In this document: positions 1-64,000 of the stretch, piece after piece | Layout of the letters: each line of letters opens with the position of its first letter | Position numbering within the stretch: the first letter of the stretch is position 1 | DNA from: Myxococcota bacterium | Lineage (GTDB): Bacteria; Myxococcota; UBA4151 | DNA length: 64,000 bases | Direction of reading: 5' to 3' | Assembly (NCBI GenBank): GCA_036338695.1 | Contig: JAYZBQ010000048.1 | Location: 1 to 64,000, forward strand | Translations under genes and position numbers: made by a program | The notes under the pieces: model-generated | Told to the model about the DNA's origin: nothing | Databases searched by the model: none | Seen by the model: only the letters and a program-made list of their open reading frames with translations

Positions 1-1433
1 GCGCGCAGACCCAATCGAGCGAGGTCCGAGCGGCGCTCCGGAGCGATCGATCCGATCCCACCGATCTGGATCGCAATGGACGAAAAATTGGCAAATCCGC
101 ACAGCGCGTAGGTCAAGATCACCGCGCTCCGCCCCGAGATCGGATCGCTCGAGCCTAAATTGCCCGCCACGTTTAAAAACGCCACGAACTCATTGGTCAC
201 CGTCTTGACCCCGAGCTGAGCTCCGCAAAACGCTGCGTCCGACCAATCAACGCCCATCACCCACGCAAGCGGCGCAAGGACTTTTCCGAGAATCCACTCC
301 ATGCTCAGCGCCGGAAACCCGAAGAAGCCGCCGAGCCATGCAAAGATTGCGTTGATCAACGCCACCAACGCAACGAAAGCGATCAGCATCGCCCCGACGT
401 TGAGCGCGAGCTTGAGCCCATCGCCTGCGCCGCGCGCGGCGGCGTCGATGACATTGACCGCCTCGCTCTCATCGTGAACCTGTGCGTCCTCGTCCGCTGC
501 CGGTGTTTGGGTCTCTGGGACCATAATCTTCGCCATCACCAGGGCAGCGGGCGCCGACATGACGCTCGCAGCGATGAGGTGCCCAGCGATGTTCGGGAAA
601 TAGCCGCTGAGCATCCCCACAAAGGCGAGCATGACGCCACCCGCAACCGTCGCGAAGCCACCCACCATCACCGCCATGAGCTCGCTGTCCGTCATGCGCT
701 TGACGTAAGGGCGAATCAAAAGCGGGGACTCGGTCTGCCCGAGAAAGATATTCCCGGCTGCGGACAAGCTCTCGGGTCCCGAGGTCCGTAGGGTTCGGCG
801 CATCAGCCACGCCACGGCGCCGACGAGCTTTTGAAGCACGCCCAGGTGGTAACCGACCGCCGTGATGGACGAGAAAAAGATCAAGGTCGGCAGCACGCCG
901 AACGCAAAATAGGCGCCCACGCCCGCCCAACCGGTCTGGTTCGGCTCGATGATCGGACCCATCGGCGGGTCGCCGAGCGGGCTTCCGACCGGGACGTTGT
1001 TGGTCACCAAGTTCCCAAAGAGAAACCGAGAGCCCTCCGTGGTGAACGCAAGCAGCCCGTTGATCAGGTCATTGACCATGGTGAACAACGCCGCGCCGGC
1101 GTCGGTTTTGAGCACCAAGACGCCGAAGACGAGCTGGAGTAAACAGCCGATCCCGACCAGGCGCCAGGGGACGCTGCGACGACGCTCAGACAGCAAAAGC
1201 GCCAAGGCGATCATCACCAAGATGCCGAGGAACGAGACCGCACGCCGAGTCCAGGTGCTGGTGATGGGCACGGGTTGCGCCACCTGCGCCTGGGCGCTCC
1301 CCACCCGATGCATCGAGCGCATCATGGTCTTGAGCTGATCGGTGTTCGCGACCGCTGCCGCCGAGGCGCTCGCGCCAGCAGGCACAACAGGCGCGGCGCT
1401 CAGCGCCAACGAACACAAGGCGGCGGCGATCAT
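1..1433 (-). CDS. nupC: Concentrative nucleoside transporter (CNT/NupC family), 3' end beyond the window edge
   Basis: Not in the ORF track; translated by hand. ATG at 1433 overlaps the pdp stop (ATGA). Reads MIAAALCSLALSAAP...FLGILVMIALALLLSERRRSVPWRLV...FAFGVLPTLIFFSS...NIFLGQTESPL...YALCGFANFSSIAIQIGGIG, which are CNT-family motifs. Confidence 0.92.
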   Translation of the reverse strand, partial: MIAAALCSLALSAAPVVPAGASASAAAVANTDQLKTMMRSMHRVGSAQAQVAQPVPITSTWTRRAVSFLGILVMIALALLLSERRRSVPWRLVGIGCLLQLVFGVLVLKTDAGAALFTMVNDLINGLLAFTTEGSRFLFGNLVTNNVPVGSPLGDPPMGPIIEPNQTGWAGVGAYFAFGVLPTLIFFSSITAVGYHLGVLQKLVGAVAWLMRRTLRTSGPESLSAAGNIFLGQTESPLLIRPYVKRMTDSELMAVMVGGFATVAGGVMLAFVGMLSGYFPNIAGHLIAASVMSAPAALVMAKIMVPETQTPAADEDAQVHDESEAVNVIDAAARGAGDGLKLALNVGAMLIAFVALVALINAIFAWLGGFFGFPALSMEWILGKVLAPLAWVMGVDWSDAAFCGAQLGVKTVTNEFVAFLNVAGNLGSSDPISGRSAVILTYALCGFANFSSIAIQIGGIGSIAPERRSDLARLGLR

Positions 1434-2731
1434 GAGATCTGTGCCCGAACGCGTCCCGTTCGAGCCGACACCTCACCGTCAAATTTCAGCGCCGAACGCA
1501 GGTACCCGATCGCCTCATCTCGACCGCGTGCGCGCCAGTGCAATCGAGCGATGACCGAGTCCTCGGTGAGCGTCTGCCCAGGCTCGACGAGCCACTCGAC
1601 ACCCACCGCCGGGTCGACGTCCTGATCCGCCCGCTCTCGGCCAACGCCCACGACGTGCCCTGCGCGTGCCACCGCCTGCGCATCGACCCGTTTCAGTTGA
1701 CCGGCGACGCCGGCGGTCACCTCTTCACGGTGTGGTGCCTGGGGCAATTTCGAGGGGTCATCGATGATGCCCGAGTCACCCCCTTGGGCTGCGATCATCT
1801 CGCCAAATCGCGCCAGCGCGCGCCCCGAGTCGACCACCGCTTGGATCGCCTCCATCGCCTCATCGTCATGGCGAGCCTCGCCGGACAGACGAAGCATCCG
1901 AACGGCGAGCGCTTGGGTGAGCTCCCAGGTGTCGGCGGGTCCTTCGCCGCGCAACACCTCAATGCTCTCTTCGATCTCGAGCGCATTGCCGATGCAGCGA
2001 CCGATCGGTTGGTTCATGTCTGTAATCAGGGCCGAACAGGGGACGCCGTTCTTCTCGCTCACCGAAACCAGCGCCTCGGCGAGCGACTTGGCTTGGTCGA
2101 AGTCGGCCATGAAGGCGCCGGCGCCGAACTTAACATCGAGGACCAAGGCGTCGAGCCCCTCGCTGAGTTTCTTCGACAGAATGGAGGCGACGATCAATGG
2201 GATCGAGCTCACCGTCGCGGTCACGTCGCGCAGAGCATAGAGCTTGCGGTCTGCCGGTGCGAGCTGGCCTGTTTGACCAATAATCGAGCACCCGGTGGTC
2301 AACACCGTCCGCTTAAACGCGCCTAAGCTCAGGTCGGTGCGATAGCCAGGGATCGACTCGAGCTTATCGAGGGTGCCCCCCGTCAGGCCTAAGCCGCGCC
2401 CTGAGATCATGGGCACCTGCAGGCCTAAGGCTGCAACGATGGGTGCGAGCGGGATCGAGATCTTGTCCCCCACACCACCGGTGCTGTGCTTATCAATTCG
2501 AAAACCAGGCGCTCCCGCAAAGGAGATCGGCTCGCCCGAGTCCCGCATCGCCGCCGTCCAGACGCTGGTTTCGTGCGGACTCAAACCTTGAAAACAGATC
2601 GCCATCGCCATGGCAGCCATCTGATAATCAGGGACATCCGCCGTCGTGTAGGCGTGGATCCACCAACGTATCTCGTCGTCGGTGAGCGCCTCACCGGCGC
2701 GCTTCTTTGCGATCAAGTCCACCGGATTCAT
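1430..2731 (-). CDS. pdp: Pyrimidine-nucleoside/thymidine phosphorylase
   Basis: DKHSTGGVGDK, SGRGLGLTGGTLDKLE, ADRKLYALRD and SILSKKL motifs; 433 aa; next to deoC. Confidence 0.95.
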   Translation of the reverse strand: MNPVDLIAKKRAGEALTDDEIRWWIHAYTTADVPDYQMAAMAMAICFQGLSPHETSVWTAAMRDSGEPISFAGAPGFRIDKHSTGGVGDKISIPLAPIVAALGLQVPMISGRGLGLTGGTLDKLESIPGYRTDLSLGAFKRTVLTTGCSIIGQTGQLAPADRKLYALRDVTATVSSIPLIVASILSKKLSEGLDALVLDVKFGAGAFMADFDQAKSLAEALVSVSEKNGVPCSALITDMNQPIGRCIGNALEIEESIEVLRGEGPADTWELTQALAVRMLRLSGEARHDDEAMEAIQAVVDSGRALARFGEMIAAQGGDSGIIDDPSKLPQAPHREEVTAGVAGQLKRVDAQAVARAGHVVGVGRERADQDVDPAVGVEWLVEPGQTLTEDSVIARLHWRARGRDEAIGYLRSALKFDGEVSARTGRVRAQIS

Positions 2732-2740
2732 GGGCGGAGC

Positions 2741-3580
2741 CTAGTAACTTCCTGACGCGGTACCGCCCGTGACGATCGTCACCGATGAGCTCGCGCCCAC
2801 ACGCGTCGCCCCGGCGCGCACCATCGCCTCAACGTCTGCTTTGCTGCGTACACCGCCGGAGGCTTTCACCCCAAGCTCTGGACCGACGATGCGCCGCATC
2901 AACGTGATGTCTTCCACCGTGGCGCCTGCTTTATCAAAGCCCGTGCTGGTTTTCACGAACGCAGCCCCTGCGGCTTTGGACAACGCGCAGGCGATCACCT
3001 TCTCTTCTTCGCTCAACTGCGAGGTCTCGAGGATGACCTTGACCGGAGCCGGCGCGGCCGCTTGAACCACCGCCGCAATATCCTCCAACACCTCGGCGTA
3101 ACGCGTGGACTTGAGGGCGCCGATATTGATCACCATGTCGATCTCACGCGCCCCATCTCGGATCGCCTGCCGCGTCTCGTAGGCCTTTGCGTCCGGGTTT
3201 TGAGCCCCCAAAGGAAACCCGACCACGGCGATCGGGAGCACCGAGCTCCCGCTGAGTTCTTGCGCCACTAAACGCACATTGCATGAGTTGACGCAGACGG
3301 TCTTAAAGCCGTGCTGACGCGCCTCACCGCAGACCTTACGTAGCTGCTCGTCGGTGGCTTCGGGTCGCAACAAGGTGTGATCGATGAGCTGCGCCAGGTG
3401 CTTTGAGGTCGGGGGGGCAGGGTCCGCCCCTTTCGGCGCAGCGACCTCCGTGGTCCGCTGCCGATGAGGAAGTTGAGCGTCTTCGGCATGCCAGCTGCGC
3501 TTTGGTGCGCCGGTAGCTGGGTCCTTTAGACGGCGTTGCACCTCTGCGGTGATGGCTCGAACCAAACCGTCATTACTCAT
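2741..3580 (-). CDS. deoC: Deoxyribose-phosphate aldolase with an N-terminal extension of about 60 aa
   Basis: [31 protein letters not shown] and VKASGG motifs. Start set at ATG 3580 (MSND) after a GAGGA-rich stretch; the ORF track starts at 3586. Confidence 0.95.
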
Positions 3581-4256
3581 CCTCATCCTCCTGATGTTCG
3601 GCGCTGATGCGGTCTAACGAAAAAAGCTCGATCTGTGAACGGACGCGACGCATCCCGAGCCGAATCACAGCGCCTACGCTCAGCAACACCCACAGCAGAA
3701 TAATCGGCAGCTGATCATAGTTGAGCGCCTGAAGCTGAGGACCTACAGCCGCGAGCAAGGCAGCGATCACGGCGAGCTGAGGCATCCGCATCGCGCCAGG
3801 GGGTAGCCGCCCGGGTAGGGTCCGAAACGCAAAGGCGAAGGCGATAAACGCGCCGAGCACCAAACCAAAACCCCAACCAATCCAAACCGACGAGCTGCTC
3901 GGCTCCGGCGGAGGCGACGCAGCGACCGCTGACGCCGGCTCGGGCGGTATGCGCTGGGCGCCGGGCGCAAGCACCTCCTTGGGCGGCTCGGGCAGCTGCA
4001 TCACCAGCTTACGCATCTCGCCGATCTGCTCATCGAGCGCACGGATACGCTGCCGCTCGGCGTCCTTAGCGGCGCCCTCCGGCAAGGTCTCCATCACCCG
4101 CCGCACCTCCTCGAGCTCACCTTGAGCGCGGCTGATCTCACCGGCTAACTCAGCCCGCCGATCGGGCGGACGCGTGGCCTCGACTTGAACCTCGGTCCTG
4201 ATCTCAGCTGGCTGAGTCGACGCCAACCACCCGGCAAGGCACGTAATGATCACCAT
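3573..4256 (-). CDS. Hypothetical membrane protein (coiled coil, Pro-rich linker, about 3 C-terminal TM segments)
   Basis: 227-aa ORF overlapping both neighbours; heptad-like charged segment followed by hydrophobic stretches. Confidence 0.65.
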
Positions 4257-4876
4257 TCAAGTCGCTCCATGACCCGCCTGAGGTCTCGCCAAGCCGCCCC
4301 TTTGGCGTCCGGTCGACGCAGCAAAAACGACGGGTGAAAGGTAGGTAGAGTTGATCGACCGAGCACGTCAATCCACTGACCTCGTGCGGCGGCGATGTCG
4401 GCGCGCTCGGGGCAGAGCAGCTGCACCGCCTGCGCGCCCATCAAGACCAGCGCTTGCGGCGCCACCCATTCGACCTGCTCAGCACAAAGCGAGCGACACG
4501 AGGGCGGCGCGCCGGCGCTCGGCGCCGCCAGGTGCTTAGCGCCTACGGGGGTCACCCAGCTCACAAACACTTGCTCTTGAGCGCGCTTGAGCCCCTTCTC
4601 GATCATCGCCTGCAGCAGCGCGAGGGCGTCGCCCACGACCTGCTGACCGTCCCAGCGATCAAAGGCGGCTGAGCCGACGCACAAGAACATGACCGGCGCA
4701 GACCGTGAACCGTGGGATTGGATGACGCAGCGAGTCTCACCGAGCGAGCAGACCTGCTGCCGCCAGACCACCTCTGGCGCTGCGGACGGGGCGTCTGCCT
4801 CGCCACCCACCGGCGGGACATCAAGGAACCCCATCGCCCTCGCCTCATCGAGCCATGAGCTCAGGTGTGGGTCCAT
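4250..4876 (-). CDS. Uracil-DNA glycosylase family-4-like protein, degenerate
   Basis: C-terminal LPTFHPSFLLRRPDAKGAAWRDL and EQVEWVAPQALVLMG fit family-4 UDG; the N-terminal GE(A/G)PG motif is absent. Confidence 0.75.
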   Translation of the reverse strand: MDPHLSSWLDEARAMGFLDVPPVGGEADAPSAAPEVVWRQQVCSLGETRCVIQSHGSRSAPVMFLCVGSAAFDRWDGQQVVGDALALLQAMIEKGLKRAQEQVFVSWVTPVGAKHLAAPSAGAPPSCRSLCAEQVEWVAPQALVLMGAQAVQLLCPERADIAAARGQWIDVLGRSTLPTFHPSFLLRRPDAKGAAWRDLRRVMERLEW

Positions 4877-4941
4877 TGCGTCAGCCTCCTTGCGCCGCAG
4901 CTGATCAAACGCCGTCGCCTCACAAAGGTCAACGTCTCGTC

Positions 4942-4980
4942 AAAAAGAAGAAAGGGAGCTTCTCAACGAAGCTCCCTTTC
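4942..4980 (-). terminator. Rho-independent terminator after the DsbA-like gene
   Basis: Perfect 13-bp inverted repeat GAAAGGGAGCTTC-N5-GAAGCTCCCTTTC (4950-4980), followed on the minus strand by TTCTTTTT; 22 nt past the stop at 5003. Confidence 0.85.
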
Positions 4981-5002
4981 CACGGCTACTCGCCAGGAGG
5001 CG

Positions 5003-6985
5003 CTACTTCTTCAGGTGCTTATCGATGATCGCCTTGAAGCGATCGATCGGCTGGGCACCTGCGAGGTGCTCACCGTTGATGTAGAAGTTCGGCGTGCCGC
5101 GTGCGCCGACCTTGCTGGCCAGCTTCTTATCGGCCTCGACCTTCGCCTTCGTGGACGGGCTGTTGAGATCCTTCTCCCACTTCGCCATGTCCAGCCCAAG
5201 CTCTTTGGCGAAGCCCTTGATGGGGTCGGCTCCGAGCGTGCGGAAGTTGTCAAAGAGCTTGTCGTGCATCTCCCAGAACTTGCCCTGCTTGCCCGCAGCG
5301 TGGGCTGCGCGCGCCGCGAGCTCGGCGTTCTTGTGGAAGGACAGCGGCAGGTTCTTGAAGACCACGCGGATCTTGTCGCCATACTCTTTCTTGAGCGCGT
5401 CGATCGTGTCGGCGCCCTTGGAGCAGAAGGGACACTCAAAGTCACTGAACTCGTAGATGGTGACCTTGGCGTTCTTGGGACCAAAAGCCATGTCTTCGGG
5501 GTGGTCATCGACCTTAACGGGGCCCGCAGGTTTGACCGGGGCGGTCGGCAGCTTGAAGTTCGGCGCCGGCTTGCCAGCTTCCTTCATGACCTCGGCGTAG
5601 ACGTTCTCGATCTTGATGCCCTTCTTGATCAGATCGTTCGCTTTTTTGAGCTCAGCCTCGATGGTCGGCTTGAAGCGCTCGTAAGGCAGCGCGCCGCGCA
5701 CCGGGATCCCGTTGACGAAGAAGTTCGGCGTGCCACGTGCGCCCACCTTGGCGCTCTCGGCGACGTCGGCTTTGACGATGTCTTTGACCTTCTGCGAGTT
5801 CATGTCGGTCTTGAACTTAGCGACGTTCAGGCCAAGCTCTTTCGCCCACTTCTCAAAATTGTCTTGGGTCAGGTTTTTGTAATCTGCGAACATCTTGTCG
5901 TGCATCTCAAAGAACTTACCCTGCATCCCAGCCGCTTCCGCCGCACGCGCAGCCGGCTCGGCGTTGGGGTGGAAACCCAGCGGGTTGTGCTTGTAGATGA
6001 AGTAGACGTCCTTGCCGTGGTTCTTGAGGATGTCTTCGACCGTCTTGGCGCCACGCGAACAGAAGGGGCACTCAAAGTCCGAGTACTCGACGATCACGAC
6101 CTTAGCAGGCCATGCGCCCTTGCCGCGGTAGCTCTTCTTGATCGGCACGTTCTGCCGCGTGTCGGCCGGCGGCTTGGGTCGAGCCGGAGGCTGCGCCGCA
6201 GCAGGTGCCGGCTTGTTGACCTTCGAGGTCGCGCCCTTCTCGATGATCTTGGCGTAAACATCCTTCGGCGCCACGCCCTTCTTGATCTGTTTCTGAGCAT
6301 CTTTGAGCGCCTTCTCGATCACCTCTTCAAACTTGGCGAGCGGCTGCGCGCCGCTCAGGAAGCGACCGTTGATGAAGAACGCGGGGGTTCCGCGTGCGCC
6401 CAACTTGACCGCAGCGGCCTGTTGCGCCTTGACCTTCTTCGAGAGCGCAGAATCTTTGAGGTCCGCCTTGAACTTGTCCATGTCCAAGCCGATCTCGCCC
6501 GCCCACTTATCAAAGTTGGCGTCCGTCAGCGTCTTGTAGTTCGCAAAGAGCTTGTCGTGCATCTCCCAGAACTTACCCTGTCGGCCGGCCGCCTCAGCAG
6601 CGATCGCAGCCGGCTCAGCCCGGTTGTGGAAGCCAAGCGGGTTGTGGAAGAAGGCGACGCGCAGATCTTTGCCGTACTTGCCCTTCATCAACGAATCGAT
6701 GGTCTTGTTGACGCGATTGCAGAAGGGGCACTGGAAGTCGCTGACCTCGACGATGGTCACGAGCGCCTCGGGGTTCCCTTTGGTGACCGCATCACCCACC
6801 GGGATCTTGTAGATCGGCTCGGCGTTCAGGCACTCTTGGACGGCGTCCGAGTTGCAGTCGATGTCGTCATCAGCCGCCACAGCAGTCGCCGGCGCAGCGC
6901 TCTGCTGGCCGAAATAGAAGCCGGCACCGCCGGCGATTAACATCACGAGGAGATAGGCTCCCGCTCCGCCTCTAGCTTCGTTCAT
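5003..6985 (-). CDS. Membrane-anchored DsbA-family oxidoreductase with three thioredoxin domains
   Basis: Three SDF(Q/E)CPFC sites, each followed by GKF(W/F)EMHD and a GARGTP cis-Pro loop; N-terminal TM anchor. Confidence 0.92.
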   Translation of the reverse strand: MNEARGGAGAYLLVMLIAGGAGFYFGQQSAAPATAVAADDDIDCNSDAVQECLNAEPIYKIPVGDAVTKGNPEALVTIVEVSDFQCPFCNRVNKTIDSLMKGKYGKDLRVAFFHNPLGFHNRAEPAAIAAEAAGRQGKFWEMHDKLFANYKTLTDANFDKWAGEIGLDMDKFKADLKDSALSKKVKAQQAAAVKLGARGTPAFFINGRFLSGAQPLAKFEEVIEKALKDAQKQIKKGVAPKDVYAKIIEKGATSKVNKPAPAAAQPPARPKPPADTRQNVPIKKSYRGKGAWPAKVVIVEYSDFECPFCSRGAKTVEDILKNHGKDVYFIYKHNPLGFHPNAEPAARAAEAAGMQGKFFEMHDKMFADYKNLTQDNFEKWAKELGLNVAKFKTDMNSQKVKDIVKADVAESAKVGARGTPNFFVNGIPVRGALPYERFKPTIEAELKKANDLIKKGIKIENVYAEVMKEAGKPAPNFKLPTAPVKPAGPVKVDDHPEDMAFGPKNAKVTIYEFSDFECPFCSKGADTIDALKKEYGDKIRVVFKNLPLSFHKNAELAARAAHAAGKQGKFWEMHDKLFDNFRTLGADPIKGFAKELGLDMAKWEKDLNSPSTKAKVEADKKLASKVGARGTPNFYINGEHLAGAQPIDRFKAIIDKHLKK

Positions 6986-7039
6986 GATCTCTCCATTGGG
7001 TCGAGAAGCGTGCGCTTCTAGGCGTCTGAACCGTCCGGG

Positions 7040-8314
7040 TCAATGGGCATTCCCGCTGCCCCCGCCGCGACGGCGGCGACGGCGACGGCGTGGGCGAGCG
7101 TTTCGCTCGCTCGGCGCCGACTGTTTCGGGGAACTAGAGCGGCGCGCTCGGCGCGGCTGCGCCGGCGGAGGGACCGCAGCAGGCTCGTGATACGCATGCT
7201 CCTCGTCGACCGTCAGCGTCACCCCGGTCAACCGCTCGATGTCCCGTAAATAGGCGCCTTCGCTCTCGTCACAAAAGGCGATCGCGACCCCGTTTTTGCC
7301 AGCACGAGCGGTCCTACCGATCCGGTGTACGTAGCTCTCAGGCTCATTGGGGAGGTCGAAATTGAAGACGTGGGTGACGCCATCCACGTCGATCCCTCGG
7401 CTTGCAATGTCGGTGGCCACCAAGATGGGAATCTCGCCACTGCGGAAGCCATTCATCGCCCGGTTGCGCGCATTTTGGCTCTTGTTGCCATGGATCGCCG
7501 CCGCCTCAATCCCTACCTGCGCCAGCTGTTTCACCAACCGGTTCGCGCCGTGTTTGGTGCGCGTGAACACGATCCCGCAGCCGACGTTGTGCGACTTGAT
7601 CAGCTGACCGAGCAGACGCCGTTTGTCCGCCTTCTTGACGAACATGACGGTCTGGGCGATCCGCTCGACGGTCACCGTCTCAGGCGTCACCTCAACCCGC
7701 ACCGCGTCGCGCAAGAACGAGCCAGCGAGCTCGGCGATACTCGTCGGCATCGTCGCGCTAAACAGCAGATTCTGCCGCGCTCGAGGCAGGATTTTTAGGA
7801 CCTTACGGATGTCATGGATGAAGCCCATATCGAGCATCCGGTCCGCTTCATCGAGGACGAAAAACTCCACCGATGAGAGGTCGATGTAGCCCTGCCCGAC
7901 GAGATCGAGCAGGCGCCCCGGAGTGGCGACCAAGATGTCGAGGCCGCGCTGCAGCGTGCGCACCTGCGGGTTTTGGTTCACGCCCCCAAAGATGACGGTG
8001 TGCCGAACATCCAACTCATCGGCGTAGGCCGCGAAGCGCTCGCCAATCTGAGCGGCGAGTTCGCGCGTCGGCGACAGGACGAGCGCACGAATCACGCGCC
8101 GCCTCGATGATCGGTTCGCCATCATGGTCTGGAGCACAGGCAGCGCAAAGGCGGCCGTCTTACCGGTCCCTGTCTGCGCGACGCCGAGGACGTCGCTTCC
8201 TTTCAAAAGAGGCGGAATCGCAAGCTCTTGGACGGGGGTGGGGTGCTCATACCCCTCACGCGCCAAGGCGCGCAGAATGGGCTCGGCGAGGCCGAGGTCC
8301 TGAAAAGTGGTCAA
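7040..8314 (-). CDS. DEAD-box RNA helicase (RhlE-like)
   Basis: AQTGTGKT, PTRELA, LDEAD, SAT and HRIGRTAR motifs; Arg-rich C-terminal tail. Confidence 0.95.
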   Translation of the reverse strand: MTTFQDLGLAEPILRALAREGYEHPTPVQELAIPPLLKGSDVLGVAQTGTGKTAAFALPVLQTMMANRSSRRRVIRALVLSPTRELAAQIGERFAAYADELDVRHTVIFGGVNQNPQVRTLQRGLDILVATPGRLLDLVGQGYIDLSSVEFFVLDEADRMLDMGFIHDIRKVLKILPRARQNLLFSATMPTSIAELAGSFLRDAVRVEVTPETVTVERIAQTVMFVKKADKRRLLGQLIKSHNVGCGIVFTRTKHGANRLVKQLAQVGIEAAAIHGNKSQNARNRAMNGFRSGEIPILVATDIASRGIDVDGVTHVFNFDLPNEPESYVHRIGRTARAGKNGVAIAFCDESEGAYLRDIERLTGVTLTVDEEHAYHEPAAVPPPAQPRRARRSSSPKQSAPSERNARPRRRRRRRRGGGSGNAH

Positions 8315-8323
8315 GGTGTATCC

Positions 8324-9352
8324 TTACTGCAGCAAGTCGCGATAGGTATCGAGCTGCTCAAGCGCCACCAGCACCCCATGCACCACAGCGTGCAAGGGCG
8401 TCTCAGCGCAGCGCACCTTTAGCCCCTGCGTCACCTCAGTCAAGTGCGCATCCAGCCCCAGCAGCTGCGAGCCGCCACCGGCGAGCAAGATGCCATGCTC
8501 CATCAGATCACTCGCCAGCTCCGGGTCGGTCTCTTCGAGCACTTTGCGCACCGCTTGGTCGATCTCGGCGATGCAGCCTGCGACCGCCTCACGGACATCC
8601 ACCGAGGTGACGACCTCTGAGCGCGGCACGCCCTGCAGCGCGTCGCGCCCGCGCACGTCCATCTCGAGCTCTTCCTCGAGCGGATGCGCCGACCCGATCT
8701 TCATCTTGATCTTCTCGGCGGTCGGGAGGCCGACCAGGATCCCTTTGCGCTCTCGGATGTACTGCTGGATGGCGAGATCCATCGCATCGCCTGCGGTCCG
8801 CAAGGTGTACTCAGTCGCCATGGCGCCCAAGCTGATCACGGCGACATCGGTGGTGCCACCGCCGATATCCACGATCATCGACCCGCGCGGTTCGCTGACC
8901 GGTAAGCCGGCGCCGATCGCTGCCGCCATGGGCTGCTCGATCAGGTGAACCTCTTTGACCCCCGCTTTGAGCGCAGCGTCACGGACCGCTTTTCGTTCCA
9001 CCTGCGTGATGCCAGCCGGCACGGAGATCAGCATCCGAGCGCGCAACGGGCGGCGCCCGACCGCCTTCTCGATGAAGCGCCGGATCATCTCTTCCGTCAC
9101 GTCGACGTCCGAGATCACCCCCTCGCGCATCGGCCGGATCGCCTTGATCGCCGCGGGCGTCTTGCCGAGCATATCCTTAGCCTCGCGACCGACCGCTTGC
9201 ACCTTCGTGGGTCGAGACCCTTTACGGATCGCGACGACCGACGGCTCGTCCAGCACGATCCCTTGCCCGCGCACGGCGACCACGGTGTTCGCTGTCCCCA
9301 GATCGATGGCGAGGTCAGTGGTCAATGCCAGGCGAGAGAGCCAGTTGGACAC
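8324..9352 (-). CDS. mreB: Rod shape-determining actin MreB
   Basis: IDLGTAN, EPSVVA, IRPMREGVI, AAAIGAGLPV and VDIGGGTT motifs; 342 aa. Confidence 0.92.
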   Translation of the reverse strand: MSNWLSRLALTTDLAIDLGTANTVVAVRGQGIVLDEPSVVAIRKGSRPTKVQAVGREAKDMLGKTPAAIKAIRPMREGVISDVDVTEEMIRRFIEKAVGRRPLRARMLISVPAGITQVERKAVRDAALKAGVKEVHLIEQPMAAAIGAGLPVSEPRGSMIVDIGGGTTDVAVISLGAMATEYTLRTAGDAMDLAIQQYIRERKGILVGLPTAEKIKMKIGSAHPLEEELEMDVRGRDALQGVPRSEVVTSVDVREAVAGCIAEIDQAVRKVLEETDPELASDLMEHGILLAGGGSQLLGLDAHLTEVTQGLKVRCAETPLHAVVHGVLVALEQLDTYRDLLQ

Positions 9353-9416
9353 AATGTTCTCCGGAGCGTCGTAACCCGATGTGGCCCTCAGGCCTTAGGC
9401 TGTCAATGCGTGCCGC

Positions 9417-10460
9417 TCAGCGCTTCCCGAAAAGACGAGCACGCTGCACGGAGCGGCGAACACGCGCGTTGGCGTCGAGCCGCTTGGGGCGGCGCGCATC
9501 GACCCAAAACCAAGGGGAGCGGATCGGGTTCTTCGCCGACTTTTGCAGCTTATGGAGCGCCAAGCTCCCTTGATCATCGACCCTCATCGTCAGGGTGACC
9601 CGGTCGCGCCCGTTGATCCGCACCTGGCAGACCAGCCGACCCGGTCCGATCCGGGTCAGGTGCTTGACGCCGGCGCCGCTGCGCGCTCGGAGCGTCGTCC
9701 AGACGCCGTCATCTTCGAGCACCTCGAACGACTCGCTGACCTTCCCGATCTGTTCTTTGCCGCGCTGGCACTTGGTCGAGACCGTCTCGATCGGAAAGGG
9801 TGGCTTCGCCTTGGCTTGGCGTTTGGGGTTGGCGTGCAGCGCCAGCGCGTCCGAGCGTCGCTTGAGCGTGAGGCGAAACGTCAACCTGCGCCCCTCAAAC
9901 TCGGCCCAGTGCTCGCCCGTTTTGTAGTCCTTGTCGAGGCAGAGCCCAAAGCTGCAAGGGAACACGCTGAAGCGGCCTTTCCGCAGCAAATGCGGCTTAT
10001 TGTCGCGCAGGTGCTCGATGCGAAAACGGTACGTCCCCTTGCGCACCGGCAGCTCACCAGCGCGCTGGTCGACCTTCGCTCGGCAGGTCACGCGCGTGCC
10101 GCTGCGGCGGCTCGCTCGCTGAGGACAGCGGACGGGTTTTCCCAAGGCACGCCCACGAGAATTCATCAGGCGCAAGCGGATCGCATCATCGACGGCAAAC
10201 AGCCCATGCAACGCAAACGCCACGCCGACACGAACCGTGGCGCCGCCGCGGCCGTTGTCGAGCTCAATCGCCAAGCTCGAATCGATCAACTCAGGGCGCT
10301 CGCCCTCTCCGGGCGCCTCGGTCAGGGCGCTCGGGCCCTTCGCTTTCGGCTCGGGTCTCGGGCTCGCCGATCGGCGCTCAATTCGATCGACGGTCTTTGG
10401 GGGTGTCGAACCCATGGACACGCAGCCGACCATGAGCAGCAAGAATCCGGCACGCAGCAT
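9417..10460 (-). CDS. Hypothetical basic lipoprotein
   Basis: Start moved to ATG 10460, which follows a GAGGAG RBS; MLRAGFLLLMVG-C resembles a lipobox. Confidence 0.6.
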   Translation of the reverse strand: MLRAGFLLLMVGCVSMGSTPPKTVDRIERRSASPRPEPKAKGPSALTEAPGEGERPELIDSSLAIELDNGRGGATVRVGVAFALHGLFAVDDAIRLRLMNSRGRALGKPVRCPQRASRRSGTRVTCRAKVDQRAGELPVRKGTYRFRIEHLRDNKPHLLRKGRFSVFPCSFGLCLDKDYKTGEHWAEFEGRRLTFRLTLKRRSDALALHANPKRQAKAKPPFPIETVSTKCQRGKEQIGKVSESFEVLEDDGVWTTLRARSGAGVKHLTRIGPGRLVCQVRINGRDRVTLTMRVDDQGSLALHKLQKSAKNPIRSPWFWVDARRPKRLDANARVRRSVQRARLFGKR

Positions 10461-10516
10461 GGACGCTCTCCTCGGGGAACGCCTCGTGATAAGGGGCGGC
10501 TCCTCCCCTGACAAGG

Positions 10517-11632
10517 TCAGCTTGACGGAGGGGTGATGCGCGGCTTGGTCCATGACCACGCCATCAACGGCTCCTCGAGACCAGGCAGGTGAATTCGGTG
10601 ATGAACCTTCATGCCCCAAGGCGGGTCGGCGAGCAGCTCGTAGCTTTGGTGGTCCATCAACAGATCGACCCCGAGGGCGCGCGTATGCGACTCCAGCCGT
10701 GAGGCGCGATTAACCGCCGCACCGATGACGGTAAACGAGCGCCGACTCGAGCCACCAAGCGTTCCCGCAACGACCTCACCCACGGCGATGCCGACGCTCG
10801 GTCGCAAGCTCGGGAGCCCTCGCTCGGCGAGCTGTGCGTTGATGTGCTCCATGGTCTCGATCATCGACTGCGCACAGTCACAAGCTGCCTGAGAAGGGTT
10901 CTCAAGCCCCTTGAGGACACCGAAGGTTGCCATGACGTTGTCGCCGATAAATTTATCGACCACCCCACCCGCTTCCTCAACGACGATCGCCATCTGCCGA
11001 AGATACACGTTGAGCAGACGCATCACGTAGGCGCCGCCTAAGTGCTCCGTCGCCAAGGTAAACCCACGCAAGTCAAAGAATAAGACGGCGCCCGAGACCG
11101 CCTGCGCCAGCTCCACCGCGCCGGCTGGCTTGTCCAGGTCATGCGCTGTGCGCAGCTTCTCAACAACCGGGCGGCCCACGTAGGCGTTGAGCACCTGCGT
11201 CTGCCACTCGATGAGCGATTGGTCGGGGTCTTCCTGCAGGTGGCCCATGCCCCGCAGCTCCTGGATCGCCTCGTAGGGGAAGACCTCAAGCAACTCGTGC
11301 AGGGCGTCCAAGCCCAGCGGCGCAGGCTCGGACAGCGTCACCTCGGGCTCCACCGCAGGCGGCGGCGTATCCACCGACGGCGCCAGGGTTCGCAGCGCTC
11401 GCCGAACCGGTCTTCCGCCGACCGAGAGCCCGAGGACCATCGCAAACAAAACCGCAAGCACCACGAGCAAGACCAGCACGAGCGGGTCGCTGACGACGCG
11501 AGCGGCTAGGGAAGCCCACAGATCTTGTGCTGTTGAAGCGATAGCTTCCACGGCGGATGCTCCAGACAGTACCTTATGGTTTGCTCGAGATGTTTTGCAT
11601 AGGCTGGACCGTCTTTGGGCTGCAAAAGCCAA
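10517..11632 (-). CDS. Class III adenylate cyclase with N-terminal TM segment (true start probably near 11500)
   Basis: LFFDLRGFT, DKFIGD and FTVIGAAVNRASRLE motifs supply the metal-binding Asps, Lys/Thr adenine specificity and the N/R pair. The tracked N-terminus overlaps queE, so the start is uncertain. Confidence 0.85.
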   Translation of the reverse strand: MAFAAQRRSSLCKTSRANHKVLSGASAVEAIASTAQDLWASLAARVVSDPLVLVLLVVLAVLFAMVLGLSVGGRPVRRALRTLAPSVDTPPPAVEPEVTLSEPAPLGLDALHELLEVFPYEAIQELRGMGHLQEDPDQSLIEWQTQVLNAYVGRPVVEKLRTAHDLDKPAGAVELAQAVSGAVLFFDLRGFTLATEHLGGAYVMRLLNVYLRQMAIVVEEAGGVVDKFIGDNVMATFGVLKGLENPSQAACDCAQSMIETMEHINAQLAERGLPSLRPSVGIAVGEVVAGTLGGSSRRSFTVIGAAVNRASRLESHTRALGVDLLMDHQSYELLADPPWGMKVHHRIHLPGLEEPLMAWSWTKPRITPPSS

Positions 11633-12135
11633 TGCTTGAACTCGAGCTCGAGAAAAGGCTCGGGGCTAAATTCTTGCGGCCAAACCAGCTTGAGCTCATC
11701 GCCCGAGACCTGGACCAGCTCGGCGCCCGCCTTTGGGGAGACGCAGAGCCAATCCACCCCCTTGGGGGCTTGGAGGGTCCCGTTCGTCTCAACCGCCACC
11801 TCGACACCGTGATCATGCGCGCATTCGATCAGCGCCTCGTCGAGCTGCAAGAGCGGCTCTCCTCCGGTGAACACGGCGAAGGGCGCCTGAGCGCAATCCC
11901 CCCAAACGCTCAGGATCTGCTCGACCAGCGCGTCCGCTCGCTCAAAGGTTCCGCCGCCCGGTCCGTCCGTCCCCACAAAATCGGTATCGCAGAAGCGGCA
12001 GATGGCTTGCGCCCGGTGACGCTCGTGCCCGCTCCAGAGATTGCAGCCGGTGAAGCGGACGAACACGGCTCGTCGCCCGCTGTGGACGCCCTCGCCCTGG
12101 AGGGTCAGGAAGACTTCCTTGACGGTGTACGCCAT
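11506..12135 (-). CDS. queE: 7-carboxy-7-deazaguanine synthase (radical SAM, Cx14Cx2C type)
   Basis: Start MAYTVKEVFLTLQGEG; CNLWSGHERHRAQAICRFC, FTGGEP, ETNG and VSPK motifs. Confidence 0.95.
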   Translation of the reverse strand: MAYTVKEVFLTLQGEGVHSGRRAVFVRFTGCNLWSGHERHRAQAICRFCDTDFVGTDGPGGGTFERADALVEQILSVWGDCAQAPFAVFTGGEPLLQLDEALIECAHDHGVEVAVETNGTLQAPKGVDWLCVSPKAGAELVQVSGDELKLVWPQEFSPEPFLELEFKHWLLQPKDGPAYAKHLEQTIRYCLEHPPWKLSLQQHKICGLP

Positions 12136-12145
12136 GTGCTCGCCC

Positions 12146-12841
12146 CTAGCGGTAAGGGATCGGGTCACGCTGACCCAGGGTTTCGAAGGCAGCCAAGCGC
12201 AACACGCAGGCGTCGCATTGACCACATGAGGTGCCGTCTTGGTCGACCTCGTAACACGAACGCGTCAGCCCGTAGTCGACCCCGAGCTTGAGCCCCGCCT
12301 CGATGATCTGCGCCTTGGTCAGCTCAAGCAAGGGCGCATGAACCTGGTACGGAGCCCCCCCGTCCGCTGCGCGCGTCCCTGCGTTTGCGAGACGCTCGAA
12401 GGCGCGGATGAAGTCAGGGCGACAGTCGGGATAACCGCTGTAATCGAGCGCGTTCACCCCGATGAAGAGGTGCCGCACAGACAGGCTCTCTGCGAGCGCC
12501 AAACCGAGACTCAAAAAGACGGTGTTACGGGCGGGCACATAGGTCGACGGGATCCCCTCACCGATGGCGGCGAGGTCTCGATCCTTGGGGACCTCAATCG
12601 CATCGTCCGTCAGCGCCGACTGACCGAACTGTCCAAGGTCGACCTTGAAGACGGTGTGCGAGCGCAGCCGATACTGCGCAGCGAGGTCGCGCGCACGCTC
12701 AAGCTCAACACGTTGCTTCTGACCGTAGTCGAAGCTCAAGGCATGCAAGGTCCACCCATCGGCCTGCGCCATCGCCGCCACGGTGGCGGAGTCGAGTCCA
12801 CCGCTGAGCAACAAGACGCCCTGCTTCTCGTTAGTCGACAT
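12146..12841 (-). CDS. queC: 7-cyano-7-deazaguanine synthase
   Basis: SGGLDS, YVPARN, SGYPDCR and SCY...CGQCDAC motifs. Confidence 0.96.
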   Translation of the reverse strand: MSTNEKQGVLLLSGGLDSATVAAMAQADGWTLHALSFDYGQKQRVELERARDLAAQYRLRSHTVFKVDLGQFGQSALTDDAIEVPKDRDLAAIGEGIPSTYVPARNTVFLSLGLALAESLSVRHLFIGVNALDYSGYPDCRPDFIRAFERLANAGTRAADGGAPYQVHAPLLELTKAQIIEAGLKLGVDYGLTRSCYEVDQDGTSCGQCDACVLRLAAFETLGQRDPIPYR

Positions 12842-13781
12842 GGCTCTTTCGCACCTTAATCCGCGGTCGGTTGGTCCGCCCGGTGACCGAGACGCCGAGC
12901 CACCCAGCCTTAGAGAAGCTGCGCTTGATGCTCCTCGGCAGCAGAGGCGACTTCGGGTCCAGCGCCGTCAACAGGTTCTTGCCCTCCTGCGTCGACTTAA
13001 GCTTCTCCGTGGGGCGTAGATCGAAGGCAAGGTCCATACGCCCTGATGAGCGCCGCCCAACAAAGGAGAGGGTCCCCTCGCCGGCGAGCTCGACGTCGCC
13101 ACCGGTGACCTTGAACTTCTTGAGGTCAAACTCGCCTTTGTTGATCTCGAGATCGAGCGGCAGGTCACCGACCGACGCAGGCGGCAGCGTCAGCGCCGAG
13201 CCAAAGCCAGGAATCGGGACCTCTCCAGGCCCAACGCCAGCGCTCAGGATCTTCATACCAACCTCGCCGCTTAGCCCCCGCATCCCAGCCGGCTTCTCAG
13301 CGAACTTCAGGGTCGCCGCACCCTCTGCACGACCGCTCAAGCCCACCTTCACAATTTTCTGCAGCGGCATCACGTCACCGAGCTCGAGCCCCTCAACATT
13401 GAGCTCAAGCTGGCGAGCGGCATACGCTCCGGTGACCGAGCCCTTGTAGGCGTCGACCGCAAACCGAAGGCTTGGGTTTTTGGGATCAAAGCTCAACCCC
13501 TTCAAGCCGACCCAGACCCGCTTAAAGCGCCAAGGCAGGTTCGGGTCTCCCTTGCTGGTGACCAGCTCAACCCCTTCCAGCGCCACGCCCAGACCGGACA
13601 ACGACGCGCCGCTCGCCTCAAAGCTTTTGAGCACACCCGCTTGATGAACAGCCGCTTCTACCTCCGCCACCAAGGCGTCAGACGGATAAGTCCACACCAG
13701 CGACAGCACGAAGACCAGAGACGTCCACCAGCCGTAGACGCTCCATCGAACCCATCGCCGCTCCCAGAACTGACGCATCAA
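12831..13781 (-). CDS. gspN: Type II secretion protein N (deltaproteobacterial type)
   Basis: Last gene of the gsp run; N-terminal TM then a beta-rich periplasmic region. Largely a positional call. Confidence 0.7.
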   Translation of the reverse strand: MMRQFWERRWVRWSVYGWWTSLVFVLSLVWTYPSDALVAEVEAAVHQAGVLKSFEASGASLSGLGVALEGVELVTSKGDPNLPWRFKRVWVGLKGLSFDPKNPSLRFAVDAYKGSVTGAYAARQLELNVEGLELGDVMPLQKIVKVGLSGRAEGAATLKFAEKPAGMRGLSGEVGMKILSAGVGPGEVPIPGFGSALTLPPASVGDLPLDLEINKGEFDLKKFKVTGGDVELAGEGTLSFVGRRSSGRMDLAFDLRPTEKLKSTQEGKNLLTALDPKSPLLPRSIKRSFSKAGWLGVSVTGRTNRPRIKVRKSHVD

Positions 13782-14323
13782 CCGTTCCTCCGCCAGGTGG
13801 ACATCACAAAGATCGCCTTGACCTTCTCACGGTCATCAAACTGCGTCTTCAAGCTGATCTCTCGCACCCGGATCAGGTCGCCGGAGCGTTTATCCAGCAG
13901 CTTGCTCATCAGCTCGGTGAAGCGGTCCATCGTGATCGCCTTGATGGTGATCCGTAACCGCTCCTCGCGTAGGTCATCACTCTTTGCCGGCGCCGGGCTC
14001 TGATTCTTCATGTCGTGGATTTCAATATCGAGGCTGCTCGCAGCCGCCTCAATATCGCTCTCGAGCTGCACCCTGCTGCTGCGGATCCGGCGCGCCAGCG
14101 CCTCTTTTTGCGCCTTCGCTGTCGCAAAATCCTGCGCCAGCGTTAGCACCTCAGCGTACTGCCCTTGCGCCTGTTTCGCCGCGCGCTCAGCGCCTCGACT
14201 CATCGAGCGCATACTCATCCCACCAAAGACGAGGACCATCACTGAGGTGAACGCTGCGAGGATCCCCAGTGCGCGCCGATCGCTCGGTGACAGATTCGAA
14301 AAAGCGTCTACGAGTGCTTTCAT
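13778..14323 (-). CDS. gspM: Type II secretion protein M
   Basis: LSPSDRR, then TM helix, coiled coil and small C-terminal domain; follows gspL. Confidence 0.75.
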   Translation of the reverse strand: MKALVDAFSNLSPSDRRALGILAAFTSVMVLVFGGMSMRSMSRGAERAAKQAQGQYAEVLTLAQDFATAKAQKEALARRIRSSRVQLESDIEAAASSLDIEIHDMKNQSPAPAKSDDLREERLRITIKAITMDRFTELMSKLLDKRSGDLIRVREISLKTQFDDREKVKAIFVMSTWRRNG

Positions 14324-16374
14324 CAGTCGGTCTCCGTCTCGGGGTCTTGGTCGGTAGGCGGCGGATCCACCAGGGCGTCCTCCGGCAGCTTCATGACGCT
14401 ACCGACGCCGTTCGGGAGCTTGAGCGAGCCCGCTGGGAACGGCTTGATGTTCGGGTAAGGGTCCGGGATGGCCGAGGGGACAGCGACGCCGGTTGCGGGA
14501 TCGACGATCGGCTCATCGTAGCCTCCCGAGGCCGCGCTCGACTCGGTCGCGTCCTCGTCGCTCGAGTCCTCGTCGCTCGAGTCCTCCGACTCGGCGTCTT
14601 CACCGGGTCCTTCGACGACCTTCGCCTCATCACCGGCGGCGCGCAGCCGCTCTTGTTGACGCTTTTGAGCGGCTGTCTGCCCAACAGACGGCGGCGCAAA
14701 GGACTTCGCTTTGCTCGCCCCACCGAACCCTGACTTTGCCCCGCTCGACCCGCTGCTACCGACCGCCGAATTGGCGCCAGCGCTCGAGCTCGGCGGCGCC
14801 TGCGAACCAGACGAACCGGTCGTCGCCGAGGGGCTCGTCGAAGCCCCCGAGGCAGCCGGCAAGCCAGCCGCCTGCGGCTCAACCGAGCAGTCGATCTTGC
14901 CGGTCAGCGAGAACAGGACACGGTCCCCCTTCTTGACCGTTTTGTCCGAGCGCAAGCCGACGATGCAACGGACCGTGGCGAGCGCGTCGACGAGCTGGCG
15001 CGCCTGCTGAAAACCCGTGGTGGTACCGGCAAGGCGGAGCGAGCGACCGTCGATCCGCACGTCGTCGAGCTTGACCTCAAGATCGGCCGGGACCGCCTGC
15101 GAGATCCGCGAGAACAGATCGATCGCGTCAAAGCGCGGGATATCCCCTGCTCCGGTGCCGGCGATCGTCTCTCGCATCGCCGCAAGGCATTGCATGGCGT
15201 TGCCCGACTTAATCCCTGCGATCTCGACGCAGGCTTGCTGCCGAGCGGTCTCAAAGCGCGCCGCCCGAGCGTCGCGAGCCGAGACCCCAGCGAAGAACTG
15301 CATGAACATAAGCACGAGCACAGCGGCGGCCCAACCGGCCACCGGCCGAAAACCTTGCAGCACCTTCATGACGTCGGTCGTGTGCGCCAGATCGCCCGCT
15401 CGAAGGTTCACGGGCTTGAAGCCGCCGCCTTTGAACACGTTGCGCAGATGACCCACCTCCGCGGCCAGCGCGCAGGCCTGACCGGCGTCCGGCGCCAACG
15501 AGTCGATCTGCTCGATGCGAAAGACGCGCAGCCCGCTGCGCGCTTCGAGCGCTTCGACCAACCCCGCAAGGCACGCTGCGCCGCCGCAGAGATGAATGGT
15601 CGCATCTCGCCAACCAGCGTGCCTCAACCCGCCGCGCACGGCGCGCTGAACATGCTCGGCGAAGGCACCGACCGCCGGCGCCAACGCCTCGCGCCCCTCA
15701 GCGGTTTCACCCTCAACCAACTTGGCGTGCTCCGCCTCCTGATCATCGAGAAAATGGCTCTGTCGAAGCGAGGCGGTCACGAGGTCACCCCCACCCGGAA
15801 GCGCAGCCATCGCGTGGAGCGCGCCGTCTTCGATGGCGACGACGTCGACCCGCTCTCGGCCCAGGTCGAGGATTAAGTGTCGACCGCTGCCGACCAGGTC
15901 GACCGGGACGGCGCCGAAGACGCTCGGCACCACCGAGACGGTCTCGACCCGGCGCTCTTGAAAACACGTCAGTAAGGGCTCAAGGACGTCACGCCGGGTG
16001 ACGAAAGCGAAGATATCCGTCCCCTCTTCCGCCTTGCGAAGCAGCGGCGAGACGACCACCTCTTCGCTGCGAAAAGGCAGGGCATTCTCAAGCTCGAATT
16101 CGAGGGTCATGCGCACCTTACGCTGATCCTTGAGCGGGCTGTGCATACGGTGAAAGGCGACCAAATCGCCGCTGAGCGCAAGCTGCCAACGCCCAGGCGC
16201 TAGGTCGCCGTCGTCGACCAGTCGATCCACGACCTCCGGCAAGCTCTCAAACCCGTGCTCGAGGGGCTCCTCGCGCCGCATCAGGCGCGGCGCGTCACGC
16301 CGCTCACCCGCCTCGGCGGTCAGGACACGGATCCTCTTTGTGCTCAAATCAATCAGGCCATTGTAGGCAGCCAT
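14323..16374 (-). CDS. gspL: Type II secretion protein L (PilM/actin-like cytoplasmic domain, TM, periplasmic domain, long low-complexity tail)
   Basis: LEFELENALPF, LILDLG, IHLCGGA and VNLRAG motifs followed by a TM; lies between gspK and gspM. Confidence 0.8.
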   Translation of the reverse strand: MAAYNGLIDLSTKRIRVLTAEAGERRDAPRLMRREEPLEHGFESLPEVVDRLVDDGDLAPGRWQLALSGDLVAFHRMHSPLKDQRKVRMTLEFELENALPFRSEEVVVSPLLRKAEEGTDIFAFVTRRDVLEPLLTCFQERRVETVSVVPSVFGAVPVDLVGSGRHLILDLGRERVDVVAIEDGALHAMAALPGGGDLVTASLRQSHFLDDQEAEHAKLVEGETAEGREALAPAVGAFAEHVQRAVRGGLRHAGWRDATIHLCGGAACLAGLVEALEARSGLRVFRIEQIDSLAPDAGQACALAAEVGHLRNVFKGGGFKPVNLRAGDLAHTTDVMKVLQGFRPVAGWAAAVLVLMFMQFFAGVSARDARAARFETARQQACVEIAGIKSGNAMQCLAAMRETIAGTGAGDIPRFDAIDLFSRISQAVPADLEVKLDDVRIDGRSLRLAGTTTGFQQARQLVDALATVRCIVGLRSDKTVKKGDRVLFSLTGKIDCSVEPQAAGLPAASGASTSPSATTGSSGSQAPPSSSAGANSAVGSSGSSGAKSGFGGASKAKSFAPPSVGQTAAQKRQQERLRAAGDEAKVVEGPGEDAESEDSSDEDSSDEDATESSAASGGYDEPIVDPATGVAVPSAIPDPYPNIKPFPAGSLKLPNGVGSVMKLPEDALVDPPPTDQDPETETD

Positions 16375-16376
16375 GA

Positions 16377-17801
16377 TTACTCCTCTCGCCAGTAGTAGCG
16401 CTCTTCTTGTGCGTCCGTCGGCGCGTGGCGAATGACCATCGTGAGCGTGCGTCGGGCGTCTCCGACTTGCGCCTGGCTGGTCAGTTTAAAATAGCGCGAG
16501 GTGGACGTCACTGCGTTCTCGCACTTGTTCTTATCAAATGAGATGCCCTCCGCCTCGGCGAGCTGGGCGATCGCCTCGACGAAAAACTTCGGGAAGGGGT
16601 TAACCGGCGGGTTCGGCTCAAGCGGACACAGCACATCGACTTGCATCTCCTCGGGCAAGAGGCCGACTAACACGCAATTGTTGATCGCCTGATACCAAAG
16701 CCCCACGCGCTGCCAGATGGCGACCAGCTGGTCTGCGGTTAAGCAGACCGAGAGGCCGGCGAGGAACTGTGCGGGCGCATTCATTGCGGTCATCTCGCCC
16801 TCTTGATCCGGTAACTGCAGCCCCAGCAACCCAGCGAGCATCGACTCGATGTTCACCTTATCTTCGGTGTAGATCGAGAGGTGATCGGCGAAGGCGCGGT
16901 AGGCCTCATCTGAGAAGCCCTTCACCAGGCGCAGCTCAGCGATGGAGTCGAACACGGCGTTACGCGATCGGTACGGCGCCTCGTCGCTGTCGTAGCGAGC
17001 GTCCTCCGGCGAGGTGCTGGTCACCCGGCGGCCGGTGAGCAGGTCAATCTCGGACATGGTGTTGTCAGGATCCATCCAGTCGAGCACCGACGAGAGCAGC
17101 TCCTGGCGATCCGCCTCCTCGCCGCGACTGTTCACGCCGCTAAAGAGCGCATCGAATCGCGGCGGCGCAATGAGCGCAGCGAAACGCATCATCGCGGCTC
17201 GGTTCTGCGCTGGGCTCCCCTTCCAAAGACTCTTGAGCGGGATCTTTCGGTCCTCATCATCAATCGCGACGGTGAACGTCCCTGGCATGTCGCCAAACAA
17301 GACCCCTGAGCCCTCATCGACGTCGCCGAGCTGTGCCGACGGGTCTGCGCTCTCAACCCCCATCACCAGAGGCGGTGACGGGACCCCTAACATGGCGCCA
17401 AACGAGCCATCAGCGACGCCCTGAAACAGCTCCGACGTGATCGGGATCATCTTCCAAAATGGCGTCGGGGGCAGGTTGAGCATTTGCTGTAAAATGCGGA
17501 GCTCATCCTCACAGGTGGCCGGCGAAGACCCACCACCCGACTTCGTCGTACCTGCGGCTAAGTTTTGGGCGGCGGCGAGGCCGCTGCTGACAGGGCAGGG
17601 CGACTGCTTCATGAAGGCGATCATGAGCCGCGACAGCTCCATCCCCGAGCGCGCCAGGAAGTAGGCGCGCACCGAATCACGCGCGTTGGCGGCGATCCGG
17701 CTGCGCACCTGGCTGTCGTGGACAAATTCCATCACGACGGTGGTCATCACCGCCACGGTGGCGAGGACAATCAGCAGAGCTACTCCACGTCGCCGTCGCA
17801 T
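16377..17801 (-). CDS. gspK: Type II secretion minor pseudopilin K
   Basis: RRRG|VALLIVL cleavage site lacking Glu5; AYFLARSG, DWMD and SIAELRLVKG motifs. Confidence 0.88.
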   Translation of the reverse strand: MRRRRGVALLIVLATVAVMTTVVMEFVHDSQVRSRIAANARDSVRAYFLARSGMELSRLMIAFMKQSPCPVSSGLAAAQNLAAGTTKSGGGSSPATCEDELRILQQMLNLPPTPFWKMIPITSELFQGVADGSFGAMLGVPSPPLVMGVESADPSAQLGDVDEGSGVLFGDMPGTFTVAIDDEDRKIPLKSLWKGSPAQNRAAMMRFAALIAPPRFDALFSGVNSRGEEADRQELLSSVLDWMDPDNTMSEIDLLTGRRVTSTSPEDARYDSDEAPYRSRNAVFDSIAELRLVKGFSDEAYRAFADHLSIYTEDKVNIESMLAGLLGLQLPDQEGEMTAMNAPAQFLAGLSVCLTADQLVAIWQRVGLWYQAINNCVLVGLLPEEMQVDVLCPLEPNPPVNPFPKFFVEAIAQLAEAEGISFDKNKCENAVTSTSRYFKLTSQAQVGDARRTLTMVIRHAPTDAQEERYYWREE

Positions 17802-17810
17802 CAGCCCACC

Positions 17811-18500
17811 CTAGAAGTTCAGCGCCTTGTGCAGGCGTATTTTCGTCGAGGTGCGAAACAGCTTCGGCTCGTCGTCGGGCATCAGCAAGGTCAGGTCGAT
17901 GCGCACGCGATCAGGGAGCCGCTTGCGGACCTCCTCGACGCCTAAGCCAAAATCCTTGGACTCGCGCGCCGCATCGGTCGTTTTCCAATCCTCTGACCAG
18001 TCATCTTCACGCTGAGCGTGGTAGCTCAAGCGCAGCCGGTCGACGCCGCAGATCACCACGCGATCGCGCCCCTTGCTGTCGTCCTCTGCGTCCTCGAGCA
18101 GGCGTGGTGCCGACCAGCGAATCAGGCATTTTCCGTTCGTCTCGATACCCGCCGGGTCCGCATCCAATCGGTAGGCGATGGTCTCTTGGTCGCCTTGACG
18201 GGCGCCTGCGCGCAGCACGGTGTTCGAGAACGCCGTAAAGCGGATCTCGTCGTCCTCGCCCATGAACAAGGTCTCAAATCGCGGCTCGCCTTGTTCGACG
18301 TGGTTGGACACAAACGCCGAGCTGAGCTCACGCGTCATGCGATCCAGCGCAACGTAAGCCTGCCGGTAACGCTCCGAGTACTCGGCTACCTCTTCTTTGA
18401 GCTGAAAGGAGCGATCGACCGCCCCGTAGATCGAGACCCCGATCAAGCCGACCACCGCGGTGGCGATGATGACCTCAAGAAGCGTGAACCCGCGCCTCAT
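17811..18500 (-). CDS. gspJ: Type II secretion minor pseudopilin J
   Basis: G|FTLLE prepilin motif; C-terminal LPDRVRIDL; gene order. Confidence 0.85.
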   Translation of the reverse strand: MRRGFTLLEVIIATAVVGLIGVSIYGAVDRSFQLKEEVAEYSERYRQAYVALDRMTRELSSAFVSNHVEQGEPRFETLFMGEDDEIRFTAFSNTVLRAGARQGDQETIAYRLDADPAGIETNGKCLIRWSAPRLLEDAEDDSKGRDRVVICGVDRLRLSYHAQREDDWSEDWKTTDAARESKDFGLGVEEVRKRLPDRVRIDLTLLMPDDEPKLFRTSTKIRLHKALNF

Positions 18501-19093
18501 TTTGAAGCCCCTTTCCCCGACGAACCGTTCGCTGAGCTCGCCTTGTTCTTCTGCAACAACGAGGTCCCACCCGGTCCCGGGCTCGGGACAGGGCTCGCGG
18601 GCGCTGCGCCCATGCCGGTGAGCTGGACGATGTGCGTGACCACGTCGAAGGACTCTTCGTACTCGCCGTCTCTCCAGGACACGACCACGCGCAGCTCGCG
18701 CACTTGGTCAGCCAGGCGCCTACCGATCATCGAGAACGCAGGCGCAAAGGCGCCAGCCAGCGGCGACGCCTCCCCGTCAACGGCCGGCGCTGCGATGTCC
18801 TCGAAGGCCTCTGCCTTGACGCGCCGGATCTCTGCGCGCCACTTAAACTCGGGCGCCTCGGCGTCGTCGAAGTCGCCCTCCATGGTCATATCGGCGACCG
18901 AGAACCCGTCTTTTTTGAGCTTCCACTCGACCTCGAGGACTTTGTCGCGTGCAAGCAAGGCGGCTCGCTGCAGGTCACGTGCGTAGCGCACTGAGCGCAC
19001 CGCGCTGGCTTGCACGCCGTAAATCGCCGTAAACAAACCCGCTAAGATCCCGATGGCAACGAGCGCCTCAAGGAGCGTAAACCCGCGCATCAT
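18497..19093 (-). CDS. gspI: Type II secretion minor pseudopilin I
   Basis: G|FTLLE prepilin motif; gene order. Confidence 0.8.
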   Translation of the reverse strand: MMRGFTLLEALVAIGILAGLFTAIYGVQASAVRSVRYARDLQRAALLARDKVLEVEWKLKKDGFSVADMTMEGDFDDAEAPEFKWRAEIRRVKAEAFEDIAAPAVDGEASPLAGAFAPAFSMIGRRLADQVRELRVVVSWRDGEYEESFDVVTHIVQLTGMGAAPASPVPSPGPGGTSLLQKNKASSANGSSGKGASK

Positions 19094-19755
19094 AGGGCTT
19101 TACCTTGGTGATCATAGCGACCGAACTGGGCGTGAACACGCGCCGCCATGCCGTCAACGCGCACCGTAAAAGCCTCGTCATCGCTCTCACCGATGTAGAA
19201 GACGGCGTCTTGGGTCTCGCCGCGCGGAAAGAAGTACAAGACCGCCTCACCCTTGGACTGAAAGGTCTCAAAGGCGTCCGACCAGAACGCTAACACCTTG
19301 GCTCTGCCAAGGTCGACGCCTTCCCCGCGCGGTCCCTCGACCGGGCTCCAGGTCGGCGGCTGGCGCAGCGCGCGCAAGCCCGCCCTCGCCTCATCGCTCA
19401 AGCCGTCGTAGAGCGCCTCCTCCTCCTCAGCCAAACGTACCGTCCGCTCCTCGGCGCTCTCACCGAGCGCAGCGCCCACAGCAGGCAAGGCAAAGAAGCC
19501 CTCCGCCGACTCCAGCCGCATCGCCGTTCCGCCGACGTCGAACACCAGCCGATGCATGGCGCCCGACAGCGCCGCCCGGTCAAAGCTCTCACGCACCGCC
19601 GCCGAGACCTTACCCGCTGCCTCGCGCGTGCGGGCACCGTCGACTGCGGCGATCCCGCTGAAGGCGCCTGCGGTGACGATGGCCAAGATGCCGATGGCGA
19701 CCATCAGCTCGATCAGCGTAAAGCCTTGGCGTTGGTAAGAGCGGCGAGGCGTCAT
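19090..19755 (-). CDS. gspH: Type II secretion minor pseudopilin H
   Basis: G|FTLIE prepilin motif; LYFFPRG; follows gspG. Confidence 0.8.
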   Translation of the reverse strand: MTPRRSYQRQGFTLIELMVAIGILAIVTAGAFSGIAAVDGARTREAAGKVSAAVRESFDRAALSGAMHRLVFDVGGTAMRLESAEGFFALPAVGAALGESAEERTVRLAEEEEALYDGLSDEARAGLRALRQPPTWSPVEGPRGEGVDLGRAKVLAFWSDAFETFQSKGEAVLYFFPRGETQDAVFYIGESDDEAFTVRVDGMAARVHAQFGRYDHQGKAL

Positions 19756-19760
19756 GGCAG

Positions 19761-20192
19761 CTACTCGGCGGACTCTTTCCAGTTACCGATGTCATCGTCG
19801 CTACCCGACTGACCGTCTTGACCCGAGCTCCACAGGTCAAAGCCCTTCGCGTTGCGCGTACCCGGGTAGGCGTAGTTGTAGTCGTTCTCCCACGGATCTT
19901 TCGGGATCTCGCTGAGCAACGGGCTGCCCTTCGGCGGGCTCACGAGGTTGCTTAGGCCCTCGCCCGTCGTGGGGTACTTACCCATCTTGATGTAGTACGC
20001 CGAGAGCCCTTGAGTGATCGCAGCGATGTCCATGCGGGCGCGCTCGCCCTTGGCGTCTTCGAACTGATCGAGCACGGTCACGGTCACAGCCGTGGCGAGC
20101 ATCCCGAGGATCGCGACGACGACGAGGATCTCGATCAAGGTCATCCCTCGTCGAGCGCTTGCGTTTAGGGCTTTGAGTCGATTGTTTTCCAT
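19761..20192 (-). CDS. gspG: Type II secretion major pseudopilin G
   Basis: G|MTLIE, YPTTGEGL, PKDPW and SSGQDG...DDIGNW motifs. Confidence 0.95.
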   Translation of the reverse strand: MENNRLKALNASARRGMTLIEILVVVAILGMLATAVTVTVLDQFEDAKGERARMDIAAITQGLSAYYIKMGKYPTTGEGLSNLVSPPKGSPLLSEIPKDPWENDYNYAYPGTRNAKGFDLWSSGQDGQSGSDDDIGNWKESAE

Positions 20193-20203
20193 GTTTTCGC
20201 CTT

Positions 20204-21424
20204 TCAGCGGATGAATTGGTTCATTTGTAAGATGGGCATCAAGATGGCGAAGACGACGGTCGCCACGCCGCCACCCATGAACAAGATGAGGATGGGTTCG
20301 ATGATCGAGGTCAGCCCGCCGACGGTCACCTCGACCTGCTGCTCGTAGGCGGTGGCGACGTTCTCGAGCATCCCCTCGAGTTTCCCGCTCTGCTCACCGA
20401 CCGAGATCATATGATGCACGAGCGGCGGGAACTCACCGCTGCGCTTGAGCGGCGCCGCAAAGCTCTGCCCCTCACTGACCGCCAGCGCGGCGGCGTCGAT
20501 GGTCTCGGCGAGCACCTCGTTGCTGACGACGTTGCGCACGATCTTACACGCAGCCAGCAGGGGAACGCCCGAGGCTAACAAGGTCCCGAGCGTGCGCGCA
20601 AAGCGAGCGATCGCGACCATCCGGTGGATCCGACCAAACAAAGGGACTCGGAGCTTGAAGGCGTCGAAGCTGCGGCGCCCCTTGTCGGTCTTGACCCAGT
20701 TCCGAAACAGGATGGCGCCCACCACAGCGAGCGCAAACAGGCCGAACATCAGGGCCGGGTTGCGCATCACCTCCGAGGTCCCGATGAGCGTGCGCGTCAG
20801 CAACGGAAGCTGCGCCTCAGCCGACGAGAAAATCTTTGTGATCCGAGGCACCACAAAGACGAAGAGACCGAACATGACCAACGCGCCAGCGATCACCATC
20901 ACCACCGGATAGATCAACGCCCCGATCACCTTGGACTTGAGCTCGGCTTGGCCTTCCGTGAAGTCAGCGAGCCGCTCGAGCACGACATCGAGCGCGCCAG
21001 AGCTCTCGCCCGCGCGCACCATGTTGACGTAAATGTTTGAGAAGGTCTTAGGGTGCGCCGCCATCGCGTCGCCAAGCGAGGCGCCCTCGTTGACGCGCCC
21101 TTTGACGTCGGCGAGCACGCGCGCCAGCCGCTCATCTTCAACCTGCTCAGCCAGCGCCGTAAGCGCAGGCACCAAGGGGATCCCGGAGCGGATCAAAACC
21201 GCAAACTGGCGGGTGACGACGGCGAGGACGCGCACGTTTACCTTACCGCTCGCTAACGCTTTCGAACCCCCTTGTTTCTTCTCAACCTTGGCCTCTTTGA
21301 CGTCCGAGATAAAAACGCCGTCACGGCGGAGCTGGGCGCGCAAAGCCTTGGGCGTCTCGGCATCGCGAACGCCTTTGGTGGCTTTACCTTGGGCGTTGAA
21401 CCCTCTGTATTCGTAAAGCGGCAT
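20204..21424 (-). CDS. gspF: Type II secretion inner-membrane platform protein F
   Basis: MVRAGESSG, ALIYP, GEQSG and IIEP motifs. Confidence 0.95.
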   Translation of the reverse strand: MPLYEYRGFNAQGKATKGVRDAETPKALRAQLRRDGVFISDVKEAKVEKKQGGSKALASGKVNVRVLAVVTRQFAVLIRSGIPLVPALTALAEQVEDERLARVLADVKGRVNEGASLGDAMAAHPKTFSNIYVNMVRAGESSGALDVVLERLADFTEGQAELKSKVIGALIYPVVMVIAGALVMFGLFVFVVPRITKIFSSAEAQLPLLTRTLIGTSEVMRNPALMFGLFALAVVGAILFRNWVKTDKGRRSFDAFKLRVPLFGRIHRMVAIARFARTLGTLLASGVPLLAACKIVRNVVSNEVLAETIDAAALAVSEGQSFAAPLKRSGEFPPLVHHMISVGEQSGKLEGMLENVATAYEQQVEVTVGGLTSIIEPILILFMGGGVATVVFAILMPILQMNQFIR

Positions 21425-21427
21425 AGC

Positions 21428-23125
21428 CTAGTCCAAGACCGCTTCTTCAGTGGTCACACGGCAGACCTCTGCCACCGTGGTCTCACCGTTGAGAATTTTG
21501 CGCAGACCGTCTTCTCGGAGGGTCTCCATCCCGTGCTCACGAGCCGCCTTCTTGACGCGCGACGCATCCGCGTTGGTGAGGACCAATTCTCGCACCGCAT
21601 CCGTCACCAACAAGAGCTCATAGATACCGGTTCGGCCACGGTAACCCGTGTGCTGACACTCGATGCACCCGCGCCCCTGGCGCACGGGCTTACCGGCGTG
21701 AACCGCCGGGTCGACCCCGAGCTCGATGCACGCGCCCTCGCTCAAGGGGATGGTCTCGGCGCAATCATCACAGACGGTTCGCACCAGCCGCTGCGCCAGC
21801 ACGCCGGCCAGCGACGAGGCGACCAAAAACGCCTCGACGCCCATGTCCACCAAACGCGTCATCGCCGAGGCGGCGTCATTGGTGTGGATGGTTGAGAGGA
21901 CCAAGTGACCGGTCAACGACGCCTGGATGGCGATCTCTGCCGTGTCCTTGTCTCGGATCTCACCGACCATGATGACATCGGGATCTTGGCGCAAAAAGGC
22001 GCGCAGGCCCGAGGCGAAAGTGAGGTCGATCTTCGGGTTAACTGGAACCTGCCCGACCCCTTCGAGCTGGTACTCAACGGGGTCCTCGATCGTGAGGATG
22101 TTCTTATCCGGCGAGTTGATCTTGCTCAGACAGCCGTAGAGGGTCGTCGTCTTCCCCGAGCCGGTCGGGCCGGTGACCAAGATGATCCCGTGGCTCCGCT
22201 TGATCAGCCGATCGACGCCGTCGAGCTGGCTCTGCGCAAAACCGAGGTCATCGAGCGGCTTGAGCACGGCCGAGCGGTCGAGCAGACGCATCACCACGCG
22301 CTCGCCGTGACTCGTCGGCACCGTCGAGACGCGGATGTCGATGTCGCGCCCGGCGCGCTTGAGCCGGATGCGGCCGTCTTGCGGCAGCCGCTTCTCCGCG
22401 ATGTTGAGCCCCGCCATCACCTTGATGCGGCTCGTGATCGAGCTCTGCGCCGCTTTGGGAGGCCGCACCACCTCGCGCAGCACGCCGTCCACGCGGAAAC
22501 GCACGGCGACCTCACGCTCAAAGGGCTCGACGTGAATATCCGAGGCGCGCTCTCGGACCGCCTGGGACAAAATCGAGTGCACGAACCGAATGATCGGCGC
22601 CTCGTCCTCGGCGTCCAAGATGTCCTGGATGGCGAACTCTTCCTCTTCCTCAGCGTGGCTCTCCTCCAAGCCCTCCGCTGCGTCTTCAGCCAGTCGCGTC
22701 GCTCGGTCATAGGCGCTGTTCGCGCTCGCTGTAATCAACGTGGGTGTCGCCACCTCGGTCACCAAGGGGCGCTGCATCATCAGCTGCAGATCGCTGACCA
22801 CCGACAGATCGTAGGGATCGGCGAGCGCAACGATCACGACACCGTCTTCTGTCAGCTCGAGCGGCAGCACCTGGCGTGAGCGCGCAAAGCTCAACGGCAC
22901 CAGATCCAACAACTCATCCGGGATGGCGTTGGCGTCGATCTGCTTGCGAAAGGCACACCCAGCCTGTTGCGCGAGGGCCATCGAGAGGTTCGCCTCATCA
23001 ACCGCCTTGGCAGCGATCAGCAGCTCACCGAGCAGTCCGCCGCGCTCATGCTGTTCCTCAAGCGCTGCGTCGACCGCCTCGGCGGTGACACCCTGATGCC
23101 GAACGAGGAGCTCACCGAGTCGCAT
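21428..23125 (-). CDS. gspE: Type II secretion ATPase E
   Basis: ASDIH, GPTGSGKTT, TIEDPVE and LRQDPD motifs; CxxC...CxxC zinc site. Confidence 0.96.
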   Translation of the reverse strand: MRLGELLVRHQGVTAEAVDAALEEQHERGGLLGELLIAAKAVDEANLSMALAQQAGCAFRKQIDANAIPDELLDLVPLSFARSRQVLPLELTEDGVVIVALADPYDLSVVSDLQLMMQRPLVTEVATPTLITASANSAYDRATRLAEDAAEGLEESHAEEEEEFAIQDILDAEDEAPIIRFVHSILSQAVRERASDIHVEPFEREVAVRFRVDGVLREVVRPPKAAQSSITSRIKVMAGLNIAEKRLPQDGRIRLKRAGRDIDIRVSTVPTSHGERVVMRLLDRSAVLKPLDDLGFAQSQLDGVDRLIKRSHGIILVTGPTGSGKTTTLYGCLSKINSPDKNILTIEDPVEYQLEGVGQVPVNPKIDLTFASGLRAFLRQDPDVIMVGEIRDKDTAEIAIQASLTGHLVLSTIHTNDAASAMTRLVDMGVEAFLVASSLAGVLAQRLVRTVCDDCAETIPLSEGACIELGVDPAVHAGKPVRQGRGCIECQHTGYRGRTGIYELLLVTDAVRELVLTNADASRVKKAAREHGMETLREDGLRKILNGETTVAEVCRVTTEEAVLD

Positions 23126-23127
23126 GA

Positions 23128-25539
23128 TCAGCCCTTCTTCGCCTGAGCGTCCGACGGCGGCTTCGGCGTCGTTTGGGCGCCCGATGGCTTGCTGTCTTGC
23201 TCGGTAGGCTGACCTGCGTCTTGCGACGCGTCGGGTTTCGGCTCGGCCTCCGGCTTGCGCTCAGCTTCGACCGCCTGCTCAGCGCTCGGCGTGACGTCGG
23301 CGCCGATGACCTCTTCGGTTCCTGCGCCCTCGCCCCCGTTCTCGACGGCTTGAAGGTGGCGGCTTAGATCACGATCAAGTCGACCGAAAGGTCCCACCTT
23401 GCGCTGCCAATTCATCGTCGCCTGGAAGCTGTTGGCGCGATCGCTCATAAACTTGGCGTACTCGCGCCGTTCGGCGAGCTTGCGCTCGAAGATACGCGCA
23501 AAGTCTTCGTCGTTGTTGACGATGTGCGGGGTCAGCACGAGCAGCAGGTTGGTCTTGTCGACCTCGACCTTCTTGGAGCGGAACAACGCGCCGATCACCG
23601 GCAGGTCACCGAGCAACGGGATCTTCGTCACCGAGTCGGTTTTTCGATCGCCCATCAACCCACCGATCACGATGGTCTGGCTGTCTCCGGCGACGACGAC
23701 CGTCTTGATCTTTCGCTGCGTCGTGATGGGCGAGTTGGTCGTCGGCTCGATCCCGCCGAGCTCACTGATCTCAGCCTCGAGCTCCATCCGGACCTGGCCG
23801 GTGTTGGTCACGTGGGGCGTCAGCTTCAGCTTGAGGGCGACGTCTTGACGCTGAATGGAGACCGACGGCAGCCCAAGCCCACCGAGCGCGCCCAAGCCTG
23901 CGCTGGCCGTCGATGAGCCACCCGCTGCGCTCGCCAGGCTCGCGAGGTTGCCCAAGCCGCCCATCATGCTTGAGGCGAAGGGGACGTTCTTACCCACCGT
24001 GATCTCAGCCTCTTCGTTGTCGGTGGTGAGCAAGTGGGGCGTCGAGAGGACGTCCACACCCGTGGTACTCTTGAGCGCCTGAAAGACCACACCAAAGGTT
24101 GGGATCTTCACCCCAAAAGCCTCGTCGAGACCCGGAATCGAGATCCCCTGAAAGGCGCCGACGAGGCCGAGCAGACCGGCGGCGCTGACCGGCGAGATCG
24201 AGCGCAGGCCCTGCGCCGTCGTGGAGCCGACGATCCCAGCGCCCCCTGCGAGCGCACCCGCGACCCAAGGGCTCTCCTCAGCGTCGACCCAGTCGGTGCC
24301 TTCGGCGGTCACACCGCTGTGCATACTGGCGCCCACGTCGGAGCCCTCTTTCACGGAGAGCTCAAGGAAAGCGGCTTCGACGAAGACTTGCGGGCGGCGA
24401 TAGTCCAGCCGCTTGACGATGCGCTGAAGGACCCTCAGGTCGTTTCGGCTCGCAACGACCACCAGCGAGTTCGTCGCCTCATCGGCGCTGACCTTGACCT
24501 CACCGGTGAACAACCCTTCCGCTGAGGCACCTTGACCCGACTTCTTCTTGGACTTGCTTTTGCCCTTCCCTTTCCGGTTTCGCTGGCTGCTTAACCCAGA
24601 GATCAGGCTCGAGAGGGTCGACGCTAACTCCTTGGCGTCCGCATTCTCAAGGCGCAGGACGTGGATGGCGCCTTCATCGTCGGGCGTCGGCAGGTCCAAC
24701 CGATCGAGCAGCTGCACCGCACGCTCGTAAGCCACCGCCTCGGATACGATGATCAAGGTGTTGGTCCGGTCGTCGGCGACAACTTGCTGCAAGACGACAT
24801 CACTCGGCGCCGCGATCTTAGACTTGCTGCCCGATTTTTTCTTGTTCTTGCCAAGGACCGTGAAGACCTCACCGAGCTTGGACGCGAGGTCGCCTGCGTC
24901 TGCGTACCGCGCCTCGTAGTAATGGATCTGGTGCGTTGCGCCCGCCTTGTCGAGGTGTTTGACCAAGCGCATCAAGCGGTGGACGTTCATCGCCGTATCC
25001 GAGATCAGCAAAAGCCGCGGCGGGACGATCTGAACACTGCCCGCTGGGCTCACCATCTTCTTGAGCACCTTAAGCAGGTTGTCGCCGTCGAGGTGACGCA
25101 GCTTATGCAGCACCGTGACCATGCGCTCGTCGTAGGGCACCTCGTTCATGCGCCCGTCGATGAAGGTCGGCGACGGCCCCTTGACCGCATCCTTAGCCTT
25201 CACCACTCGATAGAACTTACCCACCTTCACCAAGCTGAGCTTGTGCGCTGAGAGCGCCGAGACAAAGACTCGATACGCCTCGGGGATGCTCACCGGGCTC
25301 TGGCAATAGATGGTGATCTCTTTGTTCTTGAGCTCTTTGCCCAAGATGAAGTTCTTCCGGGTCAGCTCGCCCATGAGCTGCAACAACTTGGGCAGCTTGT
25401 AGGTCTGCTCTTGGAAGTCGAACTTACCACGCTTGGCGCGCCGCTTCTTCGACCGCTCGGAGACGGGTTTTGGAGGTGCCTGCGCAAACGCCGGCGCGGC
25501 GAGGATCAGGGAGAGCGTCACGAGGCTCAGAGTACGCAT
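23128..25539 (-). CDS. gspD: Type II secretion secretin D
   Basis: Signal peptide; ADDRTN and ADEATN N-domain repeats; RRPQVFVEA, LSTP and KIPLLGDLP secretin motifs. Confidence 0.95.
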   Translation of the reverse strand: MRTLSLVTLSLILAAPAFAQAPPKPVSERSKKRRAKRGKFDFQEQTYKLPKLLQLMGELTRKNFILGKELKNKEITIYCQSPVSIPEAYRVFVSALSAHKLSLVKVGKFYRVVKAKDAVKGPSPTFIDGRMNEVPYDERMVTVLHKLRHLDGDNLLKVLKKMVSPAGSVQIVPPRLLLISDTAMNVHRLMRLVKHLDKAGATHQIHYYEARYADAGDLASKLGEVFTVLGKNKKKSGSKSKIAAPSDVVLQQVVADDRTNTLIIVSEAVAYERAVQLLDRLDLPTPDDEGAIHVLRLENADAKELASTLSSLISGLSSQRNRKGKGKSKSKKKSGQGASAEGLFTGEVKVSADEATNSLVVVASRNDLRVLQRIVKRLDYRRPQVFVEAAFLELSVKEGSDVGASMHSGVTAEGTDWVDAEESPWVAGALAGGAGIVGSTTAQGLRSISPVSAAGLLGLVGAFQGISIPGLDEAFGVKIPTFGVVFQALKSTTGVDVLSTPHLLTTDNEEAEITVGKNVPFASSMMGGLGNLASLASAAGGSSTASAGLGALGGLGLPSVSIQRQDVALKLKLTPHVTNTGQVRMELEAEISELGGIEPTTNSPITTQRKIKTVVVAGDSQTIVIGGLMGDRKTDSVTKIPLLGDLPVIGALFRSKKVEVDKTNLLLVLTPHIVNNDEDFARIFERKLAERREYAKFMSDRANSFQATMNWQRKVGPFGRLDRDLSRHLQAVENGGEGAGTEEVIGADVTPSAEQAVEAERKPEAEPKPDASQDAGQPTEQDSKPSGAQTTPKPPSDAQAKKG

Positions 25540-25556
25540 AGCTAAGCCTTTCTTTC

Positions 25557-26504
25557 TTATCGAATAGAGTATTCAAAGTTCTTCGGCTTGCCGCGCCGGA
25601 GAACCTCGATCGAGATCTGCTCAGAGTCTTTGAGCTTACCGTAGACCTCTAAGATTTTATCAGGGCTGGAGAGGGTGTATCCGTTCACCGTTTTCAACAC
25701 GTCGCCGTTCTTCAAGCCGATTTTCGAGAACACCGACTTCGGCTTGATCGAGAACAGCTTAAACCCGCGCTGCTTGCCGCCCTTGAAGTCGGGGACCACG
25801 CGCGCATCGGTGGACAATGCGCTCATGTTCGAGAGCACGGTGTCGATGCTGTCGCGCGAGATCTCATACTTCCCGGCGCCTTTTTTCTTCACACCGGCTC
25901 GGATCCGCTTGTTGATGTCTGACTTGTCGTTCGGCGAGCTGCTCGAGGCGCTGGTGGACGCGCTGCTCGTGGTCGGCTCCGAGCCGGCCTTGGCGTCTTT
26001 TTCGAGGTAGGTCAGGCGAGGGCTTGAGCCCTCACGAATCACGACCCGATCTTCTTCGATCGTGACCACGGTGAACAGGTCGTTCTTTGGAAACAGTTGA
26101 TCACCCACGTGACCGATAAAGGTCTTTCGGCGCAGCCCGTCTTCAATGAGCGCAAAGTTCCACGGCTCATGGTCGAACAAGACCGTCGCGACGACGCGCG
26201 CATTGAGCCCCGATTTGAGCACGTCACCGCTCGGATCGAGATCAGCCGCCGCCTCCTCAGCGACCGGCTCGACCTCTTCGACCACCTCTTTCGCGGTCCC
26301 TGCCAGGTTTCGGTCTGCGATGGCGCTGATCTGACGAGCGAACCGCTTGCTCGACTTCGGCGCCTTGACCTCGGGCAAGGGCGGGATCGGGCGGCGCCAT
26401 TCAGCCACCACGGTCGTCACGATGCCCGCCGCGAGATAGGCGCACAGCGCTAGACCCACAAACGTCCCAAGCGGTTTGAGCTGCTTTAGCCGTTCCACCC
26501 GCAT
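25557..26504 (-). CDS. gspC: Type II secretion protein C with PDZ domain
   Basis: TM plus HR region; C-terminal GFKLFSIKPKS...IGLKNGD...VNG PDZ; AGGAGG RBS. Confidence 0.9.
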   Translation of the reverse strand: MRVERLKQLKPLGTFVGLALCAYLAAGIVTTVVAEWRRPIPPLPEVKAPKSSKRFARQISAIADRNLAGTAKEVVEEVEPVAEEAAADLDPSGDVLKSGLNARVVATVLFDHEPWNFALIEDGLRRKTFIGHVGDQLFPKNDLFTVVTIEEDRVVIREGSSPRLTYLEKDAKAGSEPTTSSASTSASSSSPNDKSDINKRIRAGVKKKGAGKYEISRDSIDTVLSNMSALSTDARVVPDFKGGKQRGFKLFSIKPKSVFSKIGLKNGDVLKTVNGYTLSSPDKILEVYGKLKDSEQISIEVLRRGKPKNFEYSIR

Positions 26505-26529
26505 GTCCTCCTACGTACGCAGAAGTTTA

Positions 26530-26546
26530 AGCAGGATTCATGCCCA
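26530..26546 (-). promoter_or_regulatory. Candidate sigma54 (-24/-12) promoter of the gsp operon
   Basis: Minus strand reads TGGGCATGAATCCTGCT, a GG-N10-GC spacing resembling TGGCAC-N5-TTGC, about 26 nt upstream of the gspC ATG. Confidence 0.45.
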
Positions 26547-26642
26547 AAATATTACGCTGTTTTTACAGCGCTATAGAACCAAAACGCATGCGCTGCGCTG
26601 CCGGCCTGACAGGTCGCTTTCGGCCAGAATGGCAGCGTCGCC

Positions 26643-28208
26643 TTAAGTCGCCTTCGGCTTTGGCTTGGCGTTCCAGACGCGTGTCGCCAGCGCGAAACCA
26701 GCTAACCCGACGATGATCATCGAGACCGGCCATGGTGACCAGTTCTCAGGCTGGGTCACCGGCCCGGTCAGCTTCCCTGTCGCGTCAAACTGCTCTTGAG
26801 GCAGGACGTAGGCGTAGGTCAGCGACATCACCCCGGTCCCGAGGTAGACGAAGCCGTCGATAATCCCCACGGCGATCCCGACATTTTTACGTCCACCAAA
26901 GTCCATGGAGGCGGTCCCCGAGAGCATCCCGTGCACCCCGATGACGCACATCGAGATCAGGATCGCCATCACCCCTGGGACCGACAGCTTGACACCTAAG
27001 AACTCGATCGCAGGGATCTGATAGGTGAACAAGAGCACGACCGAACCGAGGGTGACGCCCAGGTACAGGATCGCCGCCACGGGACCACGCCGAGATTGGA
27101 AGACTCGATCAGAGATCACCCCTGCCAGCACGCCGCCCATAATCCCTGCGACGCAGAGCCACATGCCCCAGTGATCATAGATGAAGTCACCTTTGAGCTG
27201 GAGCACCTCGTTGGTCTGCTTGGCGAAGGTTCGGTACCACTGCATCGGCGCCTGACGGATAAAGCCACTGCAGAACTCGACCAGCGCAATCGTGATGATG
27301 ATCGGGTTGGTCAACATCTTCTTGAAGACCTCAATCGCGCCCAGCTGCGGGCCGTCGTCACCCGACGACGCGTCGGCGGTGTCAAAGTCTTCGAGACCTG
27401 CGTCTTCCGGCGAGTTCCGCACGAGGAAATAATCGGCGATCCAGAAGATCACGAGCATCACCGTCGGGATAAAGAAGACCTCAGCGACGCCGAAGTGGTT
27501 GACGATCTTGTAGCCCAGATCGAATGCGAAATAGACCCCGAGCGAGATCAAGATCCCGAAGATCGCCCCGAACACGCCGCGCTCGCGCACGTGGAACCAG
27601 GGCGCGTTGCACTTCACGACGGCCACGGCGCCAAAACTCTGGAAGTACATGTTCACGCCGTAGAGGATCGAGAAGATGGTGATAAAGTTCTCACCGATCG
27701 CTGTGTGCATCGGCCCTTGGTTGATCAAGCTCCACGCCGCTAAGCCCATGAAGAGGTTCGCGACGGCCGAGCCACCAGCGCCGATGAGGATCGCAAAGCG
27801 ACCGCCGAGCTTATCGGTGAGCGGTCCGTTGATCAGGAAGGCGGACCCGTAGACCCACACGCCCACGGTAAAAATAACGCCGAAGCCCTCATTACTCATG
27901 AGCGCACCACCGGCTGAGTCCTGCATCTCCTCAAACGCGAACTTCGAGACCTTCAGGTTGTATCGCCCCATGTACAAAAAGGCATACGTGAGCCCAAGCG
28001 GGAGCCAGTTCATCACCCGCCGGCGACGAAACTCTGCGGAGTGGTTCACCTCATCGACGGTCGGCAAGCGGCTGATCACAAAGACCACGACCGCAAGGAG
28101 GATAAAGATGGCGACGAGCTCACCATAAGCTTCCATACCCCCGCCTGCGGCGAGAGCCACCGACGGTGCAAGGACACACGACAACGCAATCAGTAAGTTC
28201 TTCATCAC
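26643..28208 (-). CDS. MFS transporter (organophosphate:Pi antiporter, GlpT/UhpT-like)
   Basis: YAFLYMGRYN, GPLTDKLGGR, WFHVRERG, GVISDRVFQSRR and GIIDGFVYLG motifs; many TM segments. Confidence 0.85.
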   Translation of the reverse strand: MMKNLLIALSCVLAPSVALAAGGGMEAYGELVAIFILLAVVVFVISRLPTVDEVNHSAEFRRRRVMNWLPLGLTYAFLYMGRYNLKVSKFAFEEMQDSAGGALMSNEGFGVIFTVGVWVYGSAFLINGPLTDKLGGRFAILIGAGGSAVANLFMGLAAWSLINQGPMHTAIGENFITIFSILYGVNMYFQSFGAVAVVKCNAPWFHVRERGVFGAIFGILISLGVYFAFDLGYKIVNHFGVAEVFFIPTVMLVIFWIADYFLVRNSPEDAGLEDFDTADASSGDDGPQLGAIEVFKKMLTNPIIITIALVEFCSGFIRQAPMQWYRTFAKQTNEVLQLKGDFIYDHWGMWLCVAGIMGGVLAGVISDRVFQSRRGPVAAILYLGVTLGSVVLLFTYQIPAIEFLGVKLSVPGVMAILISMCVIGVHGMLSGTASMDFGGRKNVGIAVGIIDGFVYLGTGVMSLTYAYVLPQEQFDATGKLTGPVTQPENWSPWPVSMIIVGLAGFALATRVWNAKPKPKAT

Positions 28209-28603
28209 CAGTCCCTATGACTTCCCATATTGTGGACCTCTTTCCAGCCCTGCTGTACCAGGATCACTTTAGCGAGCTCGGCGCGCCGGCCGGACTCACA
28301 AAAGACGATGACCGATTGGTCATGCGTCCCAAAGGCGTCCAGCCTCTGGAGCAGCTCCTCGTACGGAACATTTTTCGCCCCCGGAACGCTGCCACGAGCG
28401 AATTCCTTCGGGGTGCGAACATCCACCAAGATGGCGCCCTCAGCGACCAACCCGTGGTAATCGACTTCTTTCTTCACCACCTTCTTGGGCGCCTCTTTAG
28501 GCGGCGGCGGCGTGTTCTTCTTTTGGTGCTCAGTAAAACGATTGTTCGGACCGCTCGAGCACGCCGCAGCGACACCCAAGCCAAGAAGCAACAACAGCCT
28601 CAT
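28205..28603 (-). CDS. Rhodanese-domain lipoprotein
   Basis: Lipobox VAAA-C; LVDVRTPKEF...G...GA and CESGRR active-site loop. Confidence 0.88.
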   Translation of the reverse strand: MRLLLLLGLGVAAACSSGPNNRFTEHQKKNTPPPPKEAPKKVVKKEVDYHGLVAEGAILVDVRTPKEFARGSVPGAKNVPYEELLQRLDAFGTHDQSVIVFCESGRRAELAKVILVQQGWKEVHNMGSHRDW

Positions 28604-28675
28604 CACGTCCTCCCCAATTCACGTCACCGCGACGGCGATAGACGATGCCCCCGCCGGCCGCAATGGATTTAGGCT

Positions 28676-30922
28676 TTACGGGTCATCAATCCGCACCAGA
28701 TACCACTTTACGTTGGAGCGATCGGCGATGTGCACACGCTCTTTGTAGCGGTTGCCGAGCGTCTTCTTCATGCCATCAAAGCGCGACTGCTCAACGAGGA
28801 CCCAGGCCGTCCCAGGGCGGTCCACGATCTGCCGCAACCGCTTCGAGTCGCTGATCTGCCACTCAAGGTTGCGAGCATAGAAGGTCTCGCCGTGCCAATT
28901 CATCTGATAAGCGACCAAGGGGTCCGCCGGTGCTCGGCGCTTGAAATAGGTCCCAACGAGCGATGAGTGGGTCCAGTGCTGACCTAGAACCGGGAAGTAG
29001 AGATGGGCGACGAAGAGGGCGGTGACGAGCCCCGAAGCGACCCACACCCGGCTCTGCAATTCACCGCCACCTGATCGATAGGCGCCATAGAGCGAGGCGA
29101 CCACAGCCAAGACCGTCGACGTCACAACCGTGATTCCGACCAACAGAGGCCAATTGAAGTCGATCGTGACGGGGATGATCCCGAGAATCCAGCAATAGGT
29201 CGTGCTCAGATCACACTGACCACCAGCGACGCTCGGGAAGTAATCCTGTGGCTTGTAGTTGATGTAGTGGTAGGTCGTTAGGTCCATCCACTCCCATGGA
29301 AAGCGGACGAGATCATTGGCGACCGCTACGCCAAGTAAGATGGTCAGCGCAGCGATCGGCGGCGCCCACACAAAGCGATCCCGGCTGAGCTCACCGAGCC
29401 AAATACCGATGAGCCCAACCAAGGGCGCCACAACCGGCAAGCCGTAGTGGTGGAACTTGGTCGACATCAACGTAAACAGAAGGAAGCTGACGACCAACCA
29501 AACCACCAAGAACATCTCGGCGGCCTCCTTGCCGCGGCGCGCTCGCTGGCTGCCCATGAGTCGACCGATCGCTGCAGGCAGCGCAAGGATCCACGGGAAC
29601 ATACCATAAGCGATGTACCGGATATGGTAGGTGAACCCTAAGCCTCGCTTGCTCGAGTCGCCATGGATACCACCGCCCATTCGCCGCAGGTGATCGTGCA
29701 CCACAAACCGCGAATAGAAGGTCTTATGTTCTTCGTCGCGTCCCGGGTAAGCGAACATGATCAAGAACCACGGCGCGCCGATCAGCAAGGACAGCGCCGG
29801 GCCGGTCACCAAGCGGACCCGCTTGAGGACAGCCCAATCCCATGCGCTCACGATGTAGCCGAGCGCCACCGCACCGGGGAGCATAAAGCCGCCGAACCCT
29901 TTGGCTAAGGTGGCTAACCCCACCAGCGCATAAAAACCGTACAAAGGGAGCTCGCTGCGAGGGCGGTTTTTGAGCTGCGTCAACAAGACCCCCGCAAGCA
30001 CTACCATCCCCACAACCACGGTCAGCCGGCTAGGCAGCTGCAGCCCGCGCAGCGGGAGGAGCGGGTCCTTCTCAGGGCAGGTCAGATACCAGAATATCTG
30101 AACCCCTAAGAGCGCACCGAGACCGAGCAAGAACCAGAACGGGAGCCGGTCCTCGCCGTCGCCGCGCCGCGTCAACCAGCGCCCACTGCCGCTCTCGAGC
30201 TGCCGGTAGGCGAGTCTGCGAAAAACCTCAGCGGCAGCGAGCGTCGTGATCAACAACAGCAAAAGACGCCAGCCGCTGTGCACAGACGGCATCAGCGTCC
30301 CGGTGAGCAGCTCGACCAGCACGCCAACAAGCGCAGCGAGCACCCAAACGGCGGGCGCATCAACAGACGCCTCCTGCGCCTCAGCGTCCGCCTCGTCACC
30401 AAACAGGTAGCCCATCAGCGCGAACAAGGCGGCGCTGACCATCGCAAAAAAGGGCATGTCGGTGACCGCCTGCCGCCCGGCAAGCAAGACGAAGGGAGAG
30501 GTCGCCGCCACGATCACCGCCGAGAGCGCCACCCGATGACCAAAGATCCGGTCCATCGACCAAAACATGGTAAAAAGGGCGAACAGTAACAGCAGCACCA
30601 TCGGTAAGCGTACGGCGAAGGGGGTCCACGGTGAGATCATCCCATCCGCTTTCCAGCCACCCGTCAGGCTGAGCCCAGGGCTCGTCAGCCACATCGTCAA
30701 GATGGGCTTGGAGAAGAAGCCGGTGTTTCGATACTTTGGGTAGACGTAGTTGCCATTCGCGGTCATCTCGCGAGCGACCTCAGCGTACTGCGCCTCCCAG
30801 GGCGAGGTCAGCCCTGACGAACCCAAGAAAGGGATGAAAATGAGCGCAGCGAAGACGAGCCCGAACCGCAGCGCCCCCTTTCGATGGCGAGGGTCAAAGA
30901 AGTCTGTCAGTCGCTGAATCAT
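28676..30922 (-). CDS. ArnT/PMT-family (GT-C) membrane glycosyltransferase
   Basis: WEAQYAEVAREM, FFSKPIL, AVRLP, DMP, LAKG and TKFHHY motifs; multi-TM. Confidence 0.85.
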   Translation of the reverse strand: MIQRLTDFFDPRHRKGALRFGLVFAALIFIPFLGSSGLTSPWEAQYAEVAREMTANGNYVYPKYRNTGFFSKPILTMWLTSPGLSLTGGWKADGMISPWTPFAVRLPMVLLLLFALFTMFWSMDRIFGHRVALSAVIVAATSPFVLLAGRQAVTDMPFFAMVSAALFALMGYLFGDEADAEAQEASVDAPAVWVLAALVGVLVELLTGTLMPSVHSGWRLLLLLITTLAAAEVFRRLAYRQLESGSGRWLTRRGDGEDRLPFWFLLGLGALLGVQIFWYLTCPEKDPLLPLRGLQLPSRLTVVVGMVVLAGVLLTQLKNRPRSELPLYGFYALVGLATLAKGFGGFMLPGAVALGYIVSAWDWAVLKRVRLVTGPALSLLIGAPWFLIMFAYPGRDEEHKTFYSRFVVHDHLRRMGGGIHGDSSKRGLGFTYHIRYIAYGMFPWILALPAAIGRLMGSQRARRGKEAAEMFLVVWLVVSFLLFTLMSTKFHHYGLPVVAPLVGLIGIWLGELSRDRFVWAPPIAALTILLGVAVANDLVRFPWEWMDLTTYHYINYKPQDYFPSVAGGQCDLSTTYCWILGIIPVTIDFNWPLLVGITVVTSTVLAVVASLYGAYRSGGGELQSRVWVASGLVTALFVAHLYFPVLGQHWTHSSLVGTYFKRRAPADPLVAYQMNWHGETFYARNLEWQISDSKRLRQIVDRPGTAWVLVEQSRFDGMKKTLGNRYKERVHIADRSNVKWYLVRIDDP

Positions 30923-31668
30923 GATGAGGCGCTCGACCCGCTTGGTTTGTTGGCGCCGCTTTTGGCGACCAAATTCCCTGCGCGCAAGAGGCTCTCAAAG
31001 GTCCCTGCGTCCGTCCACCACCCCTCAAGCCGATGAGCCTGCAACCCACCGCGCTTCAAGTAGGCGTTGTTCACATCCGTTATCTCAAGCTCCCCGCGCG
31101 CGCTCGGCTCGAGTGTCTTGATGATCTCAAAGACGTCAGCGTCATAGCAGTAGGCGCCAGTGACCGCCCAGTTACTGTCCGGTTGCGCTGGCTTTTCAGC
31201 GATCCGGACCACCTGATCACCCTCTAAAGTGGCGACGCCAAACCGCTCCGGGTCATGAACCTCTTTGAGGAACACCATCGCGCCCTGTGGTCGCTGCGTA
31301 AACGCACGAAGCCCAGGGGTGAGCTCATACTCAAACAAATTGTCACCTAGGATCACACACACCGGCTCGCCATCCGCCCAATGAGCGCACAGACCAAGGG
31401 CCTCGGCGATCCCCCCGTGACCTTTTTGATAGGTGTAATTGAGGTGCCGTAGACCGAGGCGCTCGCCGTTGCCCATGAGCTTGAGGAAGTCCCCTGCGTG
31501 CTCTCCCCCGGTGACGATCATGATCTCATCAATGCCGGCTCGAATGAGCGTCTCAAGCGGGTAATCCACCATGGGGCGGTCGTAGACTGGCAGCAGATGT
31601 TTGTTGGTGACATGCGTCAGAGGCGCCAAACGCGTGCCCATTCCGCCAGCCAATACGATACCCTTCAT
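30919..31668 (-). CDS. Glucose-1-phosphate thymidylyltransferase-like nucleotidyltransferase (short form)
   Basis: Start MKGIVLAGGMGTRL; NKHLLPVY, LGDN, EKP, SARGELEITD and WTDAGT motifs. Confidence 0.92.
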   Translation of the reverse strand: MKGIVLAGGMGTRLAPLTHVTNKHLLPVYDRPMVDYPLETLIRAGIDEIMIVTGGEHAGDFLKLMGNGERLGLRHLNYTYQKGHGGIAEALGLCAHWADGEPVCVILGDNLFEYELTPGLRAFTQRPQGAMVFLKEVHDPERFGVATLEGDQVVRIAEKPAQPDSNWAVTGAYCYDADVFEIIKTLEPSARGELEITDVNNAYLKRGGLQAHRLEGWWTDAGTFESLLRAGNLVAKSGANKPSGSSASS

Positions 31669-31687
31669 GACGACCGCCTCATGATCT

Positions 31688-32281
31688 CTAAAAGTAACTC
31701 TCCGGGACGTAGATGACGTCGCCAGGAACCAACGGTACGTTGGGTACCTTGCCCAGCCCGATCTGCCGCACAGGCACCTCGAGGCGCTCACCATTGGGGT
31801 GAATAATCATCACTCGGTCTTGGAGCGCGGTCCGCTTGAACCCATCGGCCAGCGTAATCGCCTGAACAACGGTCATGCCGGCTTCGTAAGGGAACGTCCC
31901 AGGCTTGGTCACCTCACCGTAGACGGACACTTTGGCCGAGACCAACTTCTTGATCAGCACCGAGACCCGCGGGTTACTCAGCCCCGACTTTTCAAGCTTT
32001 GACTCGAGCTCAGCTTCGATTTGGCGCCGCGTCTTTCCCGCCACCTGAACCTCGCCCGTAACCGGCAGAGAGATGGTCCCATCCTGGCTGACGATCTGGC
32101 TCAGTGACAGCTCCTTTTCGCGGTACACTTGGACCTGTACGGAGTCCCCCGGACCAATGAAATGCCGCCGGTTTTCAATCACCTCGCGGATGCTGTCGAT
32201 GTCCACGGTTTTCGGAGCCGGCGCGATCGTCCCGCGACACCCACTCAGCGCAAGGACTGACCAAAACCACAAGAGGCGCAT
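31688..32281 (-). CDS. Short OPX (Wza-like) polysaccharide export lipoprotein
   Basis: Lipobox LSG-C; IGPGD...DGTISLP..G...VAG poly_export motif; SLBB-like domain; ends PGDVIYVPESYF with no C-terminal membrane-spanning helix; 197 aa. Confidence 0.9.
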   Translation of the reverse strand: MRLLWFWSVLALSGCRGTIAPAPKTVDIDSIREVIENRRHFIGPGDSVQVQVYREKELSLSQIVSQDGTISLPVTGEVQVAGKTRRQIEAELESKLEKSGLSNPRVSVLIKKLVSAKVSVYGEVTKPGTFPYEAGMTVVQAITLADGFKRTALQDRVMIIHPNGERLEVPVRQIGLGKVPNVPLVPGDVIYVPESYF

Positions 32282-33564
32282 TAGTACTTAGCTTCAAACA
32301 CCAACATGGTCAGGTTGCGACCAAAACTCGGATCGATCAGCGAGTCCCCTGCGGCGCCAGCCGACTTGAACTGGCTGTTGGTCGTGAAGTACTCGAACCG
32401 GTTCGTCAAACCTGCAACCCACCAGCGCTGCGGCTGCCAAAGCACGTTGATGTCAAACCCTGCGGTGACATCAGCTCGCGCTGTGCCTCCGGCAATTTGA
32501 ATAATATCTTGTGAGGTCGTCTGGGCGCCAAAGGTGCGCAGCGACCCCTTGAGCTGGGTCACGACACGCAGTCCGCCGATGAACGTCTCAGCGTAGCGAG
32601 CATACGCGCTGTTATCCGCCATGAACCCAAACACGGAGACCGGCAACAACCGGCGCCTAAACCCAAGCCGCCAGGTGGTCTTTCGGCGTTCATCATATCG
32701 CAGCTCAGCCTGACCCGACACGGTGTGCGACACCTCGCCACGATCCGAAGTTAGAAACTGACTACCGGAGTAGCCCACCGCCAGAATCGCCGACAAGCGC
32801 GGCGAGACCTGACCCATCACACCAATTTCGGAGCTAATCGGGTCGGCATAACCGTTGGCGTCGGGATCGTTGCTGTAGATCGAGGTCGTCCAGTGGTTGT
32901 TGAACACAAACTGAGTACGCGGCAAGAATCGCCAATCGAAATCAAGCCGAACGCTCGGGACCGACTTGTTCAGCTCCAGCGCACCATCGCCACCCGAGCT
33001 GTCGTAATTATCAAACGCTACCCCCAAGGCGGGCTTCATACCGAGCGCTCCGCCGCCAGGACGCCACTCGATGAATGCATCGCTCCCGGTCGACCACCGC
33101 CCTTGACGCACACCTAGGTTGAGGGGCTCCGGTTCGTCCAACCGGTTTGCCTTCCCCGCGAGGCCCCAACGCAGCTTCCCCTTGCGGTTCCCAAGCAACT
33201 GCAACGCCGAGCCACCCTTAACGGTCGACAGGTTGGCGGTGGTCACGCCCAACGGACGACTGGGATCGTCCATCAAGCCCAGGTAGTGATGGTAACTGAT
33301 GACATTGTTCATGCGTACGTCGAGCCGATCGGAGGGCACGACAAGCTCAAAGCCACCTTGCATGAGCAAGAAGCCGTCGCCATCTGCGGTGTCACCTGTG
33401 GACCGGTGCGGGTTCGAGTCAAACGCAAAACCCGCCTGCATGAGCGGGTGGGCGCGCGCCTCGGAGGTCAACTTAATACCCCCATCAGCCAACGCCGGGG
33501 CGCTCGCCAACCCGAAGCCTACGACCGCTAATATCAAGCGGTTACGGTTCATCGCTATGAACAA
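32281..33564 (-). CDS. Outer-membrane beta-barrel, probable partner of the short OPX (EpsX-like)
   Basis: Signal peptide (APALA); alternating hydrophobic beta pattern; C-terminal aromatic residue (VFEAKY); stop overlaps the OPX start. Confidence 0.7.
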   Translation of the reverse strand: MFIAMNRNRLILAVVGFGLASAPALADGGIKLTSEARAHPLMQAGFAFDSNPHRSTGDTADGDGFLLMQGGFELVVPSDRLDVRMNNVISYHHYLGLMDDPSRPLGVTTANLSTVKGGSALQLLGNRKGKLRWGLAGKANRLDEPEPLNLGVRQGRWSTGSDAFIEWRPGGGALGMKPALGVAFDNYDSSGGDGALELNKSVPSVRLDFDWRFLPRTQFVFNNHWTTSIYSNDPDANGYADPISSEIGVMGQVSPRLSAILAVGYSGSQFLTSDRGEVSHTVSGQAELRYDERRKTTWRLGFRRRLLPVSVFGFMADNSAYARYAETFIGGLRVVTQLKGSLRTFGAQTTSQDIIQIAGGTARADVTAGFDINVLWQPQRWWVAGLTNRFEYFTTNSQFKSAGAAGDSLIDPSFGRNLTMLVFEAKY

Positions 33565-33615
33565 ATCAGAGGCTCCAAGCTCAAGGCAGGAAACAAACTA
33601 CCGGCCACAGGTGTT

Positions 33616-33644
33616 ATTATCGGCCAAAGCGCGATCATCGGCAA
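33616..33644 (-). promoter_or_regulatory. Candidate sigma70 promoter for the beta-barrel/OPX operon
   Basis: Minus strand TTGCCG-17 nt-GATAAT in the intergenic gap. Confidence 0.45.
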
Positions 33645-33692
33645 GTGAAATGCTCGCCGGCGCCTCGCCCTTTTGGAGGCATGGCCACGCCA

Positions 33693-34139
33693 TCAGTCGG
33701 CCACTTTTCGTGCCGTCTCGTTCATGGCACGCAAACGCCCGGCTAGATTCTTGGCGATGTTCACGACGAGCCAGGTAAACCCGCCTCGATGCGCTCGAGC
33801 AAACGAATAGATGTTCGCGTGGCTGATCGCGAGCAGGACTGTATCCTCTTTTGCGACCACCTTAGCCGCCCTCGGCTGTTTATCGATCAACGCCATCTCA
33901 CCGACGAAGTCGGGCGCCTCTAGGGTCGCCACCTCGCCGTCACCCACAACAACTGAGAGCCGACCGCTCACGACGACGTACATGGCATCGCCCACATCAC
34001 CGGCCTCGAACAAAACATCACCCGAGCCGAGCTGTCGATGAACCGCCAGGTCGGCCAGATACTGTTTCTCGAGCGACATCAAATCATTGAAGAGCGGCGA
34101 GGCTTGCAGCGCTTCTACGCGATCGTAGGTCTCTGTCAT
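33693..34139 (-). CDS. Stand-alone cyclic-nucleotide-binding domain protein
   Basis: LFEAGDVGDAMYVVVSG and FVGEMALIDKQPRAAKV phosphate-binding cassette; 148 aa; no HTH. Confidence 0.9.
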   Translation of the reverse strand: MTETYDRVEALQASPLFNDLMSLEKQYLADLAVHRQLGSGDVLFEAGDVGDAMYVVVSGRLSVVVGDGEVATLEAPDFVGEMALIDKQPRAAKVVAKEDTVLLAISHANIYSFARAHRGGFTWLVVNIAKNLAGRLRAMNETARKVAD

Positions 34140-35062
34140 GCAACCTCCTCAAAAAATCGCGAAAGACGCTCATCTTCTTCATCCGGCGCGCCGGCGACGC
34201 GAATCGGCTCGAGGTATTTAACGCCTCTCTCCGTCTCGCATTGGTAGATCTGTCCACTCGTTACTTCAATGTTGTAATCGGTCTGGTTGGTGACAAGCGC
34301 CAACACCAACGCCATCTTGGAGTCGTCACCGACCGGCCAATAAAGGAAGTTCTCGTGGCAAACGCATGAAAACCAATCGCGCGCAGCCGCTCTTAGATCC
34401 GCTAACTGAACCTGAACAGCCGCGAGCTCTTCACGCTCATCGGCGAGCTCTTCAGAGGCCGCAGCCTCACGCTTTTGCAACTCCTCGACCCGCGCCATCA
34501 AGTGACTGTAACGCTGCGCCAAGCGTTTGGAACGCACCTCAATCTCGGGCACCATGAGCGTTTGTTCAGCCACCTGCATCCAGAGTAATTCTTCCTCATG
34601 CCAGAGCGCCTCTTTACGCTCGTTCCTCGCTGCGTATTGGGCGCGCAGTTTCTTGAGCTCGCCTTGATACCGCGCTCGAGCGCGCACGCGACTCGCCTCG
34701 TCCGGGTGATCATCACAGCGATGCTCGATGGCTGTTATCCGGACCCAAAGCTCGGTCACCTCATCGCGCACGCGCTCAAAGTCGGCGAGACGATCGAAGG
34801 CTTGGTTCTCAAGCTGGGCGATTTGAATGCGCAGATTATGGCACGTGTTCTCGAGGTCTGCCGAGCGAAGGAGTGCCTCTTCGGCTTGTTCCTGCCAGTA
34901 ACTAGAGCGGAACGATGCCTCGGCACACGCCTCCGCAGCGCGCTCGATGCCCGCCTCGAGAAGCTCGAGACGGTGATTCAAACCGCTCAACTCGGCGAAC
35001 CAGCTCTTAAACTGCTCCGTCTGCAGAAGGGCTTCGATACCAGCCCGATCCAACCGCTGCAC
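34136..35062 (-). CDS. Hypothetical coiled-coil protein
   Basis: 308 aa, long E/R/L/A-rich helical stretches and a small C-terminal beta region; 2 nt from the upstream stop and overlapping the downstream gene. Confidence 0.7.
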   Translation of the reverse strand: MQRLDRAGIEALLQTEQFKSWFAELSGLNHRLELLEAGIERAAEACAEASFRSSYWQEQAEEALLRSADLENTCHNLRIQIAQLENQAFDRLADFERVRDEVTELWVRITAIEHRCDDHPDEASRVRARARYQGELKKLRAQYAARNERKEALWHEEELLWMQVAEQTLMVPEIEVRSKRLAQRYSHLMARVEELQKREAAASEELADEREELAAVQVQLADLRAAARDWFSCVCHENFLYWPVGDDSKMALVLALVTNQTDYNIEVTSGQIYQCETERGVKYLEPIRVAGAPDEEDERLSRFFEEVA

Positions 35063-35064
35063 AA

Positions 35065-36426
35065 CTACCCACTCGAGGCAAAGACGAAGGGATACGAGAA
35101 GGTTGCTTCTCCGCCCTCGGGCTTCGGAAACCGAATCGATCGCATTTTGCCTTTGATGCAGTTCGCCACGGCATTGTTCAGGGCGTTGTCGGCGACGAAG
35201 ATATCCGCGACACGTCCGTTCTCGCCGACGGTCACCTCGAGGACCAGCTTACCCTTGAGCGACGGGTTCCGTTTCAACTCACGCTCATAGCAAGCCTGGA
35301 ACGCACGCTTTCGAGCACGGATTTTCCGAGCGACGGACTTACCGTCCAGGTTGCCGTCGTCGATCTTCGGCTTGCTCATCTTCATGCGTACCCGAATCTT
35401 CGGACCTTTACGCTTGGCGATCTTACCACCGCCGCCGCCAACGGCCACGCCGCCGACCTCGCCGATACCGACCGGACCACCACCACCTGAGCCACCACGA
35501 ACGGCGGGACCACCGGGGCCGCCGTCAGCAGCAGCGATCCCTGCACCACCGGACGCTGCGAGCGCTGCGCTCACGTCCGTGCGCGGGTCTCCGTCCGCCT
35601 GAAAGACAACGCCGGCGCCGCCGCCACTGGTCGCAATAGCGAGCGCCTTGAACACAGCGTTCTGCTTGACCGCTTCGCGAGCCTGCTCACGACGAGCTGC
35701 CTTCTGAGCCGATGTCTGAGGCTTCTTCTTCGGCTTGGCTTCCGCCTTCTTCTCAGCCGGTTTTTCCGCCTTCTTTTCCGATGGCTTCTTCTCGCCATCC
35801 TTTTTCGGCTTTTCCTTCTTCTTCTCTTTCGGTGGTTCCACCTTCGGCGGCTTCTTGATGATCATCTTCGCAAAGCGATCCGGAAGCTCGGTCAGCTTAC
35901 GCTTCGGAGGAGGTGGTGCGTTCATCGCACCGATGACACCACCCGTGTGGAGCAACGCTGAGACCACAAGACAAATCCAAAAGATTCGATCCAGGCGCTG
36001 CAGCGGCGGCATGTACGTCGAATCCGACAGCTTCGCAGGGACTGCATCTGCCGGCGCATCAACGAACTGGAAGATGACACGCACACCGCCGCCACCTAAC
36101 TCAACAGCGCCCTTAGAGGCTTCGCTGAGCACCATCTGGTATTCATTACCGCGCTTACGTACACCGGTCTGCTGGCGAGCCGTCTCAAAGTCCAGTTGCC
36201 CGCCACCGACGTTCACCTTACCGGTCATTTTTTCGGTAAAGTTCAGACAGTACTTACCCCCCACAACCTCGAAAAGGTTGTAGGTATCCGGCAATCCCTC
36301 ACCCGAAACACGCAGCGTGTTCGATGAAGCCGTGCCGACCGTGACCGACGTCCGGCTACTGATCAGCTTCTGCTCAAGGATCTTTTTACCTTGAGTGACG
36401 GCTACCTTGAGAACCTTCGTGCTCAT
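35065..36426 (-). CDS. GltG-like TonB/TolA-type transducer (AgmX/PglI C-terminal domain)
   Basis: Start MSTKVLKV at 36426; cytoplasmic beta-rich domain; TM with S-x3-H (VVSALLH); Pro/Lys-rich and Gly-rich linkers; C-terminal ACYERELKRNPSLKGK...CI...FP...YPF. Confidence 0.85.
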   Translation of the reverse strand: MSTKVLKVAVTQGKKILEQKLISSRTSVTVGTASSNTLRVSGEGLPDTYNLFEVVGGKYCLNFTEKMTGKVNVGGGQLDFETARQQTGVRKRGNEYQMVLSEASKGAVELGGGGVRVIFQFVDAPADAVPAKLSDSTYMPPLQRLDRIFWICLVVSALLHTGGVIGAMNAPPPPKRKLTELPDRFAKMIIKKPPKVEPPKEKKKEKPKKDGEKKPSEKKAEKPAEKKAEAKPKKKPQTSAQKAARREQAREAVKQNAVFKALAIATSGGGAGVVFQADGDPRTDVSAALAASGGAGIAAADGGPGGPAVRGGSGGGGPVGIGEVGGVAVGGGGGKIAKRKGPKIRVRMKMSKPKIDDGNLDGKSVARKIRARKRAFQACYERELKRNPSLKGKLVLEVTVGENGRVADIFVADNALNNAVANCIKGKMRSIRFPKPEGGEATFSYPFVFASSG

Positions 36427-36457
36427 AGATGGCGTCGCCTTTCTCTCTGGTGGGCGA

Positions 36458-37060
36458 TCAGCCCGCAGCCTTGATGACAGCGAATCGGAAGTTACCGTAT
36501 TCGGCATCGCCAGCAGTCATGAGGATATCGCGCAGGACCTTGTAGGGCAGGTCCTTGTCGCAGATAAGGATCAGCTCGCCTTTAAAGCTCACGTCCGTGT
36601 TCACCTGAGCGAGCTTACGCTGCTTCTCAGCCTGATCCCGAAGTGCCTGCGAGAGCGGCGCAATGATGTGACCAGCGACCTGGTCCGACGGGACCTCGCC
36701 CTTATCGTCGAACTTCATCGTCTCGACACCATCGACGGTGATACCCTTCTTGTCGATGATCACCGGCAGGGCGTCCTTCGGGCTCAACTGAGCTGCCGAC
36801 GCAGCCAACTTCAAGCTCGCACTCTGGGTAACCGACACCGGATTGGTCGAGTAGCTCTTCAGGAGGAACACTAGGATGATGAACAAGGCGTCGAGAAGCG
36901 ACGTAATGTTCGGCATGGGGACTTCTTCGTCCTCCATACCTCCGCCTTTTTTCTTTTTCTTCACAGGCGGCTGATCATCACCCCAGCCAGGATAGGCGCC
37001 GTCGACAGACTCGACAGCGCTCTGCTCTTCAACCGACTCGACGTTCTGCTCTTCGGTCAT
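36458..37060 (-). CDS. ExbD/TolR family, AglS-like
   Basis: NITSLLDALFIILVFLLKSY TM with conserved Asp; C-terminal DKDLPY...TAG motif. Confidence 0.88.
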   Translation of the reverse strand: MTEEQNVESVEEQSAVESVDGAYPGWGDDQPPVKKKKKGGGMEDEEVPMPNITSLLDALFIILVFLLKSYSTNPVSVTQSASLKLAASAAQLSPKDALPVIIDKKGITVDGVETMKFDDKGEVPSDQVAGHIIAPLSQALRDQAEKQRKLAQVNTDVSFKGELILICDKDLPYKVLRDILMTAGDAEYGNFRFAVIKAAG

Positions 37061-37079
37061 GAATCACCTTCCCTTCGGG

Positions 37080-37850
37080 CTACTGAAAGCCCGGCGAGAG
37101 GACCACGTCAGGGAACAACTCTTTGGTCTCCCCGCTCTCGGTCTTCATATCACGAGCGATGTCCATCACACCGACGACGACCTCAAACGGGATCCCTTCG
37201 TCAGCCATGATCATCACTTTACGCTCCTGCTCAGCGCCCGCCTTCAACTTAGCGAGGTGCTTACGCAAGCCAACGTAGTCGTAGTTTTGGTAGTTGCAGT
37301 CAGTCGCTTCGCCTTTACAAACATCCACATCCGGCTTGCCGTCTTGATCACAGTCCTTACGGCTGCCGCCGTTGGTGTCCATGTTCTTCGCGAGGCGCTC
37401 GGGGTACGGAAGATCGTGAGCAGCGCTGCCGTCGGTTCGACACGCCGCCAGAAGCGGCAACGTGCAAGCCGGGGGCGCCGGTGTAGCGGTCTTATCGACA
37501 CATTCGTGCGAGAAACGGGTCGTCGCTACCGTCGGCTTACCACCAGCGCCTGGGCCGTTCGCTGCGCCACCTTCGGCGCGCACGCCGCCCGGCCCGAGGC
37601 AACCACCGTAAGCGCAAATCTTAAAACCACCGTCACTCACCACAACCGTGAGGTTCAGCTTCGGCTTATCATCCTTCGGGGTATCGTCCGAGCTCGGACC
37701 CGACGCCACCTTCGGCGCACTGACGTTAATGATCGCCACCTCGAAGAAGGCTGATGCCATCAACAAGAAGGGAATCAGCAGCATCACGAGGTTCATCACC
37801 GGAACCAGGTTTGGCTCAGGGACTTCTTCCTTGATCTTTTTGCGTGCCAC
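37080..37850 (-). CDS. ExbD/TolR family, AglQ-position, with a Cys-rich insertion
   Basis: GTG start after GGAG; PNLVPVMNLVMLLIPFLL TM; C-terminal ADEGIPFEVVVGVMD...LFPDV. Confidence 0.85.
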   Translation of the reverse strand: MARKKIKEEVPEPNLVPVMNLVMLLIPFLLMASAFFEVAIINVSAPKVASGPSSDDTPKDDKPKLNLTVVVSDGGFKICAYGGCLGPGGVRAEGGAANGPGAGGKPTVATTRFSHECVDKTATPAPPACTLPLLAACRTDGSAAHDLPYPERLAKNMDTNGGSRKDCDQDGKPDVDVCKGEATDCNYQNYDYVGLRKHLAKLKAGAEQERKVMIMADEGIPFEVVVGVMDIARDMKTESGETKELFPDVVLSPGFQ

Positions 37851-37927
37851 GCTGTCACTCCAACTAATTCAAACAACCAAGGCGGACGCGCGCTGCCACA
37901 CAGCGCACGCCAGCCTGCGCGACCGGA

Positions 37928-38578
37928 TTACCGGTTCAGCGGGTTGGTACCACCCTGACCACGAAGGACCAGCATGTTGACGAGCTTGATGCTGTACTGA
38001 TCGATCTCGTCCATGATCTTCTTGACCAAGGTGTTGAGGATCAAGCTCAAGAACATCGTCGGAATTGCGACCATCAGACCGAAAGCGGTCGTGTTCATCG
38101 CAATAGCGATCGCGCCGGCGAGCATTTCCTGCTTTTGGTCCGGAGCTGCCTTCGCCACTGCGGCGAACGCCTCGATCATCCCGATAATCGTACCCAAGAG
38201 ACCCAGCATGGTCGCCAACGACGCCAGGGTCGGGAGCCACGCCATACGCTTGCTGATGAGCGGGGTCATTTCGAGGACCATCTCTTCCACAGCGTTGGTG
38301 ATCTCTTGCTCACCCTTGTTGGCACGCGTGAGCCCGGACTTCACAATCCGCGGCAGCGCTGCGTGCTGCTCAGCGTTGCAGAGCTTGATCGCTCGGTCCA
38401 CGCTGTTCTCCATGATCAGCTTTTGAATCTGACCCATGAAGCTGTGAGCATTAAGGTTGTAACGGAACCAGAGGAAATAAATCCGCTCCGCAACCACCGC
38501 GACCACCACCACCGACACGAATGCGATGGGGTGCATCCAGGTACCACCGTTTTTGTAAAACTCGGCAACTACCGACAT
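37928..38578 (-). CDS. MotA/TolQ/ExbB proton channel, AglR-like
   Basis: GG..M.PI, ATMLGLLGTIIGMIEAF and AMNTTAFGLMVAIP motifs; AGGAGG RBS. Confidence 0.92.
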   Translation of the reverse strand: MSVVAEFYKNGGTWMHPIAFVSVVVVAVVAERIYFLWFRYNLNAHSFMGQIQKLIMENSVDRAIKLCNAEQHAALPRIVKSGLTRANKGEQEITNAVEEMVLEMTPLISKRMAWLPTLASLATMLGLLGTIIGMIEAFAAVAKAAPDQKQEMLAGAIAIAMNTTAFGLMVAIPTMFLSLILNTLVKKIMDEIDQYSIKLVNMLVLRGQGGTNPLNR

Positions 38579-38679
38579 GAGAACCTCCTGTACTTCTCTT
38601 GTCCTTGACGACCCACTAATTGGGTCATTCTATTATCAGGAAAGGGTTGTTAGTTAACTTTCTTTTGTGTGGCAAGCCG

Positions 38680-39006
38680 TCAAAGGGGCGGTTTGCGCAT
38701 ACTTTCTAAGAGCTTGGGAATAAGACTTCGCTTCAACTGCAACCCCTTGAGGTTGAGCTTGCTGCGCTGAAGGATATACATCGCCTGCGGTCGCTGGATT
38801 TTACCAGTAATCTCAAACGCTTCTGAGATGACCAACTTTTTAGCAAACGCAACGTTCGAACTGAGCAAGAGGCCGGCCACGATGACTAGGCCAGCCCACC
38901 GTGATCGCCACCAACTCGCTCGTTTCGACTGCACTGAGATCTCCACGCTCGCATGGTACACAGCGCGGGATGCAACGCAAGGGTCGAAACTGGTAAGACG
39001 CTTCAT
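38680..39006 (-). CDS. Small exported protein, GltF/CglF-like (start uncertain)
   Basis: Signal-like segment ending AFA, then EITGKIQRPQAMYILQR; lies between the TPR lipoprotein and the ExbB gene, matching gltD-E-F order. Confidence 0.65.
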   Translation of the reverse strand: MKRLTSFDPCVASRAVYHASVEISVQSKRASWWRSRWAGLVIVAGLLLSSNVAFAKKLVISEAFEITGKIQRPQAMYILQRSKLNLKGLQLKRSLIPKLLESMRKPPL

Positions 39007-39008
39007 GA

Positions 39009-40826
39009 TTACTTTTCTTCCCGCTCTGAGCCATCAGAAGCAGGCGCGTCATCAGCGGAGGACTCGGACTCACCTGCGATCACGCCGGGCTCGGCCTCAG
39101 CCGCCTCTTTACCGGACTTCTCTTCCGACTTCTCTTCCGACTTCTCTTCCGACTTCGTCTCTGGAGCTACTGCTTCAGCCGGAGCGCCTTCAGCCGGAGC
39201 GCCTTCAGCCGGAGCACCTTCAGCCGGAGCACCTTCAGCCGGGGCGCCTTCAGTCGGGGCGCCTTCAGCCGCCGCTGCTTCAGCTGCTGCCTTAGCCTCT
39301 GCCTCCCGCTTCTTGCGCTCGCGCTCCATTCGCTTCTTGCGCCGCTCAGCCTTCTTCTTCTCACGAGCCGCGCGCTTAATGTTCCGCTCGCGCTTCTTGG
39401 TCTCACTGCGGATCGCTTTGTTTGCGGCGCGCACCTGCTTCTCGACCTCAATCTCTCGCTCATTGTCGAGCTCAGCGTTCTTGCGGAAACGCTCGAGGTA
39501 AATCGAAGCCTGGCGCAAGCGCTGGAGCTTATCGATCATCGTCTTATCCACGTGCTTGAGCGCAACGCCATCGAACAGATCCGACCCGACTTCTTGCTTC
39601 ATGTCATCGATGGAGACGTCCGGGCAAAGCTCCTGACCTTCGACCCTTTTAAAGTCGTGATCTAGGTAGAGGATGCCCAAGTTATACAACACGGCGTGAC
39701 GGTCAGGGTAGTCACTCAAGATCTTGAGAAACGTCGTACGGCTCGCCGCATAATCGCCCTTATCACGTTCGGCGACCGCTTTGAGCATCCAACCCTCGAC
39801 CAAGTCAGGTCGAAGCACCGTGGCGCGCCGACTCAGCGTAAACGCCTTTTGAGGGTTGCCGTTCTCAAGCAAGACGCGCGCGTAGTTGATCAACACCTCA
39901 GGCTTGTCCGGCAGACCGGCCGCTGCTTTGGCCAAGTACCCTTGCGCCCGCCGAACGCGCGCCTCGGCGGTGAGTTTTTGAGCGCCTTTTGCGTATTTCA
40001 GATAAGCCAGCGCCGCGAGGTAATTGGTCATGCCGTTGGCTTCTTCACCCGGCACCTTCAAGGCATTACCGAGCACCAACAAACACAGACCCATCTTCTC
40101 GCGCTTACAAAACGACCAGCCCAACACCTGCATCGCAGCGACGTTGACCTCGTCTTTTTTCAGGGTCTTCATCGACAGGGAGGCAGCCTCTTCATAGCGA
40201 CCCAACTCCAGCAACATGCGACCATAAGCATTGCGAAGATCAAGGACGCGGGGGTGCGCATCCATCGCCTGCTTCAAGAGCGACTCTGCGCCCTCTTTGT
40301 CGCCGTCATTGTACTTCGCCCACGCCAGCGCCTCGGTGGCGCCGTGAAACAACATCCCAAAGCGGTCATGCACCTGCTGCAACCGCGCCAATCCGCCCTC
40401 TTTGTCACCGCGCCGCAGACGACACAGCGCAGCATTGTAGGGCGCAAAGTAGAAATCAGGCGCCGCCGCAGCGATCGCATCAAACTCGGTCTCAGCTGCC
40501 TGCGGGTCGTCAAGCGCTTGCTTGAGCGCCGCCTCAAACCGCGCCTTAAGCGCCTCGTCAGCGAGCAACGGTTCGACCAGACGCCCCGCATCCACAGACC
40601 CGGCGTCCGGAGCCACTGCGCCCGCATCAACGGCGGCGTCAACGACCACCACAACGCCCGCATCAGCCGGCGCCGCATCCGCTGAGACCGCGGCATCGAC
40701 CACCGGCGCAGGGCCCGCCTCCGGCTCCATCACCGGCGCATCGTCAAATTGTACAGGCTCTGGCTCGACCGTCTTGGGCGACGCGCAGGAGACACAGAGG
40801 ATCAGGACCCAATAGTTCGATCTCAT
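39009..40826 (-). CDS. TPR lipoprotein, GltE-like
   Basis: Lipobox-like LCVS-C; repeated TPR-like helices (YNAAL, NAYGRM, YNLGILY); repeat-rich C-terminal tail. Confidence 0.75.
   Translation of the reverse strand: MRSNYWVLILCVSCASPKTVEPEPVQFDDAPVMEPEAGPAPVVDAAVSADAAPADAGVVVVVDAAVDAGAVAPDAGSVDAGRLVEPLLADEALKARFEAALKQALDDPQAAETEFDAIAAAAPDFYFAPYNAALCRLRRGDKEGGLARLQQVHDRFGMLFHGATEALAWAKYNDGDKEGAESLLKQAMDAHPRVLDLRNAYGRMLLELGRYEEAASLSMKTLKKDEVNVAAMQVLGWSFCKREKMGLCLLVLGNALKVPGEEANGMTNYLAALAYLKYAKGAQKLTAEARVRRAQGYLAKAAAGLPDKPEVLINYARVLLENGNPQKAFTLSRRATVLRPDLVEGWMLKAVAERDKGDYAASRTTFLKILSDYPDRHAVLYNLGILYLDHDFKRVEGQELCPDVSIDDMKQEVGSDLFDGVALKHVDKTMIDKLQRLRQASIYLERFRKNAELDNEREIEVEKQVRAANKAIRSETKKRERNIKRAAREKKKAERRKKRMERERKKREAEAKAAAEAAAAEGAPTEGAPAEGAPAEGAPAEGAPAEGAPAEAVAPETKSEEKSEEKSEEKSGKEAAEAEPGVIAGESESSADDAPASDGSEREEK
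39116..39156. repeat. 12-bp tandem repeat (GACTTCTCTTCC) x about 3, coding KSEE
   Basis: Read directly in the sequence; protein reads [14 protein letters not shown]. Confidence 0.9.
39173..39270. repeat. 15-bp tandem repeat (CTTCAGCCGGAGCRC) x about 6, coding AEGAP
   Basis: Read directly in the sequence; protein reads AEGAPTEGAPAEGAPAEGAPAEGAPAEGAPAE. Confidence 0.9.
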
Positions 40827-43800
40827 TTGTCGTCCTCATCATCGCCGGCGGGAGCAGGCGCCTCCTCGGAGCGCTCCTCTGCAGCCTTCTGATCCGCAGC
40901 CACCTGATCAGGCGTCGGCACATCAGACGGGGTAACTTCGACCGCTGGCTGCTCTTCAGCGCCACCGGCGGCCGGGCCGGCGGGATCATCCGACTTGTCT
41001 TCGGGCTTGTCTTCCGACTTCTCTTCCGACTTCTCTTCCGACTTCTCTTCCAACTTCTCTTCCGACTTCTCTTCCGACTTCTCTTCCGACTTCTCTTCCG
41101 ACTTCACTTCGGACTTGTCTTCCGACGGCTCGGCTGCTGCCGGCGCAGGTTCTGGCGCAGGCGGCGTGCGATAAGCGACAGGCTGCGCAAACAGCGCACC
41201 CGGAAGCAACGCCTCAAGCCCTGAAGTGATCGCCTCCTTCTCGATCGGCCACTCATCACGGGCGTACCGATTCAGGCTCTGAAGGGCGCGCTTTGTCCAA
41301 TCGTTGCGGAATTTCTTCTTACGCGCCTCGGTGACCAACTGTCCGTACTTCTGCACGGCGCGCTGCTCGAAAGGCTCAGCCTGCTGCTCGAGCAACACCT
41401 TCCACTCGTCCATCATAATGTCGTCGTTTCGAAACTGACGAGGGACCGGCGCGTTGTAGAGTTTCTCAGCGAAGTTCTCCCAAATCGACCCGATGCGATA
41501 CGAAGCCGCTAGCGTCCAATCAAAGTGCTGATACTGGAAGATATCGAGATACTTTTTCTCAAGGTTGTTCGCCCACTCAAACTTCTCTTTGATGCGCTTT
41601 TGCAGCTTCTTGGCGAGCTCAACATCCTTACGAGCCTGCACACCAAAATCGAGCGCAGCGTATTCCTCAAACTCCGCCTCGAGCTGCCTGAAGTGCGCCT
41701 TGGCAGCGTAGGCCGCTTCGACGCTCTGAGGCAGAAAGCCGCGCTTGCGGTATTCTTCGAGCGTCTTGTCGACAAACTTATCGACCTTTTTACGCGCCGA
41801 TTTGACAGACCGCGTCCAGCGGCGGCGCTGCGCACGGGATTTCGGCGGCTTCGACTTGATCGTCACCAGATCATCCCAGAGCTGATCGCTCAACTTGGAG
41901 TAGATCTGAACCACGCGACCGCCCTGCTCTTTGATGCCACCATACTTGCGAATGAACTCATCGAAGGTGCGTTTCATGCGGCGGCTGTCCTTAGCCTGCT
42001 CCCACACGAGCGCCGAGTTGAAGAACACCTCGGGTACATCCGGGCGATCCTTGAAGAGCTTGGTGTATTTCTGAAAGGTCAACGCGGCGCGCTTGAACTG
42101 CTCCGTGCTCTGCAGCGCAACAGCGGCATTATACAGGGCGTCTGCTCGATCCGGGAAGTCTTTGTAGTCCGACACCAGCTTCAAATAGAGCGAGATGGCG
42201 CGATCAAACTCGAACCCTTCATACGCCGTAGATGCCACGTTGAAGAGCGCCTTCGCAGCGAGCTCTTTGTCTTCGGGGTACTCTTTGAAGACCCGCTCGT
42301 AGAGCTGCCCTGCGGATAAGAACCGCTTGAGCTCAGCCATCGACTGAGCAGCCGAGTAGAGCGCTTTGGCGGCGAACTGATTCTTGGGGTCCTCTTTGAC
42401 CAAGCGAAGGAACTCGTCATGTGCGAGCTGGAACTCTTTTTTCCCAAAGGCGGCGACAGCTTGCTTGTACACCGCCCCTGCGGCGCTCTTGCTCATCTGC
42501 TCCTTGAACTCTTCGTTGTCCTTGCCCACCCCAATTTTGAGCATCCGTCGACACCAGGCCTCAACGTTCTTCCAATCCTCTTTGGCAGAGTAGTCGTTGA
42601 GGACCCAGCGTGCGGCGTCCACCGCGCCTTCGGACGAAGGGAAGGTGTCGATCAACTTACGGTACCATTTATCCGCCTTTTCTTGGTGCGAATACTGGGC
42701 GTAGATCGTGGCGGCGTTGAAGTAGAAGCGAGGCGTATCTTCGGTGTTTGGGTTCGACTTGATGTAACGCATCGACGCATCGATCAAACGCACCAGCAAC
42801 CTCGGGATCTCTTGCGGCGTCTCCGCTGGAGGCGGTGGCTCAGGTAAGGTGCCTTTTTGCGTCTGTGAGTCCACCTCGGCTTGGAGGTTCAAGAACGCTC
42901 GATAGGCAGCGTCCTCACGAAACTTGCTGTTCTTTTTGTCGTCACGCACCAACTCGAAGACGTCCGCCGCCTTGAGGAACTGCACGGACATCGTGTACCC
43001 GATCCCGAGGTAGTAATTGTATTCATAGAGGTTGGGGTCATAAGGGAAGCGCTCGATGTAATCTTTAAGCATCTTCGAGGCGACCCGAGCTTCCTCGGAT
43101 GCCAGCGCCACCTTCTCTTCCTGAAAGTACTTCTGCGCCAGCTCAAGGCGAAATAAGGCCGATGAGATCAGCGCATCCTGGGCGAGCTTCATCGCCTTTC
43201 GAATCACCGACGGTCGGTTTTTGTTCGCCTCCTGCCACTCGGTGCCCGGTCCGTATGTGGTGAACAGCGCCTCGCGCGCAGCGGCACCCTCAGCGAGCTT
43301 TTCGCGCCCGAGTTGATCGTAGGCAGCGATGATGTTCATCGCCACGTTCGGATTCTCTGGATGCATCGGGTCAAGCTCGATCACGCGCTTGGCGATCGGC
43401 ACATACTTCTGCCACGCCGCCTGATCGAAGAGAACCTTGGCGACCTCGAGATACACCTCTCGCTGGTAAGGGCGCGCCCCCACCGCAGCGAACATCTGCT
43501 CGAGGCGATCACCTGCGGAGACCTCTGGCGGGGTGATCCCCTTGGCGTCGTACTCATCCATGATCTCAGCTTGACGCTCGTCATACAGCTCATCTTGCGC
43601 CACGACCGCCTTACATTGATCGAGCGTCTCGCCGGTCGCCGGGCGCCCCCAACCTTGCTCAACAGCGGCCACGGCGACGTACTGCAAGGCTTCTGTCCGA
43701 AGGTCTGAGCCGCTCTCGCCCGTCTCTTGAGCCTTTTTATCAGCGTAGTCGATCAGCTCGATGAAGCGCTTGTACGCTGCGTCAAAACGGTCGAGGCGGT

Positions 43801-44746
43801 AGTGCGTCCAGGCGACCTTGTAGAGCGCTTTGTCGTACCAGCTCGAGCTCGGGTCATTGAGGACCCGGCGGTAGGCGTCAAGCGCCTCACAGAGCCGGTC
43901 TTCGGTGAAGTGGTTTTCACCGATTCGCAGCCAGACCTCAGGGACAAACTTGCTCTGCGGGTAGTTCGCTACAAGCTGCTCGTAGTTGCTCAAGCTGCGC
44001 TCAAACTCTCCGGTCTCTTCCAAACAAAACGCCAGCAGGTACTGGACGCCGTCGTTCTGCTCGAACTTGGGAAACCGCTTGAGGATGGTCTCGTAGAGCT
44101 TGATGCTCTTAGCGAGGTCCAGCACCGGCGCCTCAGGCTCTTTGCCGATCTTCTTTTCCTCAAAGAGCTCAAGCTGACGCGCGAATTCTTCGTCGGCGTC
44201 GTTGTAGTCGTACTTAGCTTGTTCAAAATACAACTCAGCGAGGCGGAACATAGCCTGCGGCGAATACTCGGCGTCGTAAGCATACCGACTCACAAAGCGC
44301 TCGAAGGCGGCGATGGCGCTCTTACGGCGCTCAGCCTCACGCCGCTCGAGCTCTCCGATTCGCTGCTCGAAATCGATATCAATTCGGCGCATCCGCGCGT
44401 CGCGCTTGCGCTTGATGGTCGCCATGATCTCGGCGTTAAACTCATCAGAGACCTTCTTGAAACGAGCGACGGTCTCTTCGAACTCTTTCTTCGCCTTCTC
44501 TTTCGCAAGCTCCTCAGGTGACTTCTGCTGAGCGGCAGCAGCAGCAGCGCCAGCTTCCGGCGGGTCGTCACTGCTCTGGGTCGCCTGCTTCGCCGACTCA
44601 CCTTCCGCCTTAGCGGTCTTCGCGCCTGACGGCTCTGAGTCTGCAGCCGCCCGAGCAGCCGGCGCCTCGCTCGGCTGATCTTGACCTTGGGCGACCACCT
44701 GAGCCGCCACGAGACCAACCGTCATCAGCGCGAGCCAGCGGGTCAC
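40823..44746 (-). CDS. Large exported TPR protein, GltD/AgmU-like
   Basis: Signal peptide; [15 protein letters not shown] and ALYKVAW motifs and many ALYNAA-type TPRs; C-terminal NAPVP...W; 1307 aa. Confidence 0.82.
40991..41126. repeat. 12-bp tandem repeat (GACTTCTCTTCC) array coding SEEK units
   Basis: Protein reads SEDKSEVK(SEEK)4-LEEK-(SEEK)2-SEDKPEDKS; same unit as at 39116. Confidence 0.92.
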
Positions 44747-47088
44747 TTATTCGCCCCCTGCTCACCGAGCGCCTCATCAAACTGCTCGCGAATCCGGACC
44801 ATCTCACGCTCTTTGGCGCGGCCGAGCTTGGTGATCCCTTGTGTCTCGGTCTCTTTTTGCTCCCAAGCGACGTCGATCTTTCCGACGTCGGCGTTGCGGA
44901 TGATCGTGTAAAACTTGCGGCTCACGTTCCCTAGCGTTGCGCCCACGGCACCCACCGCGCTGCGCTCAGCCTGTTTGGCGAGTGCTTGCTCTTCGGCGCG
45001 CAACCCCTTCAAGCGGGCTTGCTCGACCATGACACGCCCCCGCAGGTTCCCGGCCTCATTCGACACCACCGTCTCGAGCTCTCGCAAAACCTTGTCGACC
45101 TGCTGTTGCGCGCGCCCAACGCGCTCACGCACCGCATCGAGGTTGCGGATGTCAGCCACGTTCTCACCCGTCAGGCGTGAGCGGAGCTGATTCGCTGCGT
45201 CGCGCTCTTTAGCGAGCGCCTGGCGGAATTCAGCGCGCAACGCAAACTCGTCACTGCCGGCGCCTGCGCCAACACCCGACTCCTCGGCTTCAATCTCCAC
45301 CTTGAGGCGGTCTGCGATGCGCTCCATATCGATGATCATGTCGCGAAGCACCGGAACGTTCACTTGGAAGAACCCGAGCTCTTCTCGGTTTAGGTTCCCC
45401 TTTTGACGACGTCCGGCGACGTATTGATCGACCGCAGCGATCGTCTTCTTGAACCCTTTGAGCTCGAGCCTAAGTCGAAACAACCGCTGCTTGAGCGCGC
45501 CCAGGCGTTGCGACACCGACGCCACCCGCTCGGTCCGAGCCTTGAGTGTCGGCGGCAGCTTGTCGACCTGAGCCTGTAGCCGCAAACGCTCCGCCCGCAG
45601 CGCATCGAGCTCTTGGGTGTTGAGGCCCTCTTTACGTAAGATCAACATCTCGAGATCGAGCAGCCGCCGCTCACAGTCGGCTGCGAGCGCGCCGACCTCG
45701 ACCGCACGACCTTGCTGATCAGCCAGCGTCGGGAACATGTTAATGCGGCGCTCACCCTCGATGCGGCCGAGGATCTTCTCGATCAGCTCGTCCGCCTCCG
45801 CGAGATCTCGCTCGCCACGTTGCAGCTCAGTAAACAAACGAACAGCCCCGTCGAGGTCTCCGTCCTCGCGTGCCCAATCGAGCGCCACCGGCGGCAGCAA
45901 ACTCTCAGCGGAGAGTTTATCTAGACCGGTTGCGATGATCTCCCGAAAGTAACGCATGGGGTCACCGCGCTCACGAATAATGCGGCGAAGCTCGACGTGC
46001 CCAGGCTCGTAGTCCTTGACCACCTGATCAAACGCTTTGACCGCCAGCCCGTACTGCTTGAGACGCAGGTGCAGGTTACCGAGCAACACCTTAGCCTCGG
46101 GCACAACCGGGGAGTGGGGGTTACTCGCCAACAGAATCTCGACCGCTCGGACCGCCTTTTTGTACTGCAGATCTTTCTCTTCGACGTCCTCTTTACCCTC
46201 GGCGCTTTTGACGTACGCCCAGGTAATCTCGAACAACATCTCGTCAAAGTACTTCGAGCGGTGATCGATGCTCTGATACGCATCGATGCTCGACTCGATA
46301 TCGCCCGTCTCGTAATAGACACGCCCTCGCGCCAGGTGCGTTAGCTCTCGGATTTCCTTCTGAGCGTCCGTCGACGGAACAAACTTCAACAGCGAGTCGA
46401 ACACCCGAGCCGCATCGTCGAGCTTACCCAGCGCCGCAAGCGCCACCCCCGTGGCGTAGGTTGCGTGGTGCTGAAATGCACCCTGAGAGACCCTCTTGAG
46501 GCGCTCGATTGCGCCGGCGTAGTCGCCGCCATGAATCAACGATTTTCCATAGAAATAGTCGACTTGCGGTGGGATGCGCCCGCCGCTCGCCTGTTGATAG
46601 GCGGCGAACGCTTTGCCCACCTCATCAAACTCCGCGCGCCCACCAGCGATCTCGATCAACCGCAAAATGGAGGGCGTCAGATGTTTGGAGCGCCCCGCCT
46701 CAACCAGGCGCTTGAAGTAAATACGAGCCGCCGATCCGTTGCCATCTTGAAACAAAGACTCCGCTAAGAAGTAGACCGCATCGGCGTAGCGCGGGTCGCC
46801 CTTGAGCTTGGGGTCTTCAACTAAATCAAAGAGCACAACTGCGGCGTTGCGGTAGTCCTTGAGCAGATAGAGGACCTCGCCGTTCTCGAGCCGAGCCTTG
46901 CGCCCGCGCTCCTCAACACCCATCGACTTCTTGCGAAACTGCTGCTCGATGAACTGGGCGCGTCCAGCGACCTCGTCGGCCATCCCGGACACCTCGCGCA
47001 AGCTTTCCTTGACCGACGGTTCTGCGCCGGCTTCCACACTAACTGCCGTGGTGAGAGTGAGGAGCGCCAGCCCCGAGACACGCAACAT
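44743..47088 (-). CDS. Exported TPR/coiled-coil protein (Glt-associated, possibly GltC-like)
   Basis: Signal peptide; TPR-like N-half (YFLAESL, LARGRVYYE, LFEITWAY); coiled-coil C-half ending ADVGKIDVAW; stop overlaps the start of the GltD-like gene. Confidence 0.75.
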   Translation of the reverse strand: MLRVSGLALLTLTTAVSVEAGAEPSVKESLREVSGMADEVAGRAQFIEQQFRKKSMGVEERGRKARLENGEVLYLLKDYRNAAVVLFDLVEDPKLKGDPRYADAVYFLAESLFQDGNGSAARIYFKRLVEAGRSKHLTPSILRLIEIAGGRAEFDEVGKAFAAYQQASGGRIPPQVDYFYGKSLIHGGDYAGAIERLKRVSQGAFQHHATYATGVALAALGKLDDAARVFDSLLKFVPSTDAQKEIRELTHLARGRVYYETGDIESSIDAYQSIDHRSKYFDEMLFEITWAYVKSAEGKEDVEEKDLQYKKAVRAVEILLASNPHSPVVPEAKVLLGNLHLRLKQYGLAVKAFDQVVKDYEPGHVELRRIIRERGDPMRYFREIIATGLDKLSAESLLPPVALDWAREDGDLDGAVRLFTELQRGERDLAEADELIEKILGRIEGERRINMFPTLADQQGRAVEVGALAADCERRLLDLEMLILRKEGLNTQELDALRAERLRLQAQVDKLPPTLKARTERVASVSQRLGALKQRLFRLRLELKGFKKTIAAVDQYVAGRRQKGNLNREELGFFQVNVPVLRDMIIDMERIADRLKVEIEAEESGVGAGAGSDEFALRAEFRQALAKERDAANQLRSRLTGENVADIRNLDAVRERVGRAQQQVDKVLRELETVVSNEAGNLRGRVMVEQARLKGLRAEEQALAKQAERSAVGAVGATLGNVSRKFYTIIRNADVGKIDVAWEQKETETQGITKLGRAKEREMVRIREQFDEALGEQGANK

Positions 47089-47094
47089 GGTGGG

Positions 47095-47892
47095 TCAATT
47101 CCCCTTGGCGACCGGCTTATCAGCCTGCTCTTTCCTCTGGGAGCGGGCTGTGTCCTTCATCACGTCGACGTCATAGCGGACGGTCGGACGCTCTCGCAGG
47201 TCCGTCGTGATCCCGCCACGCTCATAACCGACCACCTTAATCTCGGTGAACTTTCCCTCCTCCGCTGAGAAGGTGTAGCTCGAGCGGATCTTGAAGCGAT
47301 AGCCCTTGAGATACGAGAAGATCCCGTAGCCATTCCCAGCATAGACCAGGTTAACCGACAGCTGGTGGTTACCCGGCACGATCTGCCCTTGAAACAGCTC
47401 GATCTCTTTCTGATCCGCTAAGCTGCCGTCTAGGTTGGACATCTGCTTCAGCGGCGCGCCGTCTAGAAAGTAATGCGCCTCCTGAAGCTTGAAGGTCGAG
47501 CCCATCTCGTTGCGATGAACGAGTCGAGCACGCGCCCCGCTCACCACGCCATGCATGACCGCTTCTTGCAGCCGGACGAGCCGCGCTTTGCTCTGGTAGA
47601 TGCGCATCTTGAGCTGATTGACTCGCTCCTCAAGGTCACGGACCCGGACGTCGTAGGCGTCTTCGTCTGCCTCATCATCGCCGTCGCTCGGCTCCGCCTC
47701 ATCGGCGGGCTGCTCCTCGACAGCTGGAGGTTGAGCCTCCGCTGGAGCCGGGTCAGCAGCCGCTTCTGCCTCGGCGCTCGCAGCGCCCTCAGCCGCCGGC
47801 TCGCCCGCACCGTCCTCGCCCGCTTGCGCCCACGCGAACGCCGGCGCGAACAACAGCGCCACCACCAGTCCTGCCCGAACCATTCGATTCAT
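47095..47892 (-). CDS. Exported hypothetical protein (acidic linker, coiled coil, beta domain)
   Basis: Start moved to MNRMVRAG (47892); signal peptide ending AFAWA; LEERVNQLK coil; PGNHQLSV and GYGIFSYLKGY beta region. Confidence 0.75.
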   Translation of the reverse strand: MNRMVRAGLVVALLFAPAFAWAQAGEDGAGEPAAEGAASAEAEAAADPAPAEAQPPAVEEQPADEAEPSDGDDEADEDAYDVRVRDLEERVNQLKMRIYQSKARLVRLQEAVMHGVVSGARARLVHRNEMGSTFKLQEAHYFLDGAPLKQMSNLDGSLADQKEIELFQGQIVPGNHQLSVNLVYAGNGYGIFSYLKGYRFKIRSSYTFSAEEGKFTEIKVVGYERGGITTDLRERPTVRYDVDVMKDTARSQRKEQADKPVAKGN

Positions 47893-47976
47893 CGCAATCT
47901 CCCAGCCTCGAGCGGACACTCCGCACGGGTACCAGAGCCTATTATAGGCCCTCGGTCCTGTATAGCGGTGATGCAC

Positions 47977-48417
47977 CTACGAGAAAAGATTCTCAATTTC
48001 CTCATCCGTTATCGGCGAACCCATGCTGCGGTGCTCTTGGGAGCCGAGCAGACCCGACAACCGGTCGACCAGCGTAGCCAGTCGCCAGCGCACGACCCCT
48101 AAGGTCGTCCGATCATCAAATACAACCACCGCCGTGTAGCCGGGTTTCACGCTTGCGGCGAGCAGCTTAACCGCTCCCGCGTCGATGCACAGACTCTCCA
48201 CGCGATCCGGCCCAAGAGGGCGCATTAAGCCCTGCGCGCTGGCGAGCGCACCGGCCAGAGAGGCCGCGAAGCGACCGGGATCAACCCGGAAAAGATCACC
48301 GCTGATCGCCAGCGATGCGCCGGAGCGCTCGCAGAGCTGAACACCTACCGCCAAAGCCTCTCGAACAAAGGCGTCGAGGGCCTCTTGGATCTGCAACTGT
48401 GCGTGCTCAGAACCCAA
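47977..48417 (-). CDS. mglB: Roadblock/LC7 protein, MglB-like
   Basis: VVVFDDRTTLGVVRWR and C-terminal GSPITDEEIENLFS match the Myxococcus MglB motifs as I recall them (VIFDNRTSLGLVRLR; ITDDDIDNLFS); TTG start after GGAG. Confidence 0.8.
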   Translation of the reverse strand: MGSEHAQLQIQEALDAFVREALAVGVQLCERSGASLAISGDLFRVDPGRFAASLAGALASAQGLMRPLGPDRVESLCIDAGAVKLLAASVKPGYTAVVVFDDRTTLGVVRWRLATLVDRLSGLLGSQEHRSMGSPITDEEIENLFS

Positions 48418-48444
48418 TGCTTCTCCGACCTACGAACTGTAAAC

Positions 48445-48531
48445 TGGTACTGGAGGTGGGACTCGAACCCACACGTTGTCACCAACGCCGGATTTTGAAT
48501 CCGGTGCGTCTACCAATTCCGCCACTCCAGC
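48445..48531 (-). tRNA. tRNA-Leu(CAA)
   Basis: Minus strand GCTGGAGTGGCGGAATTGGTAGACGCA-CCGGA-TT-CAA-AA-TCCGG, long variable arm, GTGGGTTCGAGTCCCAC-CTCCAGT-ACCA; encoded CCA; 87 nt. Confidence 0.97.
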
Positions 48532-48563
48532 CTTGTCGCTTGCCGCCTCGCTCTGTGGCTTAT

Positions 48564-49184
48564 TTATGCGCCCCCTTGCAAGCTTTCTGTCGTGGTCGAC
48601 TCGTCTTCCGCAAGCGCCGCCTCGAGCTCGGCTTGGTGCTGCTTGATCCGTCGCTCCTCGCGACCGCCCAAGAGCAAGACGAGGATGCCGCCGCAGACAA
48701 TTGCCGAGTCCGCCACATTGAAGGTCGGGAAGGTGTAGCTTGGATTGATCCCACGCAGGTGCCAATCGATGAAATCGACCACATAACCAAGGCGCACACG
48801 ATCGATCAGGTTGCCCAGCGCACCACCGAGGATGAGACCGAGACTGACCTGCATGATTTTAGCCTCAGGGCCGAGCCGCTTAAGCCAGATGAGGACCCCG
48901 ACGATCGCGCCCACGCTCACGGCGATCAGGAGCGGCATCCGGATCCATTCTGGGATCGACTGCGTCAGGCTAAATGCCGCCGCACGGTTCTCCGCGTAGC
49001 GAAACCAAAACCATGAATCGATCACCTTGATGAAGCCATCAGGCGTGCGCGCCCAGCCGTACTGAGCCCAAGCTTCTGCTCGACTCAAGCGCTCCAGCGC
49101 CCACAGCTTCGACCATTGGTCCAGCGCCGCAATGACCACCAGAAGGGTGAGCGGACGCGTGTAAATCTTTCCAAGGTTTCCCAT
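48564..49184 (-). CDS. lspA: Lipoprotein signal peptidase II
   Basis: LDQWSK, NRAAAFS, GGALGNLIDR, VVDFI and FNVAD motifs; start set at MGNLGK just after the secA stop. Confidence 0.95.
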   Translation of the reverse strand: MGNLGKIYTRPLTLLVVIAALDQWSKLWALERLSRAEAWAQYGWARTPDGFIKVIDSWFWFRYAENRAAAFSLTQSIPEWIRMPLLIAVSVGAIVGVLIWLKRLGPEAKIMQVSLGLILGGALGNLIDRVRLGYVVDFIDWHLRGINPSYTFPTFNVADSAIVCGGILVLLLGGREERRIKQHQAELEAALAEDESTTTESLQGGA

Positions 49185-49185
49185 C

Positions 49186-52077
49186 TCAGATCTCTGCTGA
49201 CTCTGCGCCTGGACGCCCATGGCAATGTTTATACTTCTTCCCGGAGCCGCACCAGCAAGGGTCATTCCTCCCTATCTTCGGCCGATCGCGACGAACCGTC
49301 CCCTCTTCGGCGCCGCCTGCCACGCGTCCCGTGTAGGTGGCGGCTTTGCGCGCCCGCCGGCTGCTGCGTTGCTCACCCGCCTGGGCAGCACGGCGCTGCT
49401 CCTCGATCAATCGACGTGCACGAGCTCGACGCTCCGCCTCTTCGCGAGCGACCGCCTCCTCATCGACGAGGTCGACACGGAACAGCTGCATCAGCGCGTC
49501 TCGGCTGACGCGATCGAGCATCGCCGTAAACAGCGTAAAGCCCTCTCGGCGGTACTCATGACGCGGGTCCTTCTGACCGTAACCCCGCAGATAGATCCCC
49601 TCTTTGAGGTGGTCCATCTGGGTCAGGTGCGCCTTCCAGTGATGATCGATGCTGCGCAGGTAAAACGTCTGCGCCAGATCATCGTAGGTCGCCCCCGAGA
49701 ACTCCGCTCGTCGCTTCTCGTGCTGACGGGCGATCGCTGAGTAGATGTAGTTCCCGAGCTCCATCTGGTAGGCGGCGCGATCGGGCACGTCACCGCGTCG
49801 TAAACCACTGAGACTGAGAGGCACATCAAAGACCTTGAAGCACTCGCCCTCAAGCGCCTCGAGCGACCAATCGGATGACGGCTGCATCACCGGGCAGAAA
49901 CGACCGACCGTGTCGATCACCGTGCTCTCGACGCTGTCGCGCACGCGCTTGTCGAAATTTTCACCCGCGAGGATCTCGCGCCGCAGCCCGTACAGCGTTG
50001 CCCGCTGCTGGTTCATGACGTTGTCCATCTCGAGCACGTTTTTGCGGATACCGAAGTTGTAAGCCTCCACCCGCTTCTGCGCCCCCTCGATCTGACGGCT
50101 CACGAGGCGAGAGTCGATGACGTCATCCTCCTTCATCCCGCCCCAGCGCTCCATCATGCCCTGCAGCTTCTCGCCAGCAAAGCGGCGCATCAGGTCGTCT
50201 TCCAGGCTCAAAAAGAATTGCGATGAACCCGGGTCGCCCTGACGCCCGGAGCGACCGCGCAGCTGATTATCGATCCGCCGGCTCTCATGACGCTCCGAGC
50301 CCAAGATGTGCATCCCGCCCGCAGCGAGGACCTTGTCTTTTTCGCCCGCCATCTCGGACTCAGCCTTCTCGAGCTCCACCGCATACTCGGCGATCAAGCC
50401 CTCAACGAACTTGGCGGCTTGGTCATGCAACGCTTGATCCTGCTCGGCTGGGTAGTCCTCCTCAGCCACGGCTTGAGGGTCGATCAGCTCGGGGCGTCCA
50501 CTCATCCATTTAAAGGTCTCACCCGCAACCTCCTGGTTTCGGGCTCGAATGACGCGCTCACGCGCCAAAAACTCGGGGTTACCACCGAGCAAGATATCCG
50601 TACCACGCCCCGCCATGTTGGTGGCGATGGTGACCGCCCCGAGGCGACCTGCCTGGGCGACGATCTGGCTCTCTTTGGCGTGATGCTTTGCGTTGAGCAC
50701 CGTATGCTCGACCTCGCGCCGCGCCAAGAACCGGCTCAGGACCTCAGAGCGCTCAACCGAGGCGGTCCCGACAAGCACCGGCTGACCCTTATTTTGGCGC
50801 TTCTCGATGTCATCGCAGATGGCCTCGAACTTAGCTCGCTCGGACAAGAAGATGAGGTCCGGCTCGTCGATACGAGCGATCGGCTTGTTGGTCGGGACGA
50901 CCACGACGTCCATACCGTAGACGCTCATAAACTCTTCCCGCTCGGTCTCAGCCGTACCGGTCATGCCGGACAGCTTCTCATACATGCGGAAATAGTTCTG
51001 AAAGGTGATGGTCGCGAGCGTGTGGTTCTCACGCTGAATACGGACACCCTCTTTCGCCTCGACCGCCTGGTGCAGGCCGTCGCTCCAGCGCCGACCGTCC
51101 ATGAGGCGCCCGGTAAATTCATCGACGATGACCACCTCACCGCCCGTGACCACATAGTCGACGTCGCGCCGGTACACAGCGTGAGCACGAAGCGCCTGGT
51201 TCATATGGTGCACCATCTCGATGTGCTGCATATCGTAGAGGTTGTTGACCCCAAGCAGCTCCTCGACTCGGTGCACCCCGCGCTCGGTCAGCGTCACCGA
51301 CCGGCTGCGCTCCTCCACCACGTACTCCACGTCGCGACGCAGCTTCGGGATGAGGCGATCGGCTTTGTGATAGATCTCTTCGCTCAACTCGGCAGGCCCC
51401 GAGATGATCAGCGGCGTACGCGCTTCGTCGATCAAGATCGAGTCGACCTCATCGACGATGCCGTAGGCGAGCGGTCGCTGAACCATCTCATCGTGCGCAA
51501 ACTTCATGTTATCGCGCAGGTAGTCGAAGCCGAACTCGTTGTTCGTTCCGTAGGTGATGTCGGCGTGATAAGCCGCCCGGCGCGTCTCATCGCTGATGTC
51601 GGCGGTGATAATCCCGGTCGACAAACCAAGCCAGCCGTACAGCTTGCCCATCCACTCCGCGTCGCGACGAGCGAGGTAGTCGTTGACGGTGACCAGGTGC
51701 GCGCCGCGCCCGCTGAGCGCGTTGAGATAAACCGGGAGGGTCGCGACGAGCGTTTTCCCTTCACCGGTACGCATCTCTGCGATCTTACCTTCGTGAAGCA
51801 CCATCCCGCCTGCGAGCTGGACGTCGTAGTGGCGCATGTCGAGCACACGCTTACCCGCCTCACGAACGACGGCGAAGGCAGGCGCTAAGATCGAGTCCAG
51901 GCTGGCGCCGTTCTCAAGCTTTTCTTTAAAGACCGCCGTCTGAGCTCGGAGGTCATCATCGCTCAGCGCAGCAAACTGCGGCTCGAGCTGATTGATCCGT
52001 GTAATCGCCGGCCGGAGCTTCTTGATCACGCGATCCGAGCGCGTGCCAAAAACCTTCTCTACGTACTGCTTCACCAT
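49186..52077 (-). CDS. secA: Protein translocase ATPase SecA
   Basis: MRTGEGKT, DEVDSILIDEARTPLIISG, TNMAGRGTDI and RGRSGRQGDPG motifs; C-terminal CWCGSGKKYKHCH. Confidence 0.98.
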   Translation of the reverse strand: MVKQYVEKVFGTRSDRVIKKLRPAITRINQLEPQFAALSDDDLRAQTAVFKEKLENGASLDSILAPAFAVVREAGKRVLDMRHYDVQLAGGMVLHEGKIAEMRTGEGKTLVATLPVYLNALSGRGAHLVTVNDYLARRDAEWMGKLYGWLGLSTGIITADISDETRRAAYHADITYGTNNEFGFDYLRDNMKFAHDEMVQRPLAYGIVDEVDSILIDEARTPLIISGPAELSEEIYHKADRLIPKLRRDVEYVVEERSRSVTLTERGVHRVEELLGVNNLYDMQHIEMVHHMNQALRAHAVYRRDVDYVVTGGEVVIVDEFTGRLMDGRRWSDGLHQAVEAKEGVRIQRENHTLATITFQNYFRMYEKLSGMTGTAETEREEFMSVYGMDVVVVPTNKPIARIDEPDLIFLSERAKFEAICDDIEKRQNKGQPVLVGTASVERSEVLSRFLARREVEHTVLNAKHHAKESQIVAQAGRLGAVTIATNMAGRGTDILLGGNPEFLARERVIRARNQEVAGETFKWMSGRPELIDPQAVAEEDYPAEQDQALHDQAAKFVEGLIAEYAVELEKAESEMAGEKDKVLAAGGMHILGSERHESRRIDNQLRGRSGRQGDPGSSQFFLSLEDDLMRRFAGEKLQGMMERWGGMKEDDVIDSRLVSRQIEGAQKRVEAYNFGIRKNVLEMDNVMNQQRATLYGLRREILAGENFDKRVRDSVESTVIDTVGRFCPVMQPSSDWSLEALEGECFKVFDVPLSLSGLRRGDVPDRAAYQMELGNYIYSAIARQHEKRRAEFSGATYDDLAQTFYLRSIDHHWKAHLTQMDHLKEGIYLRGYGQKDPRHEYRREGFTLFTAMLDRVSRDALMQLFRVDLVDEEAVAREEAERRARARRLIEEQRRAAQAGEQRSSRRARKAATYTGRVAGGAEEGTVRRDRPKIGRNDPCWCGSGKKYKHCHGRPGAESAEI

Positions 52078-52134
52078 CCATCACCCCAGACCTGCTCGAG
52101 CAGGACACTCCGAAAGCACGACTTTCGTTTAACT

Positions 52135-52986
52135 TCAATCGAGGATGAAGTACTCGGGGTCTGCAGCGACGCCATCGACCAACACCTCGTAATGTAGGTG
52201 GGGACCTGTCGACCGACCAGACATTCCAACGCTGCCGATGCGGTCCCCGCGACGCACTGTGTCTCCAGCGCGCACCGCAGCATCCGCGAGATGTGCATAC
52301 TTCGTCATCATGCCAAAGCCGTGGTCAACCATCACCACCAGCCCGTAACCTGTTTGTTCTTCTACCTTGATCACCGCCCCATCGGCGGGGCTCACGATCG
52401 GTGTGCCGATCGAGGCCGCAAAATCGATCCCGCGATGCATGGTGTTGCGACCCGTCATCGGGTCTTTGCGCATACCGAACCTGCTGGTCAGCCAGCCTTT
52501 CGTCGGACGCAGCGCCGGGGTTGAGGCCAGGCGAGCTTGCATCGCCTCAAAGTGACGCGCCAAAGCCTCGAGCTGCTCGACTTGATGGTTCGCCTCATCG
52601 AGCAGCCCGTCCATGCGCTCACTCATGAGGTGCTCTCGCGCTTGGCGCAGCAACGGGTGCTCGCGATCACCCCAAGGCGAGTCGTACTTGGAGTCCGGGT
52701 CGTCGACCGGCCCGATCGCCAGTCGGCGCCCGGGGTCCGAGAGCTGTGCCAGCTCGCGCAGACGCTCCTCAAGCGCGTCGACCTGCTCGAGCCGCTGCGC
52801 CAGCGCCCCCATCTTTTCCTGCGTTCGCTCGACCTGAGCGCGCAGCTCAGTGCTGCGGTCTTCGCCCTGTTGCACCTGCCGACCCTGAAGCCAGCCGCGC
52901 ACCCCAAAGAAGCTCACCAGCGCAACGCCTACGACCGCAAACAGCGCGCTCGCTACGACGGCACGGAGCCATCGTCGCCGAAACAC
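52135..52986 (-). CDS. M23 family metallopeptidase (TM, coiled coil, catalytic domain)
   Basis: HRGID, YAHL and STGPHLHYEV motifs. Confidence 0.92.
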   Translation of the reverse strand: MFRRRWLRAVVASALFAVVGVALVSFFGVRGWLQGRQVQQGEDRSTELRAQVERTQEKMGALAQRLEQVDALEERLRELAQLSDPGRRLAIGPVDDPDSKYDSPWGDREHPLLRQAREHLMSERMDGLLDEANHQVEQLEALARHFEAMQARLASTPALRPTKGWLTSRFGMRKDPMTGRNTMHRGIDFAASIGTPIVSPADGAVIKVEEQTGYGLVVMVDHGFGMMTKYAHLADAAVRAGDTVRRGDRIGSVGMSGRSTGPHLHYEVLVDGVAADPEYFILD

Positions 52987-53195
52987 AAAGTACCGCGTAC
53001 GCCCGCTTCGTTCGGGCGTGAGCGTGACCGTGTAGTGCTCATTGCGGCGGTTTTTCAGCGCGACCTCCCAAGCGACCGGCTCTGGCTAGAGTCTGGTCGT
53101 ACGCCCGTCAAGCATTCCCCTCGCCCATGACAGCGTCCACGAGCGCCAGTTTAGTCCTATTTTGGGCGCAAGCAAGAAGCGGCGACAGGCAGCGC

Positions 53196-53975
53196 CTACT
53201 CGGCTGCAGAGGCGCCCTGGTCCACCGAGACGCACAGGGCGGTGATGTTGTCCTCACCGCCGTGAGCACAGGCGAGTTCGATCAACATCTTTGGGCATTG
53301 CTCAACGAAGTGGCTTCGGAGCACGTCGGCGATCTCGTCATCCGTGACCATACCGTTGAGGCCATCGCTGCAAAGCAGCAAGAGGTCACCTTGCTCAAGC
53401 GCAACGTAGTAGAGGTCGACCTCGACCTCTGCGTCGACCCCGATCGAGCGGGTGATGATGTTGCGGTATTGGCTGACGCGCGCCTGCGCCTCGGTCATGA
53501 GCCCAAGCCGAACCTGCTCGGCGACCAGGCTATGGTCCATCGTCACCTGATACAGCTGATTCTGACGCAGCAAATAGGCGCGGGAGTCACCGACATGCCC
53601 GATAAATGCCTGCTGCCCCATGATGAGGACAGAGGTCACCGTCGTCCCCATACCCTGAAGTTCGGGGTGGTCCGAGCTGGCTTGGTAGACGCTCCTGTTG
53701 GCGCGTTTCATCGCCTCGCGCAGGGCTCCCACAGCCGGCGAGTCCTCACTCGGCTCACCCTCAATTGCGCCTTGCTCATCCAGCGCCGTGCGATGCTCAA
53801 GCAGGCTCTCGCGGACCACCTCAACCGACATCGACGACGCCTTCTCGCCCGCTCGATGGCCACCCATACCGTCGGCGACGATGAACAGACCGAGGTCGTG
53901 ATCCACGAGGAAGCTGTCCTCGTTTCCTTCACGCACTAGCCCGACGTCGGTGGCGGCTGAGACGGTTAAATGCAC
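53196..53975 (-). CDS. PP2C-type Ser/Thr phosphatase (Stp1/PrpC)
   Basis: NED, ADGMGG, HVGDSRAY, DHS, CSDGL and GGEDN motifs. Confidence 0.95.
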   Translation of the reverse strand: MHLTVSAATDVGLVREGNEDSFLVDHDLGLFIVADGMGGHRAGEKASSMSVEVVRESLLEHRTALDEQGAIEGEPSEDSPAVGALREAMKRANRSVYQASSDHPELQGMGTTVTSVLIMGQQAFIGHVGDSRAYLLRQNQLYQVTMDHSLVAEQVRLGLMTEAQARVSQYRNIITRSIGVDAEVEVDLYYVALEQGDLLLLCSDGLNGMVTDDEIADVLRSHFVEQCPKMLIELACAHGGEDNITALCVSVDQGASAAE

Positions 53976-54117
53976 CGTGATCTCCTACTCGGACGCGCCG
54001 GTTGCCACGTGGTCCTACGCCGAACAAGGTAATTGTTCTGCGTGGTAGCGTTTACCCGGTTGTTCGATGGCGCTGCGTTTTGTAGCGTCGGAGCGCAATG
54101 GTCTTACGAGGTGTGAA

Positions 54118-54876
54118 TTGGACTTCGCGACACTAGTCGGTCTGGTCGCTGGCGTCGGGCTCGTCGCCAACGCGATCGTGAGCGGCGGTAATGCCATCAT
54201 CTTCGTCAACCCGCCATCGCTCATGATCGTGGTCGGTGGGACGCTGGCGGTGGTTTTGATGAAGTTCCCGATGGGCGAGGTCTTCAACTCGTTTCGGGTC
54301 CTCAAGAACGCATTTTTCTTTCAAGCGCCCTCGGCGGTTGAGATCATCAACCAGATCATCGAGATGGCGATGTTGGCGCGTAAAGAGGGTGTGCTGGCGC
54401 TTGAGAGCGTCGAGCCGGAGGACGCCTTTCTGCGGTCTGGAATTCAGCAGGTCGTGGACGGCGTCGACACCGGGCACATCAAGCGGGCGATGAACCAAGA
54501 GCTCGACCAGATGGTGGCGAGGCATGACGTGGGCATCTCGATCTTTAAAATGGGCGGTGACGTGGCGCCCGCCTTCGGGATGATCGGGACGCTGATCGGA
54601 TTGGTTCAGATGCTCTCGGCGATGGAGGACCCCTCGGCGATCGGACCGGCGATGGCGATCGCCCTGCTGACGACCCTCTACGGCGCCTTTATGGCGAACG
54701 TGTTCTTCCTACCCATTGCCGACAAGCTGGCCTTTCGCTCAGAGCAAGAGCTGTTTGTTCGCAAGCTGATGCTCGATGGGATCTTAGCTATCGGACGCGG
54801 CGAGACGAACCCAAACCAACTCAAGACCATGCTGGGCGCCAACCTTGCGCCCAAGGAGCGTGAGCAGTTGGAGTAG
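54118..54876 (+). CDS. motA: Flagellar-type stator A subunit (MotA/PomA)
   Basis: TTG start after GAGGTG, giving MDFATLVGL; PSLMIVVGGT, ARKEGVLALE, APAFGMIGTLIGL and LLTTLYG motifs. Confidence 0.92.
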   Translation: MDFATLVGLVAGVGLVANAIVSGGNAIIFVNPPSLMIVVGGTLAVVLMKFPMGEVFNSFRVLKNAFFFQAPSAVEIINQIIEMAMLARKEGVLALESVEPEDAFLRSGIQQVVDGVDTGHIKRAMNQELDQMVARHDVGISIFKMGGDVAPAFGMIGTLIGLVQMLSAMEDPSAIGPAMAIALLTTLYGAFMANVFFLPIADKLAFRSEQELFVRKLMLDGILAIGRGETNPNQLKTMLGANLAPKEREQLE

Positions 54877-54882
54877 TGACTG

Positions 54883-55773
54883 ATGGAAGAAGAAGAACTC
54901 CCACCAGTCCTCGACGACACGGAACTCTTCGCCAGCGCTCATGAGACGCGCGCGGCGACTATCGCCGAGCTCGAAGCTGACGAGCCCAAGCCGCTGCTCG
55001 CCGACGACGACTTCGACGACGAAGAGGAAAAGGTCCGCTACAAAAAGGTGTTCGTTGGCGCCCCCATGTGGGTGGTCACTTTTGGTGACCTGATGAGCCT
55101 CCTGCTCACCTTCTTCGTGCTCATCCTCAGCTTTTCCACCATGGATCCGGTCAAGTTCAAGGTAGTGCGCGGGTCGCTCGATACGGCGCTCGGGATCCAA
55201 AAGAAGATCTCGGCGAAGAGCATGCCGCGCGCCGACAATATGATCGCGACCGAGTTCAGCCGGCGAGACTTCAACAAGCAGATCGAGAGCATCCTCAAGA
55301 AGGCGCTGCGCGACACCTTCCCGCCGGGGCAAGAGCCGGGGCGCGTCGAGAAGGTCAATGATATCCGCGGCGAGGTCGTGCGCTTCATCGCGTACGATCT
55401 GTTCCTGCCAGGAAGTGAGGCGGCGGCTCCCAAGGCGAAGACCGTCTACCAGGTGATGGCTGATACGCTGGTGAACATGAACGCACGGATGGAGGTACGC
55501 GGCATCGCCCTTGAGCGCTTTGCGCAGGACCTGCGGCAACGTGGTCAGGCACGCCGCGACGGCGTGACTCCTGTTCGCGTCGCCGCTCGACGGGCGGTCA
55601 TAGCGAGCCGGGGCGTTCAGAGCCGGCGCCCGCGCGAGATCAGCAGCCGAACCGTCCTACCCGGTGTCACACCCGGGCTCTCGCAGAGCGAGCCGCCCGG
55701 CGTCGTCAACCTGACTGAGTTCGTCTTTTTAGCACCCGATCAAACCCCTGCGGATCGCGAGGGGACGCCATGA
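54883..55773 (+). CDS. Stator B subunit (MotB/PomB-like) with acidic N-terminal extension and degenerate periplasmic domain
   Basis: WVVTFGDLMSLLLTFFVL TM with the conserved Asp; no recognisable HTD or NRRxE peptidoglycan-binding motif. Confidence 0.8.
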   Translation: MEEEELPPVLDDTELFASAHETRAATIAELEADEPKPLLADDDFDDEEEKVRYKKVFVGAPMWVVTFGDLMSLLLTFFVLILSFSTMDPVKFKVVRGSLDTALGIQKKISAKSMPRADNMIATEFSRRDFNKQIESILKKALRDTFPPGQEPGRVEKVNDIRGEVVRFIAYDLFLPGSEAAAPKAKTVYQVMADTLVNMNARMEVRGIALERFAQDLRQRGQARRDGVTPVRVAARRAVIASRGVQSRRPREISSRTVLPGVTPGLSQSEPPGVVNLTEFVFLAPDQTPADREGTP

Positions 55774-56555
55774 CCAAGATCGTCTTGAAAGTCACAAAAG
55801 GTGCGCCCGCCTGGGTCGTCACGTTCGGTGACCTCATGAGCTTATTACTGACCTTCTTTGTCCTCTTGCTCAGCTTCTCACGCGTGTCCGTCTCTCAGCG
55901 CTATCAGGAGGTTAATGGCACGCTCAAAAACGCCTTCGGCTTGGCGCAGACGACGTCGGTTTCGACGCCATCAGCGATGGATCTGATCAAGATTAACGAC
56001 GACTTCACCATGACCGCCACAAAGATCGAAGAAGAGCTACGCAAAGAGGTGGTCCCGAGGTTCCCGCTCGACGAAAAGAAGATCGAGAAACCCGAAGTCA
56101 TCCGCCGCAAAGACCGGGTCATCCTGCGCTTCAATGGTGAGGCCATGTTCCCCTCGGGCAAACAAGAGATCGACCCACGGTTTCACGCCTTCCTCGACTC
56201 GGTGGCGGCACGCGCCGCAGCCAACAAGGTGAACACGATCATCGAAGCCCACACCGACAACGTCTCCTTTCGAACGCGCCTCTTTTCGTCAAACAGCGAC
56301 CTGAGCACCGCTCGGGCGGCTCAGGTTGCGGGTTACATCACCAGCGTTCAGCGTTTGAGCGCAGCGCGTGTGCTCGCGATCGGTAAAGGCCCTTACGAGC
56401 CGCTTCATCGCAACAACACCCGCAAAGGCCGCGCAAAAAACCGGCGTATAGAGATTCAATTCGTCGAAAATATGGCAGAGAAGGGCAGCCTCCGGCTCGG
56501 GACGAACAAAGGGGTCCGCTTCGAGGTCGGCGGGAAAGAGAAGACGCCACCATGA
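55770..56555 (+). CDS. motB: Stator B subunit (MotB/PomB) with OmpA-like domain
   Basis: WVVTFGDLMSLLLTFFVL; EAHTDN, NSDLSTARA and NRRIEI motifs. Confidence 0.88.
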   Translation: MTKIVLKVTKGAPAWVVTFGDLMSLLLTFFVLLLSFSRVSVSQRYQEVNGTLKNAFGLAQTTSVSTPSAMDLIKINDDFTMTATKIEEELRKEVVPRFPLDEKKIEKPEVIRRKDRVILRFNGEAMFPSGKQEIDPRFHAFLDSVAARAAANKVNTIIEAHTDNVSFRTRLFSSNSDLSTARAAQVAGYITSVQRLSAARVLAIGKGPYEPLHRNNTRKGRAKNRRIEIQFVENMAEKGSLRLGTNKGVRFEVGGKEKTPP

Positions 56556-57340
56556 TCTGGCTCCTGACGCGTCCCAACAGCGACGTCGCCGCCGACGCCG
56601 CGGCGCGCCTGATCGCCTTCGCCGAGCAGCAAGGGGTCGAGTGTCGAACCCTTGCAGGTCATGATCGACCTCAAACCGATGACCTCATCGTGGTCCTTGG
56701 CGGCGACGGGAGCTTGATCCGCGCAGCGCGTCGCTACGGCCACCTGAGCTTACCCATGCTGGCGATCAACCTCGGCCGCCTTGGCTACATCACCGGATTC
56801 AGCGCCGAGCATGCGACGCAAGCGCTCCAAGCCGCGATTGATGATCAGCTGATAGAGGATCAACGCCTGCGCCTTGCGATCGCTTGGGGGGACCAGCGCG
56901 CCGCCGCCCTCAACGAAGCGCTGATCACCGCCGGCGAGCCCGGAAGGATCTGCTCGGTGGCGCTCTCCATCGCGGGCAACCCTGCGACGTCGCTGCGCGG
57001 GGACGGCGCGCTCGTGGCGACACCGACGGGGAGCACCGCGTACGCCTTGAGCGCGGGCGGCCCCGTTCTGCTGCCTGACCTCGAGGCGCTCGTGGTCGTC
57101 CCGGTCGCGCCCCATTCCATCCGCTTTCGTCCCCTCGTGCTGCCCCCGCAACACGTGATCAAGATGACCCCAGAGGAGGACGCCTGGCTCGTCCTTGATG
57201 GTCAGAAGCGCTTCAAAATCAACGCCGGAACGACCGTCACCCTCGACGGAACGGCGCCGCCGCTTCGGCTCCTTAAAGCGGCTGAGCATGACCACCTGCA
57301 CACCCTTCGCAACAAGCTGCACTGGGGCGAGTGGTCATGA
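56552..57340 (+). CDS. nadK: NAD kinase
   Basis: LGGDG, NLGRLGY, LNE and DG...ATPTGSTAYALSAGGP motifs; adjacent to recN. Confidence 0.94.
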   Translation: MIWLLTRPNSDVAADAAARLIAFAEQQGVECRTLAGHDRPQTDDLIVVLGGDGSLIRAARRYGHLSLPMLAINLGRLGYITGFSAEHATQALQAAIDDQLIEDQRLRLAIAWGDQRAAALNEALITAGEPGRICSVALSIAGNPATSLRGDGALVATPTGSTAYALSAGGPVLLPDLEALVVVPVAPHSIRFRPLVLPPQHVIKMTPEEDAWLVLDGQKRFKINAGTTVTLDGTAPPLRLLKAAEHDHLHTLRNKLHWGEWS

Positions 57341-59004
57341 TCGCCGAGCTCAGCATCCAGCATCTTGTCCTTGCGGAAGAGGTCGAGCTCCAGCTCGACG
57401 CCGGGCTGGTGGCGCTGACCGGCGAGACCGGAGCGGGCAAGAGCCTGATCGGTCAGGCGCTCGATCTGGTGACGGGGGGCCGTGCGCAGTCCGGTATGGT
57501 GCGGCGCGGCGAGGAGACGGCGCGCATCGATCTGGCGCTCGAGTTTACCGGTCCGCAGCGCGAAGCCATCGACGCAGAGCTCGCAGAGCTCGGCTTACCC
57601 GCCACGGAGTCGGGTCGCGTCGTCGTTCGGCGCGAGCTCAAGGCGGCGGGCGGCACGCGCGCATGGGTCGGGGGAGCAGCCGTTAGCCTGAGGACCCTCA
57701 CCGCGTTATGGAAGCACCGCCTCCGCCGCATTGATCAGGGCGCAACCACCATCTTTGGCAGCCCTGCTGGCAGACTCCATCTGCTCGACAGGGCGCTCAA
57801 GGACCAGAGCCTGCTGTCCCAAATGGCCGACCACGCCAACGCATGGCGGCTCGCGAAGACCCAGCTCGATGAGCTCACCGAACAGCTCGAACGACAGCAA
57901 GACCAACGTGACCTGATGCGACACTGGGTCGACGAGCTCAGCGAGTTTGCGCCCGAGGAGGGTGAGTTCGACGCGTTGATCGAGCAGCGCCGCCACGCAC
58001 GCGAGACCAAGAGCCTGCGCGCTGCGCTGCAACGCGCTGAGACGATCATCGGCTCGGATCGAGGCATGCTCTCGGGCATGAACGAGCTGCGCTCGATCGC
58101 GCTTCAAACCCAAGAAAGTGAGCCGCTCCACGAGCTCTTGAGTCGTGCGGATCAAGCGATCGATGGGTACCTTAGACACCTTCAACTCTGCACCGCTGAT
58201 CTCGCGATGATCGACGAGGACGCCATCCAAGAGCGCCTGTTTCGCTGGCGAGACTTGGCGCGCAAGCACCGCTGTCAGGAGGCGGAGCTCTGCGACTACT
58301 TCGAGCGCTTACAGCTTGAGCTGGCTCAGCTCGACGCCCCCGAGACAGCGCTTGCCTCCGCTCGCTCAGCGGCGCAGGCGGCCTTGAGCACAGCCCGACG
58401 AACGGCGCAAAAGCTCAGCGCGGCGCGCAAACGGGCGGCTCAGGCGGTGCTCAAGCGGCTCGGCGAGTTTTTACCCGAGCTGGGCTTTCAAGGGGCAGAG
58501 CTACGGTTTGAGTTGATGCAACGCGCCGAGCCCAGCGCGCTCGGCTGGGATGAGCTTCAGATCCTCCTTCAAGCCAACCCGGGTGAGGGCTACACCCCGA
58601 TTCAAAGCGGCGCCTCAGGCGGAGAAAAAGCGCGCATCCTGCTGGCGCTGGACTGCTCGTTGCCGCGCACCGACGCGCTCAACACCGTCTTCTACGATGA
58701 GGTCGACGCCGGCATGGGAGGACTCGCCGCGGCAGCCGTTGCGCGTCTGCTGCGGCAACAAAGCCAGGATGTCCAAGTCCTCGTGGTGACGCATCAAGCG
58801 TCGGTCGCGGCGGCAGCGCACCAGCACCTACGCGTCCACAAGCACACCACCAAAGGGCGAACACAGCTGCAGATCGACGACCTCAACGGCGCGGAGCGCG
58901 AGCGGGAGGTCGTGCGCATGACCAGCGGCGATGTGGCGGTCGATGCGGCGCAGGTGGTTGCGCGCGCCTTGCTCGATGAGGGCGGCGAGCGTGCAACTGT
59001 TTGA
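57337..59004 (+). CDS. recN: DNA repair protein RecN
   Basis: TGETGAGKS, NPGE, ASGGE, DEVDAG and VTH motifs; coiled-coil middle; follows nadK. Confidence 0.92.
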   Translation: MIAELSIQHLVLAEEVELQLDAGLVALTGETGAGKSLIGQALDLVTGGRAQSGMVRRGEETARIDLALEFTGPQREAIDAELAELGLPATESGRVVVRRELKAAGGTRAWVGGAAVSLRTLTALWKHRLRRIDQGATTIFGSPAGRLHLLDRALKDQSLLSQMADHANAWRLAKTQLDELTEQLERQQDQRDLMRHWVDELSEFAPEEGEFDALIEQRRHARETKSLRAALQRAETIIGSDRGMLSGMNELRSIALQTQESEPLHELLSRADQAIDGYLRHLQLCTADLAMIDEDAIQERLFRWRDLARKHRCQEAELCDYFERLQLELAQLDAPETALASARSAAQAALSTARRTAQKLSAARKRAAQAVLKRLGEFLPELGFQGAELRFELMQRAEPSALGWDELQILLQANPGEGYTPIQSGASGGEKARILLALDCSLPRTDALNTVFYDEVDAGMGGLAAAAVARLLRQQSQDVQVLVVTHQASVAAAAHQHLRVHKHTTKGRTQLQIDDLNGAEREREVVRMTSGDVAVDAAQVVARALLDEGGERATV

Positions 59005-60184
59005 GGCGAAGGTCCCTGATCATCATCAACCGCTGGCGGAGCGCATGCGACCCAGCGACCTCAGCGAGGTGATCGGTCAGAGCCACCTACTCGGCGATGA
59101 TGGACTGATCAGCCGCCTGGTGGCGGCGCAGACCATCCCATCCATGATGCTGTGGGGTCCGCCTGGGGTCGGCAAAACCACGCTCGCTCGACTGCTGGCG
59201 CAGAGCACTCGCGCAGCCTTCGAGGCGATGTCGGCGGTCCAAGCAGGAGTCAGTGAACTCAAGGTCATCCTGGCACGAGCGCACGATCGCTTGGGCTACC
59301 ATGGGCAGCGGACCGTCCTCTTCTTGGACGAGATCCATCGCTTCAACAAAGCCCAGCAGGACGTGCTGCTGCCACATATCGAGTCGGGTCGGCTGATCCT
59401 CATCGGCGCGACCACAGAGAATCCAGGCTTCGCCGTGATCCCGGCGTTGCGGTCGCGCTGCATGAGCGTGGCCCTGCATGCGCTCAGCCTCAATGAGTTG
59501 GCGCGCGTGCTCAAGCGAGGGGCGGCGGTGCTCGAGCGCGAGCTCACGACCCCAGCGATCGAGCGGATCATCCGCACCGCACAAGGCGACGCCCGGCGGT
59601 GCCTTAATCTGCTCGAGTGGAGTCATCACCTGGTCCCACAGGGTCCGCTGACCGAGGAAGCGGTCTCGGTCGCCGCCGATCGCGTCGCGGTTCTCGGCGA
59701 TCGCCAAGGCGATCACCACTACGACACCATCTCGGCGCTGATCAAAAGCCTGCGCGCCTCCGACTCGAACGCAGCGTTGCATTATCTGGCGCGCATGCTC
59801 GAAGCGGGCGAAGACGTCGCCTTCATCGCCCGCCGCCTGGTGATCTTTGCGTCTGAAGACGTGGGTAACGCCGCGCCCATGGCGCTGGTGGTGAGCCAAG
59901 CCGCAGCCGACGCCGTGCGCTTTATCGGGATGCCAGAGGCTGCGCTCACCCTAAGCCAAGCGGTCACCTTCCTCGCCGACGCGCCTAAGTCGCGCGCCTG
60001 CACCGAAGCGATCCAGGCGGCGCGCAGCGACCTCCAAACGGAGGCGTGGCCGCCGATTCCAGACCATCTTCTGAATCGAAAACGACCGACGAACGTCAAG
60101 AACCAACAAGAGGCTGGTCCGCTCTTGCCGAAGACGCTAGCAGACCGGTGCTACTATCCGAAGCGAGAGGTGCTTGATGACTGA
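58991..60184 (+). CDS. rarA: Replication-associated recombination protein A (RarA/MgsA)
   Basis: PLAERMRP, GPPGVGKTT, DEIHRF, GATTENP, ISALIKS and ASEDVG motifs; start moved to GTG 58991. Confidence 0.94.
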   Translation: MQLFEAKVPDHHQPLAERMRPSDLSEVIGQSHLLGDDGLISRLVAAQTIPSMMLWGPPGVGKTTLARLLAQSTRAAFEAMSAVQAGVSELKVILARAHDRLGYHGQRTVLFLDEIHRFNKAQQDVLLPHIESGRLILIGATTENPGFAVIPALRSRCMSVALHALSLNELARVLKRGAAVLERELTTPAIERIIRTAQGDARRCLNLLEWSHHLVPQGPLTEEAVSVAADRVAVLGDRQGDHHYDTISALIKSLRASDSNAALHYLARMLEAGEDVAFIARRLVIFASEDVGNAAPMALVVSQAAADAVRFIGMPEAALTLSQAVTFLADAPKSRACTEAIQAARSDLQTEAWPPIPDHLLNRKRPTNVKNQQEAGPLLPKTLADRCYYPKREVLDD

Positions 60185-60353
60185 GCCATCCAAGGCCGTG
60201 ACCGACGCGATCCAATCCGGCAACAACGGCGCCGCGGCGCGTGCGGCGGGCGACGATTTGCCGGCGAGCCTGGTTCGAGACCCCATCTATGCGCTGATCT
60301 ATGGTGGCGGGCTCATCGTCTACGGGGCGCTCATCGTCGCCTTTTTGCTCTAG
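60177..60353 (+). CDS. Small 58-aa protein with a C-terminal TM helix
   Basis: Translated by hand: MTEPSKAVTDAIQSGNNGAAARAAGDDLPASLVRDPIYALIYGGGLIVYGALIVAFLL*. GAGGTG RBS; fills the gap between rarA and the next gene. Confidence 0.65.
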   Translation: MTEPSKAVTDAIQSGNNGAAARAAGDDLPASLVRDPIYALIYGGGLIVYGALIVAFLL

Positions 60354-60362
60354 GGAGAGATT

Positions 60363-61331
60363 ATGCTGTCCATCATCCTCACGCTGAGCGCTGTCTCGCC
60401 GGCAGATTCGGTGACGACGCTGGCGAAAGATCGCCGCGCCATGCGCCAGCTCAGGACTTTTCCCGGGATCAAGACCTGCAACAAAAACTGGGTCCTTAAA
60501 CGCACGAATTCCGAAGGCGATCTGTGCCGGATGGCGCTGCTGGCATCGACCGCAAAAGACGGCAGGAACATCCGCAAGAGCTCCAAAGACTACGAGATGA
60601 CGACGGTCCGGCGCGCCGCCTACTTGGTCGAGGCGATCAGCTACGCTGAGAAGGCAGCCGCCAAGCTCACCAAAGGCAAGGTCGCCAAACAGTGGAAACT
60701 GCTCAAAGCGACCCGCGCCATCAGCGAGGTCTGTCCGATCATCGATGATCTCATCCAAGAAGCGGCGATGGCACCGCTGAGCGCCGTCAAGGCGCGCAGC
60801 CTGTCCTCCGCCCTCAAACAGGGCGTCACCGCCCGCCAAGCGACCTGCCGCTGCATGAACGCGCTGCGCACGGTCAGCCAACCCCTCAAGTCGAAGCAGA
60901 AGTTTGTCCTTCGAGCGCGGGAGCAAGTCGGGATGTCCGGATGCATCGCACAGCGGCTCGAAGTCGCACGGGCAACGCAATACGTCGCCCCCAAGCGCAG
61001 CCGCTTCTCTAAGGCGGGTCGAGCTCAAAGGGTCGCCGAGACCAAGCGCCTGGCGGCGCCCTCTCGCCAAGAGGCGGCGATGAACGTCATTGAGCGCAAC
61101 CGCAGCGAGATCAACTCGTGCGCCGCCGAGGCGCGCAAGCTCGGCGGAAACCGCAGCATGCGGGCCAAGCGCATGAAGCGCTGCATCTGCCCGTCGGCAA
61201 AAGGGTGGCGCTTCGCACCGGGCAAACCGATGATGCTGGAGGAGGAAGCGAGCAAAGGGACGCTCATCCTCCGGCTCGAGACCGGTCGGCGCGGGCGAGT
61301 GAAGAAGTGCGGAGTGGTCGTGAAGAAGTGA
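60363..61331 (+). CDS. Hypothetical exported, basic, Cys-rich protein
   Basis: GGGAGAG RBS; hydrophobic N-terminus; stop overlaps the mutS2 start (GTGA). Confidence 0.7.
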   Translation: MLSIILTLSAVSPADSVTTLAKDRRAMRQLRTFPGIKTCNKNWVLKRTNSEGDLCRMALLASTAKDGRNIRKSSKDYEMTTVRRAAYLVEAISYAEKAAAKLTKGKVAKQWKLLKATRAISEVCPIIDDLIQEAAMAPLSAVKARSLSSALKQGVTARQATCRCMNALRTVSQPLKSKQKFVLRAREQVGMSGCIAQRLEVARATQYVAPKRSRFSKAGRAQRVAETKRLAAPSRQEAAMNVIERNRSEINSCAAEARKLGGNRSMRAKRMKRCICPSAKGWRFAPGKPMMLEEEASKGTLILRLETGRRGRVKKCGVVVKK

Positions 61332-63700
61332 GCGACCCGCTCCACCTCAGCCGGCTCAGCACTTGGCTCAACGACCACGCATCAACCCCGTTCGGCCGCG
61401 AGCAACTCAAAGACAAACCCCTCGCAGAGGGCGTCGAGCTCGAGCGACGCCTCGAGGCTGCGGTCGCGTGGGCGGAGCTCCTCGGTCTCGACGATACCCC
61501 GGGGCTTTACCTTGAGGCAGACTGCCGCCCCAGCCTCGATCGCGTCCGGCGCGGCGGACAGCTTGACCCGTCTCAACTCAACGAGGTCAAACAGCTCACC
61601 CGGGTGCTGACGGACCTGCGACCGCTCAACAACACGCCTCATGCGAGCGTCAGCGGGCTAGCCTCTGCGCTCGGCGACTATGAAGACCTCCTGGTTCGAC
61701 TCGAAGCCAGCGTCGGTCCAGCCGGCGACCTGCTCGACGGCGCCAGCGCAGAGCTCGGCACCCTGCGCGCTCGCCATGAGTCCGCCAAGCGGCGCTATGC
61801 CGAGCTCGCCGATGACCTGCGCGACACCCTCCACAGCGAGGGGCACTTATCCGACCGCTACGTCACGCAGCGCGACGACCGCCACGTGCTGCCGGTCAAA
61901 GCGGCGTCTAAACGTCAATTTGGCGGCGTCGTGCACGACGCAAGCCGTTCGGGTAAAACCGCCTATGTCGAGCCTGCGCAGCTGATTGAAGCGGGCGCTC
62001 AAGTGCGTAAGACAGAAGATGCTGTGCGCGCAGAAGAGCAACGAATTCTCAAGCGCCTCTCGAGCCTCGTCGCGACCCACGCGACCGAACTCGGCGACGA
62101 CATCAGGATCCTTGGTACGCTCGATGCCGATCGTGCGCGCGGCGCGTTTTCACGGACCTTTGATGGGGTGGCTCCTCGTTTCCATGAACGCGGCATCAGG
62201 CTCCAAGCGCTCCGGCCACCCGCGCTCCTCCTCGCCGGGTTGGAGCGCGTGGTGCCTTTCGACATGACCCTCGAGGCGCCGACCCGGGTCTTGATCATCA
62301 GCGGCCCTAACGGAGGCGGTAAGTCCGTTGCGTTGACCGCCTGCGCGTGGGCTTTCGAGTTGGCGCGGCGCGGCGTACCCATCCCTGCGCAACACGCCGA
62401 GTTACCGGCGCCTCCTTACGCCGTCGCGGCGGTGGTCGGCGACGCCGCTGACGACCGCGCCGCACACTCCACCTTCTCCGGTCACCTCGAGTCGCTGCAA
62501 CGCGCTCTTGAGGTCGCTGACCAAGAGCGCTCGCTCATCGTGATCGACGAGATCGCAAGCGGCACAGAGCCGACTGCGGGCAGCGCCATCGCCTGTGGCT
62601 TTCTTGAGTGCCTGGCGGAGCGCAACGCCTTGGTCGTGACCACAACGCACTACGACCCCGTCAAACAGCTCGGACTCCAGCACCCTAAGATGCGAGCAGC
62701 CGCCGTACGCGACCGACGAGATCCCGAGGTCGCTTTTCGGCTCTTCATCGACGAGGTCGGCGGGTCGCACCCGATCAAACTTGCCGTGGACCTCGGACTC
62801 CCCGACGACGTGATCGCACGAGCCCGGCATCACCTCGACCCCGAACGGCGCGCCGAGCTCGATCAACTCAAGGCGCAACAGAGCGAGGCGACGCAGCTTG
62901 AGCGCTTGCGCCAGGAGCTGCGCGCCGAACGCCAAGAGCTGAGCGAGCGCCACGACGAACTCGTCGCGCAACGCGCTCGGCTCGAGGCGCAGGAAGCCAA
63001 GCGCCAAAGGGCCTATGAGCGAGACAAAGAGCGTCTGCAGCAGCTCAAAGGCGAGCGCTTAGCCCAGATCGACGCGCTGCGATCCGAGCTCAGCGAGACG
63101 ATCAAAGCGCTACGCAGCCAAGGCGGCGCCGACGCTGCAAAGGCGGGGGATCGGTTGTTTGGTCAGGTCAACGACCTGCGGCAATCGGCGCAAGCGCTCG
63201 AGCTCACCAAAGAGGAGTCTGCGGCGCCGGCGACAACGATCCAAGTCGGCGACACCGTGCGCCTGTTCTCAGGAGGGAACACGGGGGTCGTGCAGGAGTT
63301 CCGTGGGAACCAGGCGGTGGTTTTGATCGAGGGCAAAGTGTTTCACCTGAGCCGAAAACAGCTGCAGCGCGCCGAGTCGTCATCACCTCGCCAAGCGCGA
63401 CGCGCACAACGCAAAGCGAACAAGGCTGCGAACCAGACCATCGCGGTGACGGACGCCAGCGCGCCCACGCTGGATCTACGCGGCCTGAGGCCCTTTGAGG
63501 CCGAGGCGCGTATCGACCGATTTTTGCAACAGCTCGTTGATGCTGATTGCGCTGGGCGCGTCATTCACGGCATCGGCACCGGGGCTTTGCGTAAGAAGAC
63601 GCTTCGCTATCTGAGCGAAGGACCTTGGAATGTAGCCTTCCGTGGTGGGTTCAGTACGGAAGGTGCCGACGGCGTCACCGTCGTGCGTGTGGAGGGCTGA
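61328..63700 (+). CDS. mutS2: MutS2-family protein with Smr domain
   Basis: G.VHDASRSGKT.YVEP, ISGPNGGGKS, STFSGH, DEIASGT and TTHY motifs; coiled coil; LDLRG...IHGIGTGALR Smr domain; start moved to GTG 61328. Confidence 0.92.
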   Translation: MSDPLHLSRLSTWLNDHASTPFGREQLKDKPLAEGVELERRLEAAVAWAELLGLDDTPGLYLEADCRPSLDRVRRGGQLDPSQLNEVKQLTRVLTDLRPLNNTPHASVSGLASALGDYEDLLVRLEASVGPAGDLLDGASAELGTLRARHESAKRRYAELADDLRDTLHSEGHLSDRYVTQRDDRHVLPVKAASKRQFGGVVHDASRSGKTAYVEPAQLIEAGAQVRKTEDAVRAEEQRILKRLSSLVATHATELGDDIRILGTLDADRARGAFSRTFDGVAPRFHERGIRLQALRPPALLLAGLERVVPFDMTLEAPTRVLIISGPNGGGKSVALTACAWAFELARRGVPIPAQHAELPAPPYAVAAVVGDAADDRAAHSTFSGHLESLQRALEVADQERSLIVIDEIASGTEPTAGSAIACGFLECLAERNALVVTTTHYDPVKQLGLQHPKMRAAAVRDRRDPEVAFRLFIDEVGGSHPIKLAVDLGLPDDVIARARHHLDPERRAELDQLKAQQSEATQLERLRQELRAERQELSERHDELVAQRARLEAQEAKRQRAYERDKERLQQLKGERLAQIDALRSELSETIKALRSQGGADAAKAGDRLFGQVNDLRQSAQALELTKEESAAPATTIQVGDTVRLFSGGNTGVVQEFRGNQAVVLIEGKVFHLSRKQLQRAESSSPRQARRAQRKANKAANQTIAVTDASAPTLDLRGLRPFEAEARIDRFLQQLVDADCAGRVIHGIGTGALRKKTLRYLSEGPWNVAFRGGFSTEGADGVTVVRVEG

Positions 63701-64000
63701 TGCAGACCATCGAGGCGGGCTTTAAGCTCTTTGAGTGGCAGTACGACGTCATCGCTGAGCGAAACGCTGTGCGCTCGGTCTTCTCAGGGCGCTCGACCAG
63801 CTACCAAGTCTTCGTAATGCGCCTCCTCGAAGAGGGGTTGTACCGCTTCGTCATCCTCTGTCCGATCGAGGCCGCGCTTGAGCACCGAGCCGGTCTGGGC
63901 GAGTTCCTTCATCGCACCAACACCAGCCTACCCCTCGGGGCTTTTGAGCTGGAGGTGGATCGCGGCGCCGTGCGCTGGGTGAGCAGCGTCGAGACCAACG
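63700..64000 (+). CDS. YbjN-like protein, truncated by the window edge
   Basis: ATG overlaps the mutS2 stop; MQTIEAGFKLFEWQY...EFLHRTNTSLPLGAFELEVDRGAVRW resembles the YbjN N-x4-G-x-F motif. Confidence 0.6.
   Translation, partial: MQTIEAGFKLFEWQYDVIAERNAVRSVFSGRSTSYQVFVMRLLEEGLYRFVILCPIEAALEHRAGLGEFLHRTNTSLPLGAFELEVDRGAVRWVSSVETN

Follow-up and report, generated by a model that had tools for sequence, protein, structure and literature searches.

We analysed a 64,000-nucleotide stretch of a Myxococcota genome (the window) and found that its deoC gene encodes a deoxyribose-5-phosphate aldolase (DeoC) with a short N-terminal helix. This helix is likely an encapsulation peptide that would load DeoC into a bacterial microcompartment (BMC) like that of Haliangium ochraceum (HO-like), whose shell and aldehyde dehydrogenase (AldDH) genes lie on contig C9 of the same assembly. 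With confidence a little above even, we further propose that, in roughly one third of the phylum, HO microcompartments are dispersed deoxyribose-5-phosphate organelles, supplied by the uptake and phosphorolysis of nucleosides and marked by tagged DeoC as signature enzyme. In the window's marine family the organelle would be pared down to a single BMC-Tdp, without RpiB or PduL as cargo and without deoB, and a new conserved linker motif takes the place of a four-cysteine module. The arrangement of distal tagged DeoC in HO genomes is already in print (Sutter et al., 2021, PMC8217296). What is new here is the nucleoside-catabolism operon context, the co-occurrence counts, the second conserved linker motif and the single BMC-Tdp. 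The features of the window are as follows.

3..1433, minus strand: NupC-type Na+/nucleoside transporter, running off the window (family assignment)
1430..2731, minus strand: pyrimidine-nucleoside/thymidine phosphorylase (family assignment)
2741..3580, minus strand: deoC, deoxyribose-5-phosphate aldolase of 279 aa, 60 of which form an N-terminal extension (translation and TIGR00126)
2741..3400, minus strand: aldolase barrel of DeoC, predicted from residue 59 (AlphaFold2 model; D147, K210 and K239 invariant in 24 homologues)
3401..3520, minus strand: linker, residues 21-60, predicted to be mostly disordered, 38% Pro+Ala (model and composition)
3449..3499, minus strand: second conserved island RSWHxEDAxL, residues 28-44, family-specific (conservation), at the position of the four-cysteine module of most relatives
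3521..3580, minus strand: encapsulation-peptide-like helix, residues 1-20, with L6, V7, I10, V14 and L18 (predicted helix, selection, profile rank)
3587..3592, minus strand: ribosome-binding site AGGAGG, 6 nt before the deoC ATG at 3580
3573..4256, minus strand: membrane protein of 227 aa, without a known family, whose stop overlaps the start of deoC; its position is kept in 5/5 family relatives
4250..4876, minus strand: uracil-DNA-glycosylase (UDG)-superfamily gene, which probably opens the unit, with a terminator-like hairpin upstream
4949-4981: terminator-like hairpin upstream of the UDG-superfamily gene

The deoC gene and its start site

The window's DeoC scored 260 bits against TIGR00126 (cut-off 117) in a profile search, and together with the predicted barrel fold, a catalytic Asp and two Lys this identifies it as a class I aldolase of the DeoC/DERA type. 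Judged by motif rather than by direct alignment, D147, K210 and K239 would be the equivalents of the E. coli catalytic triad. It was the sole DeoC found in the genome. Its closest named relatives are mostly Myxococcota records, and the sequencing runs that contain the gene are mostly marine.

The preliminary description read the extension as part of the protein, and the start site it used held up. In addition to the ribosome-binding site, the database gene calls begin at the identical Met, and from residue 14 to the aldolase core there is no ATG, GTG or TTG. For those codons this rules out a start downstream of the peptide, and that reading was rejected. The deoC stretch is unbroken in the independent DNA contig X6, as is 2600-3743 in another (X1), and zero differences from the window were listed in 3400-3580 for the independent DNA contigs. 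Two RNA-library contigs also span the tag-to-core stretch, which does not imply that they originate from transcripts.

The N-terminal helix

Residues 3-19 of DeoC were predicted by AlphaFold2 to form a helix (pLDDT about 67-70), in agreement with the 15-20 residue terminal alpha-helix of encapsulation-peptide cargo. Mean identity over the helix was 70% across six genomes of the window's family, and I10 and V14 were kept in at least 90% of 24 DeoC homologues. Within the genus, pN/pS was 0.18 for the helix vs. about 0.5 for the flanking linker, which indicates that residues 3-19 are under purifying selection. The amphipathic spacing noted in the preliminary description stood only in part: L6, V7, I10, V14 and L18 do share one face of the predicted helix, but 33% (Eisenberg) and 11% (Fauchere-Pliska) of shuffles matched its hydrophobic moment, which alone is not above shuffled sequences on these two scales.

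Scored with a profile of 18 DeoC tags from other families, the window's N-terminus ranked 1 of 8976 genome ORFs, which, with the predicted helix, bears out the earlier view that DeoC has an encapsulation-like peptide. The match was weaker on more distant profiles, with rank 9 of 8976 on a profile of sugar-phosphate-utilisation (SPU) DeoC tags from other phyla and rank 212 of 8976 on an AldDH-tag profile. On the SPU profile, the relic helices of three genus g99 genomes without shells scored above the window's peptide. The peptide sequence by itself would not prove the role, for which we rely on the shell operon, on selection and on synteny. A homologue search with residues 1-62 returned only 9 near-identical proteins of the window's family. 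N- and C-terminal genome scans for other tagged cargo with three home-made profiles left only DeoC and AldDH as credible. A high-scoring ORF at window 52537-53130 was rejected as tagged cargo; it is antisense to an M23-peptidase-like gene.

The linker and its conserved island

The Pro/Ala-rich linker described earlier was confirmed in composition (background 17% Pro+Ala), and residues 24-53 had pLDDT under 50 in the AlphaFold2 model. It is not featureless. Two variable stretches (about 30% identity, pN/pS about 0.5) agree with a flexible, poorly conserved linker, and between them lies a conserved island that had been missed. At residues 28-44, 9/18 columns were invariant in the six family genomes, with 64% identity and a pN/pS of 0.23. 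The database protein P0010 keeps the helix and lacks most of the island.

Most shell-linked DeoCs (L025-L047, L197-L285) have a C..CxxCxxC module, then a helix and then a GAxR[IV]G motif, which repeats the aldolase's own C-terminal GATRVG motif. The four-cysteine module was present in 52/52 shell-positive and 0/41 shell-negative genomes of family f10, and is missing from the window's family and from G060. It is probably metal-binding; Pfam gave only sub-threshold 4Fe-4S matches for the motif in G046, and pLDDT was under 50 over the module in the model of a four-cysteine homologue (G036). The extension of the window's DeoC gave no Pfam matches. By sequence comparison, RSWHxEDAxL stands in place of the four-cysteine module in the window's family, a new observation. 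A loosely similar RGxWxD is found where the cysteines would stand in records L117 and L122.

The nucleoside-catabolism neighbourhood

Five genes follow each other on the same strand in the order UDG-superfamily gene, 227-aa membrane protein, deoC, pyrimidine-nucleoside phosphorylase and NupC, so the earlier reading that deoC is co-encoded with nucleoside import and phosphorolysis proved correct. Upstream of this unit (5003-6985, minus strand) lies a gene whose 660-aa product has a tandem array of three DsbA-like thioredoxin domains. Contig C47 overlaps the window start by 143 bases at 97%; its next gene is presumably purine-nucleoside-phosphorylase-like, and the order NupC to this gene is contiguous in the relative G001.

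No deoB was found in any of the six genomes of the window's family, which makes the mutase step of the pathway a guess. On C48, the contig that carries deoC, there is a phosphoglucomutase-family gene (C48:99222-99635, L195) with orthologues beside deoC in G014, G037, G049, G054 and L114. Orthologues of this gene flank deoC in genomes without deoB, and its product may be an alternative phosphopentomutase.

The shell operon and the rest of the genome

The preliminary description held that deoC encodes cargo for a shell whose genes lie elsewhere, and proposed a genome search for shell genes. A genome-wide profile search gave four matches to PF00936 and one to PF03319, all at C9:27.2-30.5 kb. The operon there encodes BMC-Tdp, BMC-H, BMC-P, a 468-aa AldDH and BMC-Ts. 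The closest natural solved structures of the shell proteins are HO-5815, HO-5816 and 5DIH. AldDH is of the PRK15398 (PduP) type (646 bits), and its N-terminal tag ranked 1 of 8976 when scored with a profile built on the AldDH tags of other families. This operon, and a tag that tracks shells among relatives (see below), support the idea that DeoC would be cargo of a separately encoded shell. All six family genomes have an intact operon; their BMC-H, where compared, is 92-97% identical, and each of the six has one BMC-Tdp (split over two contigs in G002). At about 24.9 kb on C9 (L006:10919-10950), a few kb from the operon, the sequence reads like the 3' end of a tmRNA/tRNA gene.

Similar peptides had been anticipated on AldDH, RpiB or PduL. 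This was borne out for AldDH; rpiB lies on C63 and is untagged, and PduL, acetate kinase, deoB and class II aldolase were not found in the window's assembly. The sole Fe-ADH of the genome has no tag, and no enzyme that would recycle NAD+ or CoA inside the shell was identified in the genome. A PF01515 match was rejected as a stand-alone Pta; it lies in a 764-aa frame that resembles a malic enzyme.

A BMC-P triplet is present in 5/5 family relatives, two of the three genes standing beside a class II aldolase (PF00596) in a satellite locus. The window's assembly is 93.6% complete and has one BMC-P and no PF00596. Since the unrelated flanks of the satellite region are missing too, a gap is likelier than a loss. 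Four runs searched with the G001 satellite at 80% likeness yielded one 1.7-kb X1 contig covering a BMC-P gene and its neighbour, not assignable to the window's organism. The satellite aldolase (L077:6344-6994 in G001, and equivalents) has a tag-like C-terminal extension in G041, G045, G046 and G057, and none in the window's family or f10.

Co-occurrence of the tag with shell genes

We searched 61 genomes, 59 of which had DeoC (27 BMC-P-positive, 4 PF00936-only, 28 with neither), and called DeoC tags by reading the upstream frames by eye, with support from a profile scan. The tag was present in 26/26 readable BMC-P-positive genomes (in the 27th, G033, DeoC runs into the end of a contig) and in two of the four PF00936-only genomes (G015, G019). 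The other two (G037, G040) have one PF00936 gene, no BMC-P and an untagged DeoC. The 28 genomes with neither shell family included one clear case of a tag, G044 (99% complete). Over the phylum, BMC-P was found in 113/301 genomes. G031 has six BMC-P and no PF00936 match, and G039 has seven BMC-P.

In f10, 131 genomes were searched and 126 had DeoC; BMC-P was found in 54 (52 at E 1e-26 plus two more), tallies that include the unpublished G169. Ninety-three genomes were read. The 52 shell-positive ones leave out G169 and a genome that had no DeoC match. From the 73 shell-negative genomes 41 were taken, on score rank and by manual choice across genera; of these 41, three were tested at the strict threshold only, and PF00936 was checked for only four. 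The DeoC-tag profile from other families, at 10 bits, matched 50/52 shell-positive and 0/41 shell-negative genomes; the AldDH-tag profile, at 5 bits, matched 34/52 and 7/41. Within genus g28 the tag is present in six shell-bearing genomes and lost in four without BMC-P.

An extension in BMC-less relatives had been named beforehand as a result that would speak against a shell role. The intact tag tracks shells; on the other side stand G044 and the decayed helices seen by eye on DeoC in 30/41 shell-less f10 genomes. Tag-like or decayed helices without detected BMC-P occur in the f10 genera g11, g49, g74, g88 and g99 and in G044 (L110), apparently a natural series of tag decay.

In a phylum tree of 58 DeoC sequences (G012 was left out as too divergent) the tagged DeoCs form two clades, one with the untagged, shell-less G025 nested inside it, and the 52 shell-linked f10 sequences form one clade. 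Because tagged DeoCs fall into few clades, and hence reflect few events, the tag/shell counts are not independent. In G032, G041, G045, G055, G057 and G060, deoC lies directly behind the satellite of two BMC-P and class II aldolase, and in G041 a phosphorylase follows it, which suggests that the window's unit split from such a locus.

Comparison with known microcompartments

The accessible part of Sutter et al. (2021, PMC8217296) describes HO-type I genomes with a distal tagged PF01791 aldolase (DeoC) and proposes nucleic-acid catabolism for the HO type; the native function is called enigmatic there, and the distal tagged DeoC is a remark only. The window's genome resembles HO type I in a main locus (C9) of only shell genes and an N-terminally tagged AldDH, with a single BMC-H and a single BMC-Ts, and in a tagged DeoC at a third place; 5/5 family relatives also share the type's three BMC-P genes, distributed over the main locus and a satellite that holds a PF00596 aldolase. 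It differs in having one BMC-Tdp in all six family genomes vs. two in the type as described in that part of the paper, and is therefore called HO-like, not a strict HO type I member. It also differs in the satellite missing from the assembly, in a deoC placed inside a nucleoside uptake and phosphorolysis unit, and in a linker with a family-specific motif and no four-cysteine module.

The preliminary description had linked DeoC-type aldolases to SPU loci. For the window's DeoC, membership of an SPU locus was rejected; deoC, the untagged rpiB and the shell lie on C48, C63 and C9, respectively, without PduL. As in SPU compartments, there is a DERA with a helix-bearing N-terminal extension (60-70 residues in SPU) and an AldDH partner; unlike them, the window's DeoC is not in the shell locus, which has no tagged RpiB, no PduL and no PduS. 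The SPU core chemistry (tagged DERA and acylating AldDH) is present in the genome, and the two enzymes would be packed together. According to the accessible part of Dwyer et al. (2024, PMC11585597), the extension is found on all SPU DERAs, a trimmed enzyme is active on deoxyribose-5-phosphate, and exit of acetyl-CoA is proposed when PTAC is absent and BMC-Tdp present.

A 2025 preprint (PMC12747264), in its accessible part, reports SPU-type compartments with flavoprotein-DERA fusions in Hodarchaeales and deep Myxococcota. In the archaeal system, tagged enzymes were no longer recruited to the shell once their tags had been deleted, and flavoprotein-DERA was among the enzymes predicted to carry a tag. 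The window's family shares the tagged DERA and AldDH with these compartments, whose operons, unlike its own, are complete and encode RPI, PTAC and a fused DERA. Family f3 resembles the preprint's kind, with complete SPU-like operons that include RpiB (L048, L050, L052, L055, L056). The f3 DeoC has a tag, an inserted domain of roughly 190 aa (flavoprotein-like by eye, no Pfam match) and the cysteine module.

Alternative explanations

The tag might work and DeoC still be a secondary cargo, in an organelle that mainly handles the aldehyde of the class II aldolase (from a pentulose- or deoxyhexulose-1-phosphate) with deoxyribose as a side substrate. That aldolase stands beside two BMC-P genes not only in 5/5 family relatives but in 24/30 type I HO loci in the accessible part of the Sutter supplement (PMC8217296), and its best family matches, all below cut-offs, are fuculose-, ribulose- and related 1-phosphate aldolases. 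We consider this unlikely. The class II aldolase has no C-terminal extension in the window's family, whereas DeoC is tagged, and in the same supplement only roughly one in three of those aldolases has a possible tag, compared with DeoC tags in all 26 readable BMC-P-positive genomes.

It is less probable still that the helix is left over from an ancestral microcompartment enzyme and that DeoC became cytoplasmic after its move into a nucleoside operon. The relic helices in shell-less f10 genomes and G044 fit such a history. So does the window's family, which has lost the second BMC-Tdp, the four-cysteine module and the connection with the satellite locus, and so does the fact that this is the genome's only DeoC. 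Against it, the shell operon is intact in all six family genomes, the helix is more strongly conserved than the flanking linker, and it matches working-clade tags better than relics do. A role of the helix and second motif in self-association, or in binding a non-shell partner such as the phosphorylase or the adjacent membrane protein, like other aldolase extensions, is the most improbable reading. Unrelated helical DeoC extensions do exist in shell-less family f7 and in G028, a Thermotoga DERA of solved structure extends beyond the minimal barrel, and the RSWHxEDAxL island is left without an explanation. Yet f7-type extensions do not match the tag profiles, and co-occurrence and synteny point toward shells.

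Proposed pathway and its meaning

With DeoC loaded into the C9 shell, as we prefer, NupC would import nucleosides and the phosphorylase would cleave them, functions taken from family assignments. The mutase step may be carried out by the phosphoglucomutase-family protein at C48:99222. Deoxyribose-5-phosphate would enter the shell, where DeoC would convert it to acetaldehyde and pass this to the co-packed tagged dehydrogenase. Cofactors would be recycled, and the product may leave as acetyl-CoA, as proposed for SPU compartments without PTAC in the accessible part of Dwyer et al. (PMC11585597).

In a literature search that left subscription papers and preprint supplements aside, we found neither an experimental function of HO compartments nor the nucleoside-operon context of deoC, which those sources may describe. 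HO shells are the most used engineered microcompartments and the main model shell of the field. The basic idea is already published, so a specialist will find little surprise in it. The operon context, satellite placement and co-occurrence make the remark of Sutter et al. directly testable, with deoxynucleosides as inducer and DeoC as cargo. The DeoC helix is also a candidate short natural loading tag; tags often load foreign cargo poorly, according to the accessible part of PMC6056538. The place of deoC among nucleoside-breakdown genes suggests a likely role for the HO organelle type.

Follow-up and report, generated by a model that had tools for sequence, protein, structure and literature searches.

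Very probable orthologues of the Myxococcus xanthus G4 genes and M2 motor lie together in one Agl/Glt-like gene cluster

In Myxococcus xanthus, the gene group G4 and the motor M2 have been published as loci that lie apart and whose function is unexplained (PMC3169522, PMC3858216), and clusters that enclose their motor genes are on record from Geobacter, Gammaproteobacteria and Bdellovibrio (PMC3169522). What the Agl-Glt core complex does has been an open question since 2011, and the Agl-Nfs machine moves the spore-coat polymer (PMC3858216). Here, we analysed a window of 64,000 nucleotides from a Myxococcota bacterium (contig JAYZBQ010000048.1), a marine, free-living relative of Myxococcus, which holds a 12-gene cluster of this type (Table 1). 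A sequence-only reading of the window had left room for the arrangement being already characterised; G4, M2 and the motor-inside layouts are published as such.

Table 1. Features of the cluster and its surroundings in the window.
Feature	Position	Strand	Basis or remark
tRNA-Leu(CAA)	48445..48531	-	just upstream of mglB; ARAGORN
Diverged orphan MglB (Roadblock), without mglA behind	47977..48417	-	M. xanthus MglB in PDB E=4e-10
Exported protein, coiled coil and transthyretin-like beta-sandwich (predicted)	47095..47976	-	precedes G4 gltC
GltC-like TPR/coiled-coil protein, counterpart of MXAN_1923	44743..47088	-	NF033756 E=5e-12; position of 809-aa M. xanthus AM003 protein
GltD-like TPR scaffold, very probable orthologue of MXAN_1922	40823..44746	-	in G4 clade (SH-aLRT 100), separate from Glt, Nfs and G5
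GltE-like TPR lipoprotein, counterpart of MXAN_1921	39009..40826	-	NF033758 E=2.5e-9; lipobox-like Cys14; synteny
GltF-like small exported protein, counterpart of MXAN_1920	38680..39006	-	C-terminus conserved in relatives; 91-aa counterpart in Myxococcus loci
AglR-like ExbB, M2 clade (MXAN_3003)	37928..38578	-	trees; Thr130 and Thr164 kept; Ile159 at TolQ Glu173
AglQ-like ExbD	37080..37850	-	Asn20 at AglQ Asp28 position
AglS-like ExbD	36458..37060	-	Asp57 kept
GltG-like TonB-type transducer, very probable orthologue of MXAN_1919	35065..36507	-	probable start 36423; NCBIfam GltG, tree
Companion protein without signal peptide	34136..35062	-	predicted two long helices and small beta domain; conserved beside G4
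Stand-alone cyclic-nucleotide-binding (cNMP) protein	33693..34139	-	PF00027 E=1.5e-20; conserved after G4 (synteny)
WzpB-like outer-membrane polysaccharide porin	32281..33564	-	resembles 421-aa protein at corresponding site in Myxococcus sp. Y35
WzaB-like short polysaccharide export protein	31688..32281	-	Poly_export and SLBB; synteny

The packed minus-strand run described by the sequence-only reading was confirmed for all 12 open reading frames in coordinates, order and lengths, with intergenic gaps from mglB to the cNMP gene of 0, 6, -4, -4, 2, 101, 77, 19, -50, 2 and -4 bp; the 50-bp overlap vanishes with a gltG start at Met29 (36423). Profile matches comprised MotA_ExbB, two ExbD, cNMP_binding, TPRs and a weak Robl_LC7, and NCBIfam models scored 186 bits for GltG (cut-off 650), 45 for GltC (450) and 37 for GltE (225). 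To the earlier description we add that the 781-aa TPR protein is GltC-like and the 108-aa protein GltF-like. Its seven-gene core with the motor inside is present, as gltC, D, E and G plus aglR, Q and S in one run, and the synteny survey that it proposed finds the same order in many families of the phylum, so the arrangement is not due to chance. A promoter scan gave 4 sites against 4.2 expected by chance. Among RNA-library contigs, those of four studies span the motor genes; three of those runs also cover parts of the genome's Nfs-like stretch, so they offer no silent control for transcription.

On sequence grounds, the cluster is very probably the orthologue of M. xanthus G4 (MXAN_1923-1919, beside mglBA) together with motor M2 (MXAN_3003-5). 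Quick trees place the window GltD-like and GltG-like proteins in the MXAN_1922 and MXAN_1919 clades (SH-aLRT 100 for both). The ExbB phylogeny, built as a quick tree and as a careful 28-row tree, groups the window protein with MXAN_3003 and apart from AglR (support 99 and 99/98, respectively), and an AU test on the 28-row tree rejects a grouping with AglR (p=0.021). These three trees, which had been suggested as a check, put the window in G4/M2 and away from AglR, Glt, Nfs and G5, and with the AU test they bear out the earlier suggestion that this is not the gliding motor. Gene lengths agree: M. xanthus AM003 encodes proteins of 809 and 1111 aa behind mglBA and a best-matching motor of 260/173-186/193 aa, other Myxococcus loci hold 91- and 447-aa counterparts, and these lengths equal those of MXAN_1923, 1922, 3003-5, 1920 and 1919 (Table S3, PMC3169522). 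Profile searches detected no gltA/B/H/K or gltI/J in the locus, and the absence noted earlier, which included CglB-like genes, holds there, with barrel and adhesin genes lying in two other clusters of the genome. Regarding G4 and M2 as two halves of one machine makes the core-complex question testable in a genetic model.

The joined form of G4+M2 is common and likely ancestral, since 21 of 30 readable relatives, from 14 families, have the motor inside the cluster; in the 28-row ExbB tree, separated M2 motors fall within the joined ones. By tree, the M2 clade occurs in 34/41 genomes of the phylum and the AglR clade in 24/41, so that the G4+M2 machine, as read from its genes, is more widespread there than the gliding motor. 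An AglQ-like search of 301 genomes matched 169, missed known carriers and is too insensitive for counts. The window order equals that of Geobacter GM21_0438-0445 (Table S3, PMC3169522), with a GltF-like gene at the position between gltE and aglR, where the published core complex has an additional gene that lacks a myxobacterial homologue. The window ExbB falls outside the non-myxobacterial core clade, five core-type rows from metagenome loci forming a clade of their own (100/100); plasmid searches added one useful core locus.

At the head of the cluster, the window MglB is 29% identical to Myxococcus-type MglB, most relatives being at 52-98%. A genome-wide match search found MglA in none of the six genomes of the window's family, and in 5/5 loci of that family the exported gene directly follows mglB. 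The window mglB is what is left of the mglBA operon, which ordinarily stands ahead of G4: of the MglA-MglB polarity module, the MglB homologue is present and the adjoining MglA GTPase absent. We found no earlier description in print of MglB as a diverged orphan.

The exported 293-aa frame, with a probable start at Met29 (47892) and a ribosome-binding-like sequence upstream, has counterparts in 36/41 genomes of the phylum. Modelling (pLDDT 88) predicts a coiled coil joined to a beta-sandwich; the best folds, at Z 8-9, include no barrel, and the protein was rejected as the missing barrel. The fold matches are of moderate quality (best Z 9.1, rmsd 3.9, 99 residues) and point to no function; nothing supports the automatic Atlas label 'dihydrolipoamide acetyltransferase', the other matches there being Myxococcota clusters only. 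The sole sign of contact is a fusion in genome G021, where five copies of this type of protein are joined to a GltC-like protein, suggesting that it is likely a GltC partner. The GltG-like protein has one membrane helix with an S-x-x-x-H motif and a C-terminal TonB-like domain. A fold search with the coiled-coil companion returned generic coiled-coil or SMC-type matches only. The coiled-coil and cNMP genes, earlier taken as extra partners, are indeed present, but as usual G4 companions across the phylum.

Our leading, still tentative, reading is that joined G4+M2 is an ion-driven trans-envelope pulling machine and not a gliding motor, its likeliest cargo being surface polysaccharide that leaves via the adjoining WzpB/WzaB-like gate. 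If AglRQS-Glt, Ton and Tol are a guide, an AglQ-like/AglS-like pair would be ringed by five AglR-like subunits, and ion flow via the sole remaining Asp would move the GltG-like transducer. The periplasmic tail of the latter would pull a scaffold of GltD/E/F/C with the beta-sandwich protein as its cap; this protein takes the place that gltA/gltB have in other clusters. The most speculative steps are that the scaffold might act on the porin or on the polymer that it passes, much as Agl-Nfs acts on the spore coat, and that the coiled-coil and cNMP proteins might regulate the machine from the cytoplasm.

The motor lies in the cluster, but its earlier description as dedicated is doubtful, because it is the sole Agl-type motor found in a genome that also holds two motor-less modules. 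Five of the six family genomes contain one AglR-like match each, always of M2 type; the sixth (G004) has none, with G4-type exbD and gltG matches on other contigs. No AglR-clade motor was found in these six genomes, which are 59-94% complete, so that a lost AglR is possible in any single one. The other ExbB/ExbD proteins of the window's genome score far lower: two sets lie with TonB genes, one ExbD lies with Tol genes, and a pair on contig C12 has no clear partner. The proposed search for a separate aglRQS/glt set hence yielded no second Agl-type motor, but two motor-less modules with barrel genes, one in the Glt group (GltD tree, long branch) and one in the Nfs group; relatives carry genes matching both. 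An alternative that is compatible with a pulling machine, though unlikely, is that the motor also powers these modules, as AglRQS serves Glt and Nfs. In its favour are the single M2-type motor per genome and the S-x-x-x-H motif in all three GltG-like helices of the genome; against it, MXAN_3003 bound neither GltG nor NfsG in two-hybrid tests (PMC3858216), and the genome gave no match to MglA or, with two partial queries, to GltI, which makes classic gliding unlikely. The genome also has a weak GltJ-like gene (contig C56) and six flagellin matches. Decay of the Nfs-like module was considered and dropped: two public runs have a sense codon in place of the stop in its gltD (contig C85), and G001, G004 and G005 have an open frame there. 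Glt-like and Nfs-like modules kept by a free-living relative without AglR or MglA, a combination that we did not find in print, show how such machines are rewired.

The motor itself is probably active, as suggested by strong purifying selection (73 synonymous against 7 replacement codons between the window ExbB and that of G001) and by the two channel Thr and the AglS Asp, which are kept in every scored row. The three-helix wheel subunit with two channel Thr is present, as in 5:2 ion motors; a mid-membrane Asp is found on the AglS-like axle subunit, and the AglQ-like one has Asn. The D28N substitution in AglQ abolishes the Myxococcus AglRQS motor, so ion flow in the window motor is something that we infer. 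The Asn20 codon is identical in G001, G002 and G003, and Asn occupies this position in 13/22 other G4-linked motors; outside myxobacteria, all 72 scored core complexes have Asn or Ser (Asn in 69), and Asn-type subunits fall in three separate clades. We found no earlier description in print of a natural Asn here. The AglR Glu position is acidic in 38/47 Asp-type, 1/20 Asn-type and 0/81 core-type rows, but covariation with the AglQ Asp was rejected, with only 2-3 independent pairs and no statistical support, and the analysis gave no clear direction for the D/N change.

Alternatively, the Asn subunit could be an accessory or brake in a motor with two AglS-like subunits (two Asp), or the complex a non-conducting scaffold. 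This would agree with the D28N phenotype and with the non-acidic residue at the TolQ Glu173 position of the window ExbB, and the AglQ-AglS heterodimer is itself a prediction (PMC11761067), called unknown elsewhere (PMC9389320). We consider it quite unlikely: a dead channel needs neither invariant Thr nor an invariant AglS Asp, and Asn in 69/72 outside loci and in three clades suggests a role for the residue itself. The widespread and probably original Agl-type motors may be one-aspartate 5:2 motors, a possibility that we raise with reserve for the window machine, G5-linked motors and core complexes outside myxobacteria alike; the second Asp and the AglR Glu of gliding would have been gained later, and G4+M2 would be the myxobacterial form, in the window's family a sole motor driving three scaffolds without MglA. 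If so, this old machine can be studied in M. xanthus, and a single protonatable axle subunit is a state for which the alternating two-site rotary model makes no provision. A natural Asn at an 'essential' Asp, common to many motors, offers a ready case of a 5:2 motor that works from one charged site, a matter of interest for Ton, Tol and flagellar stators as well.

Beyond a 128-bp gap after the cNMP gene, a short Poly_export-SLBB protein is encoded beside an MXAN_1916 homologue, the pairing of an exit gate; MXAN_1916 extends to residue 421 (PMC9603273). The wzpB-like gene directly follows the cluster in 4/4 family relatives whose locus reaches that far. Of 20 further genomes, six have both wzpB and wzaB no more than about 6 kb downstream, one has wzpB alone there, and 13 show neither within about 12 kb; the two genes also lie downstream in loci L042, L046, L235 and L237, Wzc then following in two. 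Wzc was not found in the window's assembly and was found in 4/4 relatives tested. Because this gate follows the cluster, surface polysaccharide is our best guess for the cargo, a possible but doubtful one. Against it stand the 13 genomes without a nearby gate, the 128-bp gap and the missing Wzc; the link may also be a relic of shared ancestry, as related genomes have gene order in common, and in other lineages a large FG-GAP protein lies just as near. Swarming is altered when the WzaB pathway is lost, whereas neither a polar mutation in MXAN_1922 nor deletion of MXAN_3004 impaired motility (the deletion mutant also sporulated), which counts against this cargo.

The machine might instead display, or pull on, a large adhesin with which the cell surface attaches to prey or particles, a reading that we regard as improbable. 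A gene for 1270-1600 aa follows the cluster in 8/19 downstream stretches and in L237, with FG-GAP repeats in 7/7 of the scanned proteins, and Bdellovibrio requires aglS (Bd0838) to attach to its prey and aglR (Bd1481) to prey on biofilms (PMC6561027, PMC2277423); however, this gene is absent from the window's locus, with a 31-bit match only elsewhere in the genome, and from the Myxococcus sp. Y35 locus. That the cluster is a direct orthologue of the gliding AglRQS-GltD-G set is highly improbable. Its protein families are the same and barrel and adhesin-like genes do lie elsewhere in the genome, but the three trees and the AU test reject it and the barrel genes belong to other clusters with their own gltC-G genes.

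Compared with known systems, the genes downstream resemble the WzpB/WzaB gate through which M. xanthus biosurfactant polysaccharide leaves (PMC9603273), a gate marked by an 18-stranded barrel, in having a porin-like gene and then a short Poly_export-SLBB gene after G4, although identity to non-family homologues is only about 22-25%. With ExbB-ExbD-TonB and TolQ-TolR-TolA (PMC9389320), the motor shares a three-helix ExbB with channel Thr, a single-helix ExbD and a TonB-like transducer, but it has two unlike axle subunits, one with Asp, and Ile at TolQ Glu173. AglRQS-Glt and AglRQS-Nfs have a paralogous motor, transducer and TPR scaffold, whereas the window locus is without gltA/B/H/K or gltI/J, falls in different clades and has AglQ Asp28 and the AglR Glu replaced. 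The core complex of Gammaproteobacteria, Geobacter and Fibrobacter (PMC3169522) has the same run, gltC-D-E-x-aglR-Q-S-gltG, and likewise Asn or Ser in the first ExbD; the window differs by a separate ExbB clade, a longer GltC and added beta-sandwich, coiled-coil, cNMP and MglB genes. Closest are M. xanthus G4 and M2 (PMC3169522, PMC3858216), with orthologous genes in the same order, behind mglB and before cNMP and wzpB-wzaB; there the motor lies elsewhere, MXAN_3004 has Asp and mglA is in place, whereas in the window the motor genes stand between gltF and gltG, Asn is found in the AglQ-like subunit, and a diverged MglB without mglA is accompanied by a coiled-coil gene.

The sequence-only reading described a run of twelve open reading frames, and all of them are present as described. 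Database searches (Pfam, NCBIfam) identify ExbB, two ExbD and cNMP domains in the run, with GltG-, GltC- and GltE-like matches below cut-offs; a tRNA-Leu gene lies upstream, and porin-like and short Wza-like genes lie downstream. The gene encoding the exported 293-aa protein, a predicted beta-sandwich, is found in 36 of the 41 genomes of our phylum sample, and the gene order of the window recurs around the relatives' copies. The window covers positions 1-64000 of contig C48 in the source assembly (G000), which is 3.36 Mb in size and 94% complete. Judging by its homologues, the organism is a member of Myxococcota. DNA of the window is detected in marine and seawater metagenomes, nine runs of which contain at least half of the sampled words. 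The cluster is real and belongs to a known kind; new here are the joining of G4 (the gltC-G-like cluster) with the motor M2, a one-aspartate motor, and a bacterial family in which AglR and MglA have apparently been lost. No published report of the joined operon, the Asn subunit or the MglA loss was found in the literature on motor aspartates and Agl-Glt evolution, in which subscription papers were mostly outside reach.

Trees and protein lengths both place the cluster. Named Myxococcus records carry mglB-mglA (presumably MXAN_1926/1925 in M. xanthus), the exported gene and then motor-less gltC-D-E-F-G-like genes. In M. xanthus AM003 the exported gene is followed by proteins of 809 and 1111 aa, and other Myxococcus loci encode proteins of 91 and 447 aa, lengths identical to those of MXAN_1923, 1922, 1920 and 1919 (cluster G4) in Table S3 of PMC3169522; lengths alone were used from this table because the 'homolog to' entries of these G4 rows seem to be the wrong way round. 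The best match of the window ExbB in the AM003 genome is a 260-aa protein (42%), followed by ExbDs of 173–186 and 193 aa. MXAN_3003-5, which make up motor M2, have these same lengths, and the second-best match, at 34%, is to the AglR-type motor. A quick ExbB tree of 89 rows puts the window in a 41-row clade (SH-aLRT 99) with M2 and every G4-linked motor, the AglR clade comprising 29 rows (SH-aLRT 97). A careful 28-row tree supports the window/M2 clade at 99/98 and rejects grouping with AglR (p=0.021), and in quick trees the window GltG and GltD each fall inside the G4 clade with support of 100, confirming the earlier suggestion that this is not the gliding motor. Published mentions of the G4 and M2 locus tags turned up in the available parts of PMC3169522 and PMC3858216 alone, where G4 and M2 mutants show normal motility and the M2 mutant sporulates.

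The synteny survey proposed with the sequence-only reading, run across Myxococcota relatives, shows the motor inside G4 in 21 of the 30 relatives readable across gltF-gltG (14 families) and outside it in nine (5 families); another ten were uncounted, as contig ends cut the locus or there was no locus. The separated Myxococcus-type M2 motors nest within joined motors (100/99, 28-row ExbB tree), and the core cluster of Geobacter, as listed in Table S3 of PMC3169522, has the joined gene order too. Together, these observations argue that the joined form is the common state and that the motor was most likely relocated out of the cluster in the line leading to Myxococcus. In the quick ExbB tree, the M2 clade covers 34 of 41 genomes and the AglR clade 24 of 41, and the cluster is retained even in small genomes of 2.0–2.4 Mb (G013, G022). 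Other layouts also occur: M1-type and M2-type motor genes are adjacent to each other at L220 and L222 (genomes G015 and G024), and at L049 (G008) the motor adjoins G4 on the opposite strand. These layouts are possible steps of the relocation.

AglR-like matches number one each in five of the six genomes of the window's family, all of M2 type, and no AglR-clade motor was found in any of the six; neither were MglA or its paralogues, which were detected in 34 of the 35 genomes outside the family. Judged by gene content, the family appears to have lost both. MglB of the window shares 29% identity with a Myxococcus-type MglB, the range for 16 relatives outside the family being 52–98%; G022 MglB is likewise diverged (29%), yet this genome retains an MglA. 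G000 also has a homologue of MglC and six matches to flagellin.

Searching the rest of G000 for a separate aglRQS/glt set returned the Glt-like and Nfs-like modules but no separate AglR-clade motor. Both modules have barrel genes and lack a motor; the first, on contig C15, joins Glt by a long branch in the GltD tree and is unplaced in the GltG tree, and the second, on overlapping ends of contigs C85 and C87, groups with Nfs in both trees. The N-terminal extension of the Nfs-like GltG is very long (the open frame measures about 1370–1400 aa in relatives), and the Nfs-like gltD has an in-frame stop in G000, where two public runs show a sense codon. A single motor might be shared by all three modules of G000, which we consider rather unlikely; in the available part of PMC3858216, MXAN_3003 binds neither GltG nor NfsG. 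The earlier description of a core complex with a dedicated motor holds for the core order and internal motor, both matching Geobacter in Table S3 of PMC3169522; the word 'dedicated' is doubtful, as this is the sole Agl-type motor found in G000.

In the AglQ-like subunit of the window, Asn20 aligns with Asp28 of M. xanthus AglQ, and the AglS-like subunit retains Asp57. In M. xanthus, proton flow is lost in AglQ D28N, as are gliding and sporulation (PMC3858216), and a review describes the Asp in AglQ as well as AglS as conserved (PMC9389320). Beyond the window, Asn occupies this column in 13 of 22 G4-linked motors (four of the 13 from the window's family) and in all six G5-linked motors (G5 being another paralogous cluster), and Asp in 18 of 19 separated M2-type rows, the remaining one being unscored. 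AglR-type rows have Asp in 20 of 20 scored out of 32, the 12 unscored including five removed since AglS had been picked for AglQ. The core-type set comprises 81 loci, namely a Vibrio plasmid locus, whose first ExbD has Ser and whose second has Asp, and 80 metagenome loci found via the plasmid's ExbB; the first ExbD, scored in 72, has Asn in 69, Ser in three and Asp in none, and the second carries Asp in every one of 59 valid rows, a single mis-picked row having been excluded. Among the best 150 cluster representatives, retrieved with a mostly Asn-type profile, 105 have Asn, 40 Asp and five another residue. The plasmid locus (L264) lies on the mobilisable Vibrio alginolyticus plasmid NZ_CP013488.1, where the surrounding genes encode Ig-like, barrel and transglutaminase-like protease proteins.

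That the Asn subunit is accessory, or the channel dead, is an unlikely explanation. The inactivating effect of D28N in AglQ speaks for it; against it, both channel Thr of ExbB are retained in 148 of 148 rows. Synonymous-to-replacement codon ratios of 73:7 and 78:2 indicate strong purifying selection on ExbB. The window ExbB has Ile at the position of TolQ Glu173, which is Lys in four of 18 scored separated Myxococcus-type M2 rows (L152 and related), unlike AglR. The tree requires three or more changes of the Asp/Asn state; gain and loss are about equally parsimonious when it is rooted with TolR, and an 'ancestral' Asn state is therefore something we infer.

By analogy with the Agl-Glt working model, itself predicted in the available text of PMC11761067, the ExbB ring would hold two ExbD helices and move the GltG-like helix (S-x-x-x-H motif), and the GltG-like tail would pull the GltD/E/F/C scaffold. 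The beta-sandwich gene occupies the gltA/B position, and at L056 (genome G021) five copies are fused to GltC; therefore this protein likely caps the scaffold. At L058 (G012), the beta-sandwich domain is repeated within a separate 862-aa gene. No barrel gene lies inside the run, the nearest being the WzpB-like porin, and the wzpB/wzaB pair lies downstream of G4 in the window's family. Loci of Myxococcus and Anaeromyxobacter have the pair there as well, as do six of 20 further genomes; it is absent after G4 in 13 of the 20. The M. xanthus WzpB counterpart and WzaB export a biosurfactant polysaccharide, according to the accessible part of PMC9603273. Since the nearest barrel is WzpB-like and the pair recurs, we tentatively favour a polysaccharide cargo. 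Display of an FG-GAP adhesin by the machine is an unlikely alternative.

Further features of the window and of the G000 assembly are listed below. The motA and motB-like genes possibly encode a second heterodimeric stator.

Features neighbouring the run and elsewhere in G000
Feature	Location	Strand	Remarks
motA, then two different motB-like genes	window 54067-56555	+	both motB-like with conserved Asp; one without Pfam OmpA match
Type II secretion run, gspC-M like	window 12831-26504	-	downstream of cluster, same strand
mreB homologue	window 8324-9352	-	adjoins DEAD-box helicase and triple-thioredoxin protein
rmlA-like nucleotidyltransferase and ArnT-like glycosyltransferase	window 28676-31794	-	directly after Wza-like gene
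Homologue of ~200-aa exported gene	C52:15022-15795		other lineages have it between cNMP and wzpB; located elsewhere in G000
Glt-like module (L001)	C15:17414-29754		single barrel gene before gltC; upstream lipoprotein with vWA-like motif, no Pfam match
Nfs-like cluster (L002, L003)	C85:44684-56505 and C87:26262-29112		complete over the two contig ends; MIDAS-type adhesin-like gene in front
MglC homologue (L068)	C47:14303-14665		adjoins type IV pilus secretin operon; retained although MglA not found

Finally, a third motor clade lies within G5-like clusters of six genomes. These clusters (L223-L228) each have their own three-gene motor, with Asn in the AglQ-like subunit, whereas G5 of M. xanthus has no motor of its own.
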